Virus record (IMG/VR): IMGVR_UViG_2585427971_000010
DNA: 51,466 bases
Reading direction: 5' to 3' (one strand)
DNA from: a virus
Taxonomy: Duplodnaviria > Heunggongvirae > Uroviricota > Caudoviricetes
Shown here: in pieces, positions 1-51,466 of the stretch
Position numbering within the stretch: the first letter of the stretch is position 1
How the letters are laid out: every line of letters begins with the position of its first letter
Program-made: the position numbers and the translations under genes
Notes under the pieces: generated by a model
What the model saw: only the letters and a program-made list of their open reading frames with translations
The model's database searches: none
What the model was told of the DNA's origin: nothing

Positions 1-132
1 TCAGCCGTTGTCACGCTCATGCAGACGTCCCCGGATATTTGCCACAAAGAGAATACGGGCCAGCCGTTCCTGCAGATCGTCCGTGTTCATCTGAGGGTAG
101 AGCTCCGCAGTTCGCCCAGCAGCTCAGTCGGG

Positions 133-1107
133 TTAACCCGTTTTCGACCCGCTAAACAGAGGTGCCAGGACGGGTTCCAGCGTGCCATTTAACACACCTC
201 CGTTCATCAGAATGTCCAGCGCGTCGTCAAGCTGCTGCTGAGCCTGAATATCGGCATCAATCGCCTCGGCAAATGACAGCGGCAGCATGTTATTCTGGCG
301 TTCCGACGGTGATGTCTCGTCAATATCGCCGTCCTGCAGTTGGTACTCACGCTTAAAGTATTGCGGGGTCAGACGCAGACCCGCCCGGGTGAGTTTTTCG
401 TCGCGGGTGGCGCGGGTGTCATCAATGGTCTCCTGTTCCCACATGGCCCAGACCGGACACGGCACATCGCCGAAGTTCAGGGTGACCACCGTTCTGATAA
501 CCTGATTCACTGCTGCCTGAATGATGTCCGCATCCGCATCGCGGATATCAGCCGTTACCTCCAGCCCGGCCTGTGCAGAGGCCTTGTTACTGTTCGCTTC
601 CGTGGTCTGATTCTGACCAAGTAATGCAATGGAGATCTCACTGCGTGACAGTGTGATCAGCTCGCGGAATACCTCGCTGCTGTCCGCCTTACCATCCGCG
701 GCTTTGAGTTCGATGCTGCTGTCATCGGGGATGGCGGCCACCGCGTCCTCCACCATCTGCTCCATGGAGTCCAGCAGTTTTTCAATCTCTGCATCATTTG
801 CACCCCTCGGGTGCTTACCGATCACCCACGGGGAGCCAAACTTTTCGGCAAAGCGGAGCCAGAATTTCATCCCGCCTTTCTTGAAGGCGACCGGCCAGAA
901 GCACATGGACAGGTCCGGGAAACCGTAAGGATTGTCATACGAGGCATCCTGTGCCGGCACCACGAATTTTGACGGTGACAGCAGCTCACCCTCCACACCC
1001 GCATCACGCGCCCGGAAGCGCAGGCAGTTGTCCGTATCAAACTGAAACCACTCAGGCGGTTTGCCGACAATATCCGTCACTGCCCACGCCCTGACCGAAC
1101 GGCCCAC
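133..1107 (-). CDS. portal protein, C-terminal segment (Mu gp29-like); gene split by a frameshift
   Basis: 324-aa ORF with Mu-like portal conserved region (…VTDIVGKPPEWFQFD…); apparent GTG start; overlaps the N-terminal fragment in another frame. Confidence 0.6.
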   Translation of the reverse strand: MGRSVRAWAVTDIVGKPPEWFQFDTDNCLRFRARDAGVEGELLSPSKFVVPAQDASYDNPYGFPDLSMCFWPVAFKKGGMKFWLRFAEKFGSPWVIGKHPRGANDAEIEKLLDSMEQMVEDAVAAIPDDSSIELKAADGKADSSEVFRELITLSRSEISIALLGQNQTTEANSNKASAQAGLEVTADIRDADADIIQAAVNQVIRTVVTLNFGDVPCPVWAMWEQETIDDTRATRDEKLTRAGLRLTPQYFKREYQLQDGDIDETSPSERQNNMLPLSFAEAIDADIQAQQQLDDALDILMNGGVLNGTLEPVLAPLFSGSKTG

Positions 1108-1493
1108 ATGATTTCACAGGGCTGATACCCGTAGAGCACGGCATCACTCATCTCACCGATGATGCGGGACAGATCCAGATCGTCGAGCATGTCGCGGATG
1201 AAACGGAAGACCCGGGCAGAAGCGTGACCGCGCTCCAGTCCACGCTCCAGTGATTTGAGCGCTGCTTTACGTCTGCGGATACAGCCCCCAACCAGCGGGT
1301 CGGTGCGCAGTTCGCGGTAGATACGGATATCCCGTCCCTGAGCCTTGAGAATGGGATCAGGATTGGGCAGATACATGCCCAGTCCGTAAAAGTCGATCGC
1401 GCGGCTGCGGGAGGCAATCTGCGCGGTCAGTGATTTCTGAGGCTCAGAAAAAGCAACAAATTCATCGGGTGAAACCCAGATACCCCTCGCCAT
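1077..1493 (-). CDS. portal protein, N-terminal segment (Mu gp29-like); frameshifted relative to 133..1107
   Basis: 138-aa ORF ending …YGYQPCEIMWAVRSGRGQ*; start overlaps the terminase stop (ATGA); continuation is in the -1 frame. Confidence 0.55.
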   Translation of the reverse strand: MARGIWVSPDEFVAFSEPQKSLTAQIASRSRAIDFYGLGMYLPNPDPILKAQGRDIRIYRELRTDPLVGGCIRRRKAALKSLERGLERGHASARVFRFIRDMLDDLDLSRIIGEMSDAVLYGYQPCEIMWAVRSGRGQ

Positions 1494-3088
1494 CAGAATC
1501 CCTCCAGCATACGGGCCGCCTGACGACGACGGCGTGAGCTTGCCTTCACCGGCCCTTTGTTAATTTCACGGCTGGCGAAATACGCCAGCGCCAGTGCGAT
1601 GGCTGAATCCCCGTGGCGTTTACCACCGTCAGCCTTTGCTTTTGAGCGTTGCTCCGGTACGCGGGGGACACCGTTCACCACCTGAACGGCCCGCAGGTCA
1701 TCCAGTGTGTCTTCATCCTTTGGTAAGTCCACCAGGTTACCGTCTTCCAGTGCAGCTTTGACCGGAGGCATATGCTCCCGGTACCAGCCTTCGGTTGGCA
1801 TCACCTGCTGAACCCGGCCGGAGCCGTAGCGCTGCATGGCGTATTCAGCCAGATAGGCACCATTACCACGGGCATCAAACGCTGCACCCAGCAGACCGGG
1901 CAGGCCATCCATCAGATACCAGGTGATTTGCTCCTGCTGTCTGAACGGCACGTTACGCAGCTCCAGTACGAATGGCACGCGTCGTACCAGGTTCTTCTCC
2001 TGCAGCAGGGGATAGTCCACCGACAAATCACCGCTACGGCCAAAGTCGCGCCCCAGGAAAGAGCGGGCATCAGTGGGGAGTGCCTCCAGCAAGGGTTTCA
2101 GATACTCATCAAGCCAGTCCTGCGTCTCGCGGAAGCGAACCTCATCAGACAGCAGTTCATAACCTTCCTTGCAGGTCAGACGCAATACCGGCGTATCAGC
2201 GGACATGCGGGACTCTATCAGGGCACGGGACAGCCAGGCACCGCCACCGTTGGCCGGAATACAGTCAAGCTCTTCGGATGCGCCGGCACCGTAGAATTTG
2301 TACACCGATGCCATCCAGGCCTGCTCGGATGCCTCCGACCATTCCTTCCCGGTGCGCAGACAGACGCGCCGGAACAGCCCCTCAGATACGGCTTCCCGGA
2401 AAGTGATGCGATGTATGCTGCCTCCCTGACGTCCGGCACGGATATCCCCGATAAGCGTATTGAACGGATTGTCGTCACCGTCATGGGTGGAGATAACGCG
2501 TACCTTTCCCCCCCAGATAAGCATCGCCAGCGCCGCTTTCAGCAGTTCGTCCAGTTGCTCATGGAACGCCGCTTCGTCGATAACAATAATACCCTGACGG
2601 CCACGCAGGTTAGACGGGCGGCTGGAGAGCGCAACAATACGAAAGCCGGAGTCAGGAAATTTGATGGTGTAAGTCCTGATGTGTTTGTCGTCGTCGTCCT
2701 CTTCCCAGAATCCTTCTTCAATTTCACTGGCCGCATAGTTGAATGCCCGTGCCCACATCGCACACGCCTGAATGTATTCGACGGTCATGTCCTGGTTATA
2801 AGCGATGTAATACACATTCATCCCGCCTGCTGGCGCAGAAGAGGCGGCGGTCAGTACGTTATCGGATGCCTCAGCCCATGTAATACCGGTACGACGGCTC
2901 TTTTCTATCACCTTAAGCGGAGAGGTGTCTGCCACCCAGCGCTGCTGGTAAGGCAACAGAACGGGAGGAGCATCCAGCGCCGAGGTATCAGGCAAAACGG
3001 GAGCAAGGTTATTCCTCCCGTCCATGGGACTCATCCCTTCGGGGCCACCGCCAGCGGCGTTTAAAATCACTCCGGATGATTTTGTCAT
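1493..3088 (-). CDS. terminase large subunit (Mu gp28-like)
   Basis: 612-aa ORF; conserved region starts near LLPYQQRW; acidic ATPase and nuclease-like motifs. Start set at internal Met 82; Met at about 3025 (has GAAGGG SD) or 3034 also possible. Confidence 0.75.
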   Translation of the reverse strand: MTKSSGVILNAAGGGPEGMSPMDGRNNLAPVLPDTSALDAPPVLLPYQQRWVADTSPLKVIEKSRRTGITWAEASDNVLTAASSAPAGGMNVYYIAYNQDMTVEYIQACAMWARAFNYAASEIEEGFWEEDDDDKHIRTYTIKFPDSGFRIVALSSRPSNLRGRQGIIVIDEAAFHEQLDELLKAALAMLIWGGKVRVISTHDGDDNPFNTLIGDIRAGRQGGSIHRITFREAVSEGLFRRVCLRTGKEWSEASEQAWMASVYKFYGAGASEELDCIPANGGGAWLSRALIESRMSADTPVLRLTCKEGYELLSDEVRFRETQDWLDEYLKPLLEALPTDARSFLGRDFGRSGDLSVDYPLLQEKNLVRRVPFVLELRNVPFRQQEQITWYLMDGLPGLLGAAFDARGNGAYLAEYAMQRYGSGRVQQVMPTEGWYREHMPPVKAALEDGNLVDLPKDEDTLDDLRAVQVVNGVPRVPEQRSKAKADGGKRHGDSAIALALAYFASREINKGPVKASSRRRRQAARMLEGF

Positions 3089-3629
3089 GTGGCAATCCCC
3101 AGAATCTCGCGACGAAGCGCCTGTACTGCGTCGCTTGACAGTCCCCCTTACGGGCAATTTTCTCGGCGTTGCTGGCTGCCTGCTGCGCTCTGGCCCGTAC
3201 TTCAGACTGGAACTTTTTGAGGTTGACGGACGCGCGGGACAGCGTAGCCACATTCTTCGCCACCTTCGACAGCAGGGCCACGCGTTCTTTAGGATCGACT
3301 TCGCCTTCTTCCGCCTCCTGCAACTGGACAATACTCTCGAACAGCTCGGTCTGAATAAGGGCTATCACAGCCTCCGAACGCGCATCCTGATCGTCTGCTG
3401 CGCCTTCGGTCAGCATGCGGGCCGCTTCTGTTGCCGCACGGATAGCACCATAGCGGCGCTCAATCTTCTGTCCATAGCGATGGATAGCGGATTTGCTGAT
3501 GACGTACCCCCGCTCACGCAGCAGGGACTCCAGCTCGTTATACCCGCTGAAGCCGGATTCAGTCAGCGCCCGTTCAAGCCAGCGGCGCACATCTTCCGGC
3601 AGCTTTTCTATTGTGCTGCGTCTGGCCAT
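3009..3629 (-). CDS. Mu gp27-like protein (putative terminase small subunit / DNA-binding)
   Basis: N-terminal HTH-like segment (RSTIEKLPEDVRRWLERAL) and coiled-coil; directly upstream of terminase large subunit. C-terminal boundary uncertain. Confidence 0.55.
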   Translation of the reverse strand: MARRSTIEKLPEDVRRWLERALTESGFSGYNELESLLRERGYVISKSAIHRYGQKIERRYGAIRAATEAARMLTEGAADDQDARSEAVIALIQTELFESIVQLQEAEEGEVDPKERVALLSKVAKNVATLSRASVNLKKFQSEVRARAQQAASNAEKIARKGDCQATQYRRFVARFWGLPHDKIIRSDFKRRWRWPRRDESHGREE

Positions 3630-3940
3630 TATTCACTCCAGTACTTTTCCGGGCGGGCAATACCCGGACCACATTCCACGGTGTATTCCACCAGGTCTAC
3701 GCCGAGGCGGGTCAGGTCAGCAAACCAGTCGCCAGAAGGTTTTTTCTCCAGATCAACCATTTTACGGTCAGCCAGATAATCCAGTTCGCGGCGCAGTTCC
3801 AGCGGTGTGGTGTCCGGGTAGATGGCACGGGACACATCCAGCAGCAGCGTCTCGCTGGCGGTGTAAGGGCGGGTCTTGTTCAGGGCAACCAGCAGACTCC
3901 AGCGCAGGGATTCGCGGCGTACCCGGGTAATATCGACCAT
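3629..3940 (-). CDS. hypothetical protein in Mu-like late operon
   Basis: 103-aa ORF packed tightly between the lysis and terminase genes, same strand. Confidence 0.45.
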   Translation of the reverse strand: MVDITRVRRESLRWSLLVALNKTRPYTASETLLLDVSRAIYPDTTPLELRRELDYLADRKMVDLEKKPSGDWFADLTRLGVDLVEYTVECGPGIARPEKYWSE

Positions 3941-4266
3941 TATTGACCTCCGGTATTGCGGTACTGCTGTACCACTTCCAGTTTGTTATAAAGCGCGTCC
4001 AGTTTGGCCTCAATGACTGTCTGGCCACGGATATAATCCTCTCGACGGACATAATTCAGCGGTAAATCCGCTTTAAATCGCATAAATTCTTTTTCCAGCT
4101 CGCCCCAGTTGGAGGCGGATTGTTGCAGGGCCTGTTCAAGGGAGGCGAATCGTGCCGCCTGGCGTTCTTCTGTTTTACTGAACAACCATTTGGCTAGCCC
4201 TCCCACAAACCCCATGAAGGTGAGCAGAAAACTCACCACCGTCCAGAATTCAACCTGCAGTGTCAT
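3940..4266 (-). CDS. small membrane protein (N-terminal TM helix plus coiled-coil), Mu-like late cluster
   Basis: 108 aa; hydrophobic N-terminus (FWTVVSFLLTFMGFVGGL); start overlaps upstream gene stop. Confidence 0.5.
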   Translation of the reverse strand: MTLQVEFWTVVSFLLTFMGFVGGLAKWLFSKTEERQAARFASLEQALQQSASNWGELEKEFMRFKADLPLNYVRREDYIRGQTVIEAKLDALYNKLEVVQQYRNTGGQ

Positions 4267-4913
4267 TTCTGTAATCCTTCCCGTTCATCCAGTAACGCGT
4301 TTATCTGGTTCCGCCAGCGACGACATTGTCCTGCGTTGTCGATGATGTTGGCGAGAACGTCACGCTGGGAGACACCCGAATCGCGTAACCGGGTGTCAGT
4401 GGTTTCAGGTTGCCCGGTCGCTGTGCCAGAGCGGGTGCCAGCGGCGGCAACTGAGTCTGAATGACCGGTGTCGACGGATGCGTTGTCATATCCGAGTGCG
4501 GCGTTGTACTGGCGCACGAAACCGCGAGTAAACACGCACTCAATGGGATGGCTCTTACCTTTTTCATCAATCCAGCGCTGTGTGACATCGTTAATTTGCC
4601 CCTGTAGTTGTTTATTCCGGCTCTCCAGTTGAGCAATCTGCTCAAGATAACCGGCTTCAGCCCGCTGCCCGGCGGCCACCTGCTCCTGATACCGTCTGGC
4701 CCAGGCCCGCAGCGCAGCATTCTCAAGCGTTGCCTGCTCCGTTTTGTACGCGTCAAATGCTGACTGCAACTGACTGAGCGCGGTATCACCGTCACGCTTT
4801 GCAGAGTCATGACCACTTCTGTATCCCATGGCATACAGGCCGACCAGAAAGGCATTGATAAGAATGGCCAGCAGAATGCCGCGCCACGGCAGCTTTTTAA
4901 CCAGATGCCACAC
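4263..4913 (-). CDS. i-spanin (Rz-like inner-membrane spanin)
   Basis: N-terminal TM helix (ILLAILINAFLVGLYAMGY) followed by coiled-coil; directly downstream of endolysin. Start uncertain: GTG at about 4913 overlaps the endolysin stop; track ORF extends to 5015. Confidence 0.5.
   Translation of the reverse strand: MWHLVKKLPWRGILLAILINAFLVGLYAMGYRSGHDSAKRDGDTALSQLQSAFDAYKTEQATLENAALRAWARRYQEQVAAGQRAEAGYLEQIAQLESRNKQLQGQINDVTQRWIDEKGKSHPIECVFTRGFVRQYNAALGYDNASVDTGHSDSVAAAGTRSGTATGQPETTDTRLRDSGVSQRDVLANIIDNAGQCRRWRNQINALLDEREGLQK
4301..4567 (-). CDS. o-spanin (Rz1-like lipoprotein) embedded in the +1 frame of the i-spanin gene
   Basis: Internal Met of track ORF 4301..4930: MKKVRAIPLSAC… lipoprotein signal with lipobox-like LSAC, then proline-rich mature region (PSTPVIQTQLPPLAPALAQRPGNLKPLTPG). 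Confidence 0.5.
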   Translation of the reverse strand: MKKVRAIPLSACLLAVSCASTTPHSDMTTHPSTPVIQTQLPPLAPALAQRPGNLKPLTPGYAIRVSPSVTFSPTSSTTQDNVVAGGTR

Positions 4914-5637
4914 AACTGCTGCCTCCCCATGTGAGATATCGCGGTGCCAGTTCGCGCAGGATGCGCTGCGGATAATGGCGGTTCTCCCGCCAGCTGGCCG
5001 CATTGCGTCCGGCATTCACCGTGGCGACATGTCCGAACCAGCGGGTGCTGTCCAGACCTTTCTGTGATGCAAGCCGCCTGTCCCGTTGTACCCAGCCCAG
5101 ACCACCGTTATAGCCCGACAGTGTCATGGCCATACGCTCGCAGTCACTGGCGGCGCTGACACGCTGCCACAGCCAGCGGTCATAGCTGACCAGCGCCCGG
5201 ATAGCCCATGCCGGATTAAACGGCTCACGACTGCTCAGCATCGGTATCAACTGGCTTATCCAGTCGGCAGTGGCAGGCATGAACTGCGCCAGTCCCTGAG
5301 CGCCAGCCGGCGAGATCGCATCAGGTCGCCAGCCGCTTTCCTGATGCAGTTGCGCGGCGAAATCGGCCACCGGCGCAGACAGTCCCCATTCAAGCCGGGC
5401 ATTACGGATCACATCATCGCGATACTGCAGCGCAGCCTGCGGAGGTTGTGCTGCGCATGCCTGGCTAAAAAAGCCGCCACACCAGAGCAACATTGCGACA
5501 AAGAATACCCATGCCATATGAACCAGAAAGGTCCCGGCGCGGACTGACAGGCGTTCGGTTCTGATGAAGACCCGAAAGGCTTCGAAAGCCAGTTTCAGGG
5601 ACATGCATACAATCCAGGTGATCTGCGGCCAGTTCAT
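4897..5637 (-). CDS. endolysin, lytic transglycosylase (SLT domain) with hydrophobic N-terminal region
   Basis: SLT motif region QESGWRPDAISPAGAQGLAQFMP; N-terminal hydrophobic segments (possible signal-anchor); start 2 nt after the upstream membrane-protein stop. Confidence 0.7.
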   Translation of the reverse strand: MNWPQITWIVCMSLKLAFEAFRVFIRTERLSVRAGTFLVHMAWVFFVAMLLWCGGFFSQACAAQPPQAALQYRDDVIRNARLEWGLSAPVADFAAQLHQESGWRPDAISPAGAQGLAQFMPATADWISQLIPMLSSREPFNPAWAIRALVSYDRWLWQRVSAASDCERMAMTLSGYNGGLGWVQRDRRLASQKGLDSTRWFGHVATVNAGRNAASWRENRHYPQRILRELAPRYLTWGGSSCVASG

Positions 5638-5639
5638 GA

Positions 5640-5990
5640 TTAAAGCCCCATCGCAACAGCCAGGCAGACCGCTGCAACAATCAGTGCACGGCGGATTAAC
5701 GCAGCAGAAAACACCAGGTGAAGGCCGGTCTGTACCGGGAAACGCCCTTCAGCCATCAGCCTGTCGTCATGTTTCAGGTACTGACCGGGACGGGCTTTGG
5801 GGAAGAGCGAACGGTCAAGCCAGTAACCCAGCACTGCTGCCAGCGTGATGAGTGCCAGCTTGTAGATCACAACAGGCAGCTGCTGTGGTGAGACCAGAGC
5901 GATGGTGCCCAGCAACAGCACTGAGGTCAGCAGCCAGCCGCTGAGGCGAGGTTTTTTAACAGGGGGAATGAATTTTTTCAGGTTTTTCAT
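5640..5990 (-). CDS. putative holin / lysis-associated membrane protein
   Basis: 116 aa from internal Met (MKNLKKFIPP…) with AAGGAG-type SD; about 3 predicted TM helices; first gene of the leftward lysis operon. Confidence 0.5.
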   Translation of the reverse strand: MKNLKKFIPPVKKPRLSGWLLTSVLLLGTIALVSPQQLPVVIYKLALITLAAVLGYWLDRSLFPKARPGQYLKHDDRLMAEGRFPVQTGLHLVFSAALIRRALIVAAVCLAVAMGL

Positions 5991-6120
5991 GTGTGTCTCC
6001 TTATCTGGTGGAGACAGCATCACAAATACAGGGCGCGAAGGATTTTAAAGCGCGTTAAGAGAGCCGGGGATACGGGATGTGCAGGATAAACGATGAATTA
6101 TTCACAGAGGAGAATACGAT

Positions 6121-6597
6121 ATGACGCACACACTGAATCCGGTCATCACTGTCACTGTGTCCGGTCCTGTGGGCAGCGGTAAAAGTTACGTACTGGCGCG
6201 GATAGAAGAGATGGTGAAACAGGAACTCGGAAACAGCGTCATTGTCGATGCTGCTGACGTGGAGAATGAGCGCCGTATGAATGGCGAAGATCTGACGACC
6301 TGGCAGAAGCCACGGGGTGGCACAGTGATCAGGCTGGAGGAATACACGGGACAGGGCCTGTTGTCATACGGCGAGGAGCGTATCTGTCGGACGAATGAGC
6401 TGCTGGATGTTATATGCCCCACGGGCCGGCAACCCTGGATACTGCCCGATGCACTGCATGCCACCATTGCGGCACTGATGACAGTTTACGATCAGGAGCT
6501 GCTCATGAAGGAGTTACGTAAACTCACCGGTCAGCCAACAGAATGTTGTTCGTCTCCGAAGTACGGCAAACAGGAAAACGCCCCGGATAATCCTTAA
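6121..6597 (+). CDS. small P-loop NTPase-like protein, function unknown
   Basis: Walker A motif GPVGSGKS near N-terminus, then hydrophobic strand ending in acidic residues (VIVDAAD); good SD (AGGAGA); opposite strand to flanking operons. Confidence 0.55.
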   Translation: MTHTLNPVITVTVSGPVGSGKSYVLARIEEMVKQELGNSVIVDAADVENERRMNGEDLTTWQKPRGGTVIRLEEYTGQGLLSYGEERICRTNELLDVICPTGRQPWILPDALHATIAALMTVYDQELLMKELRKLTGQPTECCSSPKYGKQENAPDNP

Positions 6598-6634
6598 GAT
6601 ACCTCCTGAACAGAAACAGCCCTGAAGGGCTGCA

Positions 6635-7225
6635 CTAAAAAAAGAAGTGTATTATTGCCCAAACAGCTATAACGATGATTCCCAGCCCAAGAGCCGATTC
6701 TAACTTATCTTTGGCAGTCATTTTTACTGTTGTAGCGGGCGCAGGTAAGTCTTGCTGCTGTGGATTTTCTGTTAGTTGTTTACGAGAAGAAACATCGCCC
6801 CTGTTAGTTTGCTTCATGTTGATTACAGATGCGTTATGGGCATTATCAGCAGCAATTGACTGAAGTTTTACAAAAGTTTTTGAATCTGTTTTAGCCAGAA
6901 GTAACCTATTTCCCGTAAACATTGCCTTAAAAGTGATAGTTTTTTTCGTCTTGTCCGCCGCACCAAGCAAACCTCCAATGACCAACCCTGCACCACCAAA
7001 GATTAATCCACCAAGCAAACCTGCGCCTGCCGCCTTACCTATACGGCTTTCCTCTTCACTATCCGCAAGTTCAATCGATAAAAGCTCTTCTTTCAGATTT
7101 AATACAATATTTTCAGGAAAGCCTTGTTTTGGTTTTTTGGCAAACACGATGGTACCGAACCCCATGCTTGCCCACCCTTTAGGAAAACTTCCTGCGATAA
7201 CCTGAATCCCTGCCATGTTCATCAC
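6635..7225 (-). CDS. membrane protein with glycine-zipper TM segment and C-terminal TM helix
   Basis: AAGAGLLGGLIFGGAGLVIGGLLGAA segment; C-terminal LGLGIIVIAVWAIIHFFF; last gene of the repressor operon. Confidence 0.5.
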   Translation of the reverse strand: MMNMAGIQVIAGSFPKGWASMGFGTIVFAKKPKQGFPENIVLNLKEELLSIELADSEEESRIGKAAGAGLLGGLIFGGAGLVIGGLLGAADKTKKTITFKAMFTGNRLLLAKTDSKTFVKLQSIAADNAHNASVINMKQTNRGDVSSRKQLTENPQQQDLPAPATTVKMTAKDKLESALGLGIIVIAVWAIIHFFF

Positions 7226-7306
7226 CTTTTACATTAAAATTTCAGAACGCAGCATGATGCCGCCTTTGTCTTTTTTCTGATCCCATGGTAATTCAGCTGT
7301 TATTTT

Positions 7307-8293
7307 CTATTTAAGAATAAAACGGTATTTACTGTCAGGAGTGCTTTGCTGATCAAGTAGCAGTGAACGACATGGAGCAGTCAAAACCCGAGCATAACTA
7401 CCATCAGGGCTTATGTTAATGTAACAAACCTTGCCCTTAACACTATAATTTTCGGGGACGGATGCCTTTGCTGATACAGTAAATTTAAGGGTATGCCAGC
7501 CCGTTTTTTGCTTGTAGCTTGAAACCGAATGGAAATCATCTGAGTACTTATTTAACCCTGGAAACATGCTGCGCAGTGCGGGGATGGAATCTTCTATTAT
7601 TTTATCGTTGGTTTTAATGTTAAAAACGCTGGTTTCAGTAGAAGCTACTGCTTTGGCATTTCCCCATTTACCAGCGAACACAATCATTCCCACGAAAAAT
7701 ATTGCTACAAGAACTAACACTCCCCCCAACACTACTACATGAGGCTTCCGGCTTCTGGTTGGTACAGTTGCGACTGATTTTGCACCGCTTTCCGATGGAG
7801 GTGATAGAGTTTTACTCTCATCACGAATATTCAGCAGATCATCAAAATAACCAAACACAGCCTGCAACTGCTCTTTGTCTAGGCCTTTAAGATGGGTTGT
7901 ACCGAAATGCTTCAGACAGTATCTGTCACGGTCAAGACGATACCCAGGGTCAGTAAGCGCCATTATTTTGCTGACCAGAAGATTACAGTCCTTCATATTC
8001 TGGATCTGTTGTGCATATCTCTGAAGGATCTCAACCGCACCATGATAATCAGCCGCAGTCATTTCATTAACTGTTTTGGTATTAAGTTTCGTGTGGATCG
8101 TCATCCATAGCTCGCGCTTACTTTCCCCCAGATCAACCAATTCATCCATCAATCTGTGTAAATCGCGTTTTTGCAGCAACGAAATTGGTTGCTGGGCCGA
8201 AGGAAGTATGTCAGCAGAATAGTTATGAATGGTAACATCACCGCTGACAACGTTACCCACATCCCCGTTAACTGTTTGCTTCTCTTTACTCAT
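7307..8293 (-). CDS. bitopic membrane protein (cytoplasmic N-domain, one TM helix, periplasmic C-domain)
   Basis: 328 aa; TM HVVVLGGVLVLVAIFFVGMIVFAG; start overlaps repressor stop (ATGA); N-terminus shares a GDV-GNV-G-VTI motif with the repressor C-terminus. Confidence 0.55.
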   Translation of the reverse strand: MSKEKQTVNGDVGNVVSGDVTIHNYSADILPSAQQPISLLQKRDLHRLMDELVDLGESKRELWMTIHTKLNTKTVNEMTAADYHGAVEILQRYAQQIQNMKDCNLLVSKIMALTDPGYRLDRDRYCLKHFGTTHLKGLDKEQLQAVFGYFDDLLNIRDESKTLSPPSESGAKSVATVPTRSRKPHVVVLGGVLVLVAIFFVGMIVFAGKWGNAKAVASTETSVFNIKTNDKIIEDSIPALRSMFPGLNKYSDDFHSVSSYKQKTGWHTLKFTVSAKASVPENYSVKGKVCYINISPDGSYARVLTAPCRSLLLDQQSTPDSKYRFILK

Positions 8294-8751
8294 CTTCTCT
8301 TGGTATTTTTGTTCATTATTCCACCTGTTCCTATGGTTACGTTACCTTTGATAACATTCCCCAGAACATCTCCATGAATAACCTGTTCCGCCCGTTCTCT
8401 GGAGGAGCCAGTAGTCAAGGCCGACAAAACTGAACCTTTGACCTGTAATGGTGCCTGCCGGTAGTGCTGCAGTAACTCCATTTCATCACGTGATAAAGTT
8501 ATACCTGATGACTCCCCGGTAAGAATGAACTGTACATTGGCCCCAATTCTTGCAAAGGCTGCAAGTAACTCACCTCCGGGAACAGCAACCCCTCGTTCAT
8601 ATTTCCCCCACATTTCTCTTGAAACGCCACAAAGGGCTGCTACTTCAGCCTGCTTGAGTGATAACCGCGAACGCTCAGCTTTGAACCGCGACGCGCAAAG
8701 AGAATCAAAATTCACATAAACCTCATTGACAATGAGAACAATAGTTCTCAT
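8290..8751 (-). CDS. XRE-family HTH transcriptional repressor (candidate Mu c-like immunity repressor)
   Basis: HTH segment LSLKQAEVAALCGVSREMWGKYERG; divergent from the small regulator at 8802 as in Mu c/ner. Confidence 0.7.
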   Translation of the reverse strand: MRTIVLIVNEVYVNFDSLCASRFKAERSRLSLKQAEVAALCGVSREMWGKYERGVAVPGGELLAAFARIGANVQFILTGESSGITLSRDEMELLQHYRQAPLQVKGSVLSALTTGSSRERAEQVIHGDVLGNVIKGNVTIGTGGIMNKNTKRR

Positions 8752-8801
8752 AATCTATCACATATAAAACAAACATCATTGCATCAACAAAGGAGACAAC
8801 A
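8752..8801. promoter_or_regulatory. divergent promoter/operator region between repressor and Cro/Ner-like gene
   Basis: Short AT-rich intergenic region between divergently transcribed regulators. Inferred from arrangement only. Confidence 0.35.
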
Positions 8802-8990
8802 ATGACTTCCGAACAAGTTAAAAATCTCTTCCGTCAGCGTGGTATCACGTTTACCCGCTGGGCCGAAGAACACGGCTACAGCCGCAATGAGGTCTATCGT
8901 GTTCTCAATGGACAGACCAAAGCTCGTTACGGCAAAGCCCATGAAATTGCCGTAAAACTGGGATTAAAACCCACGTCAAATGCGGCATAA
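8802..8990 (+). CDS. small Cro/Ner-like DNA-binding regulator
   Basis: 62 aa, HTH-like (FTRWAEEHGYSRNEVYRVLNG); strong SD (AAGGAGA); positional equivalent of Mu ner. Confidence 0.6.
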   Translation: MTSEQVKNLFRQRGITFTRWAEEHGYSRNEVYRVLNGQTKARYGKAHEIAVKLGLKPTSNAA

Positions 8991-9042
8991 ATTTTCCACA
9001 TATGCAACAGGTTATCACATATTGCAAAAATGGAAATGTGAC

Positions 9043-9351
9043 ATGAGTAAAGTAAATATTTCCAGTTCTGGGACCCGCATCCTACGTGTACTCAAAGCTC
9101 TACGCGGTCATGCTCTGAACGGTGTTTCTAACGGTGAACTGGCATCAGCCCTGGGGGAGTCCCCGGCGAATATCAATCGAGCACTTAATACCCTTATTGA
9201 AGAGGGACTGGCCATGAAATTAGAGAACGGACGTTTCGCACCGGGAATCCAGTTACTACAGATCGCCATGGCTCACAGTCACGAGATGGCGCGTGCACAG
9301 GATCGTATTAACGAAATCAACCAACGAGTTATTTCAGGTAGTCGTTTGTAA
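9043..9351 (+). CDS. putative winged-helix DNA-binding protein
   Basis: Internal Met of ORF 8980..9351; HTH-like GVSNGELASALGESPANINRALNTLIEEGL. Start uncertain. Confidence 0.4.
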   Translation: MSKVNISSSGTRILRVLKALRGHALNGVSNGELASALGESPANINRALNTLIEEGLAMKLENGRFAPGIQLLQIAMAHSHEMARAQDRINEINQRVISGSRL

Positions 9352-9361
9352 GGAGTAATCA

Positions 9362-10276
9362 ATGGGACGCACCAAATCACCCGTTAACACTGAACTGAAT
9401 GTTGAGGTTCCGCTGTCAGATAACATCAATGTCAATTTGAACGCTATGACACAGCATCGCATGGAAATTATGCAGCAGTTTGGTGATGGACTGCCTTATG
9501 AACGTGATCGCATTGTTCACGAAGCACGTTTTTATATGGCGCAGAGTGCTGAATCTATGCTGGAAGCGGGTAAGCGGCTGATCATCTTAAAAGAAAATGA
9601 GCCACACGGTGATTTTACAAACATTTTAGAAAATGAACTCGGACTTGCACCACAAGTTGCTCGCCGCATGATGCAAGCCAGTATGAAGTTTTTGGGAGAA
9701 GGTGATGAGCCAACAAAACGCTCAACGTTGAGCGTTTTGGGGAAAGCCAAACTGTACGACCTGATGGTTCTGGATAATGAAGAACTTGATGAATTGGCCG
9801 ACGGCGGCACAGTTGCCGGCCTGACGCTTGACGACGTTGATCGCATGTCAGTACGTGAATTGCGTCAGGCCCTGCGCGAAGCGCGCGAAACCAACGCAGC
9901 ACAACAGCGCGTACTCGCCGACAAAAATGAAAAAATAGATTCACTCTCCACCAGACTGGAGAAGAAATCCCGTATTCAGCCGCCTGAGCCTGATGAGGAG
10001 GTTAAGAAGCTGCGGGCGGAAGTAACAGCATTAGCGGTTGAGGCGGAATCTGCTATCGCCGTCCGACTGTCCAGCGCTTTTGAGACGCTGTGCGCATATT
10101 GTGCTGAAAACATGATTGATACCCCCAGAGACTTCATGGCAGGCCTGGTCTGTCAACTGGAAAGCACAGCGCGTAGCCTGCGCTCCACATTTGACCTGCC
10201 GGACGAGCCAACAGGCAATGCAGCGCCTTCATGGCTGACTGAGCCGACGCCACAGATTAACGGGCTGGAGGCATAA
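9362..10276 (+). CDS. hypothetical protein (Mu-like early region)
   Basis: 304-aa ORF with strong SD (AAGGAG); acidic, coiled-coil-rich. Confidence 0.55.
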   Translation: MGRTKSPVNTELNVEVPLSDNINVNLNAMTQHRMEIMQQFGDGLPYERDRIVHEARFYMAQSAESMLEAGKRLIILKENEPHGDFTNILENELGLAPQVARRMMQASMKFLGEGDEPTKRSTLSVLGKAKLYDLMVLDNEELDELADGGTVAGLTLDDVDRMSVRELRQALREARETNAAQQRVLADKNEKIDSLSTRLEKKSRIQPPEPDEEVKKLRAEVTALAVEAESAIAVRLSSAFETLCAYCAENMIDTPRDFMAGLVCQLESTARSLRSTFDLPDEPTGNAAPSWLTEPTPQINGLEA

Positions 10277-10279
10277 CCA

Positions 10280-12049
10280 ATGAATGCTGCCCTGACTGAA
10301 CGACTGGTTTATGTCGCCCGCGCGGCACGTGACGCGGGGCATGGTAAACGCGGTGCAATATACGACGCTGCCTGTGCTGAACTTGGCATGTCCCGCGCCA
10401 CTCTGCTGCGCAGGCTGAAGGAGGTCTCTGTGACTGATAAACGCAAAAAACGCGCCGATGCCGGGCGCAGCGCCCTGACCCGCGACGAAGCCGCGCTGAT
10501 ATCTGCCACACTGCGTGAGGCCACCCGCAAGAACGGTAAGCGTCTCTATTCCATCGCAGATGCAGTGGAAACCCTGCGGGCTAACGGCTTTATCACCGCA
10601 GGCAGAACAGATGAAACCACCAGTGAGTTTTTCCCGTTGTCTGAAGATGCCATCAGCCGTGCTCTGCGTAACTATGGCCTGCACCCGGAACAACTGGATG
10701 CCCCTGCACCACATACCGAAGTGGCCAGTCTGCATCCCAATCATGTCTGGCAGATTGACGCCTCACTCTGCACGCTTTACTACCTGAGCAATGGACATAA
10801 AGGGCTGCAGGTGATGGACAGCGCGAAGTTCTACAAGAACAAGCCCGCTAACCTTGCCCGTATCGCCAGTGACCGCGTGTGGAGTTACGAGATTACCGAC
10901 CATGCCAGCGGCTGGATTTACGTTGAGTATGTGACGGGCGCGGAATCAGGTGAGAACCTGTGTTCTGTGCTTATCAACGCCATGCAGGAGCGTGGCGGCG
11001 CAGACGTGCTGCACGGCGTGCCGAAAATACTCTATCTCGACCCCGGCTCGGCAAACACCGCGGGTATGACGAAAAACATGTGCCGCTCACTGGGCATCGA
11101 CCTGATAGCGCACAAGCCGCATAACGCCCGCGCCACCGGACAGGTGGAAAAGGCGCGTGACATTATCGAACGCAAGCTGGAGCCGGGTCTGAAGTTCCGG
11201 CCGGTTCACAGTCTGGAAGAACTCAACGCGCTGGCCGCGAAATGGCGCAGCCACTTTAACGCCACGGCTGTTCACAGCCGCCACGGTAAAACCCGCACGG
11301 ATATCTGGCTGAAGATTACTGCTGAGCAGCTGAAAAAAGCGCCTTCCGTTGAGGTATGTCGTGAACTGGCTGTGGCGGCACCAGAACTCCGCAAAGTCAC
11401 GCCAAAACTTCGTGTCTCGTTCCGGGGCACTGAATTTGACGTATCAACGGTACCGGGCGTACTGGTTGGTGAAAAACTGATGATTACCCGTAACCCATGG
11501 CGCAGCGATGTGGCACAGGTGGTTCTGACCGGTGAGGACGGCCACGAGACGTTCTTCCTGGTCGAAGAGGTCAGAAAGAACGAGTTTGGCTTTGCTGAAG
11601 GCGCGGCGGTATTTGGCGAAAGTTACAAAGCCCTGCCGGAAACCCCGGCACAGATGGCGGCAAAAGAAACCGAAGCGCTGGTTACCGGTACAGACAACGC
11701 CGCAGATGCAGCCGCCGCACGCAAGGCGAAGGCGCTGCCGTTCGGCGGGCGGCTTGACCCGTATAAACATATCGACGACACCACACTTCCGGCCTATATG
11801 CCGAAGCGTGGTCAGGCCTCTGACGTACGCGGGCCGCGCACTGAACAACGTCCCATGACTCATGTGGAGGCCGCGAAAGCCCTGCGCGATAAGTTCAGCG
11901 CCGACGGCCTTACCTGGACGCCGGAACATTACCGCCAGTTAACGGCACAGTACCCGGACGGCGTACCGGAAGCCGCACTGGATGAAGTCATGGCCACGCT
12001 GACCACACCGGCCCGCAGCAGTGTTATCAGCATTGTTAACGGCAACTGA
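10280..12049 (+). CDS. DDE transposase (Mu A-like, integrase-core/rve fold)
   Basis: 589 aa; catalytic-core-like segments (HVWQIDASL…, …ITDHASGWIYVEY…, …LYLDPGSANTAG…); followed by AAA+ partner as in MuA/MuB. Confidence 0.8.
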   Translation: MNAALTERLVYVARAARDAGHGKRGAIYDAACAELGMSRATLLRRLKEVSVTDKRKKRADAGRSALTRDEAALISATLREATRKNGKRLYSIADAVETLRANGFITAGRTDETTSEFFPLSEDAISRALRNYGLHPEQLDAPAPHTEVASLHPNHVWQIDASLCTLYYLSNGHKGLQVMDSAKFYKNKPANLARIASDRVWSYEITDHASGWIYVEYVTGAESGENLCSVLINAMQERGGADVLHGVPKILYLDPGSANTAGMTKNMCRSLGIDLIAHKPHNARATGQVEKARDIIERKLEPGLKFRPVHSLEELNALAAKWRSHFNATAVHSRHGKTRTDIWLKITAEQLKKAPSVEVCRELAVAAPELRKVTPKLRVSFRGTEFDVSTVPGVLVGEKLMITRNPWRSDVAQVVLTGEDGHETFFLVEEVRKNEFGFAEGAAVFGESYKALPETPAQMAAKETEALVTGTDNAADAAAARKAKALPFGGRLDPYKHIDDTTLPAYMPKRGQASDVRGPRTEQRPMTHVEAAKALRDKFSADGLTWTPEHYRQLTAQYPDGVPEAALDEVMATLTTPARSSVISIVNGN

Positions 12050-12059
12050 GGAGGGAAAC

Positions 12060-13226
12060 ATGCTGGTACTGAAGCAGCAACTGAAAGAGGCCCGTATTCC
12101 ACAGGCGGTGGTGGCGAGAGCTGTCGATGTTTCTGAGGCCACGCTGGCCCAGATTGTGAATCATAACGCGTGGCCCCGCACCAGCCCCGGAGAAGTGCGC
12201 CGGCGTCTTGCGTCCTGGCTGGAAAGTCAGGGGATTGATACAACGAAGAGTTTTGATGCTGTACAGGGCGCGGCCACGCCCCGTACAGCGGGTACCACAG
12301 ATAAAACGAGCCTCAGTGAGGAAGAGAATATGTTACTCAAAAAACAGGTGTTATTTCCAGCAACCAAAAAAGCGTTTGGTCTTTTCCGTGACCCGTTCGC
12401 CGACGAAGCCATGCAGGGTTCTGATGATGTGTTCACCACCCCGGACATTCGCTACGTGCGTGAGGCGCTGTACCAGACAGCCCGTCATGGTGGGTTTATG
12501 GCCGTCATCGGTGAGTCCGGTGCGGGTAAATCCACGCTGCGCCGCGACCTGACTGAACGTATCAACCGCGAGAATGCGCCGGTAATTGTTATCGAGCCAT
12601 ACATCATCGCTATGGAAGACAACGATGTGAAAGGGAAAACCCTGAAGGCAGCAGCTATTGCCGAAGCCATTATCAGTACCATCGCACCACTGGAAAGCAT
12701 CAGACGCAGTCAGGACGCCCGTTTTCGCCAGTTGCATCGCGTCCTGAAAGACAGCAGCCAGGCGGGGTTCAGCCACGTTCTGGTGATTGAGGAGGCCCAC
12801 AGTCTGCCCATTCCGACACTGAAACACCTCAAACGCTTTTTTGAGCTGGAGTCCGGTTTCAAAAAACTGCTGTCCATCGTGCTGATTGGCCAGCCGGAAC
12901 TGGCGACAAAACTGTCTGAACGCAATATGGAAGTCCGTGAAGTCGTTCAGCGCTGTGAGGTGGTCGAACTTCTGCCTCTGGACAATAACCTTGAAGAATT
13001 TCTGACGTTCAAACTGCAACGGGCCGGTAAACAGCTGACGGACATTATGGACGCCGGTGCAGTGGATGCCATACGTGCCCGCCTGAGCAATCCGGGAAGT
13101 CACCGTAAAAATATGGTCAGCCTGCTGTATCCGCTGGCCGTCAGTAACCTGGTAATAGCCGCCATGAATCTGGCCGCTGAAATCGGGGTTCCACAGGTCA
13201 ACGCTGACGTTGTCAAAGGGGTTTAA
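12060..13226 (+). CDS. transposition ATPase (Mu B-like AAA+ protein)
   Basis: Walker A GESGAGKST, Walker B-like HVLVIEEAH; N-terminal HTH; GGAGGG SD before internal ATG at 12060. Confidence 0.75.
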   Translation: MLVLKQQLKEARIPQAVVARAVDVSEATLAQIVNHNAWPRTSPGEVRRRLASWLESQGIDTTKSFDAVQGAATPRTAGTTDKTSLSEEENMLLKKQVLFPATKKAFGLFRDPFADEAMQGSDDVFTTPDIRYVREALYQTARHGGFMAVIGESGAGKSTLRRDLTERINRENAPVIVIEPYIIAMEDNDVKGKTLKAAAIAEAIISTIAPLESIRRSQDARFRQLHRVLKDSSQAGFSHVLVIEEAHSLPIPTLKHLKRFFELESGFKKLLSIVLIGQPELATKLSERNMEVREVVQRCEVVELLPLDNNLEEFLTFKLQRAGKQLTDIMDAGAVDAIRARLSNPGSHRKNMVSLLYPLAVSNLVIAAMNLAAEIGVPQVNADVVKGV

Positions 13227-13228
13227 TA

Positions 13229-13498
13229 ATGAAATCCACCACAGGTATCAACCAGCAAATCAGCAAAGTGCAGTCAGCCATTATGGCGCTTAAGGCGACG
13301 AACACGGATGTACAGAGCATCACCATCAGGGGTAACAAACCTGTCATCCGCGTTTCCCGGAGTGCGCATTGCATGCGCATGCTTGAGCAGGGAAAGGCCT
13401 GTTATCTGTATACCGGACATGACCACAGGGGATATTTCCGTCAGGGCGTTTTCGAACTGCACGGCTGTCGCGTCGTGTGGCCGGAATCTTTGTGGTAA
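13229..13498 (+). CDS. hypothetical small protein (Mu-like semi-essential region)
   Basis: 89-aa ORF immediately after B with SD. Confidence 0.45.
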   Translation: MKSTTGINQQISKVQSAIMALKATNTDVQSITIRGNKPVIRVSRSAHCMRMLEQGKACYLYTGHDHRGYFRQGVFELHGCRVVWPESLW

Positions 13499-13525
13499 TC
13501 AGCACAACTGGAGAAATCATAAAAA

Positions 13526-14056
13526 ATGGCAAAAAGTACAAAAGGTGCAAAACGTATCAAGGCCGCAGCAGCACTCTGGGTGCCGGGGACACGTGAAGAG
13601 GTCATTGAGGGAATCAGACTACTCGGTGACGCACAACGTGAACTGGTCAGGGCTGAAACAGAAATGAATGACGCCATTGGCGATATCACCGCACGTTATG
13701 CCCCGCTCACCGAGAGCCTGAAAAAACGCATGGCCGAACTGCAGTCCGGTATTCAGACATGGTGTGAGGCACACCGTGATGAACTGACCGGCAACGGGAA
13801 GGTGAAGTTCGCTAACCTCACCACCGGCGAGGTGCAGTGACGAAACCGTCCGCCATCAGTCAGTATCCGTGGGGCGGATAATGTTATTGAATTACTGAGA
13901 CGTCTGGGGCTTGAGCGCTTTATTCGTGTAAAAGAGGAAATAAATAAAGACGCTATCCTGAATGAAAAAGAGGCCGTGAAAAATATTCCCGGTATTTCCA
14001 TTAAAAGCGACATTGAGGATTTTTCAATAATTCCTTTTGAGCAGGATGTGCAGTAA
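13526..14056 (+). pseudogene. gam: Gam-like host-nuclease inhibitor (Mu Gam homologue) interrupted by in-frame TGA at 13838-13840
   Basis: N-terminal 104 aa recalls Mu Gam (MAKSTKGAKRIKAAAALWVPGTREEV…); the same frame continues after the stop (RNRPPSVSIRGADNVIELLRRLGLERFIRVKEEINKDAIL…SIKSDIEDFSIIPFEQ) matching the Gam C-terminus; the stop sits where Mu has Trp. Confidence 0.6.
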
Positions 14057-14153
14057 ACACACCACGTTAATTATTTAATAAAAACATTTTCTTTTTTATT
14101 CCGACGTCAGCGCCGCGGGCTTCTGCACGCCGGAAACAGAGGAGAATTAAATC

Positions 14154-14348
14154 ATGATATTTAAATGTATTCAGTGCGAGAGGGATATAACAGCCCTGCG
14201 TTTTCACAGCGCCATCGCCGTGATGTCCGGTAAATACCACATCCCTGCGGTACGCGTCACCCTGGTCTGCCCGTACTGCAGCCAGCATTTTTCGGCAGAC
14301 GTGCCCGTCATGGAATTCTCCCGCCCTGACAGGGAGGACTCGCAATGA
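14154..14348 (+). CDS. small zinc-ribbon-like protein
   Basis: 64 aa with CxxC…CxxC (CIQCER … CPYCSQ); SD GAGGAG. Confidence 0.45.
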   Translation: MIFKCIQCERDITALRFHSAIAVMSGKYHIPAVRVTLVCPYCSQHFSADVPVMEFSRPDREDSQ

Positions 14349-14617
14349 TTACCCCACAGGAAGCACGACAGCGCACCCGAACCCTTGTTGAACACTATGT
14401 CAACGAGTGTGAATGCCGCGACCTCACCGATGTGAAGCACGTCCTGACGGCGCTAATCAGCATGACCGCTCAAGCCATTGTGGCGACCAACGGAAAGGCG
14501 GCTGCCCTGCAGGTACTGGTGAACACACTAACCCACACGGCAGCGCATGAGGTGCCGTACCGGATGGAAACCACTGCAGAAGGCGGCCTGCACATCACCG
14601 TCAGCCGGAAGCACTGA
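14345..14617 (+). CDS. hypothetical protein
   Basis: 90-aa ORF, SD GGGAGG, start overlaps upstream stop. Confidence 0.45.
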   Translation: MITPQEARQRTRTLVEHYVNECECRDLTDVKHVLTALISMTAQAIVATNGKAAALQVLVNTLTHTAAHEVPYRMETTAEGGLHITVSRKH

Positions 14618-14626
14618 GGGCGCGGC

Positions 14627-14923
14627 ATGACACGGAACACCATACTCACCCGCACCGCCCTCTACCGTCTGGCCCTGCAGCGTTTCGGGCCGGACGCACA
14701 GGCCCTGAAACTGACAGAAGAGGCCGCTGAACTGGCGGCCAGTGCTGCCCGCAATCTGAACGGACAGGGCAGCGAAAGCGACCTCGCGGCAGAGCTGGCA
14801 GACGTGGAAATCATGACAGAGCAATTGCGCCTTCAGGGGATGGACCGGCTGATTGACTTCCACAAACAGAAAAAACTGGAACGTCTGGCTGCACGACTGG
14901 GCGTGATTTACACGAACGAGTAA
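14627..14923 (+). CDS. MazG-like nucleotide pyrophosphohydrolase domain protein
   Basis: 98 aa with EExxE and E..D motifs (LTEEAAELAASAAR; ELADVEIM) typical of all-alpha NTP pyrophosphohydrolases. Confidence 0.5.
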   Translation: MTRNTILTRTALYRLALQRFGPDAQALKLTEEAAELAASAARNLNGQGSESDLAAELADVEIMTEQLRLQGMDRLIDFHKQKKLERLAARLGVIYTNE

Positions 14924-14937
14924 CCGGGAGGCATTCA

Positions 14938-15153
14938 ATGGCTGACATACTCAGGGAAATCACCGCATGGATACTGATTCTTACTGGCCTGGCGACATGC
15001 CTCAGTGCGGGGGCAGCCCTGGCTGCCCTGCTGATGCACATAACAACACAGTGGTTATGGGAAAAGCTTAAAGCAGCATACAGCCTGAAAGAGCTGTCCG
15101 ACGCTGTCCGGGCATGGAAACGGCAGAAAAATACAGGAGATACAGAACAATGA
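14938..15153 (+). CDS. small membrane protein
   Basis: 71 aa, hydrophobic helix (ITAWILILTGLATCLSAGAALAALLM). Confidence 0.4.
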   Translation: MADILREITAWILILTGLATCLSAGAALAALLMHITTQWLWEKLKAAYSLKELSDAVRAWKRQKNTGDTEQ

Positions 15154-15833
15154 CAGACCAGAATAAACACATTGAGAAACTGAAAAAGTTGCTGGCGCTG
15201 GCCGCATCCGGCAACCCGCACGAGGCCGCTCTGGCACTGCGCCGAGCCCGTAAACTGATGGATGTTCACGGCATCACACATTCCGACATTGCTATGAGTG
15301 ATATTGATGAAACCATCAGTCACTACTGGCCGACAGGCAGTCTCCGTCCACCGCGCTACATGCTGGGCCTGATGAACATCATCCGCGAGGTATTTGGTGT
15401 TAACTCCATCATTCACCCCGGCACGCATCCGTCTGTGGGGTTCTACGGCAACCGGGAACGTGCGGCACTGGCTGCATACACCTGGGAAGTGCTGGCCCGT
15501 CAGCTGAAAAAGGCGCGTCAGCAGTATATCAGTGCACAGAACAAAAGAATAAAAACCGCCACCCGCACCAGCCGTGGAGACCAGTTTGCCGAAGGCTGGG
15601 TGCTGGCCGTTATCAGTGAAATACAGTCCTTTGCCCTGACCGATGATGAGCGTGAACTGATGCAGCAGTGGCTGGAACATAAATACCCGCAGACGCAAAC
15701 CACCAGGGCGCGTAAACCGGGAAGAAGCCGCAATGGCGACGCCTCGCGCTATGCGGGGTTTCGTGAAGGGCAGAACGTCAGACTGCACCGCCCGGTCAGT
15801 GGGCAGGAACAACAGAAACTGGAGGCCAGATGA
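15150..15833 (+). CDS. hypothetical protein conserved in Mu-like early regions
   Basis: Internal Met with GGAG SD (MTDQNKHIEKLKKLLALAASGNPHEAALALRRARKLM…). Confidence 0.5.
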   Translation: MTDQNKHIEKLKKLLALAASGNPHEAALALRRARKLMDVHGITHSDIAMSDIDETISHYWPTGSLRPPRYMLGLMNIIREVFGVNSIIHPGTHPSVGFYGNRERAALAAYTWEVLARQLKKARQQYISAQNKRIKTATRTSRGDQFAEGWVLAVISEIQSFALTDDERELMQQWLEHKYPQTQTTRARKPGRSRNGDASRYAGFREGQNVRLHRPVSGQEQQKLEAR

Positions 15834-16060
15834 TTACGCTATCAGGTAAAAGCCGGAAATTAAAAGCCTGCCGAATATCTGCCAGATACCTTTTTGCCCG
15901 CGCCTTTTTTAAGAACGTCAGGCCGGGGATCACAATTGGTGTTATTGCCGGACGCGAACAGGTTGAAAAATACATGTCAGGTGCATGGTGGAATAACGAC
16001 CCTGTCATTGCTGCCCGTAATATTCATATCGAATGGGGAGGTATTCAGAATGACTACTGA
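15830..16060 (+). CDS. hypothetical protein
   Basis: 76-aa ORF with GGAGG SD, start overlaps upstream stop. Confidence 0.4.
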   Translation: MITLSGKSRKLKACRISARYLFARAFFKNVRPGITIGVIAGREQVEKYMSGAWWNNDPVIAARNIHIEWGGIQNDY

Positions 16061-16256
16061 AACCATTGTCTGTTTTCTTTTCTGGTATATGTACGCAGGA
16101 TCATGCAGCGCAAGACTTCATCGTTCCCTGGGCTATGGCAGGCACTACGACACCGCGCATTACATCCTGTACATGACCGCCGTCATGTTGTTCTGGCCAG
16201 TCACCCTGCCAGCTGCAACCGACATTGTTGCCGACAGACTGAAAAAAAGGAGATGA
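16050..16256 (+). CDS. small hydrophobic protein
   Basis: 68 aa from internal Met (MTTETIVCFLFWYMY…), SD GGGGAGG. Confidence 0.35.
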   Translation: MTTETIVCFLFWYMYAGSCSARLHRSLGYGRHYDTAHYILYMTAVMLFWPVTLPAATDIVADRLKKRR

Positions 16257-16257
16257 T

Positions 16258-16707
16258 ATGCAGAAAAAACGCCTGATACAGCTTATCCATATTGCCCGTA
16301 ATGAACTGGGTATGGATGAAGACACCTACCGCCAGATGTTACAGGGGCTGACCGGTAAAGCCTCAACCAAAGGAATGGATACCACACAACTAAACTGCGT
16401 GCTGGAATCCATGAAAAAGAAAGGCTTTCGCGTTAAACCAGCCAGAAAAGCCAGCTCCGGTTTACCGCTGGATAACCATCCGCAGTCCAGGAAAATTCGT
16501 GCGCTATGGCTTGAAATGGCTGCTGCCGGCATTGTTCGTGACCGTTCAGAAAATGCATTAGCGAGGTGGATCAAGCGGGAAACGGGCATCAGCGCCCTGC
16601 GCTGGCTCAGTACTGAACAGGCAAGCAGTGTTATTGAGAAACTGAAGAAGTGGCAGCGCAGAGCTGCGGGAGTCAAACATGAGCGACCTGAATCAGTTTC
16701 GAAGTAA
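16258..16707 (+). CDS. gemA: GemA-like regulatory protein (Mu gp16 family)
   Basis: N-terminal LIQLIHIARNELGMDEDTYRQML… pattern typical of GemA; sits immediately upstream of the Mor-family gene. Confidence 0.6.
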   Translation: MQKKRLIQLIHIARNELGMDEDTYRQMLQGLTGKASTKGMDTTQLNCVLESMKKKGFRVKPARKASSGLPLDNHPQSRKIRALWLEMAAAGIVRDRSENALARWIKRETGISALRWLSTEQASSVIEKLKKWQRRAAGVKHERPESVSK

Positions 16708-17068
16708 GGGGCCGGAACTCCTGGTGGAACTGGCACAGCATACCTCTGAGACCGTTCGCGAGATTATTGATATTGAGCCCGAAGTTGCCGACCAGATTGG
16801 TCAGGCCGTCGCGAACCGAATGATGCAGGTCTGGGGCGGGCAAAACGTTTATTTCCCGATGGGCATGGTATGGAAGGTCAGTCAGCGCGACCGGGAAATC
16901 TTCAGGGAGTTTAACGGACGCAACCACCACGAACTGGCCCGCAAATTTGGTGTTTCGCTTCAGTGGGTCTACAGCGTGGTTAAGCGGGTAAGAAAAGAAG
17001 AACTGGATCGGATGCAGGGCAAGCTATTTGCTGATGAACCCGATGCAGATACGGAGAAAAAAGAGTAA
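16679..17068 (+). CDS. mor: Mor/C-family transcriptional activator
   Basis: 129 aa with conserved Mor-family segments (…WGGQNVYFPMG…, …FREFNGRNHHELARKFGVSLQWVYSVVKRVR…). Confidence 0.7.
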   Translation: MSDLNQFRSKGPELLVELAQHTSETVREIIDIEPEVADQIGQAVANRMMQVWGGQNVYFPMGMVWKVSQRDREIFREFNGRNHHELARKFGVSLQWVYSVVKRVRKEELDRMQGKLFADEPDADTEKKE

Positions 17069-17097
17069 TATCTGCAATCAGGCTGGCGCGAGTTCTG

Positions 17098-17154
<57 letters not shown>

Positions 17155-17155
17155 A

Positions 17156-17232
<77 letters not shown>

Positions 17233-17925
17233 ATGGGCGTGACTGCCGCATTGTTTCTGTCGCAGTTGACGTACTGGACAAACAGAACAACTGACGACGG
17301 CTGGGTATATAAAACCCAGGATGAGTGGGAAGAGGAAACAGGGCTTTCACGATACGAGCAGGAGGGCGCGCGCAAAAAACTACGTGGTCTCGGCGTCTTG
17401 CTGGAACGTAAACAGGGCTTGCCTGCCAGGCTGTACTACAAAATCGATAATGATGTGTTGTGCCAGCTACTTACGTCCGCATACAAGGATGCGGAAAAAC
17501 CACATACAGGTGAGGGGAAAACCACCAGGCCTGTACGTGGAAAACCAACAAACATTCTTACAGAGAATACTACAGAGATTATTACTGATGGTGAATCGGC
17601 TGACGCCGACACCCAACAACCTGCCGACCAGAGAATAAATTATCAGGTGATACTCGATACCTATCACGAGATTTTGCCAGAGATGCCACCAGTGAAAATC
17701 CTCACTGACGGCAGAAAAAAACACCTTCGCACTTTCTGGAAAAAATTCAATTTCAATGAGTCCCGTTGGCGGGCCTATCTGGAATTTATCGGTGGCAATT
17801 GTCGCTGGATGCTGGAGGACAGGCCAAATGGCAGGGGAGGATTCTGGCGGCGTAAAAATCTTGATTATCTGATTACCGAACGCTGCTATGTTTCGGTCAA
17901 GGAAGAACGCGCAAATGATAAATAA
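17233..17925 (+). CDS. putative replication initiation / replisome-organizer protein
   Basis: 230 aa directly upstream of and overlapping the DnaB-type helicase; N-terminal winged-helix-like region. Functional call by position. Confidence 0.45.
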   Translation: MGVTAALFLSQLTYWTNRTTDDGWVYKTQDEWEEETGLSRYEQEGARKKLRGLGVLLERKQGLPARLYYKIDNDVLCQLLTSAYKDAEKPHTGEGKTTRPVRGKPTNILTENTTEIITDGESADADTQQPADQRINYQVILDTYHEILPEMPPVKILTDGRKKHLRTFWKKFNFNESRWRAYLEFIGGNCRWMLEDRPNGRGGFWRRKNLDYLITERCYVSVKEERANDK

Positions 17926-19330
17926 CGCGATTGCACTGTACAGCGTTGACGCAGAACAGGCTGTTCTGGGCTGTCTGATGCTGAATACCGACCACGACAG
18001 AACCAATGCGGTATTTGCGTTACTGAAACCGGAAACGTTTTATATCAATGCGCATCAGGTTATCTACCGGGAGATCAAAGGATTATTTCAAGCTGATAAA
18101 CCAACTGACCTGATAACACTGACCGAACTGATGGAATCGAAGGGGCTGTATGAGCGCGTGGGGGGATTCGCATACCTGGCTGAAATGAGTAAGGCGGCGA
18201 TTCCGGCCTCAATGGTCAACTACGCGAAAATTGTACGTGAAAAAGCCATTCTTCGTTATGCCGTGGAAAAGTTGAATTCTTGTCTGGAGATTATGATCCA
18301 GCCTGCAGATATGACTGCTACTGACAGGATCACCGCCGTTCAGCAAGTGATTGGGCAGGTGGCCGAACATTCCCGTACCGGGCATAAGGGCGGTTTGCGT
18401 CCGGCAAGTGAAGTCGTCGATGACTGGATAGATGACCTTGAGCGCCGTTTCAATGATCCAGCACATGCAGCCGGACTAACGCTCGGAATCGAAAGCCTTG
18501 ATCGCTTAATGGCACCAAAGCAGGCGTTAAGAGGTTCATTGGTCGTTATTGGTGCCCGGCCAAAAATGGGCAAGACAGCCGCGTTTAATAAAATTGCGGT
18601 GCATTTTGCTCTGAATCATCGTTTGCCGACGCTGGTATTTAGCCTGGAAATGACTGACAGAAGTCTCATTGAACGCATGGTTGCGCAGGAAGCAAAGGTC
18701 AATTCGGAGATTTTTTATCTTGGCCCTAACGATGAATCTGAATTGAGTCTCGCAATAGCAAAGGCGGGGGAGATTGCCGAATCCAACATGATGATTGACA
18801 GCACGGCAGGTGTAACCCTTGCGCATATTGTCGCTGAATGTCGAAAAGTTAAACGGATGCGTGGCTCGGTTGGCCTGGTGGCAATTGACTATTTGACGCT
18901 GATGAAGACCGAATCGGCAGAGCGTAGGGATATTGCGTATGGCGATATCACAACCGGTTTGAAGAACCTGGCAAAAGAGCTGGATTGTGTTGTGGTCCTG
19001 CTGACGCAACTCAACCGAAAGCTTGAAGAACGTGCCGATAAGCGGCCTAACCCGAGCGACAGTAAAGATACCGGGCAGATCGAACAAGATTGCGATGTCT
19101 GGATTGGCCTCTATCGTGATGCTGTTTATAACGAAAATGCCGACCCAAATCTCATGGAAATGTTGCTACGTCTGAACCGCGAAGGACCATCGGGAACAGC
19201 CTATGCCCTGATGAAAAATGGCTCAGTTATTGATATCAGCGATGAGGAGGTTTATCGCCTTACCAACGACCGCTCAGAAAAAAATAAACGTTATTCCCGT
19301 AGCGATAATTCTCGCACAAATGAATTTTAA
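17915..19330 (+). CDS. replicative DNA helicase (DnaB family, phage-encoded)
   Basis: DnaB N-terminal domain (LYSVDAEQAVLGCLM…), Walker A GARPKMGKTA, DnaB-like downstream motifs. Confidence 0.8.
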   Translation: MINNAIALYSVDAEQAVLGCLMLNTDHDRTNAVFALLKPETFYINAHQVIYREIKGLFQADKPTDLITLTELMESKGLYERVGGFAYLAEMSKAAIPASMVNYAKIVREKAILRYAVEKLNSCLEIMIQPADMTATDRITAVQQVIGQVAEHSRTGHKGGLRPASEVVDDWIDDLERRFNDPAHAAGLTLGIESLDRLMAPKQALRGSLVVIGARPKMGKTAAFNKIAVHFALNHRLPTLVFSLEMTDRSLIERMVAQEAKVNSEIFYLGPNDESELSLAIAKAGEIAESNMMIDSTAGVTLAHIVAECRKVKRMRGSVGLVAIDYLTLMKTESAERRDIAYGDITTGLKNLAKELDCVVVLLTQLNRKLEERADKRPNPSDSKDTGQIEQDCDVWIGLYRDAVYNENADPNLMEMLLRLNREGPSGTAYALMKNGSVIDISDEEVYRLTNDRSEKNKRYSRSDNSRTNEF

Positions 19331-19368
19331 CCACGCCTGACCAGCGTGAAATAACCGAGGAAAGACCA

Positions 19369-19779
19369 ATGACCACCACTCCAGGCAAATTAGAGTACCC
19401 GTCGGACAAAGGACACATAGACGACGGTAAAAACTATCTCGACGTCATTTTGTGGAATATGAACGTCGGGCCACGTGCGCGCACTCGCGCGGTTTTTGTG
19501 CCAAGACCTAAAGCAGGCAATTTTTCAACCCCTGCTAAGCCTGCCCGTCAGGCATCCGTAGCCGCAGCGCCAGCAGTGAAACGTAAGGGCAAAACGCACA
19601 CCGGGATCGCGATTCGCAGAAATGGTGAGCGGCAAGTGAAACTCCACGAAACAGCGACAACCTGGTGTGCCTCACCGCATGAAACTTACGACAAGATAAC
19701 CGGGCAGCGCATTGGCGCGCCTGGTCGCTGCCGCCTGCTGCTGAGTTCCATCACTCCGATAGCAAAGAAAGGGGCGTGA
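19369..19779 (+). CDS. hypothetical protein (nin-like region)
   Basis: 136-aa ORF with SD GAGGA. Confidence 0.4.
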   Translation: MTTTPGKLEYPSDKGHIDDGKNYLDVILWNMNVGPRARTRAVFVPRPKAGNFSTPAKPARQASVAAAPAVKRKGKTHTGIAIRRNGERQVKLHETATTWCASPHETYDKITGQRIGAPGRCRLLLSSITPIAKKGA

Positions 19780-19780
19780 T

Positions 19781-20017
19781 ATGGCCGGGCAATCAGATTA
19801 CCTGCCGCCCGGCTTACCACACAACCGCGCCAAATGGCCCCAGGAATACCAGCTTAAAGAGCACTACGACATGCGAGCGGCGGCGCTGATCCGCCAACTC
19901 TTTGAGAAACGTATTCCGAGGGGAAGCGTGATTGAGCAAATCGGAATGACGCCAGATACGTACCGGGAATTTTTCAGAGAGCGTCTGAACTACTGGAGAG
20001 GGGTGATGGAACAATGA
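19781..20017 (+). CDS. hypothetical protein
   Basis: 78-aa ORF with SD. Confidence 0.4.
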   Translation: MAGQSDYLPPGLPHNRAKWPQEYQLKEHYDMRAAALIRQLFEKRIPRGSVIEQIGMTPDTYREFFRERLNYWRGVMEQ

Positions 20018-20325
20018 AATACAAACGGTGGGTGCGTGCGGAAGTCGTAATCATCAAACAATGTGCGGGCAGCATGACAGTTGAACGTATAGGGCAGCTT
20101 ATTGGCAGAACCGGTGCAGCGGTACGCACAAAAGCGCGCGAGCTGAAAATCTGTATGTATCTGCGGGGTAATTATCACCAGTCAGTGAAATACCTCCAGG
20201 AAGATATCGAGCTGGCAAGGGAATTACATCAGTCGGGTATTAATCGCCAGGATATCGCAGAAAAACTCGAAATGCCGATCGGAGCGGTGAATCAGTTTGT
20301 TTATTTTGAGCGGAGAATTTCATGA
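20014..20325 (+). CDS. putative DNA-binding protein
   Basis: 103 aa with two HTH-like segments; SD GGAGAGGGG. Confidence 0.4.
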   Translation: MKYKRWVRAEVVIIKQCAGSMTVERIGQLIGRTGAAVRTKARELKICMYLRGNYHQSVKYLQEDIELARELHQSGINRQDIAEKLEMPIGAVNQFVYFERRIS

Positions 20326-20546
20326 AAGAACTTTTTCTTGCATTTGTGCCCCGGTTTATTAATGACCAGATCGCACTGACTGATAATGGTGAACAATATG
20401 AAATTGCCTGCAGCATGGTGGATGTGAATCCTGGCGAACGGTATGACGCGATGTGTGACCTGAAAATATTTACCTGGCTGGGTTGGGCTATTCCGTGTGG
20501 AGAACCAACCAATATTCGTCCGTTTGAGAGCAGGGAGGCTGTATGA
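20322..20546 (+). CDS. hypothetical protein
   Basis: 74-aa ORF, overlapping start, SD GGAG. Confidence 0.35.
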   Translation: MKELFLAFVPRFINDQIALTDNGEQYEIACSMVDVNPGERYDAMCDLKIFTWLGWAIPCGEPTNIRPFESREAV

Positions 20547-20733
20547 GTGAATTGAAAATACGTCGCAAGGCAATAGCACGCGTTAAAAATCTATTACCAG
20601 TGCCTGTCAAATATCGTTTTTGTGGTGGGAATGTACGGATTGGTACGGATGTATGGTGATTGCGGAGTGACGTAAAACGAATCGTTGTGGGTGTAATATC
20701 GTCAATATCATTGGTTTCCCGGAGGGAAAGGAC

Positions 20734-20955
20734 ATGTTTGGCGATAAACTGGAGTTACCACGGAACGGGCGGATAGTGCTCTATATTTCAGATTACAAAG
20801 TAACCCGGGCTGAGGTGTTGGAACCGGAAAAACATCTGGTCACGTTACCGGACATTATTGAGTTGTATAAGCGGGTCGGATATGTGGACTTGCATCGCGA
20901 TGATGTTCCCGTTGAGTGTATGGAATGTGAACACCGGAGGTTTGAAGTTGATTGA
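20734..20955 (+). CDS. hypothetical protein
   Basis: 73-aa ORF with SD GGAGGG. Confidence 0.4.
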   Translation: MFGDKLELPRNGRIVLYISDYKVTRAEVLEPEKHLVTLPDIIELYKRVGYVDLHRDDVPVECMECEHRRFEVD

Positions 20956-21227
20956 ATTGACTTAGAAAAAGTCCGGGGCTATAGTTTCCGCGCAGCCGCA
21001 AAATCGGTTGCCGGGATTGGCGTCCCGGATATCTAAGTGACGCATAGCCGCGTTAGCGGTTTTTTTATGTGTTAGGCACGGCCACATTCGCATTATGGTG
21101 GGCTGTGTGGGGGCTTCTGTGGAAGCGCCGGGTTCACTTAGCCGGTTACGCCAACCCTGCACAGCTCACCACCAGATGATTGGCGTCGCTGGTGGTGATG
21201 AAAAAAACACTAAGTGAGGCCACTGCG

Positions 21228-22016
21228 ATGACAGTCCAAATATCTGCGGAATCCCTTTCTCCGCTACATCATAACCAACTTCCCGTCATCACTACTGAAT
21301 TGCTTGCCAGTTTGTATGGCACGGAAGTAAATGGTATCCAGCAAAACTTCAAGCGCAACATCGCCAGATTTGTCGTAGGAAAGCATTTTTTTAAGCTGGA
21401 AGGTAATGAATTACGCGACTTCAAAAACAGACTGACAGATAGTCAGTCAGTTGCTAAACATACCCGATCCCTCATTCTCTGGACAGAACGCGGCGCAGCT
21501 CGCCATGCCAAAATGCTGGAAACAGAACAGGCCTGGGAAGTTTTCGAAAAGCTGGAAGATTGTTATTTTAGCCAGCGTCCAGAGAGGCGGAGTACAACTA
21601 CCGATGACCGTACTCCCTTGCGTGATGCCGTTAATATACTGGTCGGCAAGAAAGGCATGATGTATCCCGATGCCTACACCATGATTCATCAACGCTTCGC
21701 CGTCTCTCACATAGAACAACTGTCACAGACGCAAATGTTAGAGGCGATTGAATACATCCACTGCCTGCTACTCGATGAAAATCACCCAACCATTCCAGAT
21801 TTTTCTTTTATCACCACTATCAAAAATGGAAAAGTGACCGGGATGCGCCATGTTGCCAAAGGCGAACATCTGATGACCTTTGACGCTTTCAAAGAGATCG
21901 CTGAGCGGGCAGGGTATCTGGTGATCCACAGCGACAATCTGCGAAGTATGACACTGGATAAATTGATGGTAATGGGGAAAAAGTCGGCTATATCCGTTGC
22001 TAATTCAGCATTTTGA
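21228..22016 (+). CDS. antirepressor-like protein (ORF6N-type N-terminal domain)
   Basis: N-terminal region ELLASLYGTEVNGIQQNFKRNIARFVVGKHFFKL resembles antirepressor N-domains; start set at Met 17 (GAGG SD); 21180 or 21198 also possible. Confidence 0.5.
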   Translation: MTVQISAESLSPLHHNQLPVITTELLASLYGTEVNGIQQNFKRNIARFVVGKHFFKLEGNELRDFKNRLTDSQSVAKHTRSLILWTERGAARHAKMLETEQAWEVFEKLEDCYFSQRPERRSTTTDDRTPLRDAVNILVGKKGMMYPDAYTMIHQRFAVSHIEQLSQTQMLEAIEYIHCLLLDENHPTIPDFSFITTIKNGKVTGMRHVAKGEHLMTFDAFKEIAERAGYLVIHSDNLRSMTLDKLMVMGKKSAISVANSAF

Positions 22017-22046
22017 CAGGTTGTTTGGGGCGGAAATACTCTATTT

Positions 22047-22112
22047 GCGCTTAAAAAGGTATTTGACCACGACCAGCACGAGACCGAATACCTCTGTCAA
22101 AGTACCGCCCAT
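22047..22112. repeat. 66-bp direct repeat, copy A (orphan copy of the 3' end of gene 25463..26068)
   Basis: About 93% identical to 25468..25533; on the minus strand encodes MGGTLTEVFGLVLVVVKYLF*. Confidence 0.7.
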
Positions 22113-22142
22113 ATAAAACAGTTACATATGCACTTGATGACT

Positions 22143-22176
22143 AAGCTGGCACCAGGTTAACACCTGGCGCCAGCTT
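22143..22176. terminator. strong hairpin (about 15-bp arms, 4-nt loop) between convergent genes; probable terminator
   Basis: AAGCTGGCACCAGGT-TAAC-ACCTGGCGCCAGCTT, just downstream of the lipoprotein gene stop; no clean U-tract. Confidence 0.45.
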
Positions 22177-22190
22177 GAAGGAGACTTCAG

Positions 22191-23114
22191 TTATTGGTTT
22201 CTGAGGAAAGCGATTCTTGAAAGGGTCATTTGCGTCTGGCAGTCGACCATTTTCTTGACTTCAGCATCTGTTCCCTGCATTGAAACTTTACCGCACATAG
22301 CATCCTTAGTTTTGATCCACTGACGCTGAGAAGGCAGCAAATCTTTTTTCTTCGCCGGGGTTAACTTGCTCCAGACGGTACTCAAATCAGAGTCGGCATT
22401 CGCAAATGCCATTCGGGACTGATCAAGGTTGTCAGCTTTTTGCGGCTGAAGTTGTGCCTGTCTCTCTATTTGCTTCTCCGCCTCATACTTAGCCTGTTCT
22501 TGCGCCCTGAGTTGCACCTGTTGTTCCGCTTCAATTTGACTCTGTTGGGCATCCTTAGCCTGCTGGATTTTCTGCTGCTCAACGATCGGGGTGATAATGG
22601 AAAGCGATGTCAGTAAAGCGGCGCCCACTGATATCGGATTATCAGTAGAGGTTTTTACAAAAACGTTTTTCTGATCGTCGGTCGCCTGCACGGTGTAGGT
22701 GATACGTTTTGAAAAGGCGTTTGCGTTGTTCTCCAAAAACAGGCTTTCCATTTGCTTATCGAGATTACGATTAAAATTCTTTCTGTAAGCATCTGAAAGC
22801 TGGACGTACTCGTTCGCAGATAGAGTCATCGTCACGGTCCCTTCACAAGTTTTCATTGTGCTGCCCGTGTCACTTGATGTTGTGGAGATCTCAGAGATGG
22901 CTAGTTTGATCTTGTCCAGTGTGCTTCGTTTGGTCTGATTAGTGACATCAGGGTATTTATCGACCTGTTCAGAGAGTCCTTCATAAGCAGATTTTTTTAA
23001 TAAATCCATGAGAGCTGACTGGGTTATTTCCGAAGAACAACCGATCTCATCTTTTTTGTTATCACAGCCTGTAAGGGCAATGGCGAGTAAGAGTACTGAG
23101 TATTTTAATCTCAT
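22191..23114 (-). CDS. lipoprotein with C-terminal LprI-like (DUF1311-type) domain
   Basis: Signal peptide with lipobox LTGC; Q-rich coiled-coil; C-terminal Cys-containing region (…QRQWIKTKDAMCG…VDCQTQMTLSRIAFL). Confidence 0.6.
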   Translation of the reverse strand: MRLKYSVLLLAIALTGCDNKKDEIGCSSEITQSALMDLLKKSAYEGLSEQVDKYPDVTNQTKRSTLDKIKLAISEISTTSSDTGSTMKTCEGTVTMTLSANEYVQLSDAYRKNFNRNLDKQMESLFLENNANAFSKRITYTVQATDDQKNVFVKTSTDNPISVGAALLTSLSIITPIVEQQKIQQAKDAQQSQIEAEQQVQLRAQEQAKYEAEKQIERQAQLQPQKADNLDQSRMAFANADSDLSTVWSKLTPAKKKDLLPSQRQWIKTKDAMCGKVSMQGTDAEVKKMVDCQTQMTLSRIAFLRNQ

Positions 23115-24301
23115 GAATTCCCTTTAGAGTAAGGATTGGTTTTTAAGACGCGGTCTGTAATCAGTCCCGAGAGCTACAGTAAACAACGCTGAGCACTGAA
23201 CGCATCACAGGTAAGGTAAAAGGTGATATCGGCAAAGGCTGTGAAACCTTTAATTCAACAGATGGGAACGGTATGCGCAGGATCCTGTAACGACGCTCCC
23301 AAAACCGGAAACCTGTAAGGCATGTTTTCGCTGCTGAACTTAATATACGAACCTGCACTATCATGAACATATTTTATATCGTTATACCCCGAGTGATTGT
23401 GCCCGGCAATGGATAGTGTCCTGGAGGAACTATTTCTACTGTAAAAGGTAGATATTTAATTTCAGTTTTGAATTATTCCCTGCTGTTAATAACAATGGCT
23501 GTATATGGCACCGAGTAGGCATTTTTTCGCTTACTGAAGGGCAGCTGTGAGCGAGGAACAGACTTTCCCTACTTCGTTGAGAGTACACCTAGTACAATCA
23601 AGGCTAAATGATAAAAATATACAAAATATCATATTTATGATATATATAATGGCATTAATCTTATTCTTGGATTACGTTGAAAGGGTAATATTATATTTGT
23701 GTAACATAGTTTAGATAACAATGCCGTTATGGGGGGGGAAAGACATTTCAACATATTAGCTTTGTATCTAACGCTCATGTAGATCTCGATTTTGAACTTA
23801 AAGAACAATTATTTTTTAGAGAGCAAGGTATTTTTGGGGAACAAAAACATAAAGTAATGGAGAGAGGAGAATGTATCAAAAAATCATCGATTTAATTTAG
23901 ATTGTCCGTATAGTTGGGGGTAAGTCGAATCGCTGGGCTACATGGAATATTGTGTCAAGTAAAAATATATTTCAATCTTGCAATAACCGATTGTTGAAAA
24001 TAATGTCAAATCTTAATGGTGAATGGGGAGAATATAATAAACATGAGTCGATATTATGCAAATGGATTTAAATATTTTATACCCGAAGACATAGGGTTTC
24101 GAGAGTTCGATGAGACTACTTTGAATGCTTTCGAATTTGCTGGCTAAAACATATAGGTTATATCTTACATCTGTTTGTAATGGAGCGTAGATGCGACAAG
24201 CTACACCATAATAATCATATTATGATATATTGTTAAGTTGTTATGGCATTAAATAAAATTATGTCATTTTGTTAACCAAGCAAGAATCAAAGGACTTTTA
24301 G

Positions 24302-25000
24302 ATGGGTACGGCATTAATTTCAAGCTTTATTAGTGGTGCAATAGCTATAATCTCTATTGCTATATCTACTTATAATCAGAATAGAATAAACAAGCTCAAT
24401 GAATCACTGGATGTAAGGAGAAAACATCAGTACTATATTGAACCGTTAATTCGCTCAGCTTCAGACTTACAAAGCCGTATTTATAATATATTAGAATTGG
24501 GGTTCATTGAAGAGTTTTATCATAATGGGAATAAGCGCCAACAAGATTATGTTATCAACAATACTGTTTTTCTTTTTTCCCAGTTTTTTGCATGGACAGA
24601 AGCTGCCCGCATAGACATTCAATACCTTAGCCTAGAAAAAAATAAAAAAATGAGGGAGTTTATTAGATTACAGAACAATATTAACTCATTAATCCAAACA
24701 GACGTCTTTGGTCAGTATTTTATGTTTTTCATAGGAGAGCAGAGAGCTATTGCAGAAAAGATGCTGATATCAACAGATACTGGATTTGATTGCATAGGTT
24801 ACGGCAGTTTCACAAAGGAAAATTGCTTTATCAATGAGCCATTTTTTTTAGATTTAAACAATGAAGTGATAAATATGACAAGAGATATCGGAATTTATAA
24901 AGAAAGGCTAATCAGAATACAGCACGCGTTAATCGATTTAATTAATTTTCTTGATCCTGGCATGATTCGATTTGACGGAAAAAAATATGGAAAAATATAA
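24302..25000 (+). CDS. low-GC membrane-anchored protein of unknown function (single N-terminal TM helix)
   Basis: 232 aa; N-terminal helix ALISSFISGAIAIISIAISTY; strongly AT-rich codon usage inside an AT-rich island. Confidence 0.55.
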   Translation: MGTALISSFISGAIAIISIAISTYNQNRINKLNESLDVRRKHQYYIEPLIRSASDLQSRIYNILELGFIEEFYHNGNKRQQDYVINNTVFLFSQFFAWTEAARIDIQYLSLEKNKKMREFIRLQNNINSLIQTDVFGQYFMFFIGEQRAIAEKMLISTDTGFDCIGYGSFTKENCFINEPFFLDLNNEVINMTRDIGIYKERLIRIQHALIDLINFLDPGMIRFDGKKYGKI

Positions 25001-25184
25001 CCCAGATGATTCGTATCAAGGTAAGTTGCTATATGTATCAATTTAATTATGGTTGGGTGAAATTTATGTTAATAGTAGCGGAGGGTTAGTTAAAATATGC
25101 TCTCAGTGATTTTTGGATAGTTCTTTTATTTATCATTGAAAGTAAATATGTATAGCTTCAAGATTTACAAGTGAATCTGTTTAT

Positions 25185-25218
25185 TGACAGTCCGCTTATG
25201 GCACAGAGCGGACTGTCA
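25185..25218. other. perfect 12-bp inverted repeat hairpin
   Basis: TGACAGTCCGCT-(10 nt)-AGCGGACTGTCA, followed by T-rich sequence; downstream of gene 24302..25000. Confidence 0.4.
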
Positions 25219-25462
25219 TATTAAATTTGGCTCCACGCCATAGATGTGTCAGCTCATATCTTATCTAATACACACAATAACTTTCTCATTCTTGGAGAAT
25301 TATTTTTTTAAGGGTAGGTGTTGACGTTAGAGCAAAAGAATGGTGATTTTTTTGATGTGTATTACGTTGGAACTGATGGGAATAACTATCTGTTTTCAAC
25401 GCACTGCTAATTTATCAAGGCCCTTTGATCAGGGCCTTCGAAAGACTGTTGGACCGAGAGAG

Positions 25463-26068
25463 TTACTTGCGTTTAAAAAGGTATTTTGTCACGACCAGCA
25501 CGAGGCCGAATACCTCTGTCAAAGTACCGCCCATGTACAACTGTAGTGTTAAATCCTCAAATTCCAGCTTACCTGCGCCGTCGGCAATAAATACACCATT
25601 CATTATCAGAAGTTGGAAAGCAAGGATAATCAGGAACCATTTCCCGTATCGTTTTTTTAGAGCGATTTCTGCTTCAAAATCTTTGTTGTTGAGTTGTTTG
25701 CGCTCATGCTCGGTATCAAGTGAATTCACCTGTTTCACAGATGTGAACTCGGTCAAGATTTTACTCTCAGTACGGGTGACTTGTTGAGAGGGTGTAGCAG
25801 TTGGAATTCTTTTGCTAGACGCAGCTACAGCCATTTTGCGAGCTTCGGCAGCTCTTTTTCTGGCTATTCCGCGAATACGGACAGCCGTTTTTTTGGGGGC
25901 GTGCGAAACCTTTGGCTGAGGTGAAGCTTCGTCAGGAGACTGAACCGGAGTTTCATCGTCCTCCGGCTCAACCTCTTCTGCTAACTGACGGTGTAGGTTG
26001 AGGGAATCCTTCAGTCTGCGTGCTACTTCCTGTTTGAAACGGCTGTTAAAATCGTCATCCGATGGCAT
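25463..26068 (-). CDS. membrane-anchored protein: charged disordered N-terminal region plus two C-terminal TM helices
   Basis: 201 aa; K/R/E/P-rich N-terminal two-thirds; C-terminal WFLIILAFQLLIMNGVFIA and LTEVFGLVLVVTKYLF; 9-nt gap after the peptidase gene. Confidence 0.55.
   Translation of the reverse strand: MPSDDDFNSRFKQEVARRLKDSLNLHRQLAEEVEPEDDETPVQSPDEASPQPKVSHAPKKTAVRIRGIARKRAAEARKMAVAASSKRIPTATPSQQVTRTESKILTEFTSVKQVNSLDTEHERKQLNNKDFEAEIALKKRYGKWFLIILAFQLLIMNGVFIADGAGKLEFEDLTLQLYMGGTLTEVFGLVLVVTKYLFKRK
25468..25533. repeat. 66-bp direct repeat, copy B (encodes C-terminal TM helix of gene 25463..26068)
   Basis: Matches 22047..22112 with 4-5 mismatches. Confidence 0.7.
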
Positions 26069-26077
26069 TTTAAAGCG

Positions 26078-26566
26078 TTACCCCAACCTCAAGTTCTTTA
26101 AACGATAAGTCATCGCATCGTCAGATACGCCAAAATAATGCGCCATTATATAACTTGGTTGACCGTCAGCGTGCAGTTTTCTGACCTCATCTACCGGCAT
26201 CAGAAGTTCTGCTGCGAACTTGTTTGCAAAAATTTCATCAGGATGCGTTCCGGCGCTTGCGGTTTCGCCACGTAAATCAACGTACTCATATTCATCGCTA
26301 TGCGATGCTTGCCGGGCGATGTAATGCCCCAACTCATGCCCACATGAAAAACGTTGACGAACTTTGTTGTCATCACTGTTTAGAAAGATCGCTGGATCTT
26401 GATCTTTTTGTTTAATCAGTGCGCCAGAAACTTTCCCAGGAAGATCGGTAATAAAAACATCTAATCCCATGTCGTGAGCAATTTTCGCTGGATCAACAGG
26501 GAAACCACGCCCGCACCAGAACGTGTCCAGCACTCGCCGGGCGTGCTCTCTTGGGTTGGTAGCCAT
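26078..26566 (-). CDS. ImmA/IrrE-family zinc metallopeptidase
   Basis: HEXXH motif (HELGHY) in an ImmA/IrrE-like context; 162 aa, no HTH domain of its own. Confidence 0.7.
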   Translation of the reverse strand: MATNPREHARRVLDTFWCGRGFPVDPAKIAHDMGLDVFITDLPGKVSGALIKQKDQDPAIFLNSDDNKVRQRFSCGHELGHYIARQASHSDEYEYVDLRGETASAGTHPDEIFANKFAAELLMPVDEVRKLHADGQPSYIMAHYFGVSDDAMTYRLKNLRLG

Positions 26567-26621
26567 AGCTCCTCCAGTTACTGCATTACGATTATTGGTT
26601 GAAATATAGACAGCATGTTCC

Positions 26622-26664
26622 GTACCACATTCCTGTAAAAGTGCAAATTCTGCACTTCTGGTAC
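26622..26664. promoter_or_regulatory. nested palindrome upstream of the peptidase operon; candidate operator
   Basis: GTACCA…AGTGCA-aattc-TGCACT…TGGTAC about 60-100 nt upstream of the peptidase start. Confidence 0.35.
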
Positions 26665-26964
26665 GATATTAACTGTTAGTAGTAAAGTCTTCCAGATAAA
26701 TCACTTTAAAATCTTGTGAATTGCTTGCTTTTTACGCTGTATTGTGGATGGTTCAATGTTTCCAGTAAAAACATACATGATAATCATGAGTTTAGTGTTT
26801 TTTTAGGCGTCTATATGTTTCTGGAAAATACAGGTCTAACCTGATCTTATCGTTGAGATTTTTTGTACTCAGTATGCGTGAACGATTCGACCAGGTGACT
26901 GTGTACGTGAAGAAGACCGCCCTTAATATTTTAAATGTGCAACCCCTCAGAAGAGGGGCTACTC

Positions 26965-27198
26965 TCACTTCTGCAGTATCTCGCCAATACCTGCCAGATT
27001 CTCGTCCATCTTGTCACCGTTTTCGATAAGGATGGAGTTGAGCCGATTCAGTTGCATAGCAATTTCAAGTTTGATTAAGGTATCCACCGATACACCAGTT
27101 TCTTTTGCTAACTTAGTAAGAGCCGCAGCTCGATTGGCTAAATTAAAATCATCGAACTCATAACGACTTCTGCACGGCTGGTTGCCTAACGTACCCAT
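26965..27198 (-). CDS. small protein, possible DNA-binding regulator
   Basis: 77 aa; helix-turn-helix-like segment (AALTKLAKETGVSVDTLIKLEI); about 400 nt upstream of the peptidase gene on the same strand; hairpin CCCCTC-agaa-GAGGGG after its stop. Confidence 0.4.
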   Translation of the reverse strand: MGTLGNQPCRSRYEFDDFNLANRAAALTKLAKETGVSVDTLIKLEIAMQLNRLNSILIENGDKMDENLAGIGEILQK

Positions 27199-27441
27199 AG
27201 TGATTCCTCATGATATAAAGACCCAACAATATAAATTACCAGGCACATCATAAGATAGGGTTCCAGCCCATATTTTCAAATATTTGCAAGTATCACCGTT
27301 CAGTCTAAAAAGTTGGATGATGATTTAACGAGCCATAACAAAACCCTGCCTCGGAGGTTTTTTCTTTTTTATAGAACTCAGCGGCGTGAAAACGAATAAT
27401 AAATTGTGCAAATAGTGCAGTTTTTATTATTCGAGGTAATT

Positions 27442-28083
27442 ATGAAAACCTTCTATGAGGACTGGCCTGAAACTTTCGTTAGCCGGTTAGATATGTTACG
27501 GGCGTTGGATGATCGCGGTTCGACCCGGAGGCTCTATCTTGAACGGACCGGGGCAATATTTGACGCTCTGGCAGAAGAGATACGTACAGTCGTTGCCGGG
27601 CATCCTGAAATCGACGTGAGTGAACTTGATATCGGGCCGCTGTATCGCTATTACAAACGTGGAGAAAAGGGGAATCCGCTGGCTGACTTACTTATTGAGT
27701 TGGCTCCACCAACTTGTGAACGGGTTCGTATATCTCCTGAAGTGTACATAATCCCGTATCTGTTTTTTGCACTGTTGATAGCGCAAGGCGCTGACAACGA
27801 TGCCCGCGATTTTTTCAATATGATGATGCGACCGTTAATCATCGCCTACCGTTTCAAACAACTGGCGCGATACCTGGGAACAAAGGGCGGAGGACGACCA
27901 CAGCACAGATTAAAAAGCGAAGCCATTGAACTGGCTGATCGTTTTTTTACTGAAAACCCGACAGCGCCATTATCGCGTGGCGTGCAATACATATCCGGTA
28001 TTTTTGTGGCGAAATACTCTGACCCACCTGCAGCGTCGACGATTAGAAAATGGTTAATTCCAATTTACAGGAGTGATAAATAA
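27442..28083 (+). CDS. hypothetical protein
   Basis: 213 aa from internal Met (MKTFYEDWPETF…); central hydrophobic stretch (IIPYLFFALLIAQG). Confidence 0.5.
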   Translation: MKTFYEDWPETFVSRLDMLRALDDRGSTRRLYLERTGAIFDALAEEIRTVVAGHPEIDVSELDIGPLYRYYKRGEKGNPLADLLIELAPPTCERVRISPEVYIIPYLFFALLIAQGADNDARDFFNMMMRPLIIAYRFKQLARYLGTKGGGRPQHRLKSEAIELADRFFTENPTAPLSRGVQYISGIFVAKYSDPPAASTIRKWLIPIYRSDK

Positions 28084-28234
28084 TGACCATAAACGGTTTA
28101 ATCCCCTATAAAACCGTTTAATAAAATTCACGACGTGAATATAATTGTTCATTATTCCCTCATTGTATTTGGCGTTATGACAAATGCCATAAAATACTGT
28201 ATAAATATACAGGTTGTGGCATTGGGGGGAAGAC

Positions 28235-28414
28235 ATGAATATTCAAGAATCTATAGGCGAACTACCGGAAACATGCCGGGCTGTTATCAAGCGTAAGGAC
28301 GGACACATCGTTGGTGTGCGTGTTCTGACCGATGATGAGCGGATTGCCAGCCTGATGGCGTTTCTCGAGTTGGCAGAAATAGCTGGATATACTATTACAC
28401 CCCCTGACGCGTAA
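28235..28414 (+). CDS. hypothetical small protein
   Basis: 59 aa from internal Met (MNIQESIGELPETCRAV…), G-rich SD-like sequence upstream. Confidence 0.35.
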   Translation: MNIQESIGELPETCRAVIKRKDGHIVGVRVLTDDERIASLMAFLELAEIAGYTITPPDA

Positions 28415-28491
28415 AACACGGTATAATATCGGTGCTGGATTGAACACCCGGCATCATTTTCTGAACACTGCCGCGCCACCTGGAGTTAACC

Positions 28492-29088
28492 ATGGCGCAG
28501 CATTCATTTATCAGGGTATCCGGCGGTTCGCTAATACCCGCGACACCAGACACGCAACGCTGGTTGACTGAACGAGTCAAACCAGGTGCTGTTGTGTATG
28601 CAGATTTCAAACAGGCGCGTAATCCCGCGTTTCATCGTAAATTTTTCTCACTTCTCAACCTGGGCTTTGATTACTGGCATCCGTCCGGAGGGGCTATTTC
28701 TCCTGCGGAGCGCGAACTGGTTCACGGCTACGTTAAGTTACTGGCGTATTACGGTGGACACGGTGATGTCATGGCAGAGCTGGCTGATCAGTATCTTCTC
28801 GATGAGTCGGAAAAGCGCGCGGGGAGTATCAGTGCGGTGAAGTCGTTCGAGGCGTTTCGCGCATGGGCGATTATGGAAGCTGGGTTTTATGACGTTCATC
28901 AGATGCCAGACGGCAGTTTGATGCGCGTACCTCGTTCAATCTCGTTTGCAGCGATGGACGATCTTGAGTTCGGTCAACTGTATTCAGCCGTTTTAGATGT
29001 GCTGTGGAATTATATTTTGTTCCGCACATTTGCCTCTCAGGAGGCCGCTGAAAATGCCGCCGCGCAGCTGCTGGATTACACATCATGA
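28492..29088 (+). CDS. lambdoid nin-region protein (DUF1367/YbcN-like)
   Basis: 198 aa; position and sequence pattern typical of the gene preceding YbcO-like and Q genes in lambdoid prophages; SD GGAG. Confidence 0.55.
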   Translation: MAQHSFIRVSGGSLIPATPDTQRWLTERVKPGAVVYADFKQARNPAFHRKFFSLLNLGFDYWHPSGGAISPAERELVHGYVKLLAYYGGHGDVMAELADQYLLDESEKRAGSISAVKSFEAFRAWAIMEAGFYDVHQMPDGSLMRVPRSISFAAMDDLEFGQLYSAVLDVLWNYILFRTFASQEAAENAAAQLLDYTS

Positions 29089-29378
29089 AAAAAATCGACC
29101 TGAGAAAAGCTGCACGCAGTCGCGCTTGTACTGTGCGTATCCCCGGTGTGTGCAATCACAATCCTGAAACCAGCGTACTGGCTCATTATCGTCTCGCCGG
29201 AACGTGCGGCACAGCCATCAAACCTCACGATATGCAGGGCGCTATCGCCTGCAGTGCGTGTCACGATGCCATCGACGGACGTACAAAAACGGATTACGAG
29301 CACGACTCATTGTTGTTGATGCACGCTGAGGGAGTTTTCAGAACACTGGCTATCTGGCGCGATGAGGAGTTTATCTGA
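29085..29378 (+). CDS. YbcO-like protein (DUF1364; putative metal-binding nuclease)
   Basis: Recalls E. coli DLP12 YbcO (LRKAARSRACTVRIPGVCNHNPETSVLAH… CSACHD). Confidence 0.6.
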   Translation: MKKIDLRKAARSRACTVRIPGVCNHNPETSVLAHYRLAGTCGTAIKPHDMQGAIACSACHDAIDGRTKTDYEHDSLLLMHAEGVFRTLAIWRDEEFI

Positions 29379-30049
29379 TGAGTAACGAGTATTTATTGGA
29401 ATATACCCGCATAAAACTGCGCGCTGCATTGCGGGATTTGTCTGGTGGTTCTAAGGGGCAACTGGAAGCATTGTGTGAGCACCCACCGGCAGACAAAAAC
29501 GCATACCCACGCAAACATATTCACCGTGTGCAGCTGGAGGACCGGACCGTTGATGCTCTGGTTACGCCAGTTTACGCTCTGGAAAGTTTCAGCAGACGTC
29601 GCCCCGCGCCGCCGATGAGTGATTTTGAATTTGCTGATTCATCCTGGCGGCGTTCTGTGAACTCGCTGGATGCAAGTCAGCAAGCGTGGTTGCGTTATTG
29701 CTACGGTGGTAACCTGGCATTCAAACACCAAACAGCTATTTGTGAGGCTGTCTGGAGTCGCTATAAAGGAAACATCCCCGCGTCAACTCAGAGAAAAGTA
29801 GTTAAGCGCCTGCTTTCGTTGGTGTGGTTGTCCGTGCAGGCGGTCGCAGCAGCAAATAAACGCGAGGATTTTAAGGAGATGGCCGGATCTACCCTAGCAG
29901 GAATGCTGTCGGTTTCTCGTTCCACCTGGTGCGAAACATACTCCCTGCACTGGGTAGGAATGAAAGAGGCGGTGAGAGCACTTGATGAAGTGGCACTTCT
30001 TGCAACTTTGCATCATTATCAGAACCATTTAGACGACGTTTGCGTATAA
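29378..30049 (+). CDS. late-gene antitermination protein Q-like
   Basis: 223 aa immediately upstream of the lysis cassette; recalls Q-type antiterminators of E. coli lambdoid prophages. Confidence 0.6.
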   Translation: MSNEYLLEYTRIKLRAALRDLSGGSKGQLEALCEHPPADKNAYPRKHIHRVQLEDRTVDALVTPVYALESFSRRRPAPPMSDFEFADSSWRRSVNSLDASQQAWLRYCYGGNLAFKHQTAICEAVWSRYKGNIPASTQRKVVKRLLSLVWLSVQAVAAANKREDFKEMAGSTLAGMLSVSRSTWCETYSLHWVGMKEAVRALDEVALLATLHHYQNHLDDVCV

Positions 30050-30080
30050 TGCTTGCAAAAACGAACAAAATAGGCCATAT

Positions 30081-30161
30081 TTGACGCTAATTTGGTATGT
30101 TGCCAAATTTCTAAGAACCTCGCTACGGCGGGGTTTTGTCGTTTCTGAATCAGGAAAAATC
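30081..30161 (+). promoter_or_regulatory. candidate late promoter / Q-utilisation region with hairpin and U-rich tract (tR'-like)
   Basis: Interval between Q and holin contains a GC-rich hairpin-like segment followed by TTTTGTCGTTT. Assigned by position. Confidence 0.3.
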
Positions 30162-30545
30162 ATGTCTGAACCTCTAACCGCTGGCGTTGCTGCTGGCTCG
30201 GCGGGGGTGACGTTTGCTGCGTTATTTCCTGAGGCAACACCTGCAGTGATGATCTGTGCGCTGGCAGGCGCAGCTCTCTATGTGTTGTCGTCCGGGCAGC
30301 ATCGATTCTGGAAGCAGGTTATTTTCGCACTCATTTCGTTTGTTGGCGGTGTGTATTGCGCTGAGACAGCGTCAGCCATCATTACCGGTATTCTGAACGC
30401 GGTGCTGAGTCACCTGAACCCTCCCGTAACAGTAAAAGTCTCTCCCGCCATTGGTGCACTGGTTGCATCAGTAATCAGCGTTACATCACTGTTGCGGATC
30501 ATGTCACAAGCTCGTTTATGGAAATCAGATAAGGGGATGAAATAA
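30162..30545 (+). CDS. holin
   Basis: 127 aa from internal Met (MSEPLTAGVAAGSAGVTFAALF…), multiple TM helices, first gene after Q. Confidence 0.6.
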   Translation: MSEPLTAGVAAGSAGVTFAALFPEATPAVMICALAGAALYVLSSGQHRFWKQVIFALISFVGGVYCAETASAIITGILNAVLSHLNPPVTVKVSPAIGALVASVISVTSLLRIMSQARLWKSDKGMK

Positions 30546-30817
30546 TGACCCTGCACTCTGTCCTCATCAATGCCAATGCAATTATTTGTCTGATGTTGGC
30601 ACTACGGTTGATGTTTTTTCAAAAAACAGGCCGCTATCGTTTTTTCATCTCACTAACTGCTTACCTCGCGATTCTGTCTGCTGCGTGGATAGCCCTACGA
30701 ATTTTTTACGGGAAATATACGCAGGTTGATCCCGCAGAGTTCTTTCTCAACCTCACCATCTGTATTGCTGTCTGGCGGGCACGAGGGAATATTTCAAAAA
30801 TAACAGGAGACAGGTAA
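30545..30817 (+). CDS. lysis-associated membrane protein (second holin-like protein)
   Basis: 90 aa, 2-3 TM helices, between holin and endolysin. Confidence 0.45.
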   Translation: MTLHSVLINANAIICLMLALRLMFFQKTGRYRFFISLTAYLAILSAAWIALRIFYGKYTQVDPAEFFLNLTICIAVWRARGNISKITGDR

Positions 30818-31296
30818 TGACGGATCCTAAATGGCTAATCGAGGCTCGAAAAAACCTCGGCATTCGGGAAATGAAAGGGAAGCAACATGCTGCAGAAATT
30901 GTGCAGTACTGGAAAGATATCAAACGCGGCGGCATTAAGGATGACGAAACACCGTGGTGCGCTGCTTTCACCGGGGCAATGCTGGAACGTGCGGGTATTC
31001 GCTCAACGCGTTTTGAGTCTGCGAATTCTTATCTCGATTGGGGTAATGAACTGAAGGAACCCGCCTATGGATGCATTGCTATTCTGTCTCGGTCTGGCGG
31101 TGGTCACGTCGGCTTTGTTGTCGGGAAAAATGCCGCCGGGGATTTAATGATTTTGGGGGGCAACCAGGCAGATGAAGTAAATATCAAAGCTTTTCCTCGT
31201 TCCCGCGTAACAGGCTACCGCTGGCCAGCAGGTCAAACGGATGTTCCACAATCACTTCCATTGGTGAATGCTGAGAAATCTATCTCAGAAGCGTAG
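30817..31296 (+). CDS. endolysin-like cell-wall hydrolase (Cys/His papain-like, CHAP/NlpC-P60-type)
   Basis: Candidate catalytic Cys (ETPWCAAFTG) and His (GGGHVGFVVG); located in the lysis cassette. Confidence 0.55.
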   Translation: MTDPKWLIEARKNLGIREMKGKQHAAEIVQYWKDIKRGGIKDDETPWCAAFTGAMLERAGIRSTRFESANSYLDWGNELKEPAYGCIAILSRSGGGHVGFVVGKNAAGDLMILGGNQADEVNIKAFPRSRVTGYRWPAGQTDVPQSLPLVNAEKSISEA

Positions 31297-31303
31297 GTAA
31301 AAC

Positions 31304-31498
31304 GTGAAAAAACTTCTCTTAGCTGTCGCGTTCTTCACGCTGGCAGGCTGCACACATTCGACATACACCGAAGCGACTCGCGCTGACGGCAGCAGTATTA
31401 AACACGTGATGATCGCGCCGGGTACGAAGATTACTACTGCGAACGGTGGTTGTATTGATTCAACCGGGGCAGAGGCTTCATGCCTTGGTGGAAAATAG
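31304..31498 (+). CDS. small lipoprotein (possible o-spanin-like lysis accessory)
   Basis: GTG start; signal peptide with lipobox LAGC; 64 aa. Confidence 0.45.
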   Translation: MKKLLLAVAFFTLAGCTHSTYTEATRADGSSIKHVMIAPGTKITTANGGCIDSTGAEASCLGGK

Positions 31499-31518
31499 GG
31501 TAATTTACTTTAACGAGA

Positions 31519-31543
31519 GGCCGCCTTTTTGTTTTAAGGCGGC
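31519..31543. terminator. inverted repeat between convergent genes (possible bidirectional terminator)
   Basis: GGCCGCC-TTTTTGTTTTAA-GGCGGC. Confidence 0.3.
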
Positions 31544-31557
31544 ACACATTCAACAGA

Positions 31558-31818
31558 TTAAGGTAACTGATTTGACCATTTTGTTGCGCGCCAGTTGTTC
31601 TGAACCATAATCTTCTGAAGTATCTCATCTGAAGGCTCTGCTTCGCCGCTTAGCCATTCTCTTAAAGTTGAACAATTTAGATAAGAGGAGTTCGCACGAT
31701 AAAAAGATACGATGGCGTCCTCTGATAACTTCTCAGGAAACTTTTTTGGGTCAGCTTCTTTTAATATTACGCTCATTAAGGCTTCAATTTTTTCTCTGTT
31801 CATTTTTTGCGTTCTCAT
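31558..31818 (-). CDS. hypothetical protein (moron on opposite strand)
   Basis: 86-aa ORF between lysis and packaging genes. Confidence 0.4.
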   Translation of the reverse strand: MRTQKMNREKIEALMSVILKEADPKKFPEKLSEDAIVSFYRANSSYLNCSTLREWLSGEAEPSDEILQKIMVQNNWRATKWSNQLP

Positions 31819-32171
31819 GGTTGTTGTTTTTCTGTAATGATATCAATAAGTTCAAGATATATACATATATGGAAAACTTGTTCGGTAGTCTATCGATACA
31901 GCACAAAAGGATGGCTCGCTGCCAAAGTGAAAGCTTACGCTGATAATCAGATACACAAAGCTGATGTATGCAAACAAGTACGCCGCGAGGCTACAGTTGA
32001 GTTTGATGAACCTGATGCGAGCCCCTAATTCCTGTCCTGAAAGGGAGATAGCCCCCTGGTCGCGGGTCCTTTCCGAAATCCAAAACACCGAGGGTCGGTA
32101 GACGCGCAAAAACTCGCTCGTTTTTAGTATTTTTTCATTTTGGGTATTTCCGGTTCCGGTGAGGATTTTTA

Positions 32172-32738
32172 ATGGCAAGTCAGGCTGAGGTTGCAGCACA
32201 TTTACTGCTATCTGATCGTCGTCTGCGCGATCTCGCAAAACTTCCGGGAGCACCAGTCCCACAAGGACGTGGTGATTGGGAGCTAGACGCATGGCGCCAT
32301 TTTTATATTCGTTATCTCCGGAGCAATAGACGCGACACAACTAGTAATGACGAACCGGAAGCGGGGGACAATTCTCCCGAAAAAAATCGCGAGCAGTGGC
32401 TGAAAAATGAGGAACGACAGGAGCGAATCCTGATGGCACGAGTAAAACGCCGCATTCTCGCTAAACGCTACGCGCCAATTGAATTAATTAGCGTCGCTGT
32501 ATCTCGCGTCGCCGTTGAATTACGTACCCGCGTCGAGTCGTGGCCACCACGCCTGAAAAAGGTCTGGCCGGAGATGCCGCAAGAGGCGAGCAGTGTATTA
32601 CGAGAGGAGCTGGCGATAGCCTTAAATGAGTTGTCAGACATACGAATCGACTTCAGCGATTACGATGTCAGCGATATCGAACGCGATCTCGACAGGGTTG
32701 AATCCCTTGCGCGTGACGATACCGATGACGGGTGTTGA
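32172..32738 (+). CDS. terminase small subunit
   Basis: 188 aa immediately upstream of and overlapping the gpA-like large subunit; SD GAGG; acidic C-terminus. Confidence 0.6.
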   Translation: MASQAEVAAHLLLSDRRLRDLAKLPGAPVPQGRGDWELDAWRHFYIRYLRSNRRDTTSNDEPEAGDNSPEKNREQWLKNEERQERILMARVKRRILAKRYAPIELISVAVSRVAVELRTRVESWPPRLKKVWPEMPQEASSVLREELAIALNELSDIRIDFSDYDVSDIERDLDRVESLARDDTDDGC

Positions 32739-34587
32739 GTGGGCTGATAAATATTTTTATCTCCCTGAGGGCTCCAGCCACATCGCTGGGCACTGGACGA
32801 CTCAGCCGGTCCAGGTAGTGATGCTCAATATGATGACGAACGACGCGATAAAAATCGTGTCTGTTCGCAAATCAGCTCGTCTCGGTTATACAAAAATACT
32901 CGTCGCGGCGCTGCTCTATTTCGCTGAGCACAAAAAACGTAGTGCCGTGGTCTATCAGCCTATCGATGACGAATCGGATGGATTTGTCGCCGACGAGGTT
33001 GACCCCGCTATCGCCGAAATGCCAGTGATTCAGAAAATTTTCCCCGACTGGGATAAAAGCAACGAGCGTAACAATCTCCAGCGTAAAGAAATGAGCGGCG
33101 CGATTCTTGATTTTCGCGGCGCGAGTGCACCAGGAAATTTCCGGCGACTAACGAAACAGGTTGTCGAGGGTGACGAAGTTGACGGCTGGCCGCTGGAAGT
33201 TGCCAAAAAAGGCAAAGGCGAGGGCTCGCCCATCGAACTGGCGCTCGTTCGAATTAAAGGGGCAGCGTACCCGAAGGCGATTTTTGGTTCGACGCCGACC
33301 GTTACCGGCAAAAGTCATATCGAAATGCTCGAAGACGCTGCCGATCTGACGTTTCGTTTTTACCTGACATGTCCGCATTGTGGCGAGGAGCAGGTCCTGG
33401 TATTTGGTTTCGACGGTATCGAATACGGCCTCAAATGGGATAACAGCCTGCAGACCAATGAGGCGAAATCGTCGTCCGCGTATTACCAGTGCTGCCACTG
33501 CCCGGAACATTTTTACTATCGCGATCTCGAAAAAATGGAGTTCGGGGGGCGCTGGATAGCCGAGGACTGCACCTGGACCCGAGACGGCATTCATTTTTTT
33601 GATCATGACGGTGGCGTCGTTCGCGCGCCGAAACACGCTGCGATCGTGATAAACGCCCTGTATTCACTAAACCTCGATGGATGGGGCGAGATTGTCAGCG
33701 AGTGGCTGAAAGCGAAAGGCGACCCGCTCAAGGAAAAGACGTTTCATAACACGACGCTCGGCGAACTCTGGAGCGACGTGGCCAGCGAGCAGCTGGAGCA
33801 CGATATTCTGGTTAATCGCCGGGAAAAATACGCCAGCCAGGTTCCTGACGGTGTTGTTTATATAACCGGCGGCATCGACTCTCAGACGTCCGGGCGCTAC
33901 GAGTGTTATGTGTGGGGCTGGGGAGCCGAGGAGGAGTGCTGGCTGATTGATAAAACAATCGTCCTCGGTCGCTACGACGAGGAGGACACGCTGCAGCGCG
34001 TCGACGGAGTGATTCGCAAACAATACCGGCGCAGCGACGGGACCACAATCGGCGTCAGTCGCTGGGCGTGGGATACCGGTGGTATAGATGCGCAGGTCGT
34101 TTATAACCGCTCGCTGAAACTCGGTCCGCTGTGGGTCATTCCAATCAAGGGCGCGAGCTCATACGGCCAGCCGGTCGTAAATATGCCTCGTACCCGTAAC
34201 GCGAATAAAGTGTATTTGTCGTTGATTGGGACAGATACAGCGAAAGACCTGCTCGCAATGCGCCTGCAGCTGGAACCCGACTCCAAATCGGCGACACCAG
34301 GTGCGATTCATTTTCCCAACGACGACGAAATATTCAGCACGACAGAGGCAAAACAGCTCGTCTCCGAGGTTCTGATCCCGAAACTCATTAACGGTCGCGT
34401 CGTTTATCGTTGGGACAACCAGGGCCGGCGAAATGAGGCGCTCGACTGCTGGGTGTACGGACTGGCAGCGCTGCGTATCAGTAAAATTCGTTTCCAGCTC
34501 AATCTCGAGACGCTCGCTGAGCAACGGAAAAAATCACAAAACAAACTGTCTCTCGAGGAGATGGCCAGAATGCTCGGAGGGAGCTAA
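32665..34587 (+). CDS. terminase large subunit (lambda gpA family)
   Basis: Extensive recalled similarity to lambda gpA (TGVEWADKYFYLPEGS…, CPHCGEEQ, DALDCWVYGLAALRIS). Start uncertain (32626, 32665 or 32725). Confidence 0.85.
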   Translation: MSAISNAISTGLNPLRVTIPMTGVEWADKYFYLPEGSSHIAGHWTTQPVQVVMLNMMTNDAIKIVSVRKSARLGYTKILVAALLYFAEHKKRSAVVYQPIDDESDGFVADEVDPAIAEMPVIQKIFPDWDKSNERNNLQRKEMSGAILDFRGASAPGNFRRLTKQVVEGDEVDGWPLEVAKKGKGEGSPIELALVRIKGAAYPKAIFGSTPTVTGKSHIEMLEDAADLTFRFYLTCPHCGEEQVLVFGFDGIEYGLKWDNSLQTNEAKSSSAYYQCCHCPEHFYYRDLEKMEFGGRWIAEDCTWTRDGIHFFDHDGGVVRAPKHAAIVINALYSLNLDGWGEIVSEWLKAKGDPLKEKTFHNTTLGELWSDVASEQLEHDILVNRREKYASQVPDGVVYITGGIDSQTSGRYECYVWGWGAEEECWLIDKTIVLGRYDEEDTLQRVDGVIRKQYRRSDGTTIGVSRWAWDTGGIDAQVVYNRSLKLGPLWVIPIKGASSYGQPVVNMPRTRNANKVYLSLIGTDTAKDLLAMRLQLEPDSKSATPGAIHFPNDDEIFSTTEAKQLVSEVLIPKLINGRVVYRWDNQGRRNEALDCWVYGLAALRISKIRFQLNLETLAEQRKKSQNKLSLEEMARMLGGS

Positions 34588-34820
34588 TGACGTCGCGCGA
34601 GGTTTTAACAGAACGACTGCTGGAAGCGGAAATCGCTCTGCACAAATTATTAACGGGTAAATCGACCGTGTCGCTGTCTCACGGCGATTCAGCAGGAAAT
34701 AACCGGAGCTATCAATACTCGCAGGCGAGTATTGAGCAGCTCCGAACGTACATTATCGAGCTGAAATCACAGCTCGGTCTGAGTACGGGACGCCGTCGGC
34801 CCGTGGGAGTTCGATTATGA
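34587..34820 (+). CDS. head-tail joining protein (lambda gpW-like)
   Basis: 77 aa; resembles lambda W; SD GGAGGGAG. Confidence 0.65.
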   Translation: MTSREVLTERLLEAEIALHKLLTGKSTVSLSHGDSAGNNRSYQYSQASIEQLRTYIIELKSQLGLSTGRRRPVGVRL

Positions 34821-36391
34821 CTGCTCCGCAGCAGCTGCTCGGGCCTGACGGTAAAACGCCACTACGCCGTTACGCGGGGTATAACGGCGGCGGTCCCGGT
34901 TTCGGTGGCCAGCTGATTGACTGGAACGCACCACAGCAGAGCGCCGACGCAGCACTGTTGCCGAATTTTTATCGCGGTAACGCGCGAGCAGACGATCTCG
35001 TTCGCAATAACGGCGTCGCGTCGAACGCCGTGCAGCTGCACCAGGATCATATCGTCGGCAATCTGTTTAAGTTGAGTTATCGCCCTAACTGGCGTTACCT
35101 CGGCATATCTCGCGAGGACGCCAGGGCGCTGGCGCGTGACGTCGAGGTAGCGTGGACTGAATACGCCGAGGACCCTCACTGCACGATTGATATCGAGCGG
35201 AAACGGACGTTCACAATGATGATCCGCGAGGGCGTGGCTACTCACGCTTTCAACGGTGAAACCTGCGTACAACCAGTCTGGGAGAGTAGTGCCGGCAGCG
35301 TTTTTCGGACGCGATTCAAAATGGTCTCACCGAAACGGATTCGAAATCCGGGTTACGCAGCTGACACTCAATTTCGCCGCGCCGGTGTTGATATCGATAA
35401 AAACGGGGCCGCGGTCGGGTACTGGATAGCCGAGGATACTTACCCTCTCGGCGGAGTCGGTAAATGCCGGCGTATCCCAGCACAGCTCAGCAGCGGCAGA
35501 CACGCATTCATCCACATATTCGAGCCGCTCGAGGACGGACAGACCCGCGGGGACAATATTTTTTACAGCGTCATGGAGCGCCTGAAAATGCTCGACACAC
35601 TGCAGCAAACACAACTGCAGAGCGCCATTGTGAAGGCGATGTATGCCGCGACAATCGAATCAGAGCTCGACAGCCAGCAGGCGTTTGAATATATCGCCGG
35701 CGCGGGTACTGATATCGACTCGAACCCGCTGAATTCGTTTATTCAGAGTTACGTGACGTACTACAACGGCGCAAATATCAAGCTCGGTGGTGTGAAAGTT
35801 CCCCACCTGCATCCCGGCGACAAACTCAGTTTACAGACCGCTCAGAATGCTGATGCTGGTTTTAGTTCACTGGAAAAATCACTCCTGCGTTACGTTGCAG
35901 CTGGCGTTGGCGCGTCATACGAAGAACTTAGCCGGGACTACAGCCAGGTCAGTTACTCCAGCGCCCGGGCCAGTGCTAACGTCAGCTGGCGATTTTTCAT
36001 GGGGCGTCGACGTTTTATCGCCGCGCGACAGGCGTCGCTGATGTTCTGCTGCTGGTTTGAAGAGGCGCTGGCACGCGGAATTATCACCCTGCCACGCTCA
36101 GCTGTCCGGTCGTTTTATGAGGCGCGGAACTCCTGGACGAACGCGCTCTGGATCGGCGCTGGTCGCATGGCGATTGATGGGCTGAAAGAGGTTCAGGAGA
36201 GCGCCATGCGCATCACAACTGGCCTCAGCACGTATCAGAACGAACTGGCGCTGCAGGGACAGGATTACGAGGAGGTTATGGAGCAGCAGGAATACGAAAT
36301 TCAGCGCCGGCGTGAAATGGGGCTGAGCGAACCGTCATGGTCTGTATCTCACCCCTCAAATACCAACGATAACGGCTGGGGAGGTAACTGA
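34817..36391 (+). CDS. portal protein (lambda gpB family)
   Basis: Long collinear similarity to lambda B (LLGPDG…YAGY.GGG.GFGGQL, NARADDLVRNNG, HQDHIVG, RGDNIFYSVMERLKMLDTLQQTQLQSAIVKAMYAATIESELD). Confidence 0.85.
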   Translation: MTAPQQLLGPDGKTPLRRYAGYNGGGPGFGGQLIDWNAPQQSADAALLPNFYRGNARADDLVRNNGVASNAVQLHQDHIVGNLFKLSYRPNWRYLGISREDARALARDVEVAWTEYAEDPHCTIDIERKRTFTMMIREGVATHAFNGETCVQPVWESSAGSVFRTRFKMVSPKRIRNPGYAADTQFRRAGVDIDKNGAAVGYWIAEDTYPLGGVGKCRRIPAQLSSGRHAFIHIFEPLEDGQTRGDNIFYSVMERLKMLDTLQQTQLQSAIVKAMYAATIESELDSQQAFEYIAGAGTDIDSNPLNSFIQSYVTYYNGANIKLGGVKVPHLHPGDKLSLQTAQNADAGFSSLEKSLLRYVAAGVGASYEELSRDYSQVSYSSARASANVSWRFFMGRRRFIAARQASLMFCCWFEEALARGIITLPRSAVRSFYEARNSWTNALWIGAGRMAIDGLKEVQESAMRITTGLSTYQNELALQGQDYEEVMEQQEYEIQRRREMGLSEPSWSVSHPSNTNDNGWGGN

Positions 36392-37698
36392 TGCCGTGGA
36401 ACAATTTTCCGCACCTCGCCGCCAGGGCGTTCAATCAACCGCTTTTGCTGGAGCCCACCTACGCGCGGGTATTTTTTTCGGCGCTGAGCGACCGGTTCGG
36501 TACCGGGCGACTGATTGATACAGCGTCTGGAGAGGTAATGAACAGCGACGAAATGAACGCGCTCGCGATGGGGTGGGACAGCAGCGAGCGAACACGCCAG
36601 AAATCGTATCGCGTGGAGCGTGGTATAGCCGTTCTGCCGGTTACCGGGACGCTGGTTCATAAATTGGGTTATATCAACCCAGTTAGCGGGATGAGCGGTT
36701 ACAACGGAATCGCAAAACGCCTGCAGCAGGCGATTTCTGATCCCGATGTAAGAGGGGTCCTGCTTGATATTGACTCCCCTGGCGGTGAAGTCGCCGGCGC
36801 GTTTGATACTGCTGATTTAATCGCCCGGGCGCGAGAGCAAAAACCTGTGTGGGCGCTGGCCAGCGATACGGCCTGCAGCGCTGCCTATTTGCTGGCGTCA
36901 GCGTGTTCGCGCCGGCTGATAACGCAGACAGGCACAGTTGGTTCAATCGGTGTCCTGATGGCTCACCGCTGCGTCGAAAAAGCGCTGGAGATTGCTGGCG
37001 TCGACGTGACGCTGATTTACGCCGGCGCGCACAAAGTTGACGGGAACCCGTATTCCCAGCTGCCAGGCGACGTTCGCGACGAATTCCAGCTGAGTATTAA
37101 CAGCACGCGCGAGCAGTTCGCGCAAAAAGTCTCGGATTATACCGGGCTGAAAAAATCCAGGGTGCTGGCCACGGAAGCTGCAGTATTTATCGGCGCGGAC
37201 GCGATTAAATCTGGTCTCGCTGATCAACTCGTTAATTACGCGGACGCTATCGCAGTGATGGCCGACGCACTGAAACCAAAAATGGAGCGCTTTATGTCTG
37301 GTACAGAAACCACGGCGGAGACCACGACCACAGAACAAACCGCGACCACGACTACTGTCGCGCAGGTTGAGTTTAACACGGAGCAGATTCGCGCGGACGC
37401 CGCATCAAGCGAACTGGCGCGTGTGATGGCCATCATCAATTGTCCCGAAGCTGTTGGGCGCGAGGCGCAGGCAAAAGCGCTCGCTGGCGTCCCCGGGATG
37501 ACGGTCGGGCAGGCGCAGGTAGTCCTCGCTGCAGCACCTAAAACGGCGCAGGCGCGGACAGAAACGGCGCTCGATACACTAATGAGCACTGAATCACCAG
37601 CGACTATTCAGGATGCTGGCAGTACTACGGCAACAGGAACAACCGCAAACGTCTCGATGCTGGTTGCTGCAGGGCGTTCAATTTTAGGGGATGAATAA
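36391..37698 (+). CDS. head maturation protease / scaffold (lambda gpC-like, S49 family)
   Basis: 435 aa following portal; S49-like segments (GVLLDIDSPGGEVAG, ACSAAYLLASAC). Confidence 0.75.
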   Translation: MPWNNFPHLAARAFNQPLLLEPTYARVFFSALSDRFGTGRLIDTASGEVMNSDEMNALAMGWDSSERTRQKSYRVERGIAVLPVTGTLVHKLGYINPVSGMSGYNGIAKRLQQAISDPDVRGVLLDIDSPGGEVAGAFDTADLIARAREQKPVWALASDTACSAAYLLASACSRRLITQTGTVGSIGVLMAHRCVEKALEIAGVDVTLIYAGAHKVDGNPYSQLPGDVRDEFQLSINSTREQFAQKVSDYTGLKKSRVLATEAAVFIGADAIKSGLADQLVNYADAIAVMADALKPKMERFMSGTETTAETTTTEQTATTTTVAQVEFNTEQIRADAASSELARVMAIINCPEAVGREAQAKALAGVPGMTVGQAQVVLAAAPKTAQARTETALDTLMSTESPATIQDAGSTTATGTTANVSMLVAAGRSILGDE

Positions 37699-38027
37699 TG
37701 ACTACAGAAACGTATAGCCCGGACGATTTTATTCTTGGGCCTGACCTTGTTGTCACGACCGTCGGTCATTTTCAGGGCGGGATCAACGTACCCCGGCTGA
37801 CACCGATTATGCTCGACGCTACTGTCGGGACGTTTAAGGTTTGGGACGGCTCAGTCGGTAAAGCTATTGGCCTCACTGCCACCGCAGTTAATACTGGCTC
37901 CAGTTCTGCAGACTGCTCGTACTATAAATCAGGCTCGTTCCGTTACACGGCGATTAACTGGGGTACGGTTACCGACGTAGCTAAACGCAAATCAGCATTT
38001 GCGGGTACGCCGATCAGCGTCGGCTGA
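37698..38027 (+). CDS. head decoration protein (lambda gpD-like)
   Basis: 109 aa; resembles lambda D (…YKSGSFRY…KRKSAFAGTPISV). Confidence 0.7.
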   Translation: MTTETYSPDDFILGPDLVVTTVGHFQGGINVPRLTPIMLDATVGTFKVWDGSVGKAIGLTATAVNTGSSSADCSYYKSGSFRYTAINWGTVTDVAKRKSAFAGTPISVG

Positions 38028-38047
38028 TAGCAAAAAACTCAAAACAA

Positions 38048-38069
38048 GCCGCCTCCGGGCGGTTTTTTT
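38048..38069 (+). terminator. intrinsic terminator-like hairpin plus T7 run
   Basis: GCCGCC-TCCG-GGCGG followed by TTTTTTT, between decoration and major capsid genes. Confidence 0.5.
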
Positions 38070-38085
38070 ATAACAGGATATATAA

Positions 38086-39120
38086 ATGAGCGATTCGTTT
38101 ACTACGTCAGAACTGATTACCGCGACACAGCAGGTATTTAAGTTCAATCCGTTGTTTTTAAAGCTGTTTTTCCGTGAGACCTACACGTTTACGAGCGAAG
38201 AGGTTTTTCTGGATAAAATCCCGGGAAAAGTGAACATGGCCGTGTACTGCGCGCCGATGATCACCGGCAAAGTTGACCGCACTCGCGGCTATTCAACGAA
38301 CCATTTCAAACCGGGTTACACGAAACCCAAGCACACGATCAATCCGAATATGAGCATCAAGCGCGCAGCCGGTGAGCAGATTGGCCAGCCGGAAACGCCG
38401 GTCGAACGTCGTGCAAAAATCATCATGCAGAACCTGCTTGATGAGGAACTGAGCATCAGCCAGCTCGAAGAGTTCCAGGCGGTACAGGCTGTTCTGTACG
38501 GTAAATACACTGTTTCCGGCAGCAATATCGAGACCTATGAGATCGACATGAGCCGCAGCGCGACGAATAACGTCACTCAGTCCGGTTCGACAGCCTGGTC
38601 GACTCAGGACGCGGAAACGTATGACCCGAGCGACGATATTGAATCCTACGCGGACCTCGCCTCCGGTGCGGTTAACGTGATCATCATGGATGGTAAAGCC
38701 TGGAAGCAGTTGAAGCGTTTTAAAAAATTCTGGACGGCACTGGATACGCGCCGTGGCTCAAACAGCCAGCTCGAGGTCGCGCTGAAAAACCTGGGCGACG
38801 TTGTCAGCTTTAAAGGCTACTACGGCGACACTGCGCTGTTTGTCTACAAAGGGCAATACCTCGACCCGGTAACAGACACTGAAACGCGTTATATGCCGGA
38901 TAACACGATGATCCTTGGCAACACAAAAAACCGCGGGCTCCGCACTTATGGCGCAATTCAGGACGAAGACGCGCTGAAAGAGGGTATTTCCGAAGCGACG
39001 CGCTATCCAAAAGTCTGGACCACTACCGGTGATCCGGCAGTGACGCAAACAATGACGCAATCCGCGCCAGCAATGGTCCTCACGGACGCCGACGCGTTCG
39101 TTGTCGTAAAAATCGCGTAA
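38086..39120 (+). CDS. major capsid protein (lambda gpE-like)
   Basis: 344 aa; collinear with lambda E (FKFNPLFLKLFFRE, PGYTKPKH, IIMQNL.DEELSI, TRRGSNSQLE, GNTKNRGLRTYG, RYPKVWTTTGDPA). Confidence 0.85.
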   Translation: MSDSFTTSELITATQQVFKFNPLFLKLFFRETYTFTSEEVFLDKIPGKVNMAVYCAPMITGKVDRTRGYSTNHFKPGYTKPKHTINPNMSIKRAAGEQIGQPETPVERRAKIIMQNLLDEELSISQLEEFQAVQAVLYGKYTVSGSNIETYEIDMSRSATNNVTQSGSTAWSTQDAETYDPSDDIESYADLASGAVNVIIMDGKAWKQLKRFKKFWTALDTRRGSNSQLEVALKNLGDVVSFKGYYGDTALFVYKGQYLDPVTDTETRYMPDNTMILGNTKNRGLRTYGAIQDEDALKEGISEATRYPKVWTTTGDPAVTQTMTQSAPAMVLTDADAFVVVKIA

Positions 39121-39142
39121 GAGTCGAAAGGCTCTTTTTTGT
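39120..39142 (+). terminator. intrinsic terminator-like hairpin (GNRA loop) plus T-run
   Basis: AGAGTC-GAAA-GGCTCT then TTTTTGTT, just after the major capsid stop. Confidence 0.5.
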
Positions 39143-39154
39143 TAAGGAATCAAC

Positions 39155-39574
39155 ATGAGCACAAAAACAGAATTGCTGGCGCGTATTGACGATCTGAGCG
39201 CTCAGCTCGGTCGCGAATTACCGCGCAGCGGGACTATTGCGGAACTGGAATCAATCGTTGCCGGCGCTGAGTCAGAGCTCGATATTCTGAACGAGCAATC
39301 CGGTGACGCGGGAGGCATCGAGATTACAGTGAATACTGCGTCCGGGACCGATAATGAACTCGCTCAATCAATCGCGAGCGCTATCGTTTCACAGTCACAA
39401 GAGCAGGAGCTCGCACCGGCTACGCGCCGCGTCAAGTTGCGTAACACGCTGGACGTTTATCACTACGTGAACGGGCGTCGCGTTCGCGAGATTGTTGCCG
39501 CAGGCCGTGAAATTGTTGTTGATTCACCGGAGGTCGCAGACCTTATCGCAGCTGATCACGTTTACGCTCTATGA
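39155..39574 (+). CDS. DNA packaging protein (lambda FI-like)
   Basis: 139 aa; N-terminal similarity to lambda FI (MSTKTELLARIDDLSAQLGRELPRSGT…). Confidence 0.55.
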   Translation: MSTKTELLARIDDLSAQLGRELPRSGTIAELESIVAGAESELDILNEQSGDAGGIEITVNTASGTDNELAQSIASAIVSQSQEQELAPATRRVKLRNTLDVYHYVNGRRVREIVAAGREIVVDSPEVADLIAADHVYAL

Positions 39575-39951
39575 GCTACTACGATGACCTCCGGGCCGGC
39601 GACGAGGAGATGATCCGTGAGTGGGGACGGCCCGTTAAATTACGCGGTAAAACCGACCCCATTATCGCTATTTTCAACGAGCCTTACGCGCGCGTTGACG
39701 TTCCTCACGCTGGTTTTATTACCGGTACAGTAACGAGCCTGACGGCGCTCTCGGACGACGTCGCTGGCGTTGTTGCGCGTGACGTCGTCCAGGTTCCAAA
39801 GCAGCGCAGCATCGAACCTGACGGCTCTGTTACCTGGTCTGGCTGGACCGATTACGTGGTTAAAGAGCCTCAACCTGATGGCACAGGGCTCACGAATATT
39901 TTTTTAGAGCCTCACACGTCCAGCGAAAACAGCGAGTATTCAAAATACTAA
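39571..39951 (+). CDS. head-tail joining protein (lambda FII-like)
   Basis: 126 aa, position and pattern like lambda FII. Confidence 0.5.
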   Translation: MSYYDDLRAGDEEMIREWGRPVKLRGKTDPIIAIFNEPYARVDVPHAGFITGTVTSLTALSDDVAGVVARDVVQVPKQRSIEPDGSVTWSGWTDYVVKEPQPDGTGLTNIFLEPHTSSENSEYSKY

Positions 39952-39982
39952 GTGGGACCTCGGTCCCACTTAAGGGGGAACC

Positions 39983-40663
39983 GTGGCCGATTTACGTAGT
40001 AACGCGCAGATGTTCGATATCGATGTTTCGGCGCTGGAGCAGCTCAGAGTCGAAATCAGCGCGACGCAACATCAAATGTTAATGGTATACAACAGGGCGC
40101 TGAACCGAACTGCAAAACATATGCACCGAATTTCAGCAGGAATGATTTTGACTGCACTGGCAGCTAAAAATCATAAGGCCGTAGATAAACGAATCAAGCC
40201 GTTCATTAAGCGCCGTAATTTTACAAAAGAAGGGGCAGGAGACCTGAGCAGCGCCAAGCTCTGGTACGGTCTGAATGATTTCCGGGTATCTGAGCTAAAG
40301 GGGCGATTACAAAATCCACGGAGGCAAAAACAGCCTCGCGATCTTGAGACCGGCCTGTTTTTGAAAACCAAAAAAGGCGCTAGAGGGGCAACTTTTACAC
40401 CCAAAAGTGCAGGGCTGGCGATGATGAGTTGGCCCGATTCATTCGTAGCGAAACGCTACGGTGCGAAAAGTGTCTGGATTCGACTGGATCGCGGAGGAAT
40501 CGAAGAGGCTCGCGTACCTGTGCACGACGCGCTGGAGGATGCTATCGATGATTATATTTTTGAAAACATTGGCCCTGTTTTTATGGGCTTTTTTGAGAAA
40601 GATTTGCGCGGTCGCGTGAAAGGTAATGTCCACGTAGACCCAAAAACAGGTAAACGATTATGA
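39983..40663 (+). CDS. virion / tail-completion protein, unassigned
   Basis: 226-aa ORF at the head-tail module junction. Confidence 0.4.
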   Translation: MADLRSNAQMFDIDVSALEQLRVEISATQHQMLMVYNRALNRTAKHMHRISAGMILTALAAKNHKAVDKRIKPFIKRRNFTKEGAGDLSSAKLWYGLNDFRVSELKGRLQNPRRQKQPRDLETGLFLKTKKGARGATFTPKSAGLAMMSWPDSFVAKRYGAKSVWIRLDRGGIEEARVPVHDALEDAIDDYIFENIGPVFMGFFEKDLRGRVKGNVHVDPKTGKRL

Positions 40664-41196
40664 GCGGACTGGATGCATTTGACGAATATCTTGATCGCGT
40701 TAAAGGCGCGGTTTTACAAATACCGTTCATCAAAACATTCGGAATTTATCCGGAAATTCCGGCTGGATTTGAAACGCCAGCTCTGTTCCTGGAAATCAGC
40801 AACTGGTCACAGAGTGACGAATCGGTTCCAGGCTCAATTCAGTCAGTCGAGCTGTCGTGTAATTTGTATTTGCTGCGTGAATTTGCAGCTGATCAGTACG
40901 GACTGAAATCGCAGAATGCAGCGCTCTATATGACGAGCTGGATCAATGGGCGAATGTTCGGTCCCGGAACTAAACCGGCAAAATTCAGCGACGCGGAACC
41001 GTGCGACTGGATTAAAAACGGGCAGTCAGTCGGTTCGCATTCAGTTCAGTGCGTGTCGTTCACGCAGGTTGTAGGCGTTGGTCCAGATATTTTCGATTAT
41101 CCCTCACAGGGGACCCTGAAAAATATATACGTCGGAATAGCACCAGATATCGGCGCAGAACATGAGGGCGACTATTATGGCCCAATCGGACGATGA
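40660..41196 (+). CDS. putative tail protein, unassigned
   Basis: 178-aa ORF upstream of baseplate genes, overlapping start. Confidence 0.4.
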   Translation: MSGLDAFDEYLDRVKGAVLQIPFIKTFGIYPEIPAGFETPALFLEISNWSQSDESVPGSIQSVELSCNLYLLREFAADQYGLKSQNAALYMTSWINGRMFGPGTKPAKFSDAEPCDWIKNGQSVGSHSVQCVSFTQVVGVGPDIFDYPSQGTLKNIYVGIAPDIGAEHEGDYYGPIGR

Positions 41197-42079
41197 ATAT
41201 GCTGCAGCGGAGAACGCGCGCAGGCTGCGTGACGCAGTTAAACGCGGCACGATAGCTGCAGTTAAAATGAATCCTCCACGCTGCCGAGTCTCATTTGGTG
41301 GCGAACACCAGTCAGGCTGGCTGCAGTGGTTTACTCACGCCACCTCAGAACGCGTCGACTGGAGCGCACCATCAGTGGGCGATCCCGTTACTGTTGTTTC
41401 TGAGGGTGGGGATACGCGGAACGGTGTAGTTATGCTCGGGCTGCACATTGACGACAAAGCTCCGCCAAGCAATGACCCCCATGATCATGTCACTGCATAC
41501 TGTGACGGGGCTACGATGACGTATAACACAAAAAATCACACTCTGACATGGCAGGGCGTACCGGACGGCGTGGTAAAAATACTCGGTGAGTCTGAAATAG
41601 AAATATTTGGACGCGCAGATGTTACTATTAATAGCGAAAATGTAGTTAATATCCATGGTGGGAAATTAATTAACGCAGACGCTGATATTATTAATGTCAC
41701 AGCGACAGATACAATTAACGCACATGCTGATTTAGTGAACGTTATAGCAACGAGTTCTGTTAGTGTTACTGCTGCGAACAGAATATCGCTGACAGCTCAA
41801 ACAATCAGCGCGTGGGCTCCGGGTGGTATAACACTAGCTGGTCCAACGCATATTACCGAGACATTAGTAGTAGATAAATTAGCGACATTCCGTAACGATA
41901 TTTCTGTCACTGGAGATAACGGTGGAACAGGTAATATCACAACTCGCGGTAGTGTGTTAGCAGGGCAAGAGGTGCAGGACCGACAAGGCACAATAACTGA
42001 AGTCCGCACAACGTATAACGGACACACTCATATATGTCCGGACGGGGAAACTCAACAACCGAACCAACCAATGGCGTAA
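41177..42079 (+). CDS. baseplate assembly protein V (spike, P2 gpV-like)
   Basis: Internal Met with GAGGG SD; gpV-like N-domain, repetitive beta-helix region, C-terminal YNGHTH motif. Confidence 0.65.
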   Translation: MAQSDDEYAAAENARRLRDAVKRGTIAAVKMNPPRCRVSFGGEHQSGWLQWFTHATSERVDWSAPSVGDPVTVVSEGGDTRNGVVMLGLHIDDKAPPSNDPHDHVTAYCDGATMTYNTKNHTLTWQGVPDGVVKILGESEIEIFGRADVTINSENVVNIHGGKLINADADIINVTATDTINAHADLVNVIATSSVSVTAANRISLTAQTISAWAPGGITLAGPTHITETLVVDKLATFRNDISVTGDNGGTGNITTRGSVLAGQEVQDRQGTITEVRTTYNGHTHICPDGETQQPNQPMA

Positions 42080-42081
42080 AG

Positions 42082-42423
42082 ATGCTTGGAATGGACCGTA
42101 ACACCGGTAAACTTTTATCGGGGACTGATCACATTCGTCAGTCTATCGTTGATATTTTAACGACCCCGCTGGGGACGCGTGTAATGCTGCCGGAATATGG
42201 CAGCAAATTATTTGATCTTGTTGATAATCCCACAGATCCGTCGCTTGCTATGCGAATAATCATGGAAAGCGCTGGCGCAATAGCACGATGGGAACCACGC
42301 GTCAGAATTGACAGAATAAATGTGTTAGCAGTGGATATCGGGAAAATAACAATATTAATTATCGCAACAGATATCGAAACACAACAGCGATTAGAGTTTA
42401 ATAATATGGAGCTGATATTTTGA
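42082..42423 (+). CDS. baseplate protein W (GPW/gp25 family)
   Basis: gp25-like pattern (GTDHIRQSIVDILTTPLGTRVMLPEYGSKLFDLVD). Confidence 0.65.
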   Translation: MLGMDRNTGKLLSGTDHIRQSIVDILTTPLGTRVMLPEYGSKLFDLVDNPTDPSLAMRIIMESAGAIARWEPRVRIDRINVLAVDIGKITILIIATDIETQQRLEFNNMELIF

Positions 42424-43340
42424 TAACATCAACAGTTCAGAATTCGATAGTGAAAACTATTGATATGAGTCTGCTGCCGCCGCCAGCATTCGTTAAAACC
42501 CCGTTATTTTCAGATGTTAAATCTAATCTACTGTCAGAGCTGCAGATATTATATCCACAATTTAACGCACTCCTGGAGTCAGACCCGGCCGTTAAACTGC
42601 TGGAAATAGTTGCATACAGAGAAATCATTATTACAGCTCGGGTAAATCAGGGGATGCTCGCTGTATTGCTCGCGTTTGCAAAGGGGAGTGACCTCGACCA
42701 GATTGGCGCTAATTTTGACTGCCTGCGGCTGTTGATAACGCCAGCTAATCCCGATGTAATTCCCCCGACTGAGGCTGTTTACGAGAGTGACGACGAGTAT
42801 CGACACCGAATACAGCTATCATGGTATGCGCGGAATACTGCCGGCAGTACGAACGCCTATAACTATTTCGCGCTGTCGAGTGATCCCGACGTTCTGTCAG
42901 CTCAGGCGTACGGCCCGCCGGTGACCCAGCCTGGATACGTCGATATGTATGTCTTGTCGCGAACCGGCGACGGCACTCCGCCTCAATCACTACTGAATAC
43001 AGTGAATGCGGCCCTGTCTCCTGACGATACTCGACCGCTGACTGATTTCGTGACTGTAAAACCTGCGTCGAACCTGAATTACCGGGTTGAGGCCGTTATC
43101 GTAGCCGGGCTCGGACCCGACCAGAACGTTTTGCTTAACGGTGCTCAGAGCGATTTGGCGATATATGTGGATACGCAACATAAAATCGGAGCGACGGCAG
43201 CTCTGTCAGGAATTTACGACGCGATACATCGTGACGGCACTGAACGTGTGATTCTGATATCGCCAACAGAGGATGTGATCGCTGGCGTCGGGCAGGCTCC
43301 GTACTGCACAGAAATCAAACTCAGCGTGCAAATGGGGTAG
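42420..43340 (+). CDS. baseplate protein J (P2 gpJ-like)
   Basis: 306 aa, gpJ-like, overlapping start with W. Confidence 0.65.
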   Translation: MITSTVQNSIVKTIDMSLLPPPAFVKTPLFSDVKSNLLSELQILYPQFNALLESDPAVKLLEIVAYREIIITARVNQGMLAVLLAFAKGSDLDQIGANFDCLRLLITPANPDVIPPTEAVYESDDEYRHRIQLSWYARNTAGSTNAYNYFALSSDPDVLSAQAYGPPVTQPGYVDMYVLSRTGDGTPPQSLLNTVNAALSPDDTRPLTDFVTVKPASNLNYRVEAVIVAGLGPDQNVLLNGAQSDLAIYVDTQHKIGATAALSGIYDAIHRDGTERVILISPTEDVIAGVGQAPYCTEIKLSVQMG

Positions 43341-43342
43341 CC

Positions 43343-43969
43343 ATGACAAGTCAAAGCGTACTGCCTCCGAACGCAATAACCCCTGAGAGGGCGCTTGAGG
43401 TTGTTTTATCTCACGTCGGCGATCTGCCTGGCGATATTCGAATTATTAAAAATCCCGATTTGTGCCCTGCAAATCTGTTGCCGTGGCTGGCGTGGGAGTA
43501 CGCGGTCACCTACTGGAACCCCGACTGGAGTGAGCAGCAAAAACGCGAAATTATTAAAGCAGCTGCGTGGCAGAATAAGCACCGCGGAACGCGTGGAGCT
43601 GTTGAACGAGCGTTATTAACTGTTGGCTTTGAGAGCAAAATGAGAGAGTGGTTTGAAGCCACGCCCAGGGACGACCCGTATACATTCGCAATTAAAATAT
43701 ATCTGCTAAAAAGCATGGGGTTAGATTTAGAACTATTGAATACATTTATTGCACAAATATTTGATGCAAAAAATTGTCGTTCCTTATTAAAAGAAATAAA
43801 TTTCGAAACGGGTGTCGATGGTGAGTTTTTTATAGCCGGTACACCTTACGCGAAAATAGGCGTAAACGTCCCAGCAGACGGCGACGGCGGTGTAAAAATT
43901 AACGGCGGGCTATATATATCGGGCTCACCAATTGTTAGTTTAAATGTGGAGATAGGGCCAAATGGCTGA
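43343..43969 (+). CDS. tail protein I (P2 gpI-like)
   Basis: 208 aa following gpJ; typical P2 I order and pattern. Confidence 0.6.
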   Translation: MTSQSVLPPNAITPERALEVVLSHVGDLPGDIRIIKNPDLCPANLLPWLAWEYAVTYWNPDWSEQQKREIIKAAAWQNKHRGTRGAVERALLTVGFESKMREWFEATPRDDPYTFAIKIYLLKSMGLDLELLNTFIAQIFDAKNCRSLLKEINFETGVDGEFFIAGTPYAKIGVNVPADGDGGVKINGGLYISGSPIVSLNVEIGPNG

Positions 43970-45146
43970 AAATAAAATTTACGCAGTACTGACAGACCGT
44001 GGCGCACAACTTGAAGCCGCTGCGCTGGCATCGGGTGTACCCGTGGTGCTGAATAAATTCGTTATTGGCGACGCAAACGGAAACGACGACGTAACACCGG
44101 ACCCGGCACGAACTGCATTAATTCACGAGACGTATCGTGGGGATATTAAATCCGCAGAAAATAGCGGTAACCAGGTTATCTTTACACTTTACGTACCGCC
44201 AGACACTGGGGGCTATACTATCCGTGAGGTGGGGATATTAACAGATAAAGGCGAGCTGTACTCTGTGGCGCGCTCGCCGGACATTTTAAAACCTACGGAC
44301 AGCAACGGTGCGCTGATTTCAATCACGTATAAATACACACTCGCGGTGTCCAGCACATCTACGGTTAATGTTGTAGTATATGACAACTACGTAACTCCCG
44401 AGGAAGCTGACAAAAAATATTTGCAGATAAGTAAAAACTTATCTGAAATTCCCGCAAATGGTGAAACTGCTCAGCAGGCTGCGCGGAAAAATATTGGTAT
44501 AGATGGGGACGTTGCATATAGAGATAAGGGTAATGCATTTACTCATCCAAATACTTTTAAAGATGATGTGATTTTTGAAGACGTTTTATCCTCTAAAAAA
44601 CAAATAAATATAAACAAACCGGGCACTGATTTGACGTTGTTTTCATTTGCTGGTTTATCAGATGTGTCGGGCGATTATTTAGATTTTTCGACCCGTGGAG
44701 AAAACAATCAGAAGGTTTTTTATAGATTACGCGGAGTTCACTATGATGGCCTGGTGTTACTGTGCGGCGGGCAGACGTATAAATACTGGAATGAGGCTAA
44801 TCTTAAACCGGTTAAAACGATTAACGGGGAGTCGCCGGATGAAAATGGCAACATAGATATAAGTCTTTCACCGGACCCATCACCGGAAATAGGTGTTGTT
44901 GGCGCGGTTGGTACTTATGCGCTTGTCGCTATTAATCATGCACCACAAATACTCCCGGGCTCCATATGGGCTGGAGGGGATTTATATTACGCTAGTATAA
45001 ATAATACCGGTTCATATAACACGGATATTGCCACAAAACCATTTTATGACACACCACTTATTGGCTCATGGCGAGCCATGGCGTATTCACCCGGTGGAGT
45101 CGGTGATATTGGGACTGCCTGTTTTTTAGCTATTAGGATTGCGTAA
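43962..45146 (+). CDS. tail fiber protein
   Basis: Conserved N-terminal tail-fibre anchor region followed by AT-rich, divergent C-terminal region. Confidence 0.65.
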   Translation: MAENKIYAVLTDRGAQLEAAALASGVPVVLNKFVIGDANGNDDVTPDPARTALIHETYRGDIKSAENSGNQVIFTLYVPPDTGGYTIREVGILTDKGELYSVARSPDILKPTDSNGALISITYKYTLAVSSTSTVNVVVYDNYVTPEEADKKYLQISKNLSEIPANGETAQQAARKNIGIDGDVAYRDKGNAFTHPNTFKDDVIFEDVLSSKKQININKPGTDLTLFSFAGLSDVSGDYLDFSTRGENNQKVFYRLRGVHYDGLVLLCGGQTYKYWNEANLKPVKTINGESPDENGNIDISLSPDPSPEIGVVGAVGTYALVAINHAPQILPGSIWAGGDLYYASINNTGSYNTDIATKPFYDTPLIGSWRAMAYSPGGVGDIGTACFLAIRIA

Positions 45147-45535
45147 TGATAAGCGTTGATTCATTTAGAAAAATAACAAACCCTGTTTTTAATGACGAGC
45201 ATGGGTTATCTATAAATATTATTTGCGATATTGACGGGATTGGAAACGACATTCCATTCACCGCAATGAAAAATGATTGCGAGGAACACGGTAGGGTTTT
45301 ATATGAAAGAGCGCTGAGCGGGGATTATGGGAGCATTTCTAAATTTGTAAAAAAAGAGCAGACGCAAAAACTCCAGACTACATTACGGACTGTTGGCGAT
45401 CTGTCAATTGAGGCATTCTCAATTCAGTGTGCAGTAGATGCCGGAACCGCATCTGACGCGCAAATCGAAAATTTGGCCGAGCTTAAAGAAGCAATAGCGA
45501 CGCGAATTGGTGAAAATAGAGAAGGAATAAAATGA
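45146..45535 (+). CDS. putative tail fiber assembly / chaperone protein
   Basis: 129-aa AT-rich ORF immediately after the fibre gene. Assigned by position. Confidence 0.4.
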   Translation: MISVDSFRKITNPVFNDEHGLSINIICDIDGIGNDIPFTAMKNDCEEHGRVLYERALSGDYGSISKFVKKEQTQKLQTTLRTVGDLSIEAFSIQCAVDAGTASDAQIENLAELKEAIATRIGENREGIK

Positions 45536-47034
45536 GCGTAACTAATTTTTTACACGGTATTCGCACGCTCGAATACGACGACGGCACAAAAGAGATCAAC
45601 ACAGTAGATATTTCCGTGATTGGGATTGTTGGTACTGCTCCCGATTCCAGCTACCCAACTTGTGCATCACTATTATGGGGATCAGAGCTCGCAGACAATC
45701 TTGTTGAGTTTTCGACTGTCATGCCAGGGGCCGACGGAAACAACTGGATTGTTGAAATTGTTGATTTGGGAATTAACGGGAATGTAGCAACTCCAGGATA
45801 CAGCACACTGCCCGACGGTTCGAGAAAATTAACAATGATCACGGACGGTGCCATGACCCCGTCAAAAATGTACGATCAGAACCAGCAGTATAAAGAAGGA
45901 CTCCAGATTGGAGAATATATTAACGTCACATTCGGTGGTGATCACGCAGGAACGGGGACTGTATTCGCGCTCCCCCCAACAAATTTATCCGGTGGTAAAG
46001 ACGAATCGTTCAAATATAATGTTCCGACGTTAATTGCAGGCAGTCAAAAAAAAGCTGGATTGCTCGGTGGGTCTGGAACCCTTCCTCCCGCTGTATCTGA
46101 AATACTAAATCAGGAGGATGCCATTATTGTTGTTGTCCGCGTCGAAGAGGACAGCGACGAAACAAAAATGCGGCAGAACGTCGTTAACGGGATTAACGCA
46201 TTGTTGACGTCTGCGCAAATAAATCAAGTAACGCCGAGAATTTTAATCGCTCCAGATTATAGTGCTAACGATTATATTGCAGAACAACTTGAAGTGGTGA
46301 CAAATAAATTACGAGGCGTTGGATATATCGATTCACCGCGAGGCGCTACGCCTGCTGACGTTGTAAATCGTCGTCAGAGGTACGGCGGCAGAATGGAAAT
46401 TCTGCGCCCTCGTGTTTATTCTACGAGTGATGTTAGTGGTTTATCTCGTCCGTATTCAGCTATCGCTGCTGGTTTACGAGCCAGAATTGATAACGAAAAA
46501 GGGTTTTGGTGGAGCAAATCGAATCAAAATATCTACGGAATTACAGGACTCGAACAAGTCGATGATTTTATAATCGGTGAAACGAACTGCACAGCAAATC
46601 TGCTGAACGCCAGCCAGGTCAGCACAATTATTCGCTATGATGGATTCAGACACTGGGGTAACTATCTGTGTAGCCTCAGTCCCCAATGGTCCTTTGAATG
46701 CGTTCGTCGGACAGCTGACGTAATTGAGGATTCAATAGCCCGGGCAATGATGACCGATTTTATTGATCGCCCGATAGACCTGCACCTCGGAACAGACGTT
46801 GTAGAGTCGATAAACGCGTATCTGCATAAATTAGAGGAGCAGGGCGCGATTAACGGAGGACGGGCGTGGTTAGATGAAGAGTTAAATACAAAAGAAAGTC
46901 TGGCCGCTGGTAATCTTTATATTAATGTTGACTTTGGACCGAAATCCCCGGCACAAACAATTACGTTAATGTACCGCATTAATAATGATTACACAGTTGA
47001 AGCTCTGGCCTCTCTTTTTAAAGAAACAGTCTAA
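45532..47034 (+). CDS. tail sheath protein (P2 FI-like)
   Basis: 500 aa; recalled similarity to P2 FI (IRYDGFRHWGN, LYINVDFGPKSP). Confidence 0.8.
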   Translation: MSVTNFLHGIRTLEYDDGTKEINTVDISVIGIVGTAPDSSYPTCASLLWGSELADNLVEFSTVMPGADGNNWIVEIVDLGINGNVATPGYSTLPDGSRKLTMITDGAMTPSKMYDQNQQYKEGLQIGEYINVTFGGDHAGTGTVFALPPTNLSGGKDESFKYNVPTLIAGSQKKAGLLGGSGTLPPAVSEILNQEDAIIVVVRVEEDSDETKMRQNVVNGINALLTSAQINQVTPRILIAPDYSANDYIAEQLEVVTNKLRGVGYIDSPRGATPADVVNRRQRYGGRMEILRPRVYSTSDVSGLSRPYSAIAAGLRARIDNEKGFWWSKSNQNIYGITGLEQVDDFIIGETNCTANLLNASQVSTIIRYDGFRHWGNYLCSLSPQWSFECVRRTADVIEDSIARAMMTDFIDRPIDLHLGTDVVESINAYLHKLEEQGAINGGRAWLDEELNTKESLAAGNLYINVDFGPKSPAQTITLMYRINNDYTVEALASLFKETV

Positions 47035-47051
47035 TAATCTGGAGAATTGAT

Positions 47052-47564
47052 ATGGCAGATAGTAACACCTATCGTGCATTTGCGTTGTTCGTCCAGGGAG
47101 AACGAGTTTTAAATTGCACTGAATACACTCCCGTCGATATGAAAATAATCGAAGATGATTTTAAGACGGGCGCTATGGATACAGCTATCACTCTGGACGG
47201 GGGAATGGAGAAAATGTCAGCCAGTTTTAAAGTCTCTGGCTCCGATTCTGGTGTGATGGGGTATTTGGGATTAATACCAGGTGCTAAAACAAGGTTCGAA
47301 ATTCGAAGTGCATATACTGACAATTACGGTGTCAATTTTGAACGTATTGATACATATGAGGGGCTTATTACGGCGATTACTGATGACGCGCAGGGGACTG
47401 ATTCAAAATCAGCAGTTGGGCAATCAGTAACGATTGCGCCGAGCTATTATAAACGAGTTCAAAATGGAAAAATTATTTACGAGATTCATCCTGCAAAAAT
47501 GAAACGAGTAATTAATGGTGTTGACGTTCTTGCGGGCGTTGCTCGTATTCTCCATGTATATTAA
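47052..47564 (+). CDS. tail tube protein (P2 FII-like)
   Basis: 170 aa directly after sheath; C-terminal VINGVDVL pattern. Confidence 0.65.
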   Translation: MADSNTYRAFALFVQGERVLNCTEYTPVDMKIIEDDFKTGAMDTAITLDGGMEKMSASFKVSGSDSGVMGYLGLIPGAKTRFEIRSAYTDNYGVNFERIDTYEGLITAITDDAQGTDSKSAVGQSVTIAPSYYKRVQNGKIIYEIHPAKMKRVINGVDVLAGVARILHVY

Positions 47565-47576
47565 AAGGCAAATAAA

Positions 47577-47858
47577 ATGGAATCATTATTAGACAGTATG
47601 ACTATTACGCTCTCTCGCCCGTTTATTATTAAGGGGGAGAGCCGCGATACAATTACTATTCGCGAACCAAAATTACGCGACCGCATTATGTTCAGTAACG
47701 ATAAAAGTGGTCTTGAAGAGCGGACAGCGACAATGCTGGCGCGCCTGGCAAATCTGGAGCGTGAGGATTTATATGCACTGCCTGCGTGCGATTACGATCA
47801 AATGGAGGCCGCATTTAACGAACTGGTAAAGCCTCCGAAAGACCGACATCAGATATAG
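47577..47858 (+). CDS. tail assembly chaperone (P2 gpE-like), with -1 frame extension (E+E') reaching about 47989
   Basis: 93-aa ORF before the tape measure gene; an open -1 frame (about 47813-47989) encodes a conserved-looking extension. Confidence 0.5.
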   Translation: MESLLDSMTITLSRPFIIKGESRDTITIREPKLRDRIMFSNDKSGLEERTATMLARLANLEREDLYALPACDYDQMEAAFNELVKPPKDRHQI

Positions 47859-47966
47859 TTATTCTGATTCCGTTTATTGCGAAAAAACTTGCCATCCCGC
47901 CCGATACGCAAATGGACCTGCCGTACCGGGTTTTTAATTTCTATGTAAACGAGGTCATGAAAATCG

Positions 47967-49607
47967 ATGGCTATTTCTCAAAACTTTAAAACGCAGGTTG
48001 TATTCGGTGGGCGAATAGACCCGTCGTTTCGTCGCGGTACAACAGAACTCAATGATGCGATTCGGCAGACGTCGTCTACTGTCGGGAAATTAACGAAAAG
48101 TCAGGATAAATTAAAAGACAAAATCGCAGCAATGAAACTGGCAGGTAAAGACGTTTCTGATTTATCTGCTCAGTATCAAAAGCTGGACCGTCGAATAAAA
48201 GCGACAACGCAGGACCAGGAGGCGCTGAATACTCAACTTGCTAAAAAACAGCGGCTGGAGAAGTGGACGGGTCGCGCAAAAGGAGCTGCAAAATGGGGCG
48301 GACGAGCCGCCGCAGGTGCGGTGAGGGCTACGGGGCGGGGTATCAAATGGGGGACACTTGGCGCGGCAGGGCTCATTGGCGGTGCTGCAGCTGGTGCGCT
48401 GGCAATGAATGCAGAGACGTCAGAAAAACTCGGTCTGGCGAAGTCCTACGGCGTTGGCGTCGAAAAATACGCTGCGTGGGAAAATATTGGTAAAGCCGCG
48501 GGCCTGAACGGCGAAAATATCGGGGATTTGTCTGAAGAACTTACAAATAAAATCGGCGAAATCGGAAACGAAAAAAGCCTGAATCCCATGTTATTTCAAA
48601 TTGGCCTGACGAAAAAACGAATGGCTGGCTGGGATCGGGAAAAACAGTTTAATGAGGTTATGCGTCGCATCTCTGAAATGAAAGATGAGAAGCAAGCGGC
48701 GAGCCTCGCTGACCAGCTCATGGGGGGCGAGGCTAATAAGATCATGACGTATATGAAGGCGACGGGTAAAAGCTGGGAACAGACAATGTCTGACGCGCAA
48801 AAGTCGAATTTGTTAACAAAAGAGGGTGCGGAAGGGGCGGCGCGTGCGCATGTATCAGTGACAAATCTGTGGGGCTCTATTACGTCGGGACTTGCAGATA
48901 CACTCGGTAAAATCGGGGGGGAACTCGCGCCGACGTTTGACTCAGTACGTGAAACATTTACATCCTGGTTTAAGGATAATCAGGGTGGTTTTGTCAGCAC
49001 AATTACTGAGTGGGTAAAACCAGAAAATATGAAAAAAATGTGGGATGGCATCGTCAATTTTGGAGAAGGTTGCGTCAAATTCGGGAAGATTATATGGGCT
49101 GTCGTAAAGAAACTGGAGTGGCTTATTCCGGATGAAAAATCAGATGAAGAACAGAAAACTTATAATGACGAATATAATCGGGCATATCAAGAGTTTATGG
49201 ATTCGGGAGGTAAATATTCACCGAACGCTGGATTGACTGCTGATAATATTGCGAAGGCAAAAGCCGAAGAGGCTGTCGAAAATATGCGGCATCCAGAACG
49301 GCAAGAACAGGCAAAATCTCAGGCAGAATCAATGCTCGCGTTTGTTAATCCATTATCCGGGATGGTAAATAAAAATACCGCGCCTGCAGCACTGGATTCG
49401 TCGACGTTAAATATTGATACGTTGAAGCAGGCAGTCTCGACACCTGCGCCGGAGCAAAACAATAAAATCGAAATCAATATTGTCGGTGCGACAGATCCGC
49501 AGTCAATACAACAATCTGCAGCGTCGGGGGTGCTCGATGGACTGAGACAGGCTGCGAGTTCGTACAATCGTGGCGCGATGTTTGATAAACCAGCTGCGGC
49601 GGGGTGA
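47967..49607 (+). CDS. tail tape measure protein
   Basis: 546 aa, alpha-helical, Gly/Ala-rich internal segments; position between chaperone and gpU. Confidence 0.7.
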   Translation: MAISQNFKTQVVFGGRIDPSFRRGTTELNDAIRQTSSTVGKLTKSQDKLKDKIAAMKLAGKDVSDLSAQYQKLDRRIKATTQDQEALNTQLAKKQRLEKWTGRAKGAAKWGGRAAAGAVRATGRGIKWGTLGAAGLIGGAAAGALAMNAETSEKLGLAKSYGVGVEKYAAWENIGKAAGLNGENIGDLSEELTNKIGEIGNEKSLNPMLFQIGLTKKRMAGWDREKQFNEVMRRISEMKDEKQAASLADQLMGGEANKIMTYMKATGKSWEQTMSDAQKSNLLTKEGAEGAARAHVSVTNLWGSITSGLADTLGKIGGELAPTFDSVRETFTSWFKDNQGGFVSTITEWVKPENMKKMWDGIVNFGEGCVKFGKIIWAVVKKLEWLIPDEKSDEEQKTYNDEYNRAYQEFMDSGGKYSPNAGLTADNIAKAKAEEAVENMRHPERQEQAKSQAESMLAFVNPLSGMVNKNTAPAALDSSTLNIDTLKQAVSTPAPEQNNKIEINIVGATDPQSIQQSAASGVLDGLRQAASSYNRGAMFDKPAAAG

Positions 49608-50032
49608 CAATGAGTGATGCAATAAACGGTGCTGAGGATATCATGCTCGGCCTGGGTGATTTCATTTTTGCTATATCAACAGTAGCGTACAACAAACTGC
49701 AACGTAGTGACGCCTGGCGCTGGGCTCAGCAAACACGATTCGGGAAAAACGACGCGTTGCAGATAACCGGACGACCGAACCCCACAATTACTATCGATGG
49801 AAAGATAAACGCTTTATTTCTTGACGGGTGCGGCGTCGGCCTGTTGACAGATTTGCGAGCGCTCGGGAACACGGGAGAACCCCAGCAGCTAGTGCTGGGG
49901 ACCGGGGAGGTGAAAGGGTACTGGGTGCTGCGAGAACTAACTGAAACGCAAAACAGCTTTTTGATGGGCGGAACACCTAAATCGCAGGACTTTTCACTCA
50001 CGCTCGAATATTATGGAGCTTCGCTAGATTAA
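49604..50032 (+). CDS. tail protein U (P2 gpU-like)
   Basis: 142 aa with gpU-like pattern. Confidence 0.6.
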   Translation: MTMSDAINGAEDIMLGLGDFIFAISTVAYNKLQRSDAWRWAQQTRFGKNDALQITGRPNPTITIDGKINALFLDGCGVGLLTDLRALGNTGEPQQLVLGTGEVKGYWVLRELTETQNSFLMGGTPKSQDFSLTLEYYGASLD

Positions 50033-50205
50033 TACAAAATCAAGCGCTACCAGAGCACTTAACAAGTATAAAAATAATAAAAAAAACTACGAACATAAAT
50101 GTAAAACAACCTGATGGTATTTTTTTTGACGCCGAAATACTAATACCTCTCCGACTACTAAAATTAATTCTCATTATGAAATCCTTTTAATTAATGGGGC
50201 CCCAA

Positions 50206-50418
50206 ATGATTACATACACTACACGGGACGGTGACCGTCTCGATCAGATCTGCCTTGCGGTCTACGGGAGAGCGTCAAAAACGACAGAGACTGTTTTATA
50301 TCAGGTTTCGAATTACGGCGTAACGGATATGTGTGCCGTGTTTCGTGCTGGAGAAAAAATTGTTTTACCAGATATCGAACCAGAGCCGGTTAAAAAAGAA
50401 ACGCAATTATGGGATTGA
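50206..50418 (+). CDS. tail protein X (P2 gpX-like, LysM-like)
   Basis: Internal Met (MITYTTRDGDRLDQICLAVYG…), small LysM-like protein preceding gpD. Confidence 0.55.
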   Translation: MITYTTRDGDRLDQICLAVYGRASKTTETVLYQVSNYGVTDMCAVFRAGEKIVLPDIEPEPVKKETQLWD

Positions 50419-50421
50419 TGA

Positions 50422-51466
50422 ATGAGTGATTACGTAAATACTGGCGTGGAGGCGTGGAAACCTAATTTTTATATATCTGCTGATAATAAAAACATCACGG
50501 ATAAAATAAGAAAAGGTTTGATCAATATCACGCTGACAGATTACGGCGGCTCCAGTAAACAGACAGACGAACTCCGCGTAGCAATAGTTTCTGAAACTCT
50601 GAAAATTCCGGCCCGCGGAGTAAAAATCAGTATTGGGCTCGGTTTCGGTAATCAGATAATTGATAAAGGGATATACATCGTTGACGGTGCTAGCAGTGGC
50701 GGTGAACCCCGGGTAGTTGATTTCACAGCAAAAGCGGCTCCGATGAACGCAGCAAAAGGATCTCCGACAGTTCAGAGCAAAAAGACTCGTTCCTGGAGCG
50801 ACGTCACTGTCAGCGATATCGTTGCGACAATAGCGAGCGATAATGGGCTAAAACCACGCGTATCAAAGCGGTTTGCAGACAATGTTATCACGCAACTCGA
50901 TCAGGCCGGCGAGTCAGATATGCACCTGATGTCGCGGCTCGCAACGAGATTCGATGCGGTGAGTAAACCCGCGGGCGGGTACTGGATATTCCTGCCGCGC
51001 GGCGCGGGCGAATCTGTTAGCGGTGCTCCGCTCCAGCACTACACGCTAACTCGTCGTGATAACTCCAGCTGGGGCTATTCGAGAAATGGACAAAGTGGCG
51101 ATAGTGGTAGCGGTGGCGAAAATCCGGAACCGACGTATCTGATTAAATATCACGACACAGCAACTGGGCAGATCAAAGAATTGCGGACAAGGTAGTGGCG
51201 GCGATCCTGTCATTGAATGGCCGGCAGTTGAGCCGTCGCTCGACGCAGCGAAAGAAGCTGCACCAGGGCTCAAGGGCGGTGCAGCTAAAAAAGAGTTCTC
51301 TATGACGTACACGACGCCAGCGACGCTCGATTTAGTGTCGCTGACAGCAGAATGCAAAGTCACAACTCAAGGTTTCGGGACCGAGGAGGACCGGGACTGG
51401 ACTATCAACACACTGAGTCTGACGCTCGCTGAAAACGGTTTTTCGGTTCGGCTGTCTCTGGAGTAA
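50422..51466 (+). CDS. tail protein D (P2 gpD-like late control D), apparently frameshifted near 51140-51195
   Basis: 257-aa ORF with gpD-like N-terminal region stops at 51195; the gpD-like C-terminus (…TLSLTLAENGFSVRLSLE*) continues in the +1 frame to the window end. Confidence 0.55.

What the first reader, a model, noticed from the sequence alone, without database searches (positions are those of the whole stretch)
6635..8751. Repressor operon with two membrane proteins; repressor C-terminus and sensor N-terminus share a GDV-GNV-G-VTI motif
The XRE repressor ends …VIHGDVLGNVIKGNVTIGTGGIMNKNTKRR and the next gene (start overlapping its stop) begins MSKEKQTVNGDVGNVVSGDVTIHNYSA…; the motif also recurs at nucleotide level. 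The 328-aa protein is bitopic and is followed by a glycine-zipper membrane protein. A repressor co-transcribed with membrane proteins and sharing a terminal beta-strand-like motif suggests direct coupling, for example sequestration or a shared degron. Mu-family repressors are known to be controlled through their C-terminal tails.
Basis: partly seen in the sequence, partly recalled or inferred. Interest (0 to 1): 0.65.

Follow-up and report, generated by a model that had tools for sequence, protein, structure and literature searches.

The report
Prophage repressor paired to membrane protein
The repressor of an E. coli Mu-like prophage ends in a ~18-residue glycine/asparagine/valine-rich motif that is repeated at the start of the membrane protein encoded next to it. 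Across many temperate phages the two copies change together, so the two proteins almost certainly contact each other, in a way that resembles bacterial amyloid signalling pairs.

Summary
The repressor tail QVIHGDVLGNVIKGNVTI (window 8332-8385, minus strand) matches the partner N-terminus QTVNGDV-GNVVSGDVTI (8228-8278) at 11 of 17 positions, z 7.6 against shuffles.

In related prophages (Mu-like, P2-like and integrase-type; Gamma- and Betaproteobacteria) the repressor tails fall into several different motif classes. Each time, the co-transcribed membrane protein starts with the matching class. With 17 class representatives, 0 of 200,000 permutations reach the observed score. Pairs stay matched when one to four genes lie between them, and when the DNA-binding domain has been exchanged.

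Both motifs are predicted disordered in the monomers. They are G/N/V/I/Q-rich and sit at the very C- and N-termini, as in amyloid signalling motif pairs such as Bab/Agp BASS11.

The partner's cytoplasmic domain is homologous to the N-terminal domain of the flagellar regulator Flk (Pfam Flk_N). It is followed by one transmembrane helix and a periplasmic domain.

The 196-aa glycine-zipper gene is a variable accessory gene, not part of the module.

My best reading is that a membrane-anchored partner inactivates the repressor by homotypic beta co-assembly. That the two proteins interact is strongly inferred. The direction and the amyloid nature are not shown. I found no prior description in the papers searched.

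The parts
8290..8751 (-). XRE-family prophage repressor as annotated, 153 aa. The likely true start is the GTG at 8715, giving MNFDSL... as in homologues.
   Evidence: Pfam HTH_31/HTH_3. Transcribed divergently from the ner-like/transposase early operon. Homologues start at MNFDSL. GAGG lies 5 nt upstream of the GTG.
8518..8709 (-). HTH DNA-binding domain (residues 15-78), followed by two helices (residues 88-114, nt 8410-8490).
   Evidence: AF2 model with pLDDT above 90; Pfam match at residues 22-68.
8332..8385 (-). Repressor C-terminal motif QVIHGDVLGNVIKGNVTI (residues 123-140).
   Evidence: Disordered in the AF2 monomer, residues 122-153 with pLDDT below 50. Nearly invariant in homologues P0025-P0056.
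8293..8313 (-). Basic C-terminal end NKNTKRR. A K/R-rich end follows the motif in nearly all motif-bearing repressors.
   Evidence: tails end ...NKKNK...NENKK...GRKRK...GGKKKQ...KRRR.
7307..8293 (-). Partner: 328-aa bitopic membrane protein (phrog_10002). Its start codon overlaps the repressor stop (ATGA).
8228..8278 (-). Partner N-terminal motif QTVNGDVGNVVSGDVTI (residues 6-22).
   Evidence: At least 90% conserved across orthologues that are only 44-82% identical overall. Residues 1-28 have pLDDT of about 44.
7811..8206 (-). Cytoplasmic helical domain (residues 30-161), homologous to the N-terminal domain of the flagellar regulator Flk (Pfam PF27202 Flk_N).
7673..7738 (-). Single transmembrane helix (residues 186-207).
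   Evidence: Hydropathy scan and AF2 helix.
7310..7621 (-). C-terminal alpha/beta domain (residues 225-328), inferred periplasmic. Elsewhere it occurs as a separate lipoprotein gene.
   Evidence: AF2 pLDDT above 90. tblastn finds residues 197-327 as separate downstream ORFs in L054/55, L059 and L067/68; the L054 and L059 ORFs have lipobox-like starts.
6635..7225 (-). 196-aa glycine-zipper / C-terminal-TM protein (phrog_12025). Accessory cargo gene in the same transcription direction, not part of the conserved pair.
   Evidence: Found only in the E. coli loci that carry a 99.7-100% identical 328-aa gene, and absent from L045/46 and L050-55. Replaced by unrelated genes there.
6616..6633 (-). Terminator-like hairpin ending the leftward transcription unit.
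8726..8754 (+). Early promoter-like site (TTGACA-17-CATAAT). The perfect palindrome ATGAGAACAATAGTTCTCAT (8732-8751) lies in its spacer and is a candidate operator.

Best explanation
The repressor tail and the partner N-terminus form a matched pair of short beta-forming motifs. Through them, the prophage's XRE repressor is physically coupled to a membrane-anchored, Flk_N-domain protein made from the same transcript.

Proposed mechanism:
- In the lysogen both motifs are disordered and the repressor is free to bind its operator at the early promoter.
- A signal acts on the partner, either through its periplasmic domain or through its cytoplasmic Flk_N domain, and causes it to cluster.
- The clustered N-terminal motifs adopt a stacked, in-register beta fold, with one motif forming one rung.
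- This fold recruits and templates the identical-type tail of the repressor, as in amyloid signalling pairs.
- The repressor is pulled off the DNA to the membrane or into an assembly, and the early (ner/transposase) operon is derepressed.

Shown here: the motif pair, its strict co-variation, its terminal positions, its composition, its predicted disorder, and the domain make-up of the partner.

Inferred: that the two proteins bind each other (strong inference), that the fold is cross-beta, that information flows from the membrane protein to the repressor, and that the outcome is induction.
For: 1. Significance in the window: score 55, z 7.6, rank 1 of 59.

2. Covariation. In loci from genome and viral collections, repressors with G/N-rich tails are followed by a protein whose first ~25 residues carry the same motif class. 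Examples:
   - INVSGQGNRVAGRDYNENKK / DVSGRENRTAGRDFHEN
   - QIFNGDISGQFAGNQIIN / QEFNGTAQGQFSSRDIIN
   - VKIGGKGHRFALGDYHENK / IEITGQEHRIALGDYYEH
   - KQIFNGNIDGQVSAENIYNIG / EQHFNHTVGQVAANNIYNIY
   - AAGGVQVGYVGGSV / GSGGVQVGKVDGDV

3. Permutation tests. For 17 class representatives the cognate sum is 836 against 420 +/- 43, and 0 of 200,000 permutations reach it. Within one class, cognate identities are 197 against 172.9 +/- 4.9, reached by 2 of 100,000 permutations.

4. Repressors of the same family with helical tails have no matching neighbour.

5. The pairing survives separation. One gene lies between the pair in a P2-like prophage (L122), and four genes (2.7 kb) in L121.

6. The tail travels with the partner, not with the HTH domain. 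In P0046/L124 the HTH is about 40% identical, the tail about 92%, and the partner and synteny are the same.

7. The two copies are similar rather than complementary. This is what in-register parallel beta stacking requires (inference from known amyloid signalling pairs; 10.1101/2024.11.07.622273).

8. Motif cores are rich in G, N, V, I and Q and poor in L and P. This partly matches the bias reported for BASS motifs, which are also K-poor, whereas these cores hold 3-4% K. They lie 0-17 residues from the repressor C-terminus and usually 1-9 residues from the partner N-terminus, although 24-37 from the first start codon assigned in four loci.

9. Both motifs are disordered in AF2 monomers.

10. 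Partners are almost always membrane proteins, with variable cytoplasmic modules: Flk_N, a Zn ribbon, or others.

11. In the same repressor family the C-terminus is alternatively an S24 self-cleavage domain (P0092, P0093, P0102). The tail therefore occupies the place of an induction module.

12. The repressor sits opposite a strong early promoter with a perfect palindrome in its spacer.
Against: - There is no experimental or structural evidence of binding.
- Amyloid formation is untested, and the motifs (15-22 aa) are not shown to belong to any described BASS family.
- Co-expression of an anti-repressor with its repressor from one operon requires the partner to be silent by default, which is assumed here, not shown.
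- Many partners lack a periplasmic domain and a few are soluble, so 'membrane sensor' may not be general.
- Some relatives (Lonsdalea and Pseudomonas loci L006 and L016) have a partner with an internal motif but no matching repressor tail.
- The direction of signalling could be the reverse.
Confidence: 0.4

Rival explanations
1. Stoichiometric tethering without templating. The two motifs form a defined small beta-sheet heteromer. The partner then acts like a membrane-anchored anti-sigma factor, or like SinI acting on SinR. It holds a fraction of the repressor at the membrane, or breaks up repressor oligomers, and releases or captures it on a signal.
For: - The covariation evidence is the same.
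- The partner topology (N-in, one TM, C-terminal periplasmic domain) and its co-transcription with its target resemble the sigma-E/RseA arrangement (comparison from general knowledge).
- Flk itself is a tail-anchored regulator, shown genetically to hold the flagellar export apparatus in early mode and proposed to act through FlhA's cytoplasmic domain (PMC13344023).
- Translational coupling (ATGA overlap) suggests matched amounts of the two proteins.
Against: - Similarity rather than complementarity between the two motifs is more typical of in-register stacking than of a defined heterodimer interface.
- The G/N/V-rich, P/L-poor composition and the strictly terminal positions match amyloid signalling motifs.
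- None of this is decisive.
Confidence: 0.27
2. Reverse direction. The membrane protein is the output (a toxin, abortive-infection or exclusion effector) and the repressor tail keeps it in check or activates it. This would resemble a type II antitoxin with a disordered C-terminal neutralising tail, or the lambda cI-rexAB arrangement with physical coupling added.
For: - An XRE protein followed by an overlapping gene for a small membrane protein has the layout of a toxin-antitoxin pair.
- Several partners are short proteins with two TM helices (118-170 aa).
- The repressor shows weak similarity to HTH antitoxin models.
Against: - In described amyloid signalling pairs the protein with the C-terminal motif is the effector and the one with the N-terminal motif is the sensor (10.1101/2024.11.07.622273). 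Here the C-terminal motif is on the repressor.
- No PADLOC or toxin family matches the partner.
- The Flk_N domain is regulatory, not pore-forming.
- The HTH protein is clearly placed as the prophage immunity repressor.
- S24 domains replace the tail in relatives.
Confidence: 0.2
3. The motif is an independent signal read by a third party, such as a host protease degron or a localisation or secretion signal. It is present on both proteins, which do not touch each other.
For: - Terminal, disordered peptides are typical degrons.
- Mu repressor stability is known to depend on its C-terminal tail (general knowledge, not tested here).
Against: - Different motif classes coexist in one host species. 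E. coli carries both the GDVLGNVIKGNVTI and the GNRVAGRDY types.
- The classes still match strictly within each pair, including rare variants such as ALGDY in both members. A constant host reader would not produce this.
Confidence: 0.05
4. Chance resemblance of two low-complexity Gly/Asn/Val-rich segments.
For: The motifs are short and compositionally biased.
Against: - z = 7.6 against composition-preserving shuffles.
- 0 of 200,000 permutations across classes.
- Conservation far above the rest of either protein.
Confidence: 0.01

Closest known systems
Amyloid signalling motif pairs: bacterial BASS motifs (Bell/NLR pairs), the E. coli Bab/Agp BASS11 Abi system, and fungal HET-S/NWD2
   Same: - A ~20-residue motif is shared between the extreme C-terminus of one protein and the extreme N-terminus of a protein encoded nearby.
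- There are several motif classes, and the class matches within each pair.
- The composition is G/N/Q/V/I-rich and P/L-poor, with several glycines.
- The motifs are disordered in the soluble monomer.
- The pair is located in prophages.
   Different: - The C-terminal-motif protein is a DNA-binding XRE repressor, not a membrane-targeting Bell/HeLo cell-death domain.
- The N-terminal-motif protein is a small membrane protein (Flk_N domain, Zn ribbon or other), not an NLR/STAND or TPR receptor.
- Amyloid formation is untested.
- Identity with any numbered BASS family could not be checked, because no BASS11 sequence or profile was available.
SinR/SinI (and SlrR/SlrA) of Bacillus subtilis: an antirepressor that shares the repressor's oligomerisation segment
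   Same: An XRE-type repressor and a neighbouring gene product share a short homologous terminal segment through which they are thought to form heteromers (comparison from general knowledge).
   Different: - The Sin segment is helical, whereas here it is a G/N/V beta-type motif.
- The partner here is membrane-anchored and carries extra domains.
- The setting is a prophage immunity region.
[quoted passage not shown]
   Same: The cytoplasmic domain of the 328-aa protein is homologous to the Flk N-terminal domain (Pfam Flk_N; NCBIfam Flk model E 2.9e-12). Both proteins face the cytoplasm and are held in the membrane by a helix C-terminal to that domain.
   Different: - It scores 46.6 bits against an equivalog cut-off of 353.
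- Representative Flk proteins lack the N-terminal beta motif (P0230-P0239).
- The phage proteins are prophage-encoded, paired with a repressor, and here carry a periplasmic domain.
Membrane-anchored anti-sigma factors (RseA type), co-transcribed with their sigma factor
   Same: A bitopic N-in protein is co-transcribed with, and presumably binds, a transcription regulator through its cytoplasmic N-terminus, with a periplasmic C-terminal domain (topology; comparison from general knowledge).
   Different: There is no sequence or fold relation. The target is a repressor rather than a sigma factor. Recognition is by a shared short motif rather than by a folded anti-sigma domain.
lambda cI-rexA-rexB: a repressor operon that carries membrane-protein genes
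   Same: The immunity repressor is co-transcribed in the lysogen with genes for membrane proteins.
   Different: Rex proteins share no motif with cI, and no physical coupling to the repressor is known. Only the 196-aa accessory gene here fits this 'moron' pattern.

Membership tests
Amyloid signalling motif pair (BASS/FASS type) | A short (~20-25 aa) motif shared by the C-terminus of one protein and the N-terminus of another encoded by a neighbouring gene | tested here: met
   Window pair has 11 of 17 identical residues. There are 37 distinct matched pairs. Motifs lie 0-17 residues from the repressor C-terminus and mostly 1-9 residues from the partner N-terminus; four pairs are at 24-37 from the first assigned start codon.
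Amyloid signalling motif pair (BASS/FASS type) | Several motif families, with the family matching within each gene pair | tested here: met
   Permutation test on 17 class representatives: 0 of 200,000 reach the observed score. Within one class: 2 of 100,000.
Amyloid signalling motif pair (BASS/FASS type) | Composition enriched in G, N, Q, V, I and depleted in P, L, K, with beta propensity | tested here: inconclusive
   Motif cores hold G 13-17%, N 13%, V 9-12%, I 6-7%, Q 6%, L about 1%, P 0.1%, compared with the bias described in 10.1101/2020.01.06.895854. K, at 3-4%, is not clearly depleted. No beta-propensity predictor was run.
Amyloid signalling motif pair (BASS/FASS type) | The motif forms amyloid fibrils or prion-like foci, and one partner seeds the other | not testable with these tools
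   Needs peptides, GFP fusions or multimer modelling. Both motifs are disordered in monomer models, which is compatible with amyloid formation but not a test of it.
Amyloid signalling motif pair (BASS/FASS type) | The sensor is an oligomerising NLR/STAND/TPR receptor and the effector is a membrane-targeting cell-death domain (Bell/HeLo) | tested here: not met
   The C-terminal-motif protein is an XRE HTH repressor. The N-terminal-motif protein has a Flk_N domain plus a TM helix. Neither protein matches PADLOC models for these systems.
BASS11 specifically (Bab/Agp) | Sequence match to the BASS11 consensus | not testable with these tools
   No BASS11 sequence or profile is held. Only scattered residue identities are given in the text (I87-G88-S89-V90, Q92, D99, N100). 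No supplement is available.
Flk (flagella biosynthesis regulator) | Full-length match above the NCBIfam equivalog cut-off (353 bits) | tested here: not met
   46.6 bits, residues 19-147 only. True Flk proteins P0230 and P0236 score 428-461 bits.
Flk_N domain family (Pfam PF27202) | Significant match to the Flk N-terminal domain | tested here: met
   Precomputed PF27202 hits on P0001 and orthologues, named Flk_N. NCBIfam E 2.9e-12. A profile search links the family to Flk proteins.
Type II toxin-antitoxin pair with an XRE antitoxin | The downstream gene encodes a member of a known toxin family | tested here: not met
   No Pfam, NCBIfam or PADLOC toxin match for the 328-aa protein.
Type II toxin-antitoxin pair with an XRE antitoxin | A compact, overlapping two-gene operon in which the antitoxin carries a disordered C-terminal partner-binding tail | tested here: met
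   ATGA overlap. Tail disordered. This layout is shared with the favoured reading and does not discriminate.
LexA/CI-type SOS-inducible repressor | C-terminal S24 peptidase self-cleavage domain | tested here: not met
   Only HTH families hit the window repressor. Relatives P0092, P0093 and P0102 do carry PF00717.
SinR/SinI-type repressor/antirepressor | The shared segment is a helical-hook oligomerisation domain | tested here: not met
   The shared segment is Gly/Asn/Val-rich and is not predicted helical.

The most novel reading that the evidence does not exclude
A temperate-phage lysis-lysogeny switch that runs on prion-like templating. A membrane-anchored sensor nucleates a cross-beta fold at its N-terminus. 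That fold converts the matching C-terminal tail of the prophage repressor, inactivating old and newly made repressor irreversibly and committing the cell to induction. This would add transcription factors to the effectors of amyloid signalling. It would also show that motif-class diversity serves as an 'immunity specificity' code that keeps co-resident prophages insulated from one another.
Probability: 0.3. Interest if true: 0.92.

Novelty: new variant of a known kind. Interest (0 to 1): 0.8.

Why it matters
Many temperate phages of Proteobacteria have XRE repressors without a self-cleavage domain, and how they are induced is mostly unknown. This finding points to a specific, compact and widespread candidate control module. 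It is a ~20-residue tail on the repressor plus a co-transcribed membrane protein with the same motif, present in Mu-like, P2-like and integrase-type prophages.

If the pair works by beta co-assembly, it extends amyloid signalling from cell-death effectors to gene regulation. So far that mechanism has been shown in bacteria only for the Bab/Agp abortive-infection system.

It would also give a directly testable system in E. coli, using peptides, GFP foci, beta-breaker mutants, motif swaps and induction assays.

Two further gains follow:
- It assigns a first functional context to phage-encoded Flk_N-domain proteins, which are currently annotated as hypothetical.
- It offers a way to predict which repressor talks to which partner in genomes with several prophages.

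Tried and rejected
- **Fold searches of the 328-aa model.**
  - Foldseek against PDB and BFVD gave nothing with E below 0.001.
  - The afdb50 library was unavailable.
  - The periplasmic domain therefore remains without a known fold.
- **Family scans.** Pfam (local copy), PHROGs and PADLOC scans gave no functional name for the partner or for the 196-aa protein beyond phrog numbers.
- **PF27202.** A search of the papers for 'PF27202' found nothing. The name Flk_N came later, from a context look-up.
- **Literature.** Searches for amyloid signalling combined with HTH, repressor, prophage or antirepressor terms found no description of this pairing. The library is incomplete, so this is absence in the held papers only.
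- **DNA-level repeat.** I considered and rejected a DNA-level repeat or recent duplication as the source of the similarity, because synonymous positions differ.
- **Gene-overlap artefact.** I rejected this because pairs separated by 1-4 genes still match.
- **L034.** I set aside its high score as an artefact of overlapping frames in a repetitive stretch.
- **The 196-aa gene.** I considered it as a third component and rejected it on its distribution.
Full report
**Setting**

The window is an E. coli transposable (Mu/BcepMu-like) prophage. The 2.5-kb region is 100% identical in the 20 E. coli chromosomes listed, and 97 of 5,426 genomes hold at least 80% of it.

In an annotated copy, the XRE gene lies between the lysis/late genes and a rightward early operon. 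That operon holds a ner-like HTH gene, an IclR-like HTH gene, a DUF3102 gene, the transposase, the B-like ATPase, gam and mor. The right end of the prophage abuts a truncated gspL gene.

On the minus strand there are three consecutive ORFs:
- the XRE repressor, 8290-8751;
- a 328-aa protein, 7307-8293;
- a 196-aa protein, 6635-7225.

A terminator-like hairpin follows at 6633-6616. On the plus strand a strong promoter-like site (8726-8754, 11 of 12 matches) faces the ner-like gene. Its spacer holds the perfect palindrome ATGAGAACAATAGTTCTCAT, a candidate operator. The XRE protein is therefore placed as the immunity repressor. This is an inference from position and family.

**The observation**

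- The repressor ends ...QVIHGDVLGNVIKGNVTIGTGGIMNKNTKRR.
- The next protein begins MSKEKQTVNGDVGNVVSGDVTIHNY.
- The two genes overlap as ATGA.
- Eleven of 17 aligned residues are identical.
- The local score of 55 lies 7.6 standard deviations above shuffled tails. It is the best of 59 possible partners.
- At the DNA level only 4 of the 11 identical residues share a third base. The likeness is therefore maintained at the protein level and is not a repeat or a recent duplication.

**Conservation**

Across orthologues of the 328-aa protein that are 44-82% identical overall, positions 5-22 are at least 90% conserved. This is well above the 62% mean column identity.

In one repressor variant (P0046) the HTH region is only about 40% identical while the last ~50 residues are about 92% identical. 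It sits in the same prophage type, next to an orthologous partner. The tail therefore travels with the partner gene, not with the DNA-binding specificity.

**Covariation**

This is the main result.

Homologues of the repressor carry different C-terminal tails. I fetched 39 loci from species genomes and 80 from viral contigs and read the ORF after each repressor. Whenever the tail is G/N-rich, the downstream protein starts with the same kind of motif.

| Locus / source | Repressor tail | Partner N-terminus |
|---|---|---|
| L005, Enterobacter | INVSGQGNRVAGRDYNENKK | DVSGRENRTAGRDFHEN |
| L002, Pectobacterium | QIFNGDISGQFAGNQIIN | QEFNGTAQGQFSSRDIIN |
| L013, Pseudomonas | VGQYIHGSVNQSGVTFNV | VGQVAEGDINNYGININL |
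| L101 | VKIGGKGHRFALGDYHENK | IEITGQEHRIALGDYYEH |
| L081 | KQIFNGNIDGQVSAENIYNIG | EQHFNHTVGQVAANNIYNIY |
| L119 | AAGGVQVGYVGGSV | GSGGVQVGKVDGDV |
| L030, Acidovorax | NSGMGAIQIGSI | NSGSGAVQMGNV |

- Thirty-seven distinct matched pairs were aligned.
- For nearly all of the G/N-rich-tail repressors that have a matching neighbour, cognate scores are 4.6 to 13 standard deviations above shuffles. The weakest visible pairs (L004, L013, L026) reach only 2.4-3.7.
- Repressors with helical tails give z between about -1 and 3.3, with no visible motif match.
- With one representative per class, the cognate sum is 836 against 420 +/- 43 for permuted partners. None of 200,000 permutations reaches it.
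- Within the large GNRVAGRDY class, cognate pairs are still more alike than permuted ones: 197 against 172.9 +/- 4.9, reached by 2 of 100,000 permutations.
- The pairing does not depend on adjacency. In a P2-like prophage one gene separates VVHGDVGQTVKGNVTI from IIHGDVGIVAEGDVIQ. In L121 the tail QVAGDLGQNVTGNVNI lies 2.7 kb and four genes upstream of QVAGDVGMVSHGTVTI.
- One Pseudomonas locus (L013) has two motif-bearing membrane proteins behind one repressor.
- Different classes occur in the same host species. E. coli has both the class in this window and the GNRVAGRDY class. This argues against a common host reader such as a protease.

**Anatomy of the two proteins**

Repressor, AF2 model:
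- HTH domain, residues 15-78;
- two helices, residues 88-114;
- a tail with pLDDT below 50 from residue 122.

Partner, AF2 model:
- residues 1-28 disordered;
- a confident helical domain, residues 30-160;
- a low-confidence linker;
- one transmembrane helix, residues 186-207;
- a confident alpha/beta domain, residues 225-328.

The helical domain is Pfam Flk_N (PF27202). It matches the NCBIfam Flk model at E 2.9e-12, far below the equivalog threshold. Flk is a cytoplasm-facing, C-terminally anchored regulator that holds the flagellar export apparatus in its early mode (PMC13344023).

A profile search of 1.84 billion representative proteins found only 112 clusters. Nearly all members with the helical domain, other than true Flk proteins, begin with a G/N/V-rich motif of one class or another.

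Other partners replace Flk_N with a CPxC...CxxC zinc ribbon or with unrelated segments. Almost all keep one or two transmembrane helices, and a few are soluble.

The C-terminal domain of the window protein occurs elsewhere as a separate downstream gene. Two of these (L054, L059) have lipoprotein-type signal sequences, which supports a periplasmic location and a modular origin.

Fold searches named nothing convincing. Part of Flk_N resembles the Red-beta C-terminal three-helix bundle.

**The third gene**

The 196-aa glycine-zipper protein is found only in the loci whose 328-aa gene is 99.7-100% identical to the window's. It is absent from loci with a 95%-identical partner and from all more distant orthologous operons, where unrelated genes occupy the slot. 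It is accessory cargo, not part of the pair.

**Interpretation**

The covariation means the two motifs must recognise each other. They stay alike rather than complementary, including rare shared variants such as ALGDY. Together with their length (about one rung of a beta-solenoid), their composition, their terminal positions and their predicted disorder, this is the signature of amyloid signalling motif pairs. In bacteria these are described for Bell/NLR pairs (10.1101/2020.01.06.895854). They have been shown to work in the E. coli Bab/Agp abortive-infection system, where a ~20-residue motif at the C-terminus of the effector and the N-terminus of the sensor templates an amyloid fold (10.1101/2024.11.07.622273).

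By that analogy the C-terminal-motif protein, here the repressor, is the effector that gets converted. The N-terminal-motif protein, here the membrane protein, is the sensor.

One more observation points the same way. In the same repressor family the C-terminus is sometimes an S24 self-cleavage domain, which suggests the tail occupies the position of an induction module.

I therefore favour a signal-dependent anti-repressor that captures or templates the repressor at the membrane and so derepresses the early operon.

What is shown:
- the pair and its co-evolution;
- the domain make-up of both proteins.

What is inferred:
- binding between the two proteins;
- the cross-beta nature of the contact;
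- the direction of signalling;
- the outcome.

Two rivals fit the same data and are scored accordingly. One is a stoichiometric anti-sigma-like or SinI-like tether. The other has the repressor tail controlling a membrane effector. A shared degron and chance are disfavoured or excluded.

**Novelty**

The searches of the held papers found no description of an HTH repressor carrying such a motif, nor of phage Flk_N proteins paired with repressors. The proteins are annotated as hypothetical. In the one deposited phage genome found to carry a pair (Escherichia phage 520873), the partner is unannotated and interrupted by two frameshifts.

I rate this a new variant of a known kind: terminal-motif pairing as in amyloid signalling, with a new effector class and a new sensor class.

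Noticed in passing
window 8732-8751 (plus strand), within promoter-like site 8726-8754: The perfect 8+4+8 palindrome ATGAGAACAATAGTTCTCAT lies in the spacer between the -35 and -10 hexamers of the early promoter facing the ner-like gene. It is a candidate operator for the XRE repressor. A half-site-like copy lies at 8900-8910.
   Followed up: partly
window 8713-8751 (minus strand): The annotated ATG start of the repressor (8751) lies inside the candidate operator. Most homologues start at MNFDSL, which corresponds to the GTG at 8715, preceded by GAGG at a spacing of 5 nt. The real protein is probably 141 aa.
   Followed up: partly
window 6635-7225 (minus strand); L045, L050, L052, L124: The slot after the repressor-partner pair is a variable cargo position. 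It holds the 196-aa glycine-zipper protein here, and unrelated proteins of 203, 94, 254 or 250 aa in orthologous prophages.
   Followed up: yes
window 6121-6597 (plus strand): A convergent 158-aa P-loop protein (phrog_3787, annotated 'ABC transporter ATPase') lies between the repressor operon and the holin gene. In L124 an 82-aa gene takes its place.
   Followed up: no
L054/L055 4530-5057; L059 4091-5053; L067/L068 ~3877-4255: The C-terminal (periplasmic) domain of the 328-aa protein occurs as a separate gene downstream of shorter partners. The L054 and L059 ORFs have lipoprotein-type starts. In L054/55 it is a second copy next to a fused one.
   Followed up: partly
L013 4429-5019 and 5732-6124: In this Pseudomonas locus, two different membrane proteins carrying the same N-terminal motif class (DFHGGVGQVAEGDINNYG and SFNGDVGQVSGGDIHNYG) follow a single repressor with the matching tail.
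   Followed up: partly
L006-L010, L016, L018, L020, L022 (Lonsdalea, Pseudomonas); L033, L036: Related repressors have a longer helical C-terminal domain and no G/N-rich tail. They are followed by membrane or soluble proteins whose G/N/V motif is internal, after an N-terminal helix (for example ITISVGGDNPGSIHVGSVVNIN). No matching motif was found elsewhere in L006, L016 and L033, the three of these loci that were scanned. This is unexplained.
   Followed up: partly
L123 (Escherichia phage 520873, NC_049344.1), locus 1819-2896: This Peduoviridae phage has a GNRIAGRDY-tailed repressor. Its matching Flk_N partner is split over three reading frames and is not annotated. It is either a pseudogene or a sequencing error.
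   Followed up: partly
L001 19732-20501 (about window 17230 onward): The right end of the prophage abuts a truncated gspL (type II secretion) gene, as expected for insertion of a transposable phage into a host gene.
   Followed up: no
proteins P0092, P0093, P0102: Close relatives of the repressor's HTH domain carry an S24 peptidase domain instead of the short tail. The family therefore alternates between at least three kinds of C-terminus: S24 domain, G/N-rich motif, or plain helix.
   Followed up: partly

Follow-up and report, generated by a model that had tools for sequence, protein, structure and literature searches.

The 51,466-nt stretch of DNA analysed here (the window) starts in the 3' end of a portal gene, within the late-gene region of a BcepMu-like transposable prophage of an ST131-type Escherichia coli, and the early operon of this prophage contains a gam gene whose reading frame is interrupted by an in-frame stop. 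The operon begins with genes of a Ner-like HTH protein and a DUF3102 protein, followed by those of the DDE transposase A (10280-12049) and the B/ExeA ATPase (12021-13226). Downstream of B there are a gene for an 89-aa protein, gam, small genes of the semi-essential (SE) region, the GemA gene (16258-16707) and the Mor gene (16679-17068). The DDE transposase, the AAA+ B protein, Mor and GemA, a terminus ending in CA (only the right end lies in the window) and varied insertion sites are all features of Bcepmuvirus-like phages. The features referred to below are as follows; types A, B and C are phage types, and L004 and L007 are two loci nearly identical to the window.

1-1493, minus strand: portal gene (DUF935), with deletions at 107, 136, 152 and 1102
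About 3084-3629, minus strand: DUF3486/Mup27-like gene, with a deletion at 3142
8980-17068, plus strand: early operon holding gam (open reading frame map; gene calls and Pfam matches on L004 and L007; annotation of relatives)
13315, plus strand: linked marker SNP, G in the type-C TGA haplotype, the window and L007, A in the wild-type type-A and type-B phages examined
13510-13514, plus strand: Shine-Dalgarno-like GGAGA, 11 nt 5' of the gam ATG (reading of the sequence)
13526-14056, plus strand: gam (Mu Gam/host-nuclease inhibitor family), a 177-codon frame cut at codon 105 (translation, PF07352, annotation of relatives)
13526-13837, plus strand: 104 sense codons, the truncated product (open reading frame list, PHROG 491 match, AlphaFold2 model of the intact relative P0001)
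13838-13840, plus strand: opal TGA in place of the TGG of the invariant Trp105, G to A at 13840, next base C
13841-14056, plus strand: 71 in-frame codons and TAA, the C-terminal part of Gam from the RxRPPS motif onward (PHROG 491 positions 99-173)
15135, plus strand: private SNP A marking the TGA-bearing type-A sub-lineage (window, L004 and L007)
17217-17230, plus strand: right terminus of the transposable prophage, CTCAAGTCTAATCA (the common end in all related loci, with divergence after it)

The remainder of the window (17231-51466) is a resident prophage of ST131 strains (JJ1886, EC958), from which it differs by two substitutions and no indels. This lambdoid prophage has a lambda-like head and a P2-like tail, and the Mu-like element is inserted 62 nt inside its replication gene (homologue of WP_001023813.1), so that one prophage disrupts another at 17231. 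The resulting junction at 17230/17231 was found in none of 5,426 complete E. coli genomes.

Direct reading of the gam frame gives an ATG at 13526, a TGA at 13838-13840 (codon 105) and a TAA at 14054-14056. If tryptophan is assumed at the stop, the 176-aa product matches PF07352 (Phage_Mu_Gam) with an E value of 9.9e-41 and 139.6 bits, spanning profile positions 1-148 of 149, and the N-terminal 104 aa alone score 69.7 bits (the cut-off being 28.3 bits). PHROG 491 ('Mu Gam-like end protection') is matched at positions 2-97 by the 104 aa before the stop (E 1.3e-36) and at positions 99-173 by the 71 aa after it (E 5.8e-28), indicating that the halves are consecutive parts of one protein in one frame, from which only the position of the stop is absent. 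An interrupted Gam homologue at 13526-14056, with both halves aligning with Mu Gam in the same frame, was the original prediction, made from the sequence alone; the translation and the profile matches confirm its coordinates, frame and alignment, with no base miscounted. The Mu string given there for comparison, ANLVTGDVSWRVRPPSVSIRG, occurs verbatim in 14 retrieved Gam proteins of 173-174 aa.

Mu Gam, a host-nuclease inhibitor and Ku orthologue, is the characterised protein of this family. About 63% identity over 96% of the length connects the gene with the Mu-type Gam proteins of 173-174 aa, the same family profiles are matched, and the gene likewise follows those for transposase A and B within the early operon of a transposable phage. 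Unlike Mu Gam, the window frame is cut at the invariant Trp105, and normal termination yields only 59% of the protein. Since an uninterrupted frame of about 170-176 codons is expected of the family, the TGA at codon 105 makes this gene a pseudogene or a nonsense allele. In its copy of the W-R-x-R-P-P-S motif the W is replaced by the stop, and RNRPPS is still encoded 3' of it. Separate translation of the C-terminal part was considered and rejected: the first in-frame ATG, GTG or TTG beyond the stop, a GTG, does not come until about codon 151 and leaves about 25 residues.

The closest relatives of the gam region, the chromosome of E. coli 4/1-1 and Escherichia phage PhiKM (Bcepmuvirus), differ from the window over 1001 bp at positions 13315 and 13840 only, and both have G at 13840, that is, TGG. 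Accordingly, the intact genes encoding WP_001140136.1 (E. coli ST131 strains) and XRL29421.1 (PhiKM) differ from the window by a single base within the gene, TGG versus TGA, the other difference (13315) lying upstream of gam. Alignment of Gam orthologues places tryptophan at the codon-105 position in 118 of 118 homologues (56-100% identity) and in all 41 members of a diverse subset, as the first residue of an invariant W-R-x-R-P-P-S block. The proposed single change of TGG to TGA at a conserved tryptophan is thus well founded, both in the orthologues and in related strains, where this codon is TGG in 4/1-1 and PhiKM and TGA in a small minority of E. coli genomes.

The distribution of this allele was followed in public sequence collections. 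The exact 104-aa product is encoded by 620 contigs (NCBI, JGI, ENA and Logan assemblies), and the exact full-length Gam protein by at least 1000. This gam is present in 619 of 5,426 complete E. coli genomes, and five of these contain the exact 81-mer with TGA; in IMG/VR, exact 32-mers identified 32 contigs with TGG and none with TGA. The type-A immunity region was found in 98 complete genomes, none of them among the five with TGA, and the three type-A complete genomes examined have TGG together with C at 15135. In relatives, the 531-nt gam interval is annotated either as WP_001140136.1 or as a pseudogene with an 'internal stop', and the latter Gam-family annotation is given by RefSeq to all five TGA-containing complete genomes. 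Two examples are MUK77_RS16980 (EC5654) and I6J88_RS21735 (FDAARGOS_1258), both 'host-nuclease inhibitor Gam family protein, internal stop', which have the same TGA in the same codon. Unlike the window, they have the type-C haplotype, whose final 30 codons show six more differences (five in third positions, one Ser/Thr), and another immunity region, and they are mostly located at nagE. The TGA allele of gam is genuine, rare and inherited, and it is already catalogued, as the NCBI pipeline labels it a pseudogene; neither the gene nor this kind of event is new. The presence of the substitution on 620 contigs and the 'internal stop' in RefSeq also agree with the earlier view that the stop was unlikely to be a homopolymer sequencing error.

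Other lesions of gam also occur. IS1 lies within or beside the gene in the complete genomes NZ_CP076697.1 (about 1035229-1037006) and NZ_CP196276.1 (about 1416742-1418518), in the latter of which PGAP lists two Gam fragments; these IS1 events are disruptions of gam independent of the TGA.

The TGA copies examined form six junctions with host DNA, all at the same phage terminus. The sites are the lambdoid prophage of the window, nagE (six loci), irp2/ybtA, ycaL-cmk, a position upstream of pdxI/hrpA, and the interval between the genes of an M20 hydrolase and a citrate symporter (M20-citT). Their carriers belong to three mosaic phage backgrounds with different immunity regions, and 21 of the 24 TGA contigs read represent one prophage, clonally inherited at nagE. 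The type-A carriers (the window, L004 and L007) differ from each other by 0-1 bases over 8.8 kb and share A at 15135, a base found in none of the 534 complete genomes matched by an 81-mer around this position. The host flank of L007 and the prophage adjoining the Mu-like element in the window are both identical to ST131 genomes, and the host of L004 would also be ST131-like, judging by its resident Mu-like prophage at ycaL-cmk, a site also used in the ST131-like strain 4/1-1. Most simply, a single type-A ancestor bearing the TGA would subsequently have reached at least three sites in ST131-like hosts. The shared terminus, the six sites, the three backgrounds and the occurrence of 15135A at three sites together show that TGA carriers kept transposing or lysogenising. 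As to its location, the C to A change at 15135 falls in the last codons of a 71-aa open reading frame (14938-15153), 15 nt upstream of the start of a DUF2786 gene.

Type C was found at nagE and at one other site, and its gam haplotype is associated with TGA in all five complete genomes that have this haplotype, the next-best matches being eight mismatches off. A type-B phage with TGA (L005) occupies ycaL-cmk, a site normally taken in ST131 strains by a TGG prophage (L013). L005 and L004 coexist as a double lysogen in GCA_964055425.1, in which both Mu-like prophages have the TGA; they share SNPs in a patchy manner, with alleles swapped at 10426 and 13315. This looks like gene conversion within the double lysogen, the alternative being cross-polishing of the two copies during assembly. 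The linked SNPs, as distinct from a full phylogeny, suggest that the TGA probably arose once, on the type-C gam haplotype, and the linked sites are consistent with recombination of a tract, from after about 11.6 kb to before 13969, from type C into type A. The codons after the stop contain no secondary lesions in any of 11 TGA copies, as would be expected if the allele is young or if the C-terminal codons are still in use. A selection test on these codons was uninformative: the six differences between haplotypes represent older divergence joined by recombination, and there is no variation within haplotypes.

The consequences of the stop for the protein were assessed on an AlphaFold2 model of the intact relative P0001, which is 98% identical (41 aligned homologues, mean pLDDT 85). 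The model consists of a long helix (23-88), strands at 95-98, 101-107 and 111-114, further helices and two final strands (157-170). W105 is located in the second beta-strand, so the truncated product would retain the long N-terminal helix and the first one and a half beta-strands, and 23 of the 41 invariant residues are found from position 105 onward. What normal termination yields would thus be essentially the long helix alone, and such a 104-aa fragment would probably be devoid of both end-binding and RecBCD-blocking activity. A 'putative Gam' structure, PDB 2p2u, is a sequence relative of the gam product (E 7.9e-8); a Foldseek comparison of the AlphaFold2 monomer model with the PDB gave no significant match, not even to 2p2u, and the relation to this entry is one of sequence only.

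In phage Mu, gam belongs to the semi-essential part of the early transcript, and a Mu derivative lacking this part is still able to lysogenise (PMC3325207). The ends of the injected Mu genome are held and protected by the N protein (PMC3325207, PMC3820752). If these properties can be extrapolated from Mu to a BcepMu-like phage, the dispensability of the SE region and the protection of the ends by N would explain why the loss of gam is tolerated.

The following course of events may be proposed. One G to A transition converted the invariant Trp codon to TGA (W105*), and translation stops after 104 residues, the long helix being kept and the rest of the beta/alpha domain, including W-R-x-R-P-P-S, being lost. 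The fragment would presumably no longer cap double-strand ends against RecBCD. This loss would be tolerated, Gam being accessory and the injected genome being guarded by an N protein as in Mu. The allele, probably of a single origin on the type-C gam haplotype, has persisted as a minority variant; recombination of prophages residing in one host would have carried it into further mosaic backgrounds, and ordinary transposition or lysogenisation would have taken it to fresh chromosomal sites. On a small share of ribosomes Trp-tRNA should decode the UGA and yield authentic Gam, and the allele might therefore be a severe hypomorph and not an absolute null. Overall, W105* is probably a heritable loss-of-function or strongly hypomorphic minority allele of the accessory gene gam, one that is tolerated and that transposition and recombination have spread.

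A nonsense allele in so familiar an accessory phage gene is of little consequence in itself. The mobility of its carriers suggests a natural experiment, in which a BcepMu-like phage of E. coli can keep lysogenising and transposing without intact Gam, and it would extend the 'semi-essential' status of gam, established for Mu, to BcepMu-like phages.

Readthrough of the stop might be more than incidental, if Trp-tRNA at the UGA-C supplied useful amounts of wild-type Gam; the gene would then be down-tuned but working, and hence persist. The A1 protein of phage Q-beta is made by tryptophan readthrough of UGA, and UGA-C is said to have been ranked by Poole, Brown and Tate in 1995 as the weakest termination tetranucleotide of E. 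coli. The same decoding event is possible at gam codon 105 as at the Q-beta A1 stop and in the extension of E. coli NudL; those stops, however, are normal gene ends giving extensions, whereas the gam stop is a recent intragenic mutation and is not conserved, as follows from the tryptophan in all homologues and the rarity of TGA in complete genomes and IMG/VR contigs. At UGA codons of E. coli, Trp-tRNA competes with RF2, and readthrough in K-12 is about 2% at 37 C and about 4% at 25 C (PMC10570021). Mechanistically, some readthrough by Trp-tRNA at the gam UGA is to be expected, and the tryptophan inserted, being the exact ancestral residue, would restore exact wild-type Gam. The percent-level values, however, come from K-12, whose RF2 terminates poorly, while with the RF2-B variant typical of other strains the readthrough products of two tested genes were undetectable (PMC5373646); because the host is ST131-like and not K-12, readthrough at gam is probably small.

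The surroundings of the stop provide no stimulatory structure for readthrough: the fold at 13826-13905 is unremarkable (z = -1.0), an Rfam search of 13200-14400 with E up to 1 gave no match, SECIS-like families included, and ARAGORN found no tRNA gene, and hence no suppressor, in the window. The intact post-stop codons of all 11 copies might be taken to favour a useful readthrough product, but, with only 0-1 differences between whole phages in 8.8 kb, they are uninformative. Gam also acts as a stoichiometric end-binding dimer, for which about 1% of the usual supply may not suffice. Persistence of gam as a down-tuned but useful gene is, on this evidence, unlikely.

The prevailing explanation, an inherited loss-of-function or strongly hypomorphic allele, has also to be compared with decay of the prophage, of which the stop would be a symptom; this had been the first suggestion for the window. 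In its favour, the prophage sits inside another prophage, and the portal (DUF935) and DUF3486/Mup27-like genes carry between them five 1-nt deletions relative to every relative examined (positions 107, 136, 152 and 1102 in the former, 3142 in the latter), by which these two late genes are frameshifted. The deletions shorten short single-base runs (CC to C, CCCC to CCC, TT to T, CCCC to CCC and C6 to C5), the 3.7 kb concerned contain a single substitution besides, and no indel versus JJ1886 occurs in the remaining 34 kb of the window. Such a pattern is better explained by assembly error, in a region probably repeated in the genome, than by evolution, although the deletions may possibly represent real inactivation. 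The exact 138-aa frameshifted portal fragment has no independent copy on record. No other gene is interrupted in the early operon (8980-17068). The TGA itself is older than the window copy and travels with mobile phages, so that the suggested decay was not borne out and is distinctly unlikely to account for the stop: carriers have moved to six sites in three backgrounds, with 15135A at three of the sites. W105* is an ordinary variant, one that would abolish function, and gives no sign of prophage decay. For genome scanning this means that a prophage gene with an in-frame stop does not by itself show the element to be dead.

Loss of Gam might also be adaptive. By binding ends and blocking RecBCD, Gam could expose the phage to a defence such as Gabija, and the stop would then be a selected escape. 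In the Pseudomonas Mu-like phage JBD30 a GamMu homologue licenses targeting by Gabija and a gam point mutation contributes to escape, and in F8-like Pseudomonas phages a naturally circulating Gam substitution confers resistance to Gabija (PMC12407980, a 2025 preprint). JBD30 gp13 and the Gam variants of F8 resemble the present case in being natural or selected changes of GamMu homologues in viable phages, JBD30 being transposable as well (PMC12407980). They differ in being missense changes in Pseudomonas phages with a demonstrated phenotype, whereas the window gam is a nonsense allele of an E. coli prophage, known from its sequence. The movement of the TGA between phage backgrounds and sites, and the IS1 copies in or beside gam in two other complete genomes, would also agree with selection for loss. 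Against it, the Gabija evidence is from Pseudomonas and from a preprint, the TGA is rare, with five carriers among 619 complete genomes and none among 98 type-A genomes or 32 IMG/VR contigs, which fits general purifying selection on gam, and 21 of the 24 contigs read are one clonally inherited nagE prophage. The low frequency and the dominance of this clone argue for a tolerated minority variant over a selected loss, and escape from a defence is very unlikely as the cause of the stop.

A selected state in which Gam is off but leaky is most improbable. In such a state, the loss of bulk Gam would evade Gabija-like defences that sense Gam-capped or RecBCD-free ends, condition-dependent readthrough of the UGA-C (at low temperature or with more Trp-tRNA) would give traces of the protein, and the spread over three backgrounds would reflect selection and not hitch-hiking. 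As GamMu proteins can license Gabija, circulating gam-null alleles in prophages of clinical ST131 strains would be suitable material to probe the cost of anti-RecBCD functions with respect to defence in E. coli.

Finally, a sequencing or assembly error, or a programmed recoding (selenocysteine or conserved readthrough), is scarcely credible: UGA is the selenocysteine codon and there are probable homopolymer errors elsewhere in the window, but error is rejected by the identical substitution on 620 independent contigs and in five finished genomes, and a selenocysteine or other recoding signal is ruled out by the Rfam result and the ordinary downstream fold, with no tRNA gene in the window and with TGG in 118 of 118 homologues leaving nothing conserved as a recoding site.

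Several other features of the window may be mentioned. The segment 6121-8751, between the lysis genes and the repressor, is wholly different among phage types A, B and C. In type A it contains genes for proteins of 158, 196 and 328 aa with no assigned function (PHROGs 12025 and 10002), and in types B and C their place is taken by a DNA adenine methylase. PADLOC gave only weak HTH-type matches for the variable genes beside the repressor, none of them convincing. Downstream of mor, at 17097-17105, there is a run of T that is T8 in the type-A TGA copies (window, L004 and L007) and T9 in the type-B/PhiKM and type-C copies compared.

In the lambdoid prophage, no inverted repeat was found at 21500-26200, the repeat detected there by BLAST being direct. 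This 78-bp direct repeat (22045-22122 and 25467-25544) is identical at 70 of 78 positions, and its copies are 3.4 kb apart. The segment between them encodes an LprI-family protein along with other small genes, and the repeats may mark the boundary of a cassette.

Follow-up and report, generated by a model that had tools for sequence, protein, structure and literature searches.

A variable accessory-gene slot, probably reshaped by recombination, beside a gene-end relic in a lambdoid prophage of E. coli ST131

The window, a stretch of 51,466 nt from a virus of the Caudoviricetes (IMG/VR record IMGVR_UViG_2585427971_000010), is from position 17231 onward a lambdoid prophage of E. coli ST131. In this prophage, the interval between an ant-like anti-repressor gene and the ImmA-X gene pair with a nearby 77-aa gene is probably a variable slot for accessory or defence genes, driven by recombination, in which one copy of a direct repeat is a relic, the content is two morons and the repeats allow deletion. 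The repeats are the working end of a membrane-protein gene and a decaying remnant of an older version of that end. The 3.4 kb present in ST131 consists of two independent morons, an LprI lipoprotein gene and an AT-rich gene that is also found in the P2 Z hotspot. This is clear but ordinary phage mosaic evolution and not a new kind of mobile cassette; it reveals no new mobility mechanism.

The direct repeat and gene X

Positions 22042-22122 and 25464-25544 form a direct repeat of 81 nt with 72/81 identical positions (89%) and a spacing of 3422. The pair was recovered by blastn with E ~1e-23, and the best 81-nt window had 72 identities, whereas five shuffled versions of the 8-kb region gave 42-43. 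The direct repeats reported in the preliminary description thus stand, on exact alignment, far beyond chance. Of the coordinates given there, 22047-22112 matches 25469-25534 (61/66 = 92%), whereas the partner named, 25468-25533, is off by one base (18/66). A block of 29 nt is identical in both copies (22084-22112, partner 25506-25534).

Copy B (25463-25550, minus strand) is the functional tail of gene X and encodes LTLQLYMGGTLTEVFGLVLVVTKYLFKRK and the stop. It is, as had been proposed, the 3' end of the ORF at 25463-26068 on the minus strand, which codes for a membrane protein of 201 aa (phrog_5346) with no Pfam or NCBIfam match. A family alignment and a hydropathy scan showed that the N-terminal half varies, that residues 144-162 form a TM segment and that the hydrophobic tail is conserved, its peptide hardly changing among 18 homologs of several genera.

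Copy A, or stub A (22041-22128, minus strand; ungapped repeat at 22042-22122), is an orphan relic that comprises the last ~28 codons and the stop of an X allele; its end at about 22128 was placed by comparison with an L26-type copy. In the frame aligned to copy B it reads a stop, LFYMGGTLTEVFGLVLVVVKYLFKRK and then TAG, opposite the TAA of gene X. It is an orphan copy of the gene end, as first described, but it is not cut at ...KYLF followed by a stop; the complete C-terminus and the TAG are retained. In the window, the stub shows an upstream TAA in frame and the substitution T194V, while the L26-type stub has a 1-nt deletion that shifts the frame. In ECO21 and L033 the stub is down to 13 nt in which A-specific bases are retained, and 13 nt are also left in L020. 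Within aligned codons, 5/10 of the nucleotide differences between A and B are silent.

The stub is always found between ant and the LprI terminator, and ant lies 25-29 nt upstream of it at every copy-A locus. The junction of copy A with LprI is also present in diverged relatives that lack any X (L26, L039, L045), which indicates that copy A is older than the present arrangement. A search of IMG/VR for extra tail copies with a degenerate pattern gave only one further contig, of the L037 type. Stub A, joined to LprI, and stub C, joined to a 182-aa gene module, have almost the same inner end: both break off 87-88 nt from the stop, at points no more than 1 nt apart. Such agreement between two different orphan stubs would not be expected from illegitimate joining at random; the stubs may descend from one ancestor, or breakage or recombination may favour this point.

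Upstream of X in the same operon lies an ImmA/IrrE (Peptidase_M78) metallopeptidase gene (26078-26566, minus strand; Pfam E=7.7e-18; PADLOC capP E=2.4e-25), which is always coupled to X in distant loci. In other genera the ImmA-X pair occupies a tRNA-Ser/integrase slot. The pair, taken as resident in the preliminary description, is itself a portable accessory module; this and the X-less loci with a copy A-LprI junction speak against an insertion into the end of a resident gene. Across genera, the tail of X is conserved as protein and not as DNA. We considered it as a universal att-like DNA site and rejected this, as most synonymous positions differ in Klebsiella, Salmonella and a second E. coli lineage although the peptide is retained there. 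Nor do the integrases that lie beside X in other genera use the tail as their target: in 3/3 loci a tRNA-Ser lies just outside ImmA-X, and a second tail copy is absent nearby. The position of the tRNA-Ser in all three loci makes ImmA-X the cargo between att and int.

Two modules between the repeats

The LprI-family lipoprotein gene (22191-23114, minus strand) codes for 307 aa with a lipobox LTGC and the N-terminus MRLKYSVLLLAIALTGC (Pfam LprI E=4.1e-7; phrog_5094). Its module starts at 22129 and reaches about 23523; in L26, L006 and L019 the similarity breaks off at 23515-23523. The AT-rich moron (23544-25189, plus strand) is common to the Z-region hotspot of phage P2-EC58, with 86-87% identity over ~1.7 kb between positions 23544-25272 and the P2-EC58 Z-region (AJ512683). 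The interval had been described as AT-rich throughout. This holds for its right half (23400-25400), where a GC content of 30-35% against 45-52% in the backbone gives the distinct composition of a moron, but not for the LprI part (22200-23400), which at 43-48% resembles its flanks (45-52%). Moreover, each of the two modules is present without the other in relatives.

The AT-rich moron contains an ORF (24302-25000) for a protein of 232 aa, all-helical and with an N-terminal TM, which is annotated as 'lysogenic protein' (phrog_5606) and has 290 homologs. It gave a weak PADLOC RTasTM match (E=1.8e-5) and no match in Pfam or NCBIfam; the best hit in a PDB profile search had E=0.71. An AF2 model of the protein was confident (pLDDT 87), and Foldseek against the PDB returned nothing better than E=0.13 for it. 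No validated defence homolog was found for LprI or for the 232-aa protein, and the latter showed no PADLOC PD/Rst match beyond the weak RTasTM one.

A terminator-like hairpin (25185-25218, plus strand), with a 13-bp stem followed by a T-rich tail, ends the AT-rich ORF. Similarity to L011, L015/L020 and ECO21 starts within it, at 25190, making this a recurrent breakpoint. The hairpin is the start of the 'left inverted repeat' of P2-EC58; of the P2-EC58-type inverted repeats, the window holds this one arm only and no pair. The P2-EC58 record annotates -35/-10 signals, the -10 TAGAAT of which aligns to TAGGGT in the window, and a promoter scan was not above shuffle expectation. A promoter-like site is noted at 22013-22040, next to stub A. 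To the right of the breakpoint, an intergenic arm (25190-25462) travels with X and is common to loci with other cargos, being 97-100% identical in L036, L042 and L044 and 78-88% identical in L037, L039 and L045.

By ORF list, Pfam, PHROGs and NCBIfam, neither 22041-25550 nor the genes beside it contain an integrase, transposase or resolvase, in agreement with the earlier observation that no integrase or transposase lies inside the interval. There was no IS in the interval, no terminal inverted repeats were found in 23400-25470, and a search for RNA families in 21500-27500 gave only two chance-level matches (E=0.39-0.87). A transposon or insertion sequence was rejected on the absence of a transposase and of terminal inverted repeats, and because the repeat is of 81 nt and only 89% identical. 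An att-flanked integrative cassette moving as a coherent unit is unlikely too: its parts occur separately, stub A is found only beside ant, and other X genes have no second tail nearby.

Slot alleles, the empty site and the origin of the stub

The ant-like gene (21180-22016, plus strand) has an ORF6N domain (Pfam E=1e-21; phrog_4792 anti-repressor, E=1.5e-165) and is the conserved left flank of the slot; the ImmA-X pair bounds the other side, where the slot reaches the 77-aa gene at 26965-27198. We found at least seven architectures between ant and X-ImmA or the 77-aa gene, with near-identical flanks. Beside the ST131 type, with LprI and the P2-Z ORF, at least six others occur in related prophages, and their content includes the validated defence gene PD-T4-3. 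In L011/L036 the slot holds PD-T4-3 (PADLOC E=1.7e-137, in L011), DUF6650 and TM proteins; in L020/L033/L042/ECO21, a TM protein, a methyltransferase, SMEK and a 450-aa protein stand behind a 13-nt A-type stub, and the SMEK_N protein gave a PADLOC Aga match. LprI is found with a T5orf172/MUG113 protein in L019/L043 and, without X, with HNH and GIY-YIG in L26/L039/L045. Two orphan stubs without X are present in L037/L065, and the slot is empty in GPEC172.

Unrelated gene sets are thus found at one position between conserved core genes of related elements, as in a hotspot. The cargo also differs on near-identical backbones: L033 has an ant 100% identical to that of the window yet carries the MTase/SMEK cargo, L036 has flanks 98-100% identical yet carries PD-T4-3, and GPEC172 carries nothing. 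Moreover, known anti-phage systems are among the cargo alleles (PD-T4-3 in L011; the SMEK_N protein with its Aga match; T5orf172/MUG113; HNH and GIY-YIG in L26). From these neighbouring alleles, it seems likely that the cargo serves lysogen-benefit or anti-phage functions. Module breakpoints recur at about 22053, 22122, 22312, 23520, 25190 and 25441. The idea that one cassette entered the end of a resident gene is not supported, as the interval comprises at least two independent modules and has internal breakpoints, at 22312 and 25190, at which other cargos are joined.

The preliminary description had predicted a genome in which ant is directly followed by X-ImmA with a single repeat copy, and GPEC172 shows this arrangement. 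Among 5426 complete genomes, the slot was filled in 403 and empty in this one. The single copy in GPEC172 is a chimera, A-type on the left, at 22083, and B-type on the right, at 22113, with the switch inside the 29-nt identical block; the chimeric X variant is encoded on 23 contigs, and isolates with its T194V form include EGP4256834.1, EJI3926315.1, EKS0997387.1 and ELC1531852.1. Over 22,090 nt, GPEC172 and the filled genome EC958 show 2 mismatches, and their FliC is the same. This near-identity makes a secondary deletion by homologous recombination the most likely origin of the empty site, a reading that draws on clonal relationship and on an unrooted distribution among relatives. A genome clonal with filled ones and with a chimeric copy fits a deletion between the repeats better than an ancestral, unoccupied target.

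We suggest that an earlier, somewhat diverged X allele once lay directly beside ant and that copy A is what remains of its 3' end, as a pseudogene. The stub would have been left behind when non-homologous joining, possibly a single illegitimate joint, brought in the LprI module. To judge from the breakpoints, the content may later have been exchanged piecemeal between co-resident or co-infecting phages, via the conserved arms (on the left, ant with the stub; on the right, the 25190-25462 arm together with X, ImmA and the 77-aa gene), with occasional illegitimate joints, often at terminator hairpins. Because the tails still share 81 nt, including the 29-nt identical block, homologous recombination by host or phage functions can delete everything between them, giving the product seen in GPEC172. 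No dedicated recombinase would be involved.

It is unlikely, in our judgement, that a circular cassette with one copy of the X tail entered the 3' end of X by a single crossover, whether site-specific or Campbell-type. The 29-nt block would then be the core, the gene end would have been restored, the old end displaced to its place beside ant, and GPEC172 would be unoccupied or precisely excised. An empty-site genome does exist, its A-to-B switch falls exactly in the 29-nt block as in an att core, and the same two tails bracket different cargo in L011/L036. Stubs with the same inner boundary within 1 nt are, moreover, what repeated re-insertion of circles made of cargo plus tail would propagate. 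However, GPEC172 is of the same clone as filled genomes, and an identical core with a one-copy genome is equally the product of homologous deletion. The cassette would have to enter with no integrase or recombinase in or beside the interval, and its cargo is modular, with independently distributed parts and internal breakpoints at 22312, 23520, 25190 and 25441. Stub A is always beside ant and never at another X tail, the stub-LprI junction is present in relatives without X, and the integrase-adjacent X genes of other genera have no second copy nearby. The two copies differ at 9/81 positions, some to the left and some to the right of the block, inactivating mutations are present in the stubs, and the tail DNA is not conserved across genera.

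Less likely still is an origin from two complete X-ImmA modules that once flanked the cargo as a tandem pair, as could follow from unequal recombination of two phages, the left one having eroded to a relic of 81-88 nt. The relic would then reflect decay by deletion and not the joint that introduced the cargo. The silent half of the A/B differences (5/10) suggests divergence while both were functional alleles, the 13-nt stub in ECO21, L033 and L020 shows that deletions nibble at the stub, and ImmA-X is portable and present in other slots. Yet no relative has a longer left copy or an ImmA remnant between ant and LprI, and all A-type copies end at the same point, for which one joint is simpler than convergent erosion. 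We give the least credence to the 87-88-nt X tail being a portable recombination anchor, the slot being an array of tail-started units excised as circles through recombination of one tail with another, as GPEC172 would show, and re-captured at other tails. ST131 would then hold the units tail A-LprI-ORF1-arm and tail B-X body-ImmA, and L037 the units tail A'-LprI-cargo-arm and tail C-182-aa module. If true, this would be a cassette system for defence genes in lambdoid phages that is recombinase-free or uses a not-yet-recognised recombinase, with the almost coincident inner ends of stubs A and C as its signature.

Relation to known systems

With the variable slot as the preferred reading, a previously unannotated site is now defined, with borders and breakpoints, in a prophage of ~400 complete genomes of the pandemic clone ST131. 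Gene exchange links it to the P2 Z hotspot, and validated defence genes are among what it can carry. Candidates for lysogen-benefit or anti-phage functions are the lipoprotein of the LprI family, the 232-aa 'lysogenic protein' and the ImmA-X pair, in which the tail of X is invariant. The gene-end relic would be a natural example of a sequence that records a past mosaic joint and later drives the loss of cargo.

P2-type hotspots hold antiviral genes that are swapped rapidly (PMC9122126; Moura de Sousa et al. 2026, PMC13586616). The slot resembles them as a fixed position between conserved phage genes at which unrelated, often AT-rich cargos are swapped on near-identical backbones; one allele is the validated defence gene PD-T4-3, and the AT-rich gene of ST131 is common to the P2 Z hotspot itself. 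It differs in that the prophage is lambdoid and has its slot between ant and the ImmA-X/nin-like region and not beside cos, in being split into at least two sub-slots, with one border a pseudogene relic that is a direct repeat of the other, and in that the ST131 cargo is only a candidate for anti-phage activity.

Integrative elements at the 3' ends of genes (tRNA/tmRNA, protein-gene att) likewise have one completing and one orphan repeat, an identical core and a single-copy state. Here, in contrast, there is no integrase, the insert is not coherent, and the orphan occurs at a single, fixed position; the repeat has diverged and is decaying, and deletion is the best reading of the single-copy state.

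The morons and mosaic junctions of lambdoid phages (Hendrix/Juhala model) are autonomous gene units with a composition unlike that of the backbone, a terminator hairpin and sharp boundaries. The slot shares with them units of deviant composition, an end at a terminator hairpin and sharp mosaic borders in near-identical genomes; unlike in that model, a relic of the end of the neighbouring gene marks the junction and is long enough for secondary deletion. Finally, GPEC172 matches what is known of deletion between short diverged direct repeats, as a clean chimera with its switch in the longest identical stretch (29 nt).

The repeat and its setting in the prophage

From position 17231 onward, the window matches, at 99.99% identity, a lambdoid prophage that strain EC958 of E. 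coli ST131 carries at the leuZ-cysT-glyW tRNA cluster. Of 5426 complete E. coli genomes, 403 contain 80% or more of the 7 kb surrounding the repeat. The replication genes are followed by the ant-like anti-repressor gene (ORF6N; 21180-22016), copy A of the repeat, an LprI-family lipoprotein gene (22191-23114, minus strand), an AT-rich region containing a 232-aa ORF (24302-25000), a gene that we call X (25463-26068, minus strand, 201 aa), an ImmA/IrrE peptidase gene (26078-26566), a 77-aa gene, a NinB-like (DUF1367) gene, the Q antiterminator and the lysis genes. The EC958 match starts only at 17231; the stretch 14500-17231 is the terminal part of a transposable, Mu-like prophage (Mor, gp16, DUF2786), which occupies differing chromosomal sites in other genomes and was found joined to an EC958-type lambdoid prophage in no complete genome. 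In the source strain, the Mu-like element appears to have inserted into the lambdoid prophage, in the replication gene that lies upstream of its DnaB-like helicase. Other E. coli strains have, in their annotated CRISPR arrays, 33-nt spacers that are 100% identical to parts of ant (~21353-21385), of the copy B tail of the repeat (~25480-25512) and of the X/ImmA boundary region (~26122-26154). Thus, E. coli CRISPR arrays have kept a record of this phage family.

A repeat search returned a direct repeat of 81 nt, 22042-22122 (copy A) and 25464-25544 (copy B), with 89% identity (9 of 81 positions differ), a spacing of 3422 and a longest identical run of 29 nt (22084-22112, partner 25506-25534). 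The two copies match with an E of about 1e-23 (blastn); shuffled versions of the 8-kb stretch reach 42-43 identities in their best 81-nt window, and the actual sequence reaches 72. The direct repeats reported in the preliminary description are therefore real; the 66-nt coordinates assigned to them were off by one base in register. At the offset of 3422, 61 of the 66 positions are identical. Copy B is, as described, the 3′ end of X, as seen in the ORF list. Translated in the aligned frame, copy A reads as a stop, LFYMGGTLTEVFGLVLVVVKYLFKRK and then TAG, opposite the TAA of X. Thus, copy A keeps the entire C-terminus and does not end in KYLF as had been proposed. A promoter-like site on the plus strand (TTGACA, 16 nt, AATACT; 22013-22040), recognized from a 10/12 consensus match alone, overlaps the ant stop and is directed into copy A; in the layout of the complete E. 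coli genome GPEC172, it would run antisense to the 3′ end of X.

A variable slot with composite cargo

At least seven architectures with near-identical flanks emerged when related prophages, taken from complete genomes and from IMG/VR contigs, were compared with the window. The ST131 type has the copy A remnant (stub A), LprI and the P2-like ORF. In L011 and L036, stub A and the last 184 nt of the LprI module precede a 4-kb cargo coding for PD-T4-3 (PADLOC E=1.7e-137), a DUF6650 protein and TM proteins, and similarity to the window returns at 25190. It returns at the same position in L020, L033, L042 and ECO21, where only 13 nt of the stub, with A-specific bases, precede genes for a TM protein, a SAM methyltransferase, a SMEK-domain protein and a 450-aa protein. 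L019 and L043 carry the stub, LprI and a 2.1-kb cargo with a T5orf172/MUG113 protein, with X from 25441. The fifth architecture (L037, L065 and four complete genomes) consists of the stub, LprI, other cargo, a second orphan stub (stub C) and a 182-aa gene module, without X or ImmA; the sixth (L26, L039 and L045) has the stub, LprI and ~7 kb with HNH and GIY-YIG genes, and lacks X, ImmA and the 77-aa gene. In GPEC172, ant leads directly to X with nothing between. Alignment of the IMG/VR prophage L033 (10001-11100) with window positions 21180-22060 shows 100% identity in ant, followed by the 13-nt stub and a methyltransferase/SMEK cargo unlike that of the window; here the cargo has been replaced completely while the backbone is identical. 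Breakpoints recur at ~22053, 22122-22128, 22312, 23515-23544, 25190 and 25441; the one at 25190 falls at the strongest terminator-like hairpin of the region (25185-25218), and also where the annotated “left inverted repeat” of phage P2-EC58 begins. The slot is variable, and its position is a hotspot, showing every defining hotspot feature that is testable here. In practical terms, its main value is that candidate genes can be assigned to a defined slot in a prophage that a pandemic E. coli clone carries.

With 86-87% identity, the AT-rich segment (23544-25272) matches the P2-EC58 fragment labelled “Z-region, ORF1” (AJ512683), a moron from one of the two P2 variable hotspots. In L26, L006 and L019, similarity to the window spans ant, copy A and LprI and ends at 23515-23523, some 20-30 nt ahead of the P2-like segment; the LprI module is a unit of its own. 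The preliminary description had envisaged a single AT-rich cassette, inserted in the 3′ end of a resident gene. The cargo is instead modular and composite, not a coherent unit, and ImmA-X is itself portable. Only the right half of the interval is AT-rich (23400-25400, 30-35% GC), whereas the LprI part (43-48% GC) is flank-like. The reported lack of an integrase or transposase inside the interval was confirmed, no recombinase being present. The 232-aa protein belongs to a large homolog family, named “lysogenic protein” after the P2-EC58 record, and a confident AlphaFold model (pLDDT 86.9) has a TM helix at the N-terminus and then a helical bundle. Searches by sequence and by fold gave no informative relative, apart from a weak match of residues 71-204 (E=1.8e-5) to the PADLOC RTasTM model. 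This model stands for the TM protein that partners a defence-associated reverse transcriptase, and systems of that type also occur in P2 hotspots; no reverse transcriptase gene lies near 24302-25000. The P2-EC58 record gives TAGAAT as the −10 hexamer; the window has TAGGGT at the aligned position (~24085-24095), so that the promoter annotated there may not be shared by the AT-rich gene of the window.

ImmA-X fills the right part of the hotspot in the phage family of the window and is absent from the fifth and sixth architectures. Elsewhere, in Klebsiella oxytoca, another E. coli lineage and Salmonella SPI-5, where it adjoins pipA/pipB/sopB, ImmA-X lies between tRNA-Ser and a convergent tyrosine integrase gene (L024 6153-8661; L027 6195-8513; L031 5954-8035), the att-int slot of an integrated element. 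At these three loci the X stop is ~24-40 nt from the integrase stop, and neither an HTH partner gene nor a second tail copy was found. ImmA-X is therefore an accessory two-gene module.

The X tail, its relics and the empty site

The X family spans the Enterobacterales (Klebsiella, Enterobacter, Salmonella, Cronobacter, Serratia, Plesiomonas). Its N-terminal half is hypervariable in length and sequence, and the last 29 residues, LTLQLYMGGTLTEVFGLVLVVTKYLFKRK (residues 173-201; 25463-25550), are nearly invariant across genera. A 19-residue hydropathy scan flagged a clear TM segment only at residues 144-162. At the DNA level, most synonymous positions of the tail differ in distant homologs, so its conservation reflects selection on the peptide; a shared DNA site was rejected on the same grounds. 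Members of the E. coli lambdoid group share 85-100% identity in their tail DNA, which is therefore available as a homology patch. Over the aligned codons, five differences between copies A and B are silent (stop-to-stop included) and four are not. T194V of copy A changes a residue that is the same in 90% or more of the family, and one copy A difference creates a stop codon just upstream. In the L26 type, the stub retains T194 but has lost 1 nt; a stop interrupts the second stub of L037, and ECO21-type loci are down to the 13-nt remnant. Thus, the stubs are decaying relics and not functional mini-genes, and the left copy is one such relic.

We searched complete genomes with an artificial junction in which the ant 3′ end and spacer were fused to copy B and the rest of X. 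Exactly one, GPEC172, gave a contiguous match, with ant, X and ImmA annotated as adjacent; the empty site predicted earlier, ant followed by X with a single copy, does exist. That copy is a chimera, A-type at all diagnostic bases up to 22083 and B-type from 22113, placing the exchange inside the 29-nt identical block and giving its X protein T194V. This exact protein occurs in 23 contigs in public data, and the X of the window in at least 1000. On sequence comparison, GPEC172 is clonal with EC958, with 2 mismatches in 22,090 nt of chromosomal flank and prophage arm and identical FliC and neighbouring proteins. A less likely, reciprocal reading would make GPEC172 an unoccupied ancestral site. 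The junction of copy A with LprI is found in prophages 1-15% diverged in ant, some without X altogether, and the filled two-copy state is therefore older than the ST131 clone. The simplest account of GPEC172 is that homologous recombination joined the two copies and secondarily deleted the DNA between them. The copies have recombined, and the cargo has been removed, in at least one lineage.

The relic probably dates from an illegitimate joint, 87 nt inside an X allele that immediately adjoined ant, which brought in the LprI module. Subsequent exchanges would have used homology in the arms, with occasional illegitimate joints near terminator hairpins, and the cargo would be retained by its benefit to the lysogen. 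Two orphan stubs occur in L037 (10866-10952 and 14592-14676), a prophage without intact X, and the L005 stretch 13913-13942 belongs to the same observation. Stub A is joined to the LprI terminator and stub C to the 182-aa gene module (L037, L065 and partly ECO21), and their truncation points differ by no more than one nucleotide, lie 87-88 nt from the stop and coincide exactly with the start of the invariant tail. The matching ends may reflect a common origin of the stubs, the first 10 nt past the joints being weakly similar, or the tail boundary may be a preferred breakpoint. That excised circles of cargo plus tail re-inserted at other tails is improbable, since the stubs are decaying, stub A was seen nowhere but beside ant, numerous other breakpoints have no relation to the tail and a recombinase is lacking.

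The interval does not qualify as an att-flanked integrative element, as it has no recombinase, is no coherent unit and was not seen at other targets, nor did it qualify as a transposon when tested as one. In the defence hotspots of P2 and P4, elements with identical core genes carry different defences (PMC13586616; PMC9122126). The slot in the window, with identical ant and differing cargo, works in the same way as such antiviral hotspots, in P2-like phages and in P4 satellites, and as the classical lambdoid morons do.

Follow-up and report, generated by a model that had tools for sequence, protein, structure and literature searches.

The locus considered here raises the question of what a solitary, AT-rich gene for a small membrane protein does in the Escherichia coli prophage that carries it. 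The window, i.e., the whole 51,466-nt stretch of viral DNA that was analyzed, is 99.996% identical from position 17231 onward to a prophage of E. coli Ec394-330266, which is integrated next to a cluster of tRNA genes (Gly-Cys-Leu) downstream of pgsA. The gene and its neighbors are positioned between the replication genes and Q. The left neighbor is a divergent gene for an LprI-family lipoprotein (22191-23114, minus strand), and the right neighbor is a convergent gene for a 201-aa tail-anchored protein (25463-26068, minus strand), followed by a gene for an ImmA/IrrE peptidase. The product of the gene, WP_000536231.1, is annotated as a "hypothetical protein." The features of the region are collected in Table 1.

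Table 1. Sequence features of the cargo region, in coordinates of the window, and the evidence for each.
Feature	Position	Strand	Evidence
Variable cargo slot	23516..25440	.	Backbone homology to sibling prophage CD09 ends at 23515 and restarts at 25441
Mobile cassette (AT-rich upstream DNA, gene, and hairpin)	23544..25272	+	About 86% identity to the P2-EC58 Z region (AJ512683)
AT-rich upstream DNA, GC 0.32	23544..24301	+	Lies in the cassette; accompanies the gene in E. coli
Small ORF-A, 55 aa if G9, phrog_7353	23729..23895	+	Out of frame in the window
Poly-G tract, G8 in the window	23731..23738	+	Variants across E. coli genomes
Small ORF-B, 43 aa	24016..24147	+	C-terminal half and stop position kept in L091; interrupted in P2-EC58
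Shine-Dalgarno sequence AAGGA	24290..24294	+	Read from the sequence; the equivalent site is the RBS in the P2-EC58 record
CDS, 232 aa, WP_000536231.1 / phrog_5606	24302..25000	+	ORF call, PGAP, hydropathy, AlphaFold2 model, ortholog comparison
Codons of the lone hydrophobic (TM) segment, residues ~3-23	24308..24370	+	Hydropathy; continuous helix 3-65 in the AlphaFold2 model
Terminator-like hairpin, 13-bp stem, 8-nt loop, T-rich tail	25185..25218	+	Sequence scan, RNA fold, comparison with P2-EC58 and a sibling prophage

The open reading frame is a real coding gene under purifying selection. It starts with ATG, 7 nt downstream of the Shine-Dalgarno sequence. The orthologs in P2-EC58 and in the loci L091 (an Escherichia-like island), L094, and L003 (Providencia) all have exactly 232 codons (4/4), no indels were found among the four, and dN/dS was 0.25, 0.14, and 0.13 for the three of four ortholog pairs with estimable dS. 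The TM segment reached a Kyte-Doolittle 19-residue mean of 2.16, and by the same measure no second segment of the 232-aa protein exceeded 1.0. The 21 residues C-terminal of this segment contain five K/R vs two D/E, which under the positive-inside rule would place the bulk of the protein in the cytoplasm. The AlphaFold2 model obtained with the family alignment (pLDDT 86.7, pTM 0.80) predicts one continuous helix that comprises the TM segment and a long stalk; the remainder is a helical bundle in which residues 155-164 form a small beta-hairpin. When PDB sequences were searched with the family profile, only a chance match (E 0.98) was obtained. The fold comparison gave no significant similarity to alpha-helical pore-forming toxins of the ClyA/Cry6 type, and a pore-former thus receives no support from it.

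The initial annotation had described a 232-aa protein with a single N-terminal TM helix, encoded in a low-GC island, and both points are borne out by the ORF call and hydropathy and by the base composition (GC 0.32 in the ORF and 0.328 in the slot, compared to 0.497 in the whole window). It had also regarded the gene as single-gene cargo of a lambdoid-type prophage, and the gene is indeed self-contained cargo in a variable slot, with other cargo at the same place in sibling prophages. In CD09 and JX2, the slot holds a 65-aa ORF, a GIY-YIG nuclease, and a 134-aa ORF, with no PADLOC match; LCP30S3_I5 carries a 196-aa ORF and a DUF262 protein (PADLOC NsnA-like, E 4.6e-41); and GF131, in which the backbone homology extends up to 23515 on the left and restarts at 25191, carries an AAA ATPase and a 252-aa protein (PADLOC PDC-M25A/B, E 3e-157 and 5e-96). 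PADLOC defense or candidate models were thus matched by two of the three alternative cargo sets. Since different cargo lies between the same backbone ends in the siblings, the slot is a cargo hotspot. As expected of a moron, the gene has a distinct GC content (0.32 vs 0.50) and is present in some syntenic phages and absent from others.

Of 5,426 complete E. coli genomes, 452 carry the segment 23100-25450. The backbone copies were at least 99% identical in 419 of 440 cases, and many came from O25b:H4-ST131 strains, a lineage in which the prophage is common. Because the carriers are mostly one clone, the prevalence of 452 genomes says little about selection.

A megablast search against phage records gave a sole match, AJ512683, a 1,988-bp "proviral Z-region, ORF1" of P2-EC58. 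Its CDS is named "putitive lysogenic protein," and inverted repeats are annotated on both sides. The deposit presumably dates from about 2003-2004. The homology to P2-EC58 takes in 760 nt upstream of the gene, and the P2-EC58 version of the cassette is present in four complete E. coli genomes, between the tail-fiber-assembly and tail-sheath genes. The single-gene cassette has thus moved between unrelated phage backbones. In the plasmid and phage collections searched, only two Streptomyces plasmids were found beyond the P2-EC58 fragment.

The DNA upstream of the gene had initially been described as 1.1 kb of AT-rich sequence without convincing ORFs. Indeed, PGAP annotates nothing in the intergenic gap (23115-24301, 1187 nt), but only the part from 23544 is low in GC, and traces of two small ORFs are present. 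The left 400 nt of the gap (23115-23515) belong to the prophage backbone and are common to siblings with other cargo. In E. coli, there were no cases (0 in 412 genomes) of the AT-rich DNA occurring without the gene. Its identity to the P2-EC58 counterpart is 80.7%, compared to about 85% at the synonymous sites of the ORF, and therefore most of this DNA evolves in a roughly neutral manner. An exception is the block 23738-23895, the best kept in comparison with L091, which is more distant than P2-EC58 (0.75-0.80 vs 0.30-0.65 in most other blocks). An Rfam search of 22000-26000 returned nothing credible, and so no known ncRNA is assigned to the upstream DNA.

The frame of ORF-A is intact in L091 (63 aa), is broken in P2-EC58, and has no in-frame start in the window because the poly-G tract is G8; with G9, the ATG would read 55 codons. 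In other ST131 genomes, the region differs solely in this tract, which is G9 or G10. Exact matching over the near-identical E. coli copies counted 196 genomes for G9 and 184 for G8; a further 28 had other variants. Calculated from only about 31 differences, pN/pS was 0.37 in the ORF-A frame, as against 0.96 and 0.72 when the other two frames were read. The G8/G9 tract has the look of a slippage-prone switch for a small gene, with homopolymer assembly errors as another possible source of the variation.

Downstream of the gene, a hairpin with a 12-bp stem had been noted. It is present, and its stem can be refined to 13 pairs (12 Watson-Crick and one G-U), followed by the tail TATTAAATTT. The predicted RNA fold has -28 kcal/mol (z = -5.1), and none of 200 shuffled sequences was as stable. 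The hairpin is the gene's own putative terminator, recognized at the consensus level; it is also a junction element common to P2-EC58 and one sibling prophage with different cargo. Sigma-70-like matches were about as frequent as in shuffled sequence (10 observed vs 10.6), and the P2-EC58 record annotates -35 and -10 elements about 200 nt upstream of the gene.

The gene had been called an orphan, with no family recognized, and this claim has to be withdrawn. The protein represents a large conserved family and is already known, both from the P2 Z-region ORF deposit ("lysogenic protein") and from the PHROGs collection, as phrog_5606. A word-indexed search yielded 290 clusters at E<=1e-3, without a Pfam domain, of which several are named "lysogenic protein," a label that evidently spread from the P2-EC58 record. 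An exhaustive HMM search with a 53-sequence profile recovered 1,928 clusters at 50% identity with E<=1e-3, including 1,165 with E<=1e-10. Scanning one genome per species confirmed 268 loci in Enterobacterales, Burkholderiales, Acidobacteriota, Cyanobacteria, Actinomycetota, Bacteroidota, and others. Of the columns of the family alignment, 23 are invariant, and polar residues are frequent among them (D55, Q57, S58, R59, N62, Y83, Q94, W98, E100, R103, E146, Q147, R148, Q207, and D218). Scans of Pfam, NCBIfam, and PHROG gave no named family, only a noise-level CNNM match and the function-less phrog_5606. The longer family members gave no informative fusions: a NAL1_N match was seen in two, weak and under the Pfam threshold, and a GerE HTH in one; in the remaining ones, no domain was found. 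Our literature search found no study of, and no phenotype for, this protein or any member of the solo family.

The search for remote homologs did lead to a characterized relative, a membrane partner of a defense system. The system "RT-nitrilase + 1TM" was validated experimentally from a P4 hotspot of E. coli E101, and its TM protein was termed the effector (Rousset 2022, PMC9122126). This system was active at room temperature only. A TM protein (clusters 85 and 1858) is likewise found downstream of some UG1 and UG5-large RT-nitrilases (Mestre 2022, PMC9226505). The window protein matched the PADLOC model RTasTM PDLC03799 with E 1.8e-5 and 22.4 bits over profile positions 86-212 of 229. The same model was matched by all 53 aligned family members (best 9.8e-11), of which 40 also matched PDLC03013. 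Protein 2 of pFR76 (Rousset Table S2A) scored E 5e-164 and 1e-122 against the two RTasTM models, which means that these models represent exactly that 1TM protein. Profile comparison by hhalign aligned the family with pFR76 protein 2 (95.9%, E 5.7e-9); when the RT-linked branch was represented by a profile of 15 members, the alignment was co-linear, with 96.4% and E 1.4e-9 over 132 columns. In tblastn, pFR76 protein 2 matched the retrieved family loci with a best E of 6.6e-9 across residues 6-182. Invariant residues coincide in both alignments (R59, Y83, T88, Q94, W98, R103, E146-Q147, I150-G151, and Y167). The solo family and the RT-linked 1TM proteins are thus distant homologs with an architecture in common. 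The 22 bits of the window protein, as compared to the 405-541 bits of a true RTasTM member, indicate one superfamily and different families. None of the stand-alone defense models of PADLOC v2 (PD-, HEC-, PDC-, Abi, and Sie) was matched by the window protein, and its sole other PADLOC match was a weak Cas3 model (E 0.012, 13 bits).

The genomic contexts of the relatives are also informative. Enterobacterial and gammaproteobacterial relatives are mostly found in mobile or defense settings. In Providencia, the gene lies in a P2-like prophage with an AAA_15 system nearby; in Lonsdalea, it is also in a P2-like prophage, directly after the integrase and adjoining an AAA_15+DUF4435 pair. It follows SIR2+HerA in a Xanthomonadaceae MAG and an ORC/CDC6-like ATPase in Serratia, occurs in an island with AlpA and DUF4238, and adjoins an integrase fragment and a RelE module in Erwinia. 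Elsewhere in the family, the preceding gene encodes a type I restriction R subunit or an SF1 helicase-nuclease. Many other contexts are not related to defense: the gene follows ychF or a pullulanase gene or lies between housekeeping genes.

Based on the homology to a defense component and on the genomic association, we tentatively propose, with somewhat less than even confidence, that the gene product is a stand-alone, prophage-borne membrane defense or exclusion protein, in line with the initial suggestion of superinfection exclusion or abortive infection. In the mechanism that we envisage, the short N-terminus would cross the inner membrane, and the conserved helical domain (residues ~45-232) would face the cytoplasm, there to detect a signal of infection or to associate with a partner. 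By means of the stalk helix, the TM helices might oligomerize, with the result that the membrane is disturbed or DNA entry is blocked. In this way, no reverse transcriptase would be needed to shield the lysogen from other phages. The reality of the gene, its architecture, homology, autonomy, and mobility, and the nature of the slot are direct results of the analysis; the membrane orientation, the defense function, and the mode of action are inferences.

An alternative that we consider somewhat unlikely is that the protein is a membrane tether or scaffold with no defense activity of its own, which anchors different cytoplasmic enzymes in each branch of the family: the RT-nitrilase in one, and carboxylase/amidohydrolase complexes in another. 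The target of the prophage copy would then be a host or phage partner with its gene at another locus, in lysogenic conversion or in a physiological role. The main evidence against a uniform defense role comes from seven related MAGs, where the gene is translationally coupled within an operon of the order carboxyltransferase-amidohydrolase-X-biotin carboxylase; it overlaps the upstream amidohydrolase gene by 4 nt and abuts the downstream biotin carboxylase gene. A tether would also be consistent with the breadth of the family (1,928 clusters, many phyla) and its many housekeeping neighbors, and the set of about 15 invariant polar residues suggests that the protein has a dedicated surface for binding and is not just a pore. 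However, the metabolic operon comes from one group of related MAGs and may represent a single event, the enterobacterial branch that includes the window gene occurs almost only in prophages or islands adjoining defense genes, and the slot itself holds defense candidates in the siblings.

It could also be supposed that the protein is an effector, inert alone, that needs a template-independent polymerase encoded elsewhere, either an RT-nitrilase or Abi-P2. The genes of the closest characterized relatives come immediately after RT-nitrilase genes, which they overlap by 4 nt, and P2-EC58 also encodes the Abi-P2 polymerase (orf544) in a variable region (PMC9508834). In addition, the product of drt1b has been suggested to act like the Hailong HalA channel, which is gated by HalB DNA adducts (PMC13275509). 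We nevertheless regard this dependence as improbable, as the gene is autonomous and partner-free. No co-directional gene occurs upstream of 24302 within about 1.2 kb. With a UG5-type RT-nitrilase as the tblastn query, which a very divergent UG1 enzyme could escape, no homolog was found over 1.34 Mb, neither in the window nor in 104 fetched loci, except at L099, the locus of the RT-nitrilase system itself. Large ORFs without annotation on the left side of the window contained no RVT domain in a Pfam scan, and PGAP annotates no RT in the matching Ec394-330266 prophage. The E101-type RT-nitrilase, the only type counted, is present in 33 of the 5,426 E. coli genomes, as compared to 452 for the window gene. 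When the ORFs of 80 species loci were called and neighbors were clustered, no neighbor cluster occurred in more than 7 of the 70 loci in which the family gene itself was called, and hence there was no conserved partner gene. The movement as a single-gene cassette between phage backbones also argues against an obligate polymerase.

That the gene is a functionless, decaying remnant, the surviving 3' gene of RT-nitrilase+1TM or another multi-gene system, is very improbable. In this view, the 760 nt of upstream DNA would be what is left of the lost partner, and they have in fact diverged about as much as synonymous sites and contain broken small reading frames. However, the upstream DNA of three loci gave nothing better than E 0.75 by blastx against the RT-nitrilase and only chance words by blastn, the gene shows purifying selection (dN/dS 0.13-0.25) with no indels in four orthologs, and the gene is just as intact in relatives where the upstream stretch measures only 150-350 nt.

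Returning to the stand-alone defense or exclusion protein, a more far-reaching form of this proposal can be formulated. The solo family may be a widespread one-gene membrane anti-phage class and the source of the 1TM effector of RT-nitrilase systems (UG5, perhaps DRT1), and the ST131 copy may be coupled to the phase-variable G8/G9 small gene, which would set whether or how the defense is deployed. Taken as a whole, this scenario is speculative, and we consider it unlikely.

A relative that naturally lacks an RT and travels as a one-gene cassette makes it simple to study the activity of the membrane domain by itself. The family is large, is absent from Pfam, and is not among the stand-alone systems of PADLOC v2. 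We found no earlier report of the homology to the 1TM partner of RT-nitrilases, of the size and breadth of the solo family, or of the defense-cargo slot in the ST131 prophage. If phage defense proves true, a widespread one-gene family would be added and thousands of "hypothetical" or "lysogenic" proteins would be annotated; an absence of defense would instead suggest that the RT-linked partners serve as scaffolds or tethers. As the carrier prophage is found in a large share of the genomes of ST131, a major clinical lineage, the gene could affect phage-therapy host range.

Among known systems, the classical membrane exclusion proteins lambda RexB, P22/lambda SieB, HK97 gp15, and T4 Imm bring to mind the same general scheme of small inner-membrane proteins, prophage morons, and lysogen protection. 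This likeness is conceptual only, and Pfam, annotated PHROG, and NCBIfam scans gave no sequence match to such proteins. The fun(Z) gene of P2 excludes phage T5, and the P2-EC58 cassette occupies the Z region, the position of this classical exclusion gene. The hotspot survey of Rousset 2022 covered P2 gpA-gpQ, not the Z region (PMC9122126).

Hailong provides a proposed analogy for the control of an RT-linked TM partner, with the difference that the window locus has no polymerase. The UG1 RT-nitrilase gene of DRT type 1 was likewise not found in the window with the UG5-type query, nor was an RT seen in the Pfam scan or in the PGAP annotation of the matching prophage. Drt1b is, similarly, a small TM protein encoded downstream of an RT-nitrilase; its PADLOC model was matched weakly by one family member (E 0.005). 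The description of Drt1b beside DRT1 is reportedly attributed to Gao 2020 as well. According to the 2026 DRT1 structure paper, drt1b adjoins about 18% of drt1 genes and its product is possibly channel-like, and DRT1 is able to defend without it (PMC13275509).

The closest comparison remains that with the 1TM partner of the UG5 RT-nitrilase. The two proteins are only ~21-25% identical, and a 4-nt overlap joins the RT-linked gene to its RT, whereas the window gene has no adjacent RT-nitrilase. The RT-linked branch is small and enterobacterial, with 29 clusters at 90% identity in a word-limited search, as compared to 290 for the solo family in a similar search. Nevertheless, the TM protein has 229 aa vs 232 here, both proteins combine an N-terminal single TM segment with a helical domain, and both genes are low-GC cargo of E. 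coli mobile-element hotspots. Furthermore, they have the motifs Y-x3-[NS]T-x-F-x3-Q-x-F-x-W-x4-R, EQ[RK]xIGE, and C-x2-Y-x2-F in common.

According to our analysis, a direct repeat and a hairpin lie in and around the variable cargo slot that holds the 232-aa gene. One copy of the direct repeat (right-hand) forms the 3' end of the gene for a 201-aa protein, and the other (left-hand) is a relic immediately downstream of the ORF6N gene; in the sibling prophage L096 this relic is longer, at 283 nt. The repeat, together with the longer relic of L096, suggests that this segment served as recombination homology for the exchange of cargo at the slot, and that the gene of the divergent neighbor, an LprI lipoprotein, may itself have been earlier cargo. 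In this 307-aa lipoprotein, the LprI (lysozyme inhibitor) domain (Pfam E-value 4e-7) lies at the C-terminus, and the middle is a glutamine-rich coiled coil. The gene is probably another accessory one, since it is carried by some sibling prophages and is missing from GF131, a sibling with other cargo in the slot.

The hairpin and the 50–250 nt beyond it are common to the window, the phage P2-EC58 (as far as 25272) and GF131 (from 25191), and GF131 shares this DNA although its cargo is different. In P2-EC58, which carries the same cassette, the left end of the cassette recurs imperfectly, in inverted orientation, in the hairpin arm (37 nt, 76% complementarity). Such a hairpin may be both a terminator and a recurrent cassette junction.

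Directly adjoining the slot, the ImmA/IrrE metallopeptidase gene and the gene for the 201-aa protein (phrog_5346), which starts 9 nt after it, form a pair belonging to the conserved backbone. The metallopeptidase (162 aa) was matched to PADLOC capP (E-value 2.4e-25) and Pfam Peptidase_M78. The C-terminus of the 201-aa protein looks hydrophobic and may form a transmembrane helix. The pair could be a protease-controlled membrane module of its own.

Positions of the features discussed (window coordinates, except for the last row)
Feature	Position	Strand	Remark
Hairpin and shared downstream DNA	25185-25440		
Direct repeat, two copies	22042-22122 and 25464-25544		81 nt, 89% identity
ImmA/IrrE metallopeptidase and 201-aa protein genes	25463-26566	-	
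307-aa lipoprotein gene	22191-23114	-	divergent neighbor of the 232-aa gene
Poly-G tract	23731-23738		G8 in the window
Small ORF region containing the G tract	23729-23895		55-aa ORF when the tract is G9, phrog_7353
Mu-like portal and putative large-terminase ORF	133-3331	-	
rve-family transposase and AAA_22 ATPase	10280-13226	+	resemble MuA/MuB
Family gene with metabolic context (L047, L049, L052, L056, L063, L069, L074)	near 7000 in most		

A small ORF, located about 570 nt ahead of the 232-aa gene, has a poly-G tract of variable length: among near-identical E. coli copies, 196 genomes have G9, 184 have G8 and 28 have some other variant. With G9, the ORF gains an in-frame ATG. These differences may reflect phase variation of the small gene, the alternative being a homopolymer assembly error. 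The pN/pS ratio is 0.37 in the frame of the small ORF vs. 0.96 and 0.72 in the other two frames, and in the diverged relative in the Escherichia-like island L091 the counterpart (5389-5580, 63 aa) is unbroken.

At the left, window positions 1-17230 had no match to the reference ST131 prophage (E. coli Ec394-330266), identity with which (99.996%) begins at 17231. This left third of the window carries a Mu-like portal gene, a putative large-terminase ORF with a weak Terminase_6N match under the Pfam cut-off, and the transposase and ATPase genes that resemble MuA/MuB. The neighbor of the lambdoid part on this side is either an element from a transposable phage or a left arm of mosaic make-up.

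Homologs of the 232-aa gene were also found at seven loci from related metagenome-assembled genomes labeled Heliomicrobium, Blastocatellia or Acidobacteria. In all seven, the family gene comes after or abuts genes for an acyl-CoA carboxyltransferase and an amidohydrolase; in four or five, there is a 4-nt overlap between the family gene and the gene upstream, and a biotin carboxylase gene comes next downstream. Such a metabolic-operon setting differs from the prophage setting of the 232-aa gene.

Follow-up and report, generated by a model that had tools for sequence, protein, structure and literature searches.

What does an ImmA/IrrE-type metallopeptidase do when the gene beside it encodes a membrane protein? 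The question is raised by two adjacent genes in the 51,466-nucleotide stretch of DNA analyzed here, referred to as the window (IMG/VR record IMGVR_UViG_2585427971_000010). A sequence-only reading of this DNA had described the two genes as a candidate protease-gated membrane effector of the toxin-antitoxin, exclusion, or abortive-infection kind, and had regarded them as not assignable to a named defense family. An assignment can now be given, as both proteins are homologous to those of the RosmerTA pair of Gordonia phage Kita, and the pair is therefore less novel than was first thought. We propose that it is probably a RosmerTA-type toxin-antitoxin and anti-phage module of the Kita subtype (NetFlax D25:D5), carried as cargo in an E. 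coli prophage. The argument is built on what was computed directly, namely that the two genes are adjacent and conserved together, that both proteins are homologous to those of the Kita pair, that the catalytic site is kept, and that the locus lies in a defense hotspot. The features of the locus are collected in Table 1.

Table 1. Features in and near the two-gene locus; positions are those of the window.
Feature	Position	Strand	Description
rmrT-like relic	22042..22119	-	78 nt, last ~25 codons, 90% DNA identity
rmrT-like gene	25463..26068	-	201-aa membrane protein: N-terminal helix, disordered linker, two-TM hairpin
intergenic spacer	26069..26077	-	9 nt between the peptidase and 201-aa-protein genes
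rmrA-like gene	26078..26566	-	stand-alone M78 (ImmA/IrrE-type) zinc metallopeptidase, 162 aa
non-coding leader	26567..26964	-	398 nt upstream of the peptidase gene, contains the palindrome
77-aa gene	26965..27198	-	phrog_5550; prophage backbone beside the cargo slot

The open reading frame of the HEXXH peptidase was confirmed as first read, with the motif present as HELGH at residues 77-81. The protein belongs to Pfam Peptidase_M78 (PF06114, E 7.7e-18), which is the sole Pfam match both for it and for RmrA_D25 of phage Kita, and neither Pfam nor the PADLOC profiles detected an HTH domain in it. Its best PADLOC model is capP (2.4e-25, profile positions 3-151 of 242); the RmrA models rank after capP (best E 5.8e-12) and are matched in their C-terminal peptidase halves only. 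A sequence search of the PDB returned only CapP 7t5t (E 1.7e-4), covering residues 79-152 of 291. In an alignment of orthologues that are paired with the membrane protein, the motifs HExxH, E-x-[FY]-A-[ND]-x-F, and L-[LI]-M-P are present in all 17 sequences.

The 201-aa protein also has the shape that the sequence-only reading gave it, a charged disordered region followed by two C-terminal TM helices, as judged from an AlphaFold2 model built on a 20-sequence alignment and from hydrophobic maxima at residues ~144-166 (TM1) and ~175-197 (TM2). The model places an N-terminal helix at residues 4-32 (blocks 1-30 at pLDDT 65-85) and C-terminal helices at 119-164 and 172-198, while residues 33-69 and 85-118 have pLDDT <50 and are read as disordered. 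The linker (~33-118) is charged and is followed by a juxtamembrane helix and then the TM hairpin. Taken with the positive-inside rule, the charge pattern around the TM segments (KKRYGK before TM1, an acidic inter-TM loop, and KRK at the C-terminus) implies that the protein probably adopts an N-in/C-in hairpin topology. Family alignments show that E185, G188, and the T..YLF motif of TM2 are invariant, and that the enterobacterial N-terminal helix is conserved and the linker variable. A word-indexed search recovered 48 homologous clusters, and a profile search (E<=1e-3) expanded the family to 671 clusters at 50% identity, many of whose members have ~30-50 residues ahead of the TM region. No meaningful match to the 201-aa protein was found in Pfam, NCBIfam, or PADLOC, and in PHROGs it falls only in phrog_5346, a family with no assigned function. 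A structural or lysis protein, which would have undone the first interpretation, is not what we find, as Pfam and PHROGs give no holin family match and the gene lies outside the lysis cassette. We presume that the protein is a putative pore-forming toxin. Cells can lose it and keep the antitoxin, as seen in five E. coli genomes where an IS1-truncated allele lacks TM2 and the protease gene is intact.

The two reading frames are real genes and not chance ORFs. They are in the same frame, and the 9-nt spacing noted earlier was confirmed, which suggests that they may be co-transcribed and their translation coupled. Orthologous pairs are likewise a few nucleotides apart or overlapping, with overlapping stop and start codons at many viral loci. 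Full-length homologues of the 201-aa protein are encoded at 23 loci, 10 from genomes and 13 from viruses, and each of these loci has a peptidase gene directly upstream on the same strand, so that the co-occurrence of the two genes extends well outside this locus and the claim that the peptidase is partnered by a membrane protein and not by an XRE repressor holds in 23/23 cases. The hosts are Escherichia, Leclercia, Buttiauxella, Thalassotalea, Gallibacterium, Microbulbifer, Desulfuromonas, and a Rhodococcus MAG, and the genes around the pair are unrelated among loci (pheT-ihfA, sucCD, an integrase, a Panacea-domain gene), with phage genes absent from the few kb inspected at several chromosomal loci. 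The peptidase and the membrane protein are thus a conserved autonomous two-gene cassette. The reverse search, starting from the stand-alone peptidase, found relatives at 80 viral loci, with a member of the 201-aa-protein family immediately downstream at 39 of them and, at a further 27, some other small protein that has 1-4 hydrophobic segments and usually an acidic N-terminus. As three of the 80 loci end at a contig edge, 77 viral loci are evaluable, and 66 of them combine a stand-alone M78 peptidase with a small membrane protein. The pair itself is carried by ~8% of complete E. coli genomes (447-449/5426), including strains labelled O25b:H4-ST131.

The identity of the pair follows from comparison with phage Kita, whose RosmerTA consists of RmrA_D25 (YP_009301393.1, gp32) and RmrT_D5 (YP_009301394.1, gp33) (Ernits et al., 2023, PNAS, PMC10440598). 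The E. coli peptidase is 43% identical to Kita gp32 over 157 aa (BLASTP, E 1e-41). The 201-aa protein is 32% identical to Kita gp33 over 57 aa (BLASTP, residues 144-199, E 1e-6), and hhalign aligned the two with a probability of 90.5% (E 1.4e-6). The RmrT match consists of ~57 residues of the TM hairpin, a short and hydrophobic region where compositional bias inflates similarity, and the argument for toxin homology draws on synteny with the gene of the protease, whose orthology is clear. The TM2 motif T/S-x-x-x-E-x-x-G-L/I-x-x-V/I-x-T-x-Y/D-L-F is common to Kita RmrT and the E. coli protein and holds in 17 sequences, and a homologue from Rhodococcus (L011) is an intermediate that links the E. 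coli and Kita families. It was only via this intermediate that the Kita link emerged, as tblastn with the 201-aa protein against GenBank phages gave no match. The accessions of the E. coli pair are absent from the available portion of the NetFlax supplementary text and from the literature searched.

What is known of the Kita pair gives the E. coli genes their proposed function. When produced alone, Kita RmrT stops the growth of E. coli with rapid membrane depolarization and permeabilization, in an assay in which PanT_D11 served as the depolarizing control, and Kita RmrA neutralizes it partly, the neutralization being incomplete (PMC10440598). The pair defends against coliphages Bas54 and Bas59 and is active on some myoviruses, and a complex of its two proteins could not be predicted by AlphaFold (pDockQ 0.05; PMC10440598). 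By homology, toxicity, depolarization, neutralization, and anti-phage activity would be expected of the E. coli pair as well. Since the Kita membrane protein is toxic alone and the Kita protease partly neutralizes it, the 162-aa peptidase is more likely an antitoxin than an activator.

In the prophage, the pair occupies an accessory slot flanked by the replication genes on one side and by the NinB/Q-type late-regulation genes on the other. This slot is a cargo/defense hotspot, filled in related prophages by a GmrSD_N/NsnA-like gene and by other cargo. A relic of an older rmrT copy lies just downstream of an LprI-family gene, 3.3 kb from the pair, and prophages that have no pair (L027-L033) likewise have the relic after the LprI gene, which indicates that a cassette was replaced at the slot in the past. 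The holins and endolysin of the prophage form their own lysis cassette, ~4 kb from the pair and after Q. The part of the window left of position 17231 is a Mu-like region, and the lambdoid immunity region of the reference prophage (L001) is absent from the window. The CI-like repressor of that reference, an HTH_3 protein of 130 aa, has no Pfam domains other than HTH-type ones.

Upstream of the peptidase gene, the sequence-only reading had placed a nested palindrome (26622-26664) in a putative promoter. The palindrome is there, to within 1-2 nt: an inner 19-nt element, AAGTGCA-N5-TGCACTT, at 26639-26657 and outer arms, CGTACCA/TGGTACG, at 26659-26665 and 26621-26627. Their placement is asymmetric, with 1 nt between the inner palindrome and one outer arm and 11 nt between it and the other, and a palindrome with 7-nt arms is weakly beyond chance (an estimated ~0.3 expected per 400 nt). 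A simple consensus scan of the stretch that separates the 77-aa ORF from the peptidase gene found no sigma-70 promoter, and the palindrome proved locus-specific. When the upstream regions of seven loci were aligned, it was kept only in near-identical Escherichia copies and was not found upstream of orthologues in other genera, which rules it out as a conserved operator, and it cannot be tied to regulation. The leader has no Rfam match to a structured RNA. A shorter form, TGCA-N5-TGCAC, recurs at 27406-27419 ahead of the divergent gene for a 213-aa protein; the window holds 5 matches to it with 0.6 expected, and the recurrence is suggestive.

The 77-aa ORF that precedes the leader is real, being a member of phrog_5550, and had been taken to encode an HTH-like protein. 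We find no HTH signal: it has no Pfam match at E<=0.1, its single-sequence AF2 model is a two-helix hairpin (pLDDT 84.7), and a Foldseek search of the PDB with this fold gave no match at E<1. Nor does it co-occur with the pair. At one locus (L016) it is replaced by another gene and the pair is intact, it is absent from L002 and from every non-Escherichia locus, and in two others (L025/L026) it is present and the pair is absent. It is ruled out as a regulator or partner.

We now put forward a mechanism for the pair read as a RosmerTA-type module. The 201-aa toxin would form an N-in/C-in two-helix hairpin in the inner membrane and, when unrestrained, would oligomerize into pores through its highly conserved polar TM2 (T-E-V-F-G-L-V-L-V-V-T-K-Y-L-F). 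These pores would depolarize and permeabilize the cell so that phage replication is aborted. In uninfected cells, the co-translated cytoplasmic M78 peptidase would hold the toxin harmless, most likely by acting on its cytoplasmic N-terminal helix or disordered tail, and a phage cue or loss of the protease supply would release it. That neutralization is proteolytic, and what the trigger is, are speculative. In a tentative form of this proposal, to which we give some but not much credence, the HTH-less M78 peptidase would be a proteolytic antitoxin that docks on the conserved N-terminal helix of a holin-like pore former and continuously clips its disordered cytoplasmic tail, and infection would inhibit or out-compete the protease.

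The opposite direction of control, in which the 201-aa protein is inert until a phage or DNA-damage cue leads to cutting of the linker, removal of the N-terminal helix, and freeing of the pore hairpin, is in our view unlikely. It would agree with what is known of the M78 peptidases characterized to date, which are signal-activated and cut beside an oligomerization domain (CapP-CapH, IrrE-DdrO, ImmA-ImmR), and the layout of the toxin (N-domain, linker, C-terminal oligomerizer) is that of M78 substrates, with a conserved enterobacterial N-terminal helix, a varying linker, and an invariant catalytic site. However, the Kita membrane protein is toxic by itself and its protease lowers that toxicity, the short N-terminal region of many family members leaves little to remove, and the 162-aa peptidase lacks the GAF sensor domain of CapP and IrrE. 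Hence, of the original proposal of a protease-gated effector, the toxin-antitoxin or abortive-infection character stands and activation by processing is not supported, given that the Kita toxin is toxic alone. It is very unlikely that the membrane protein has a non-toxic role, in superinfection exclusion or in holin/antiholin-like lysis timing, with the peptidase as a maturation factor or addiction element. The pair is prophage-borne, class II holins and pinholins have a two-TM N-in/C-in topology similar to that of the 201-aa protein, and toxin-antitoxin modules can serve as addiction modules alone, all of which would suit such a role. Yet the pair lies outside a lysis cassette that has its own holins and endolysin, is also found at chromosomal sites where the few inspected kb contain no phage genes, shows no match to a Pfam holin, and has a Kita homologue that gives measurable phage defense.

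Two further explanations assign the peptidase a transcriptional output. In one, more improbable still, it is a classical ImmA-type anti-repressor that cleaves a distal XRE prophage repressor for induction, the membrane protein being a passenger or a lysis or exclusion accessory. ImmA/ImmR represents the founding function of the peptidase family, and the CI-like repressor of the reference prophage has no self-cleaving peptidase domain, so some other induction mechanism would be needed. But it is the membrane protein that is the conserved partner of the peptidase, with no conserved HTH gene next to the peptidase at the 23 loci, several of which have no nearby phage genes; L025/L026 share the NinB, 213-aa, and 77-aa backbone genes and yet have no peptidase, and the window does not include the lambdoid immunity region. 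In the known ImmA/ImmR, IrrE/DdrO, and CapP/CapH pairs, moreover, the genes are adjacent or linked, which also counts against a distal repressor. Pairing with such a repressor, the outcome that could have overturned the sequence-only reading, is therefore not what the loci show. In the other, which we rate the least probable of all, the peptidase is a CapP-like switch that cleaves a CapH-like repressor and so controls neighboring defense or cargo genes. This would fit the cargo hotspot and the CapP matches in PADLOC and the PDB, but the capP-first ranking does not discriminate, since the validated Kita RmrA gives an equal capP-first pattern. The peptidase gene has no CapH-like HTH neighbor, its product lacks the HTH-linker and GAF domains of CapP, and the genes beside the pair differ in every locus.

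Read as a RosmerTA-type module, the pair gives two E. coli genes annotated as 'hypothetical' or ImmA a family name and a testable function. It also reveals a blind spot of PADLOC-DB v2.0.0, which has no model for the 201-aa toxin family or for the validated Kita toxin. The breadth is considerable: the toxin family has 671 clusters, and prophages commonly carry a stand-alone M78 peptidase gene followed by one for a small membrane protein. Since the pair is native to E. coli, it offers a tractable host with its own phages in which to study the mechanism of neutralization and the cue for release. If a proteolytic antitoxin is indeed involved, it would represent a mode of neutralization not established for any toxin-antitoxin type, and stand-alone ImmA proteins with small membrane proteins would form one large, mostly unannotated defense superfamily.

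Among known systems, the M78 HExxH fold and an adjacently encoded partner are common to the E. coli pair and to ImmA/ImmR (ICEBs1, phi105), IrrE/DdrO (Deinococcus), and CapP/CapH. In those systems the partner is a soluble repressor of the XRE family and the effect is on transcription, whereas the E. coli partner is a membrane protein. No conserved XRE or HTH neighbor, as in ImmA/ImmR, was found across the 23 loci, and there is neither a CapH-like gene near the peptidase nor the three-domain CapP/IrrE architecture. Characterized M78 peptidases cleave a linker or helix near the oligomerization domain when activated by a signal; CapP is activated by ssDNA, cuts CapH at F82/R83, and consists of M78, HTH-like linker, and GAF domains, with IrrE-DdrO and ImmA-ImmR acting similarly. 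Both IrrE and CapP have the HTH-like and GAF domains, and the E. coli peptidase has neither. The toxin resembles PanT_D11/PanA and the class II holins/pinholins in being a small N-in/C-in hairpin of a kind that collapses the membrane potential, but there the neutralizer is a Panacea domain or an antiholin and not an M78 peptidase, and Pfam, PADLOC, and PHROGs detected no sequence relation of the E. coli pair to either. GndRX (EMBO Rep 2025) was considered and dropped, as it concerns a RES-Xre system.

RosmerTA as first described is a two-gene defense system of the toxin-antitoxin type with a Zn-peptidase (M78/COG2856) antitoxin and a toxin of unknown fold (Millman et al., 2022). The E. coli pair resembles it in being a two-gene system with a Zn-peptidase-domain antitoxin that is matched by the RmrA HMMs. 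These models have ~360-400 positions, of which the E. coli peptidase matches ~145-290 only (e.g., 166-266 of 363), and the N-terminal part of RmrA, often an HTH domain according to the NetFlax authors, is absent from it. None of the RmrT-named PADLOC models matched the 201-aa protein at E<=0.1, and they also missed the validated Kita RmrT at E<=0.01. Indeed, the PADLOC pattern is the same for the Kita and E. coli pairs, with capP and then RmrA halves for the protease and nothing for the toxin. The two pairs differ in host, Kita being a phage of Actinomycetota and the E. coli pair belonging to an Enterobacterales prophage, and in the toxin, which is 201 aa in E. coli versus 119 in Kita and has both a conserved N-terminal helix (~4-32) that was not found in the Kita protein and an extra variable linker of about 85-90 aa. 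Given these additions, regulation of the E. coli toxin may differ from that in Kita. In other respects the two agree closely. In each, the first gene encodes a stand-alone, HTH-less M78 peptidase (178 aa in Kita, 162 aa in E. coli). The second gene, which overlaps the first by 4 nt in Kita (gp32/gp33) and follows it after a 9-nt gap in E. coli, encodes a small protein whose N-terminus is acidic or disordered and whose C-terminal part is a two-TM hairpin. Both pairs are cargo on temperate phage genomes.

The sequence-only reading described a peptidase with an HEXXH motif followed closely by a membrane-anchored, partly disordered protein, and this description is correct, because protein-family, structural and hydropathy analyses agree with it. 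The peptidase matches a Pfam family (see the table) and carries HELGH at residues 77-81. In the AlphaFold2 model of the 201-aa protein, built from a 20-sequence alignment, an N-terminal helix (residues 4-32), a long helix (119-164) and a second helix (172-198) are seen, and confidence is low after the N-terminal helix up to about residue 118, a stretch that is presumably disordered. Hydropathy and charge distribution predict that this protein crosses the membrane twice, by two TM segments, and keeps both its N- and its C-terminus in the cytoplasm.

Coordinates of the features discussed, numbered in the window unless a retrieved locus (L025, L016, L116) is named
Feature	Coordinates	Strand	Remark
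77-aa ORF	26965-27198	minus	first in minus-strand order
398-nt non-coding stretch	between 77-aa ORF and peptidase gene	minus	
162-aa peptidase gene	26078-26566	minus	Pfam Peptidase_M78, E 7.7e-18
9-nt spacer	between peptidase gene and 201-aa gene	minus	
201-aa gene	25463-26068	minus	last in minus-strand order
Palindrome upstream of peptidase	26639-26657		outer arms 26621-26627 and 26659-26665
AT-rich inverted repeat	27393-27433		18-nt arms; immediately upstream of 213-aa gene ATG (27442)
232-aa ORF	24302-25000	plus	
92-aa ORF	L016 4657-4935	minus	
Alternative cargo	L025 3976-8008		same slot as window ~23200-26900; between 77-aa gene and LprI gene
78-nt relic, rmrT-like 3' end	22042-22119	minus	90% identical to 25464-25541; directly downstream of LprI-family gene
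IS1 insertion in toxin gene	L116 1619-2882		= window ~25550
HTH repressor-like gene	8290-8751	minus	Mu-like region; own reading of ORF translation
Transposase A	10280-12049		Mu-like region; own reading of ORF translation
B	12021-13226		Mu-like region; own reading of ORF translation
Gam-like	13526-13840		Mu-like region; own reading of ORF translation
DUF2786	15114-15833		Mu-like region; RefSeq annotation
Mor-like	16679-17068		Mu-like region; own reading of ORF translation

The pair corresponds to a kind of system that is already known, the RosmerTA toxin–antitoxin pair of Gordonia phage Kita, which was validated in the NetFlax study (Ernits et al., 2023; PMC10440598). In Kita, RmrA_D25 consists of a Peptidase_M78 domain only and RmrT_D5 has a membrane region at its C-terminus; the toxin brings translation, transcription and replication to a halt, E. 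coli is depolarised and permeabilised by it, and the protease neutralises it incompletely. The pair confers protection against Bas54 and Bas59, and AlphaFold gave no model of the complex (PMC10440598). The Kita annotation lists the two proteins as gp32 (YP_009301393.1) and gp33 (YP_009301394.1), in the same gene order as here. The top PADLOC match of the window's peptidase is capP (2.4e-25, profile positions 3-151 of 242), followed by the peptidase halves of RosmerTA RmrA models, a pattern that was the same for the Kita and the E. coli proteins. The peptidase is 43% identical to gp32 over 157 aa (E 1e-41), and the 201-aa protein is 32% identical to gp33 over 57 aa spanning both TM helices (E 1e-6); a profile-to-profile comparison gives a probability of 90.5% (E 1.4e-6). 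In a tblastn search, a Rhodococcus homologue of the 201-aa protein matches gp33 in Kita and in 13 related Gordonia phages (17 records). In a 17-sequence alignment the toxins share a TM2 motif that ends in T-x-Y/D-L-F and contains an invariant Glu and an invariant Gly, and the proteases are invariant at HExxH, E-x-[FY]-A-[ND]-x-F and L-[LI]-M-P. Taken alone, the similarity of the toxins covers a short, hydrophobic region; once the orthologous protease, the unchanged order of the genes and the intermediate sequences are added, we regard the homology as well supported for the module as a whole. The E. coli pair is a widespread, uncharacterised enterobacterial branch, one that the PADLOC models do not match.

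The two genes travel together. Scans of species-representative genomes and IMG/VR located full-length homologues of the 201-aa protein at 23 loci. These belong to Escherichia, Leclercia, Buttiauxella, an uncultured proteobacterium, Thalassotalea, Gallibacterium, Microbulbifer, Desulfuromonas, a Rhodococcus MAG and several viral contigs, and at every one of the 23 the gene immediately upstream, on the same strand, encodes a peptidase orthologue (41-100% identical). Co-occurrence outside this locus, a check proposed from the sequence, is thereby confirmed amid unrelated flanks (pheT-ihfA, sucCD, an integrase, a Panacea-domain gene or phage genes), and none of the 23 has a conserved HTH gene beside the pair. 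Conversely, among 80 viral loci picked by peptidase similarity, with TM segments called by a crude hydropathy window, the next gene downstream belongs to the membrane-protein family in 39, while 27 have another small protein with one to four hydrophobic segments and usually an acidic N-terminus, often with overlapping stop and start codons; three are cut by the contig end and 11 have something else or nothing obvious. Within Enterobacterales, the 201-aa protein has 48 homologous clusters, sharing a short N-terminal helix, a linker variable in length and sequence and a nearly invariant C-terminal segment of ~85 residues. A profile run against 1.84 billion cluster representatives returned 671 relatives at E<=1e-3 (182 at E<=1e-10), mostly about 100-170 aa among the matches listed, and about 8% of complete E. 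coli genomes carry the pair. The Microbulbifer homologue (L009) has an N-terminal tail with a tandemly repeated ERARAEEAA segment, an example of the wide variation of this region within the family.

Other roles for the peptidase have to be weighed against that of an antitoxin. Activation of the membrane effector by processing would match the behaviour of other M78 peptidases, but the Kita toxin is active alone. That the peptidase might instead cleave a distal repressor, as ImmA does ImmR, has a single observation on its side: in the 130-aa repressor of the reference E. coli prophage a Pfam search found only HTH-type domains and no self-cleaving peptidase domain. This role leaves unexplained both the conserved membrane-protein partner and those pairs whose inspected flanks show no phage genes. 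A CapP-like regulator, despite the leading PADLOC match, is excluded because the GAF and HTH-like domains and the CapH partner are all missing. Nor is a holin-like or exclusion role supported, since it agrees with neither gene position nor family matches.

The 77-aa ORF had been taken for a candidate HTH-like regulator, a view that the data do not support. Its product has no Pfam match, and single-sequence AF2 gives a two-helix hairpin without a fold match in the PDB. The gene is absent or replaced where the pair is kept (L002, L016) and present where the pair is not (L025, L026), and on this evidence it belongs to the prophage backbone beside the module rather than regulating it. In L016 a different, Cys/His-rich 92-aa ORF stands in its place on the opposite strand, with the protease–toxin pair unchanged. 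Of the nested palindrome in a putative promoter, the palindrome is present, short and asymmetric, but it is not conserved in other genera, and the 398-nt leader has no consensus promoter and no Rfam match. The palindrome's TGCAGAATTTGCAC core (26641-26655) resembles TGCACTATTTGCAC within the inverted repeat, and the pattern TGCA-N5-TGCAC, with five matches in the window against 0.6 expected, also occurs ahead of the divergent 213-aa gene. A putative operator shared by the peptidase leader and this gene is possible.

The window is 99.98% identical at 17231-47400 to the reference prophage L001, which combines a lambdoid early region with contractile-tail genes and adjoins a tRNA-Gly/Cys/Leu cluster downstream of pgsA. 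The pair lies in a low-GC accessory stretch (32-45% GC) with replication genes on one side and DUF1367, YbcO and Q genes on the other, and this slot behaves as a cargo or defence hotspot. Related prophages with the same flanking NinB, 66-aa, 213-aa, 77-aa and LprI genes hold other cargo in place of the pair, as in L025 (a 242-aa membrane protein, a 182-aa protein, a GmrSD_N/DUF262 NsnA-like protein with PADLOC 4.6e-41, and a 204-aa protein). The 78-nt relic, found behind the LprI gene also in prophages that lack the pair (L027-L033), marks an older cassette replacement. The 232-aa ORF, in the window's lowest-GC kilobase (32% GC), encodes a hydrophobic segment at the N-terminus, falls in phrog_5606, weakly matches the PADLOC reverse-transcriptase-associated membrane protein 'RTasTM' (E 1.8e-5) and could be a defence or cargo gene in its own right. 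Colinearity with the reference prophage starts only at 17231; 1-17230 is a Mu-like early region whose genes we take to be those named in the table, only the DUF2786 and gp16 labels being RefSeq annotation. None of 5426 complete E. coli genomes spans the 17230/17231 junction, and in strain 4/1-1 the two parts lie ~1 Mb apart; the junction reflects a chimera of the assembly or else a rare rearrangement or insertion.

The protease hardly varies between near-identical Escherichia copies (0-1 amino-acid changes); in close relatives compared with 25463-26566 (L002, L016 and L017), its gene has 2-4 synonymous and 0-1 non-synonymous changes. For the toxin gene the differences amount to 20 synonymous and 16-18 non-synonymous codons in L002 and L017 and to 3-7 and 1-5, respectively, in L014-L016. 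In these close relatives the toxin changes are confined to residues 36-171 (linker, juxtamembrane helix, TM1 and periplasmic loop), with none in the N-terminal helix or TM2, which suggests allele exchange by recombination within the toxin gene or rapid turnover of its variable parts. In five complete E. coli genomes IS1 lies within the toxin gene after codon ~170, so that TM2 is lost and the protease gene is intact, alleles that would fit a toxin that can be lost and the loss tolerated.

We propose, by homology to Kita, that the 201-aa protein would be a pore-forming toxin that depolarises the membrane, the M78 peptidase its antitoxin, and the pair a defence of the abortive-infection type, possibly also a prophage-addiction module. 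The toxin is longer in the E. coli branch than in Kita RosmerTA. That the catalytic residues are strictly conserved points to a role for proteolysis in the module, and the question raised is how an M78 protease with no HTH domain restrains a membrane toxin and what releases that toxin. The layout of the toxin, with its N-terminal helix, flexible linker and C-terminal oligomerising hairpin, resembles that of CapH, DdrO and ImmR, which M78 peptidases cut next to the oligomerisation domain, so that cleavage of the toxin's cytoplasmic tail by the peptidase would be a reasonable guess, though only a guess.
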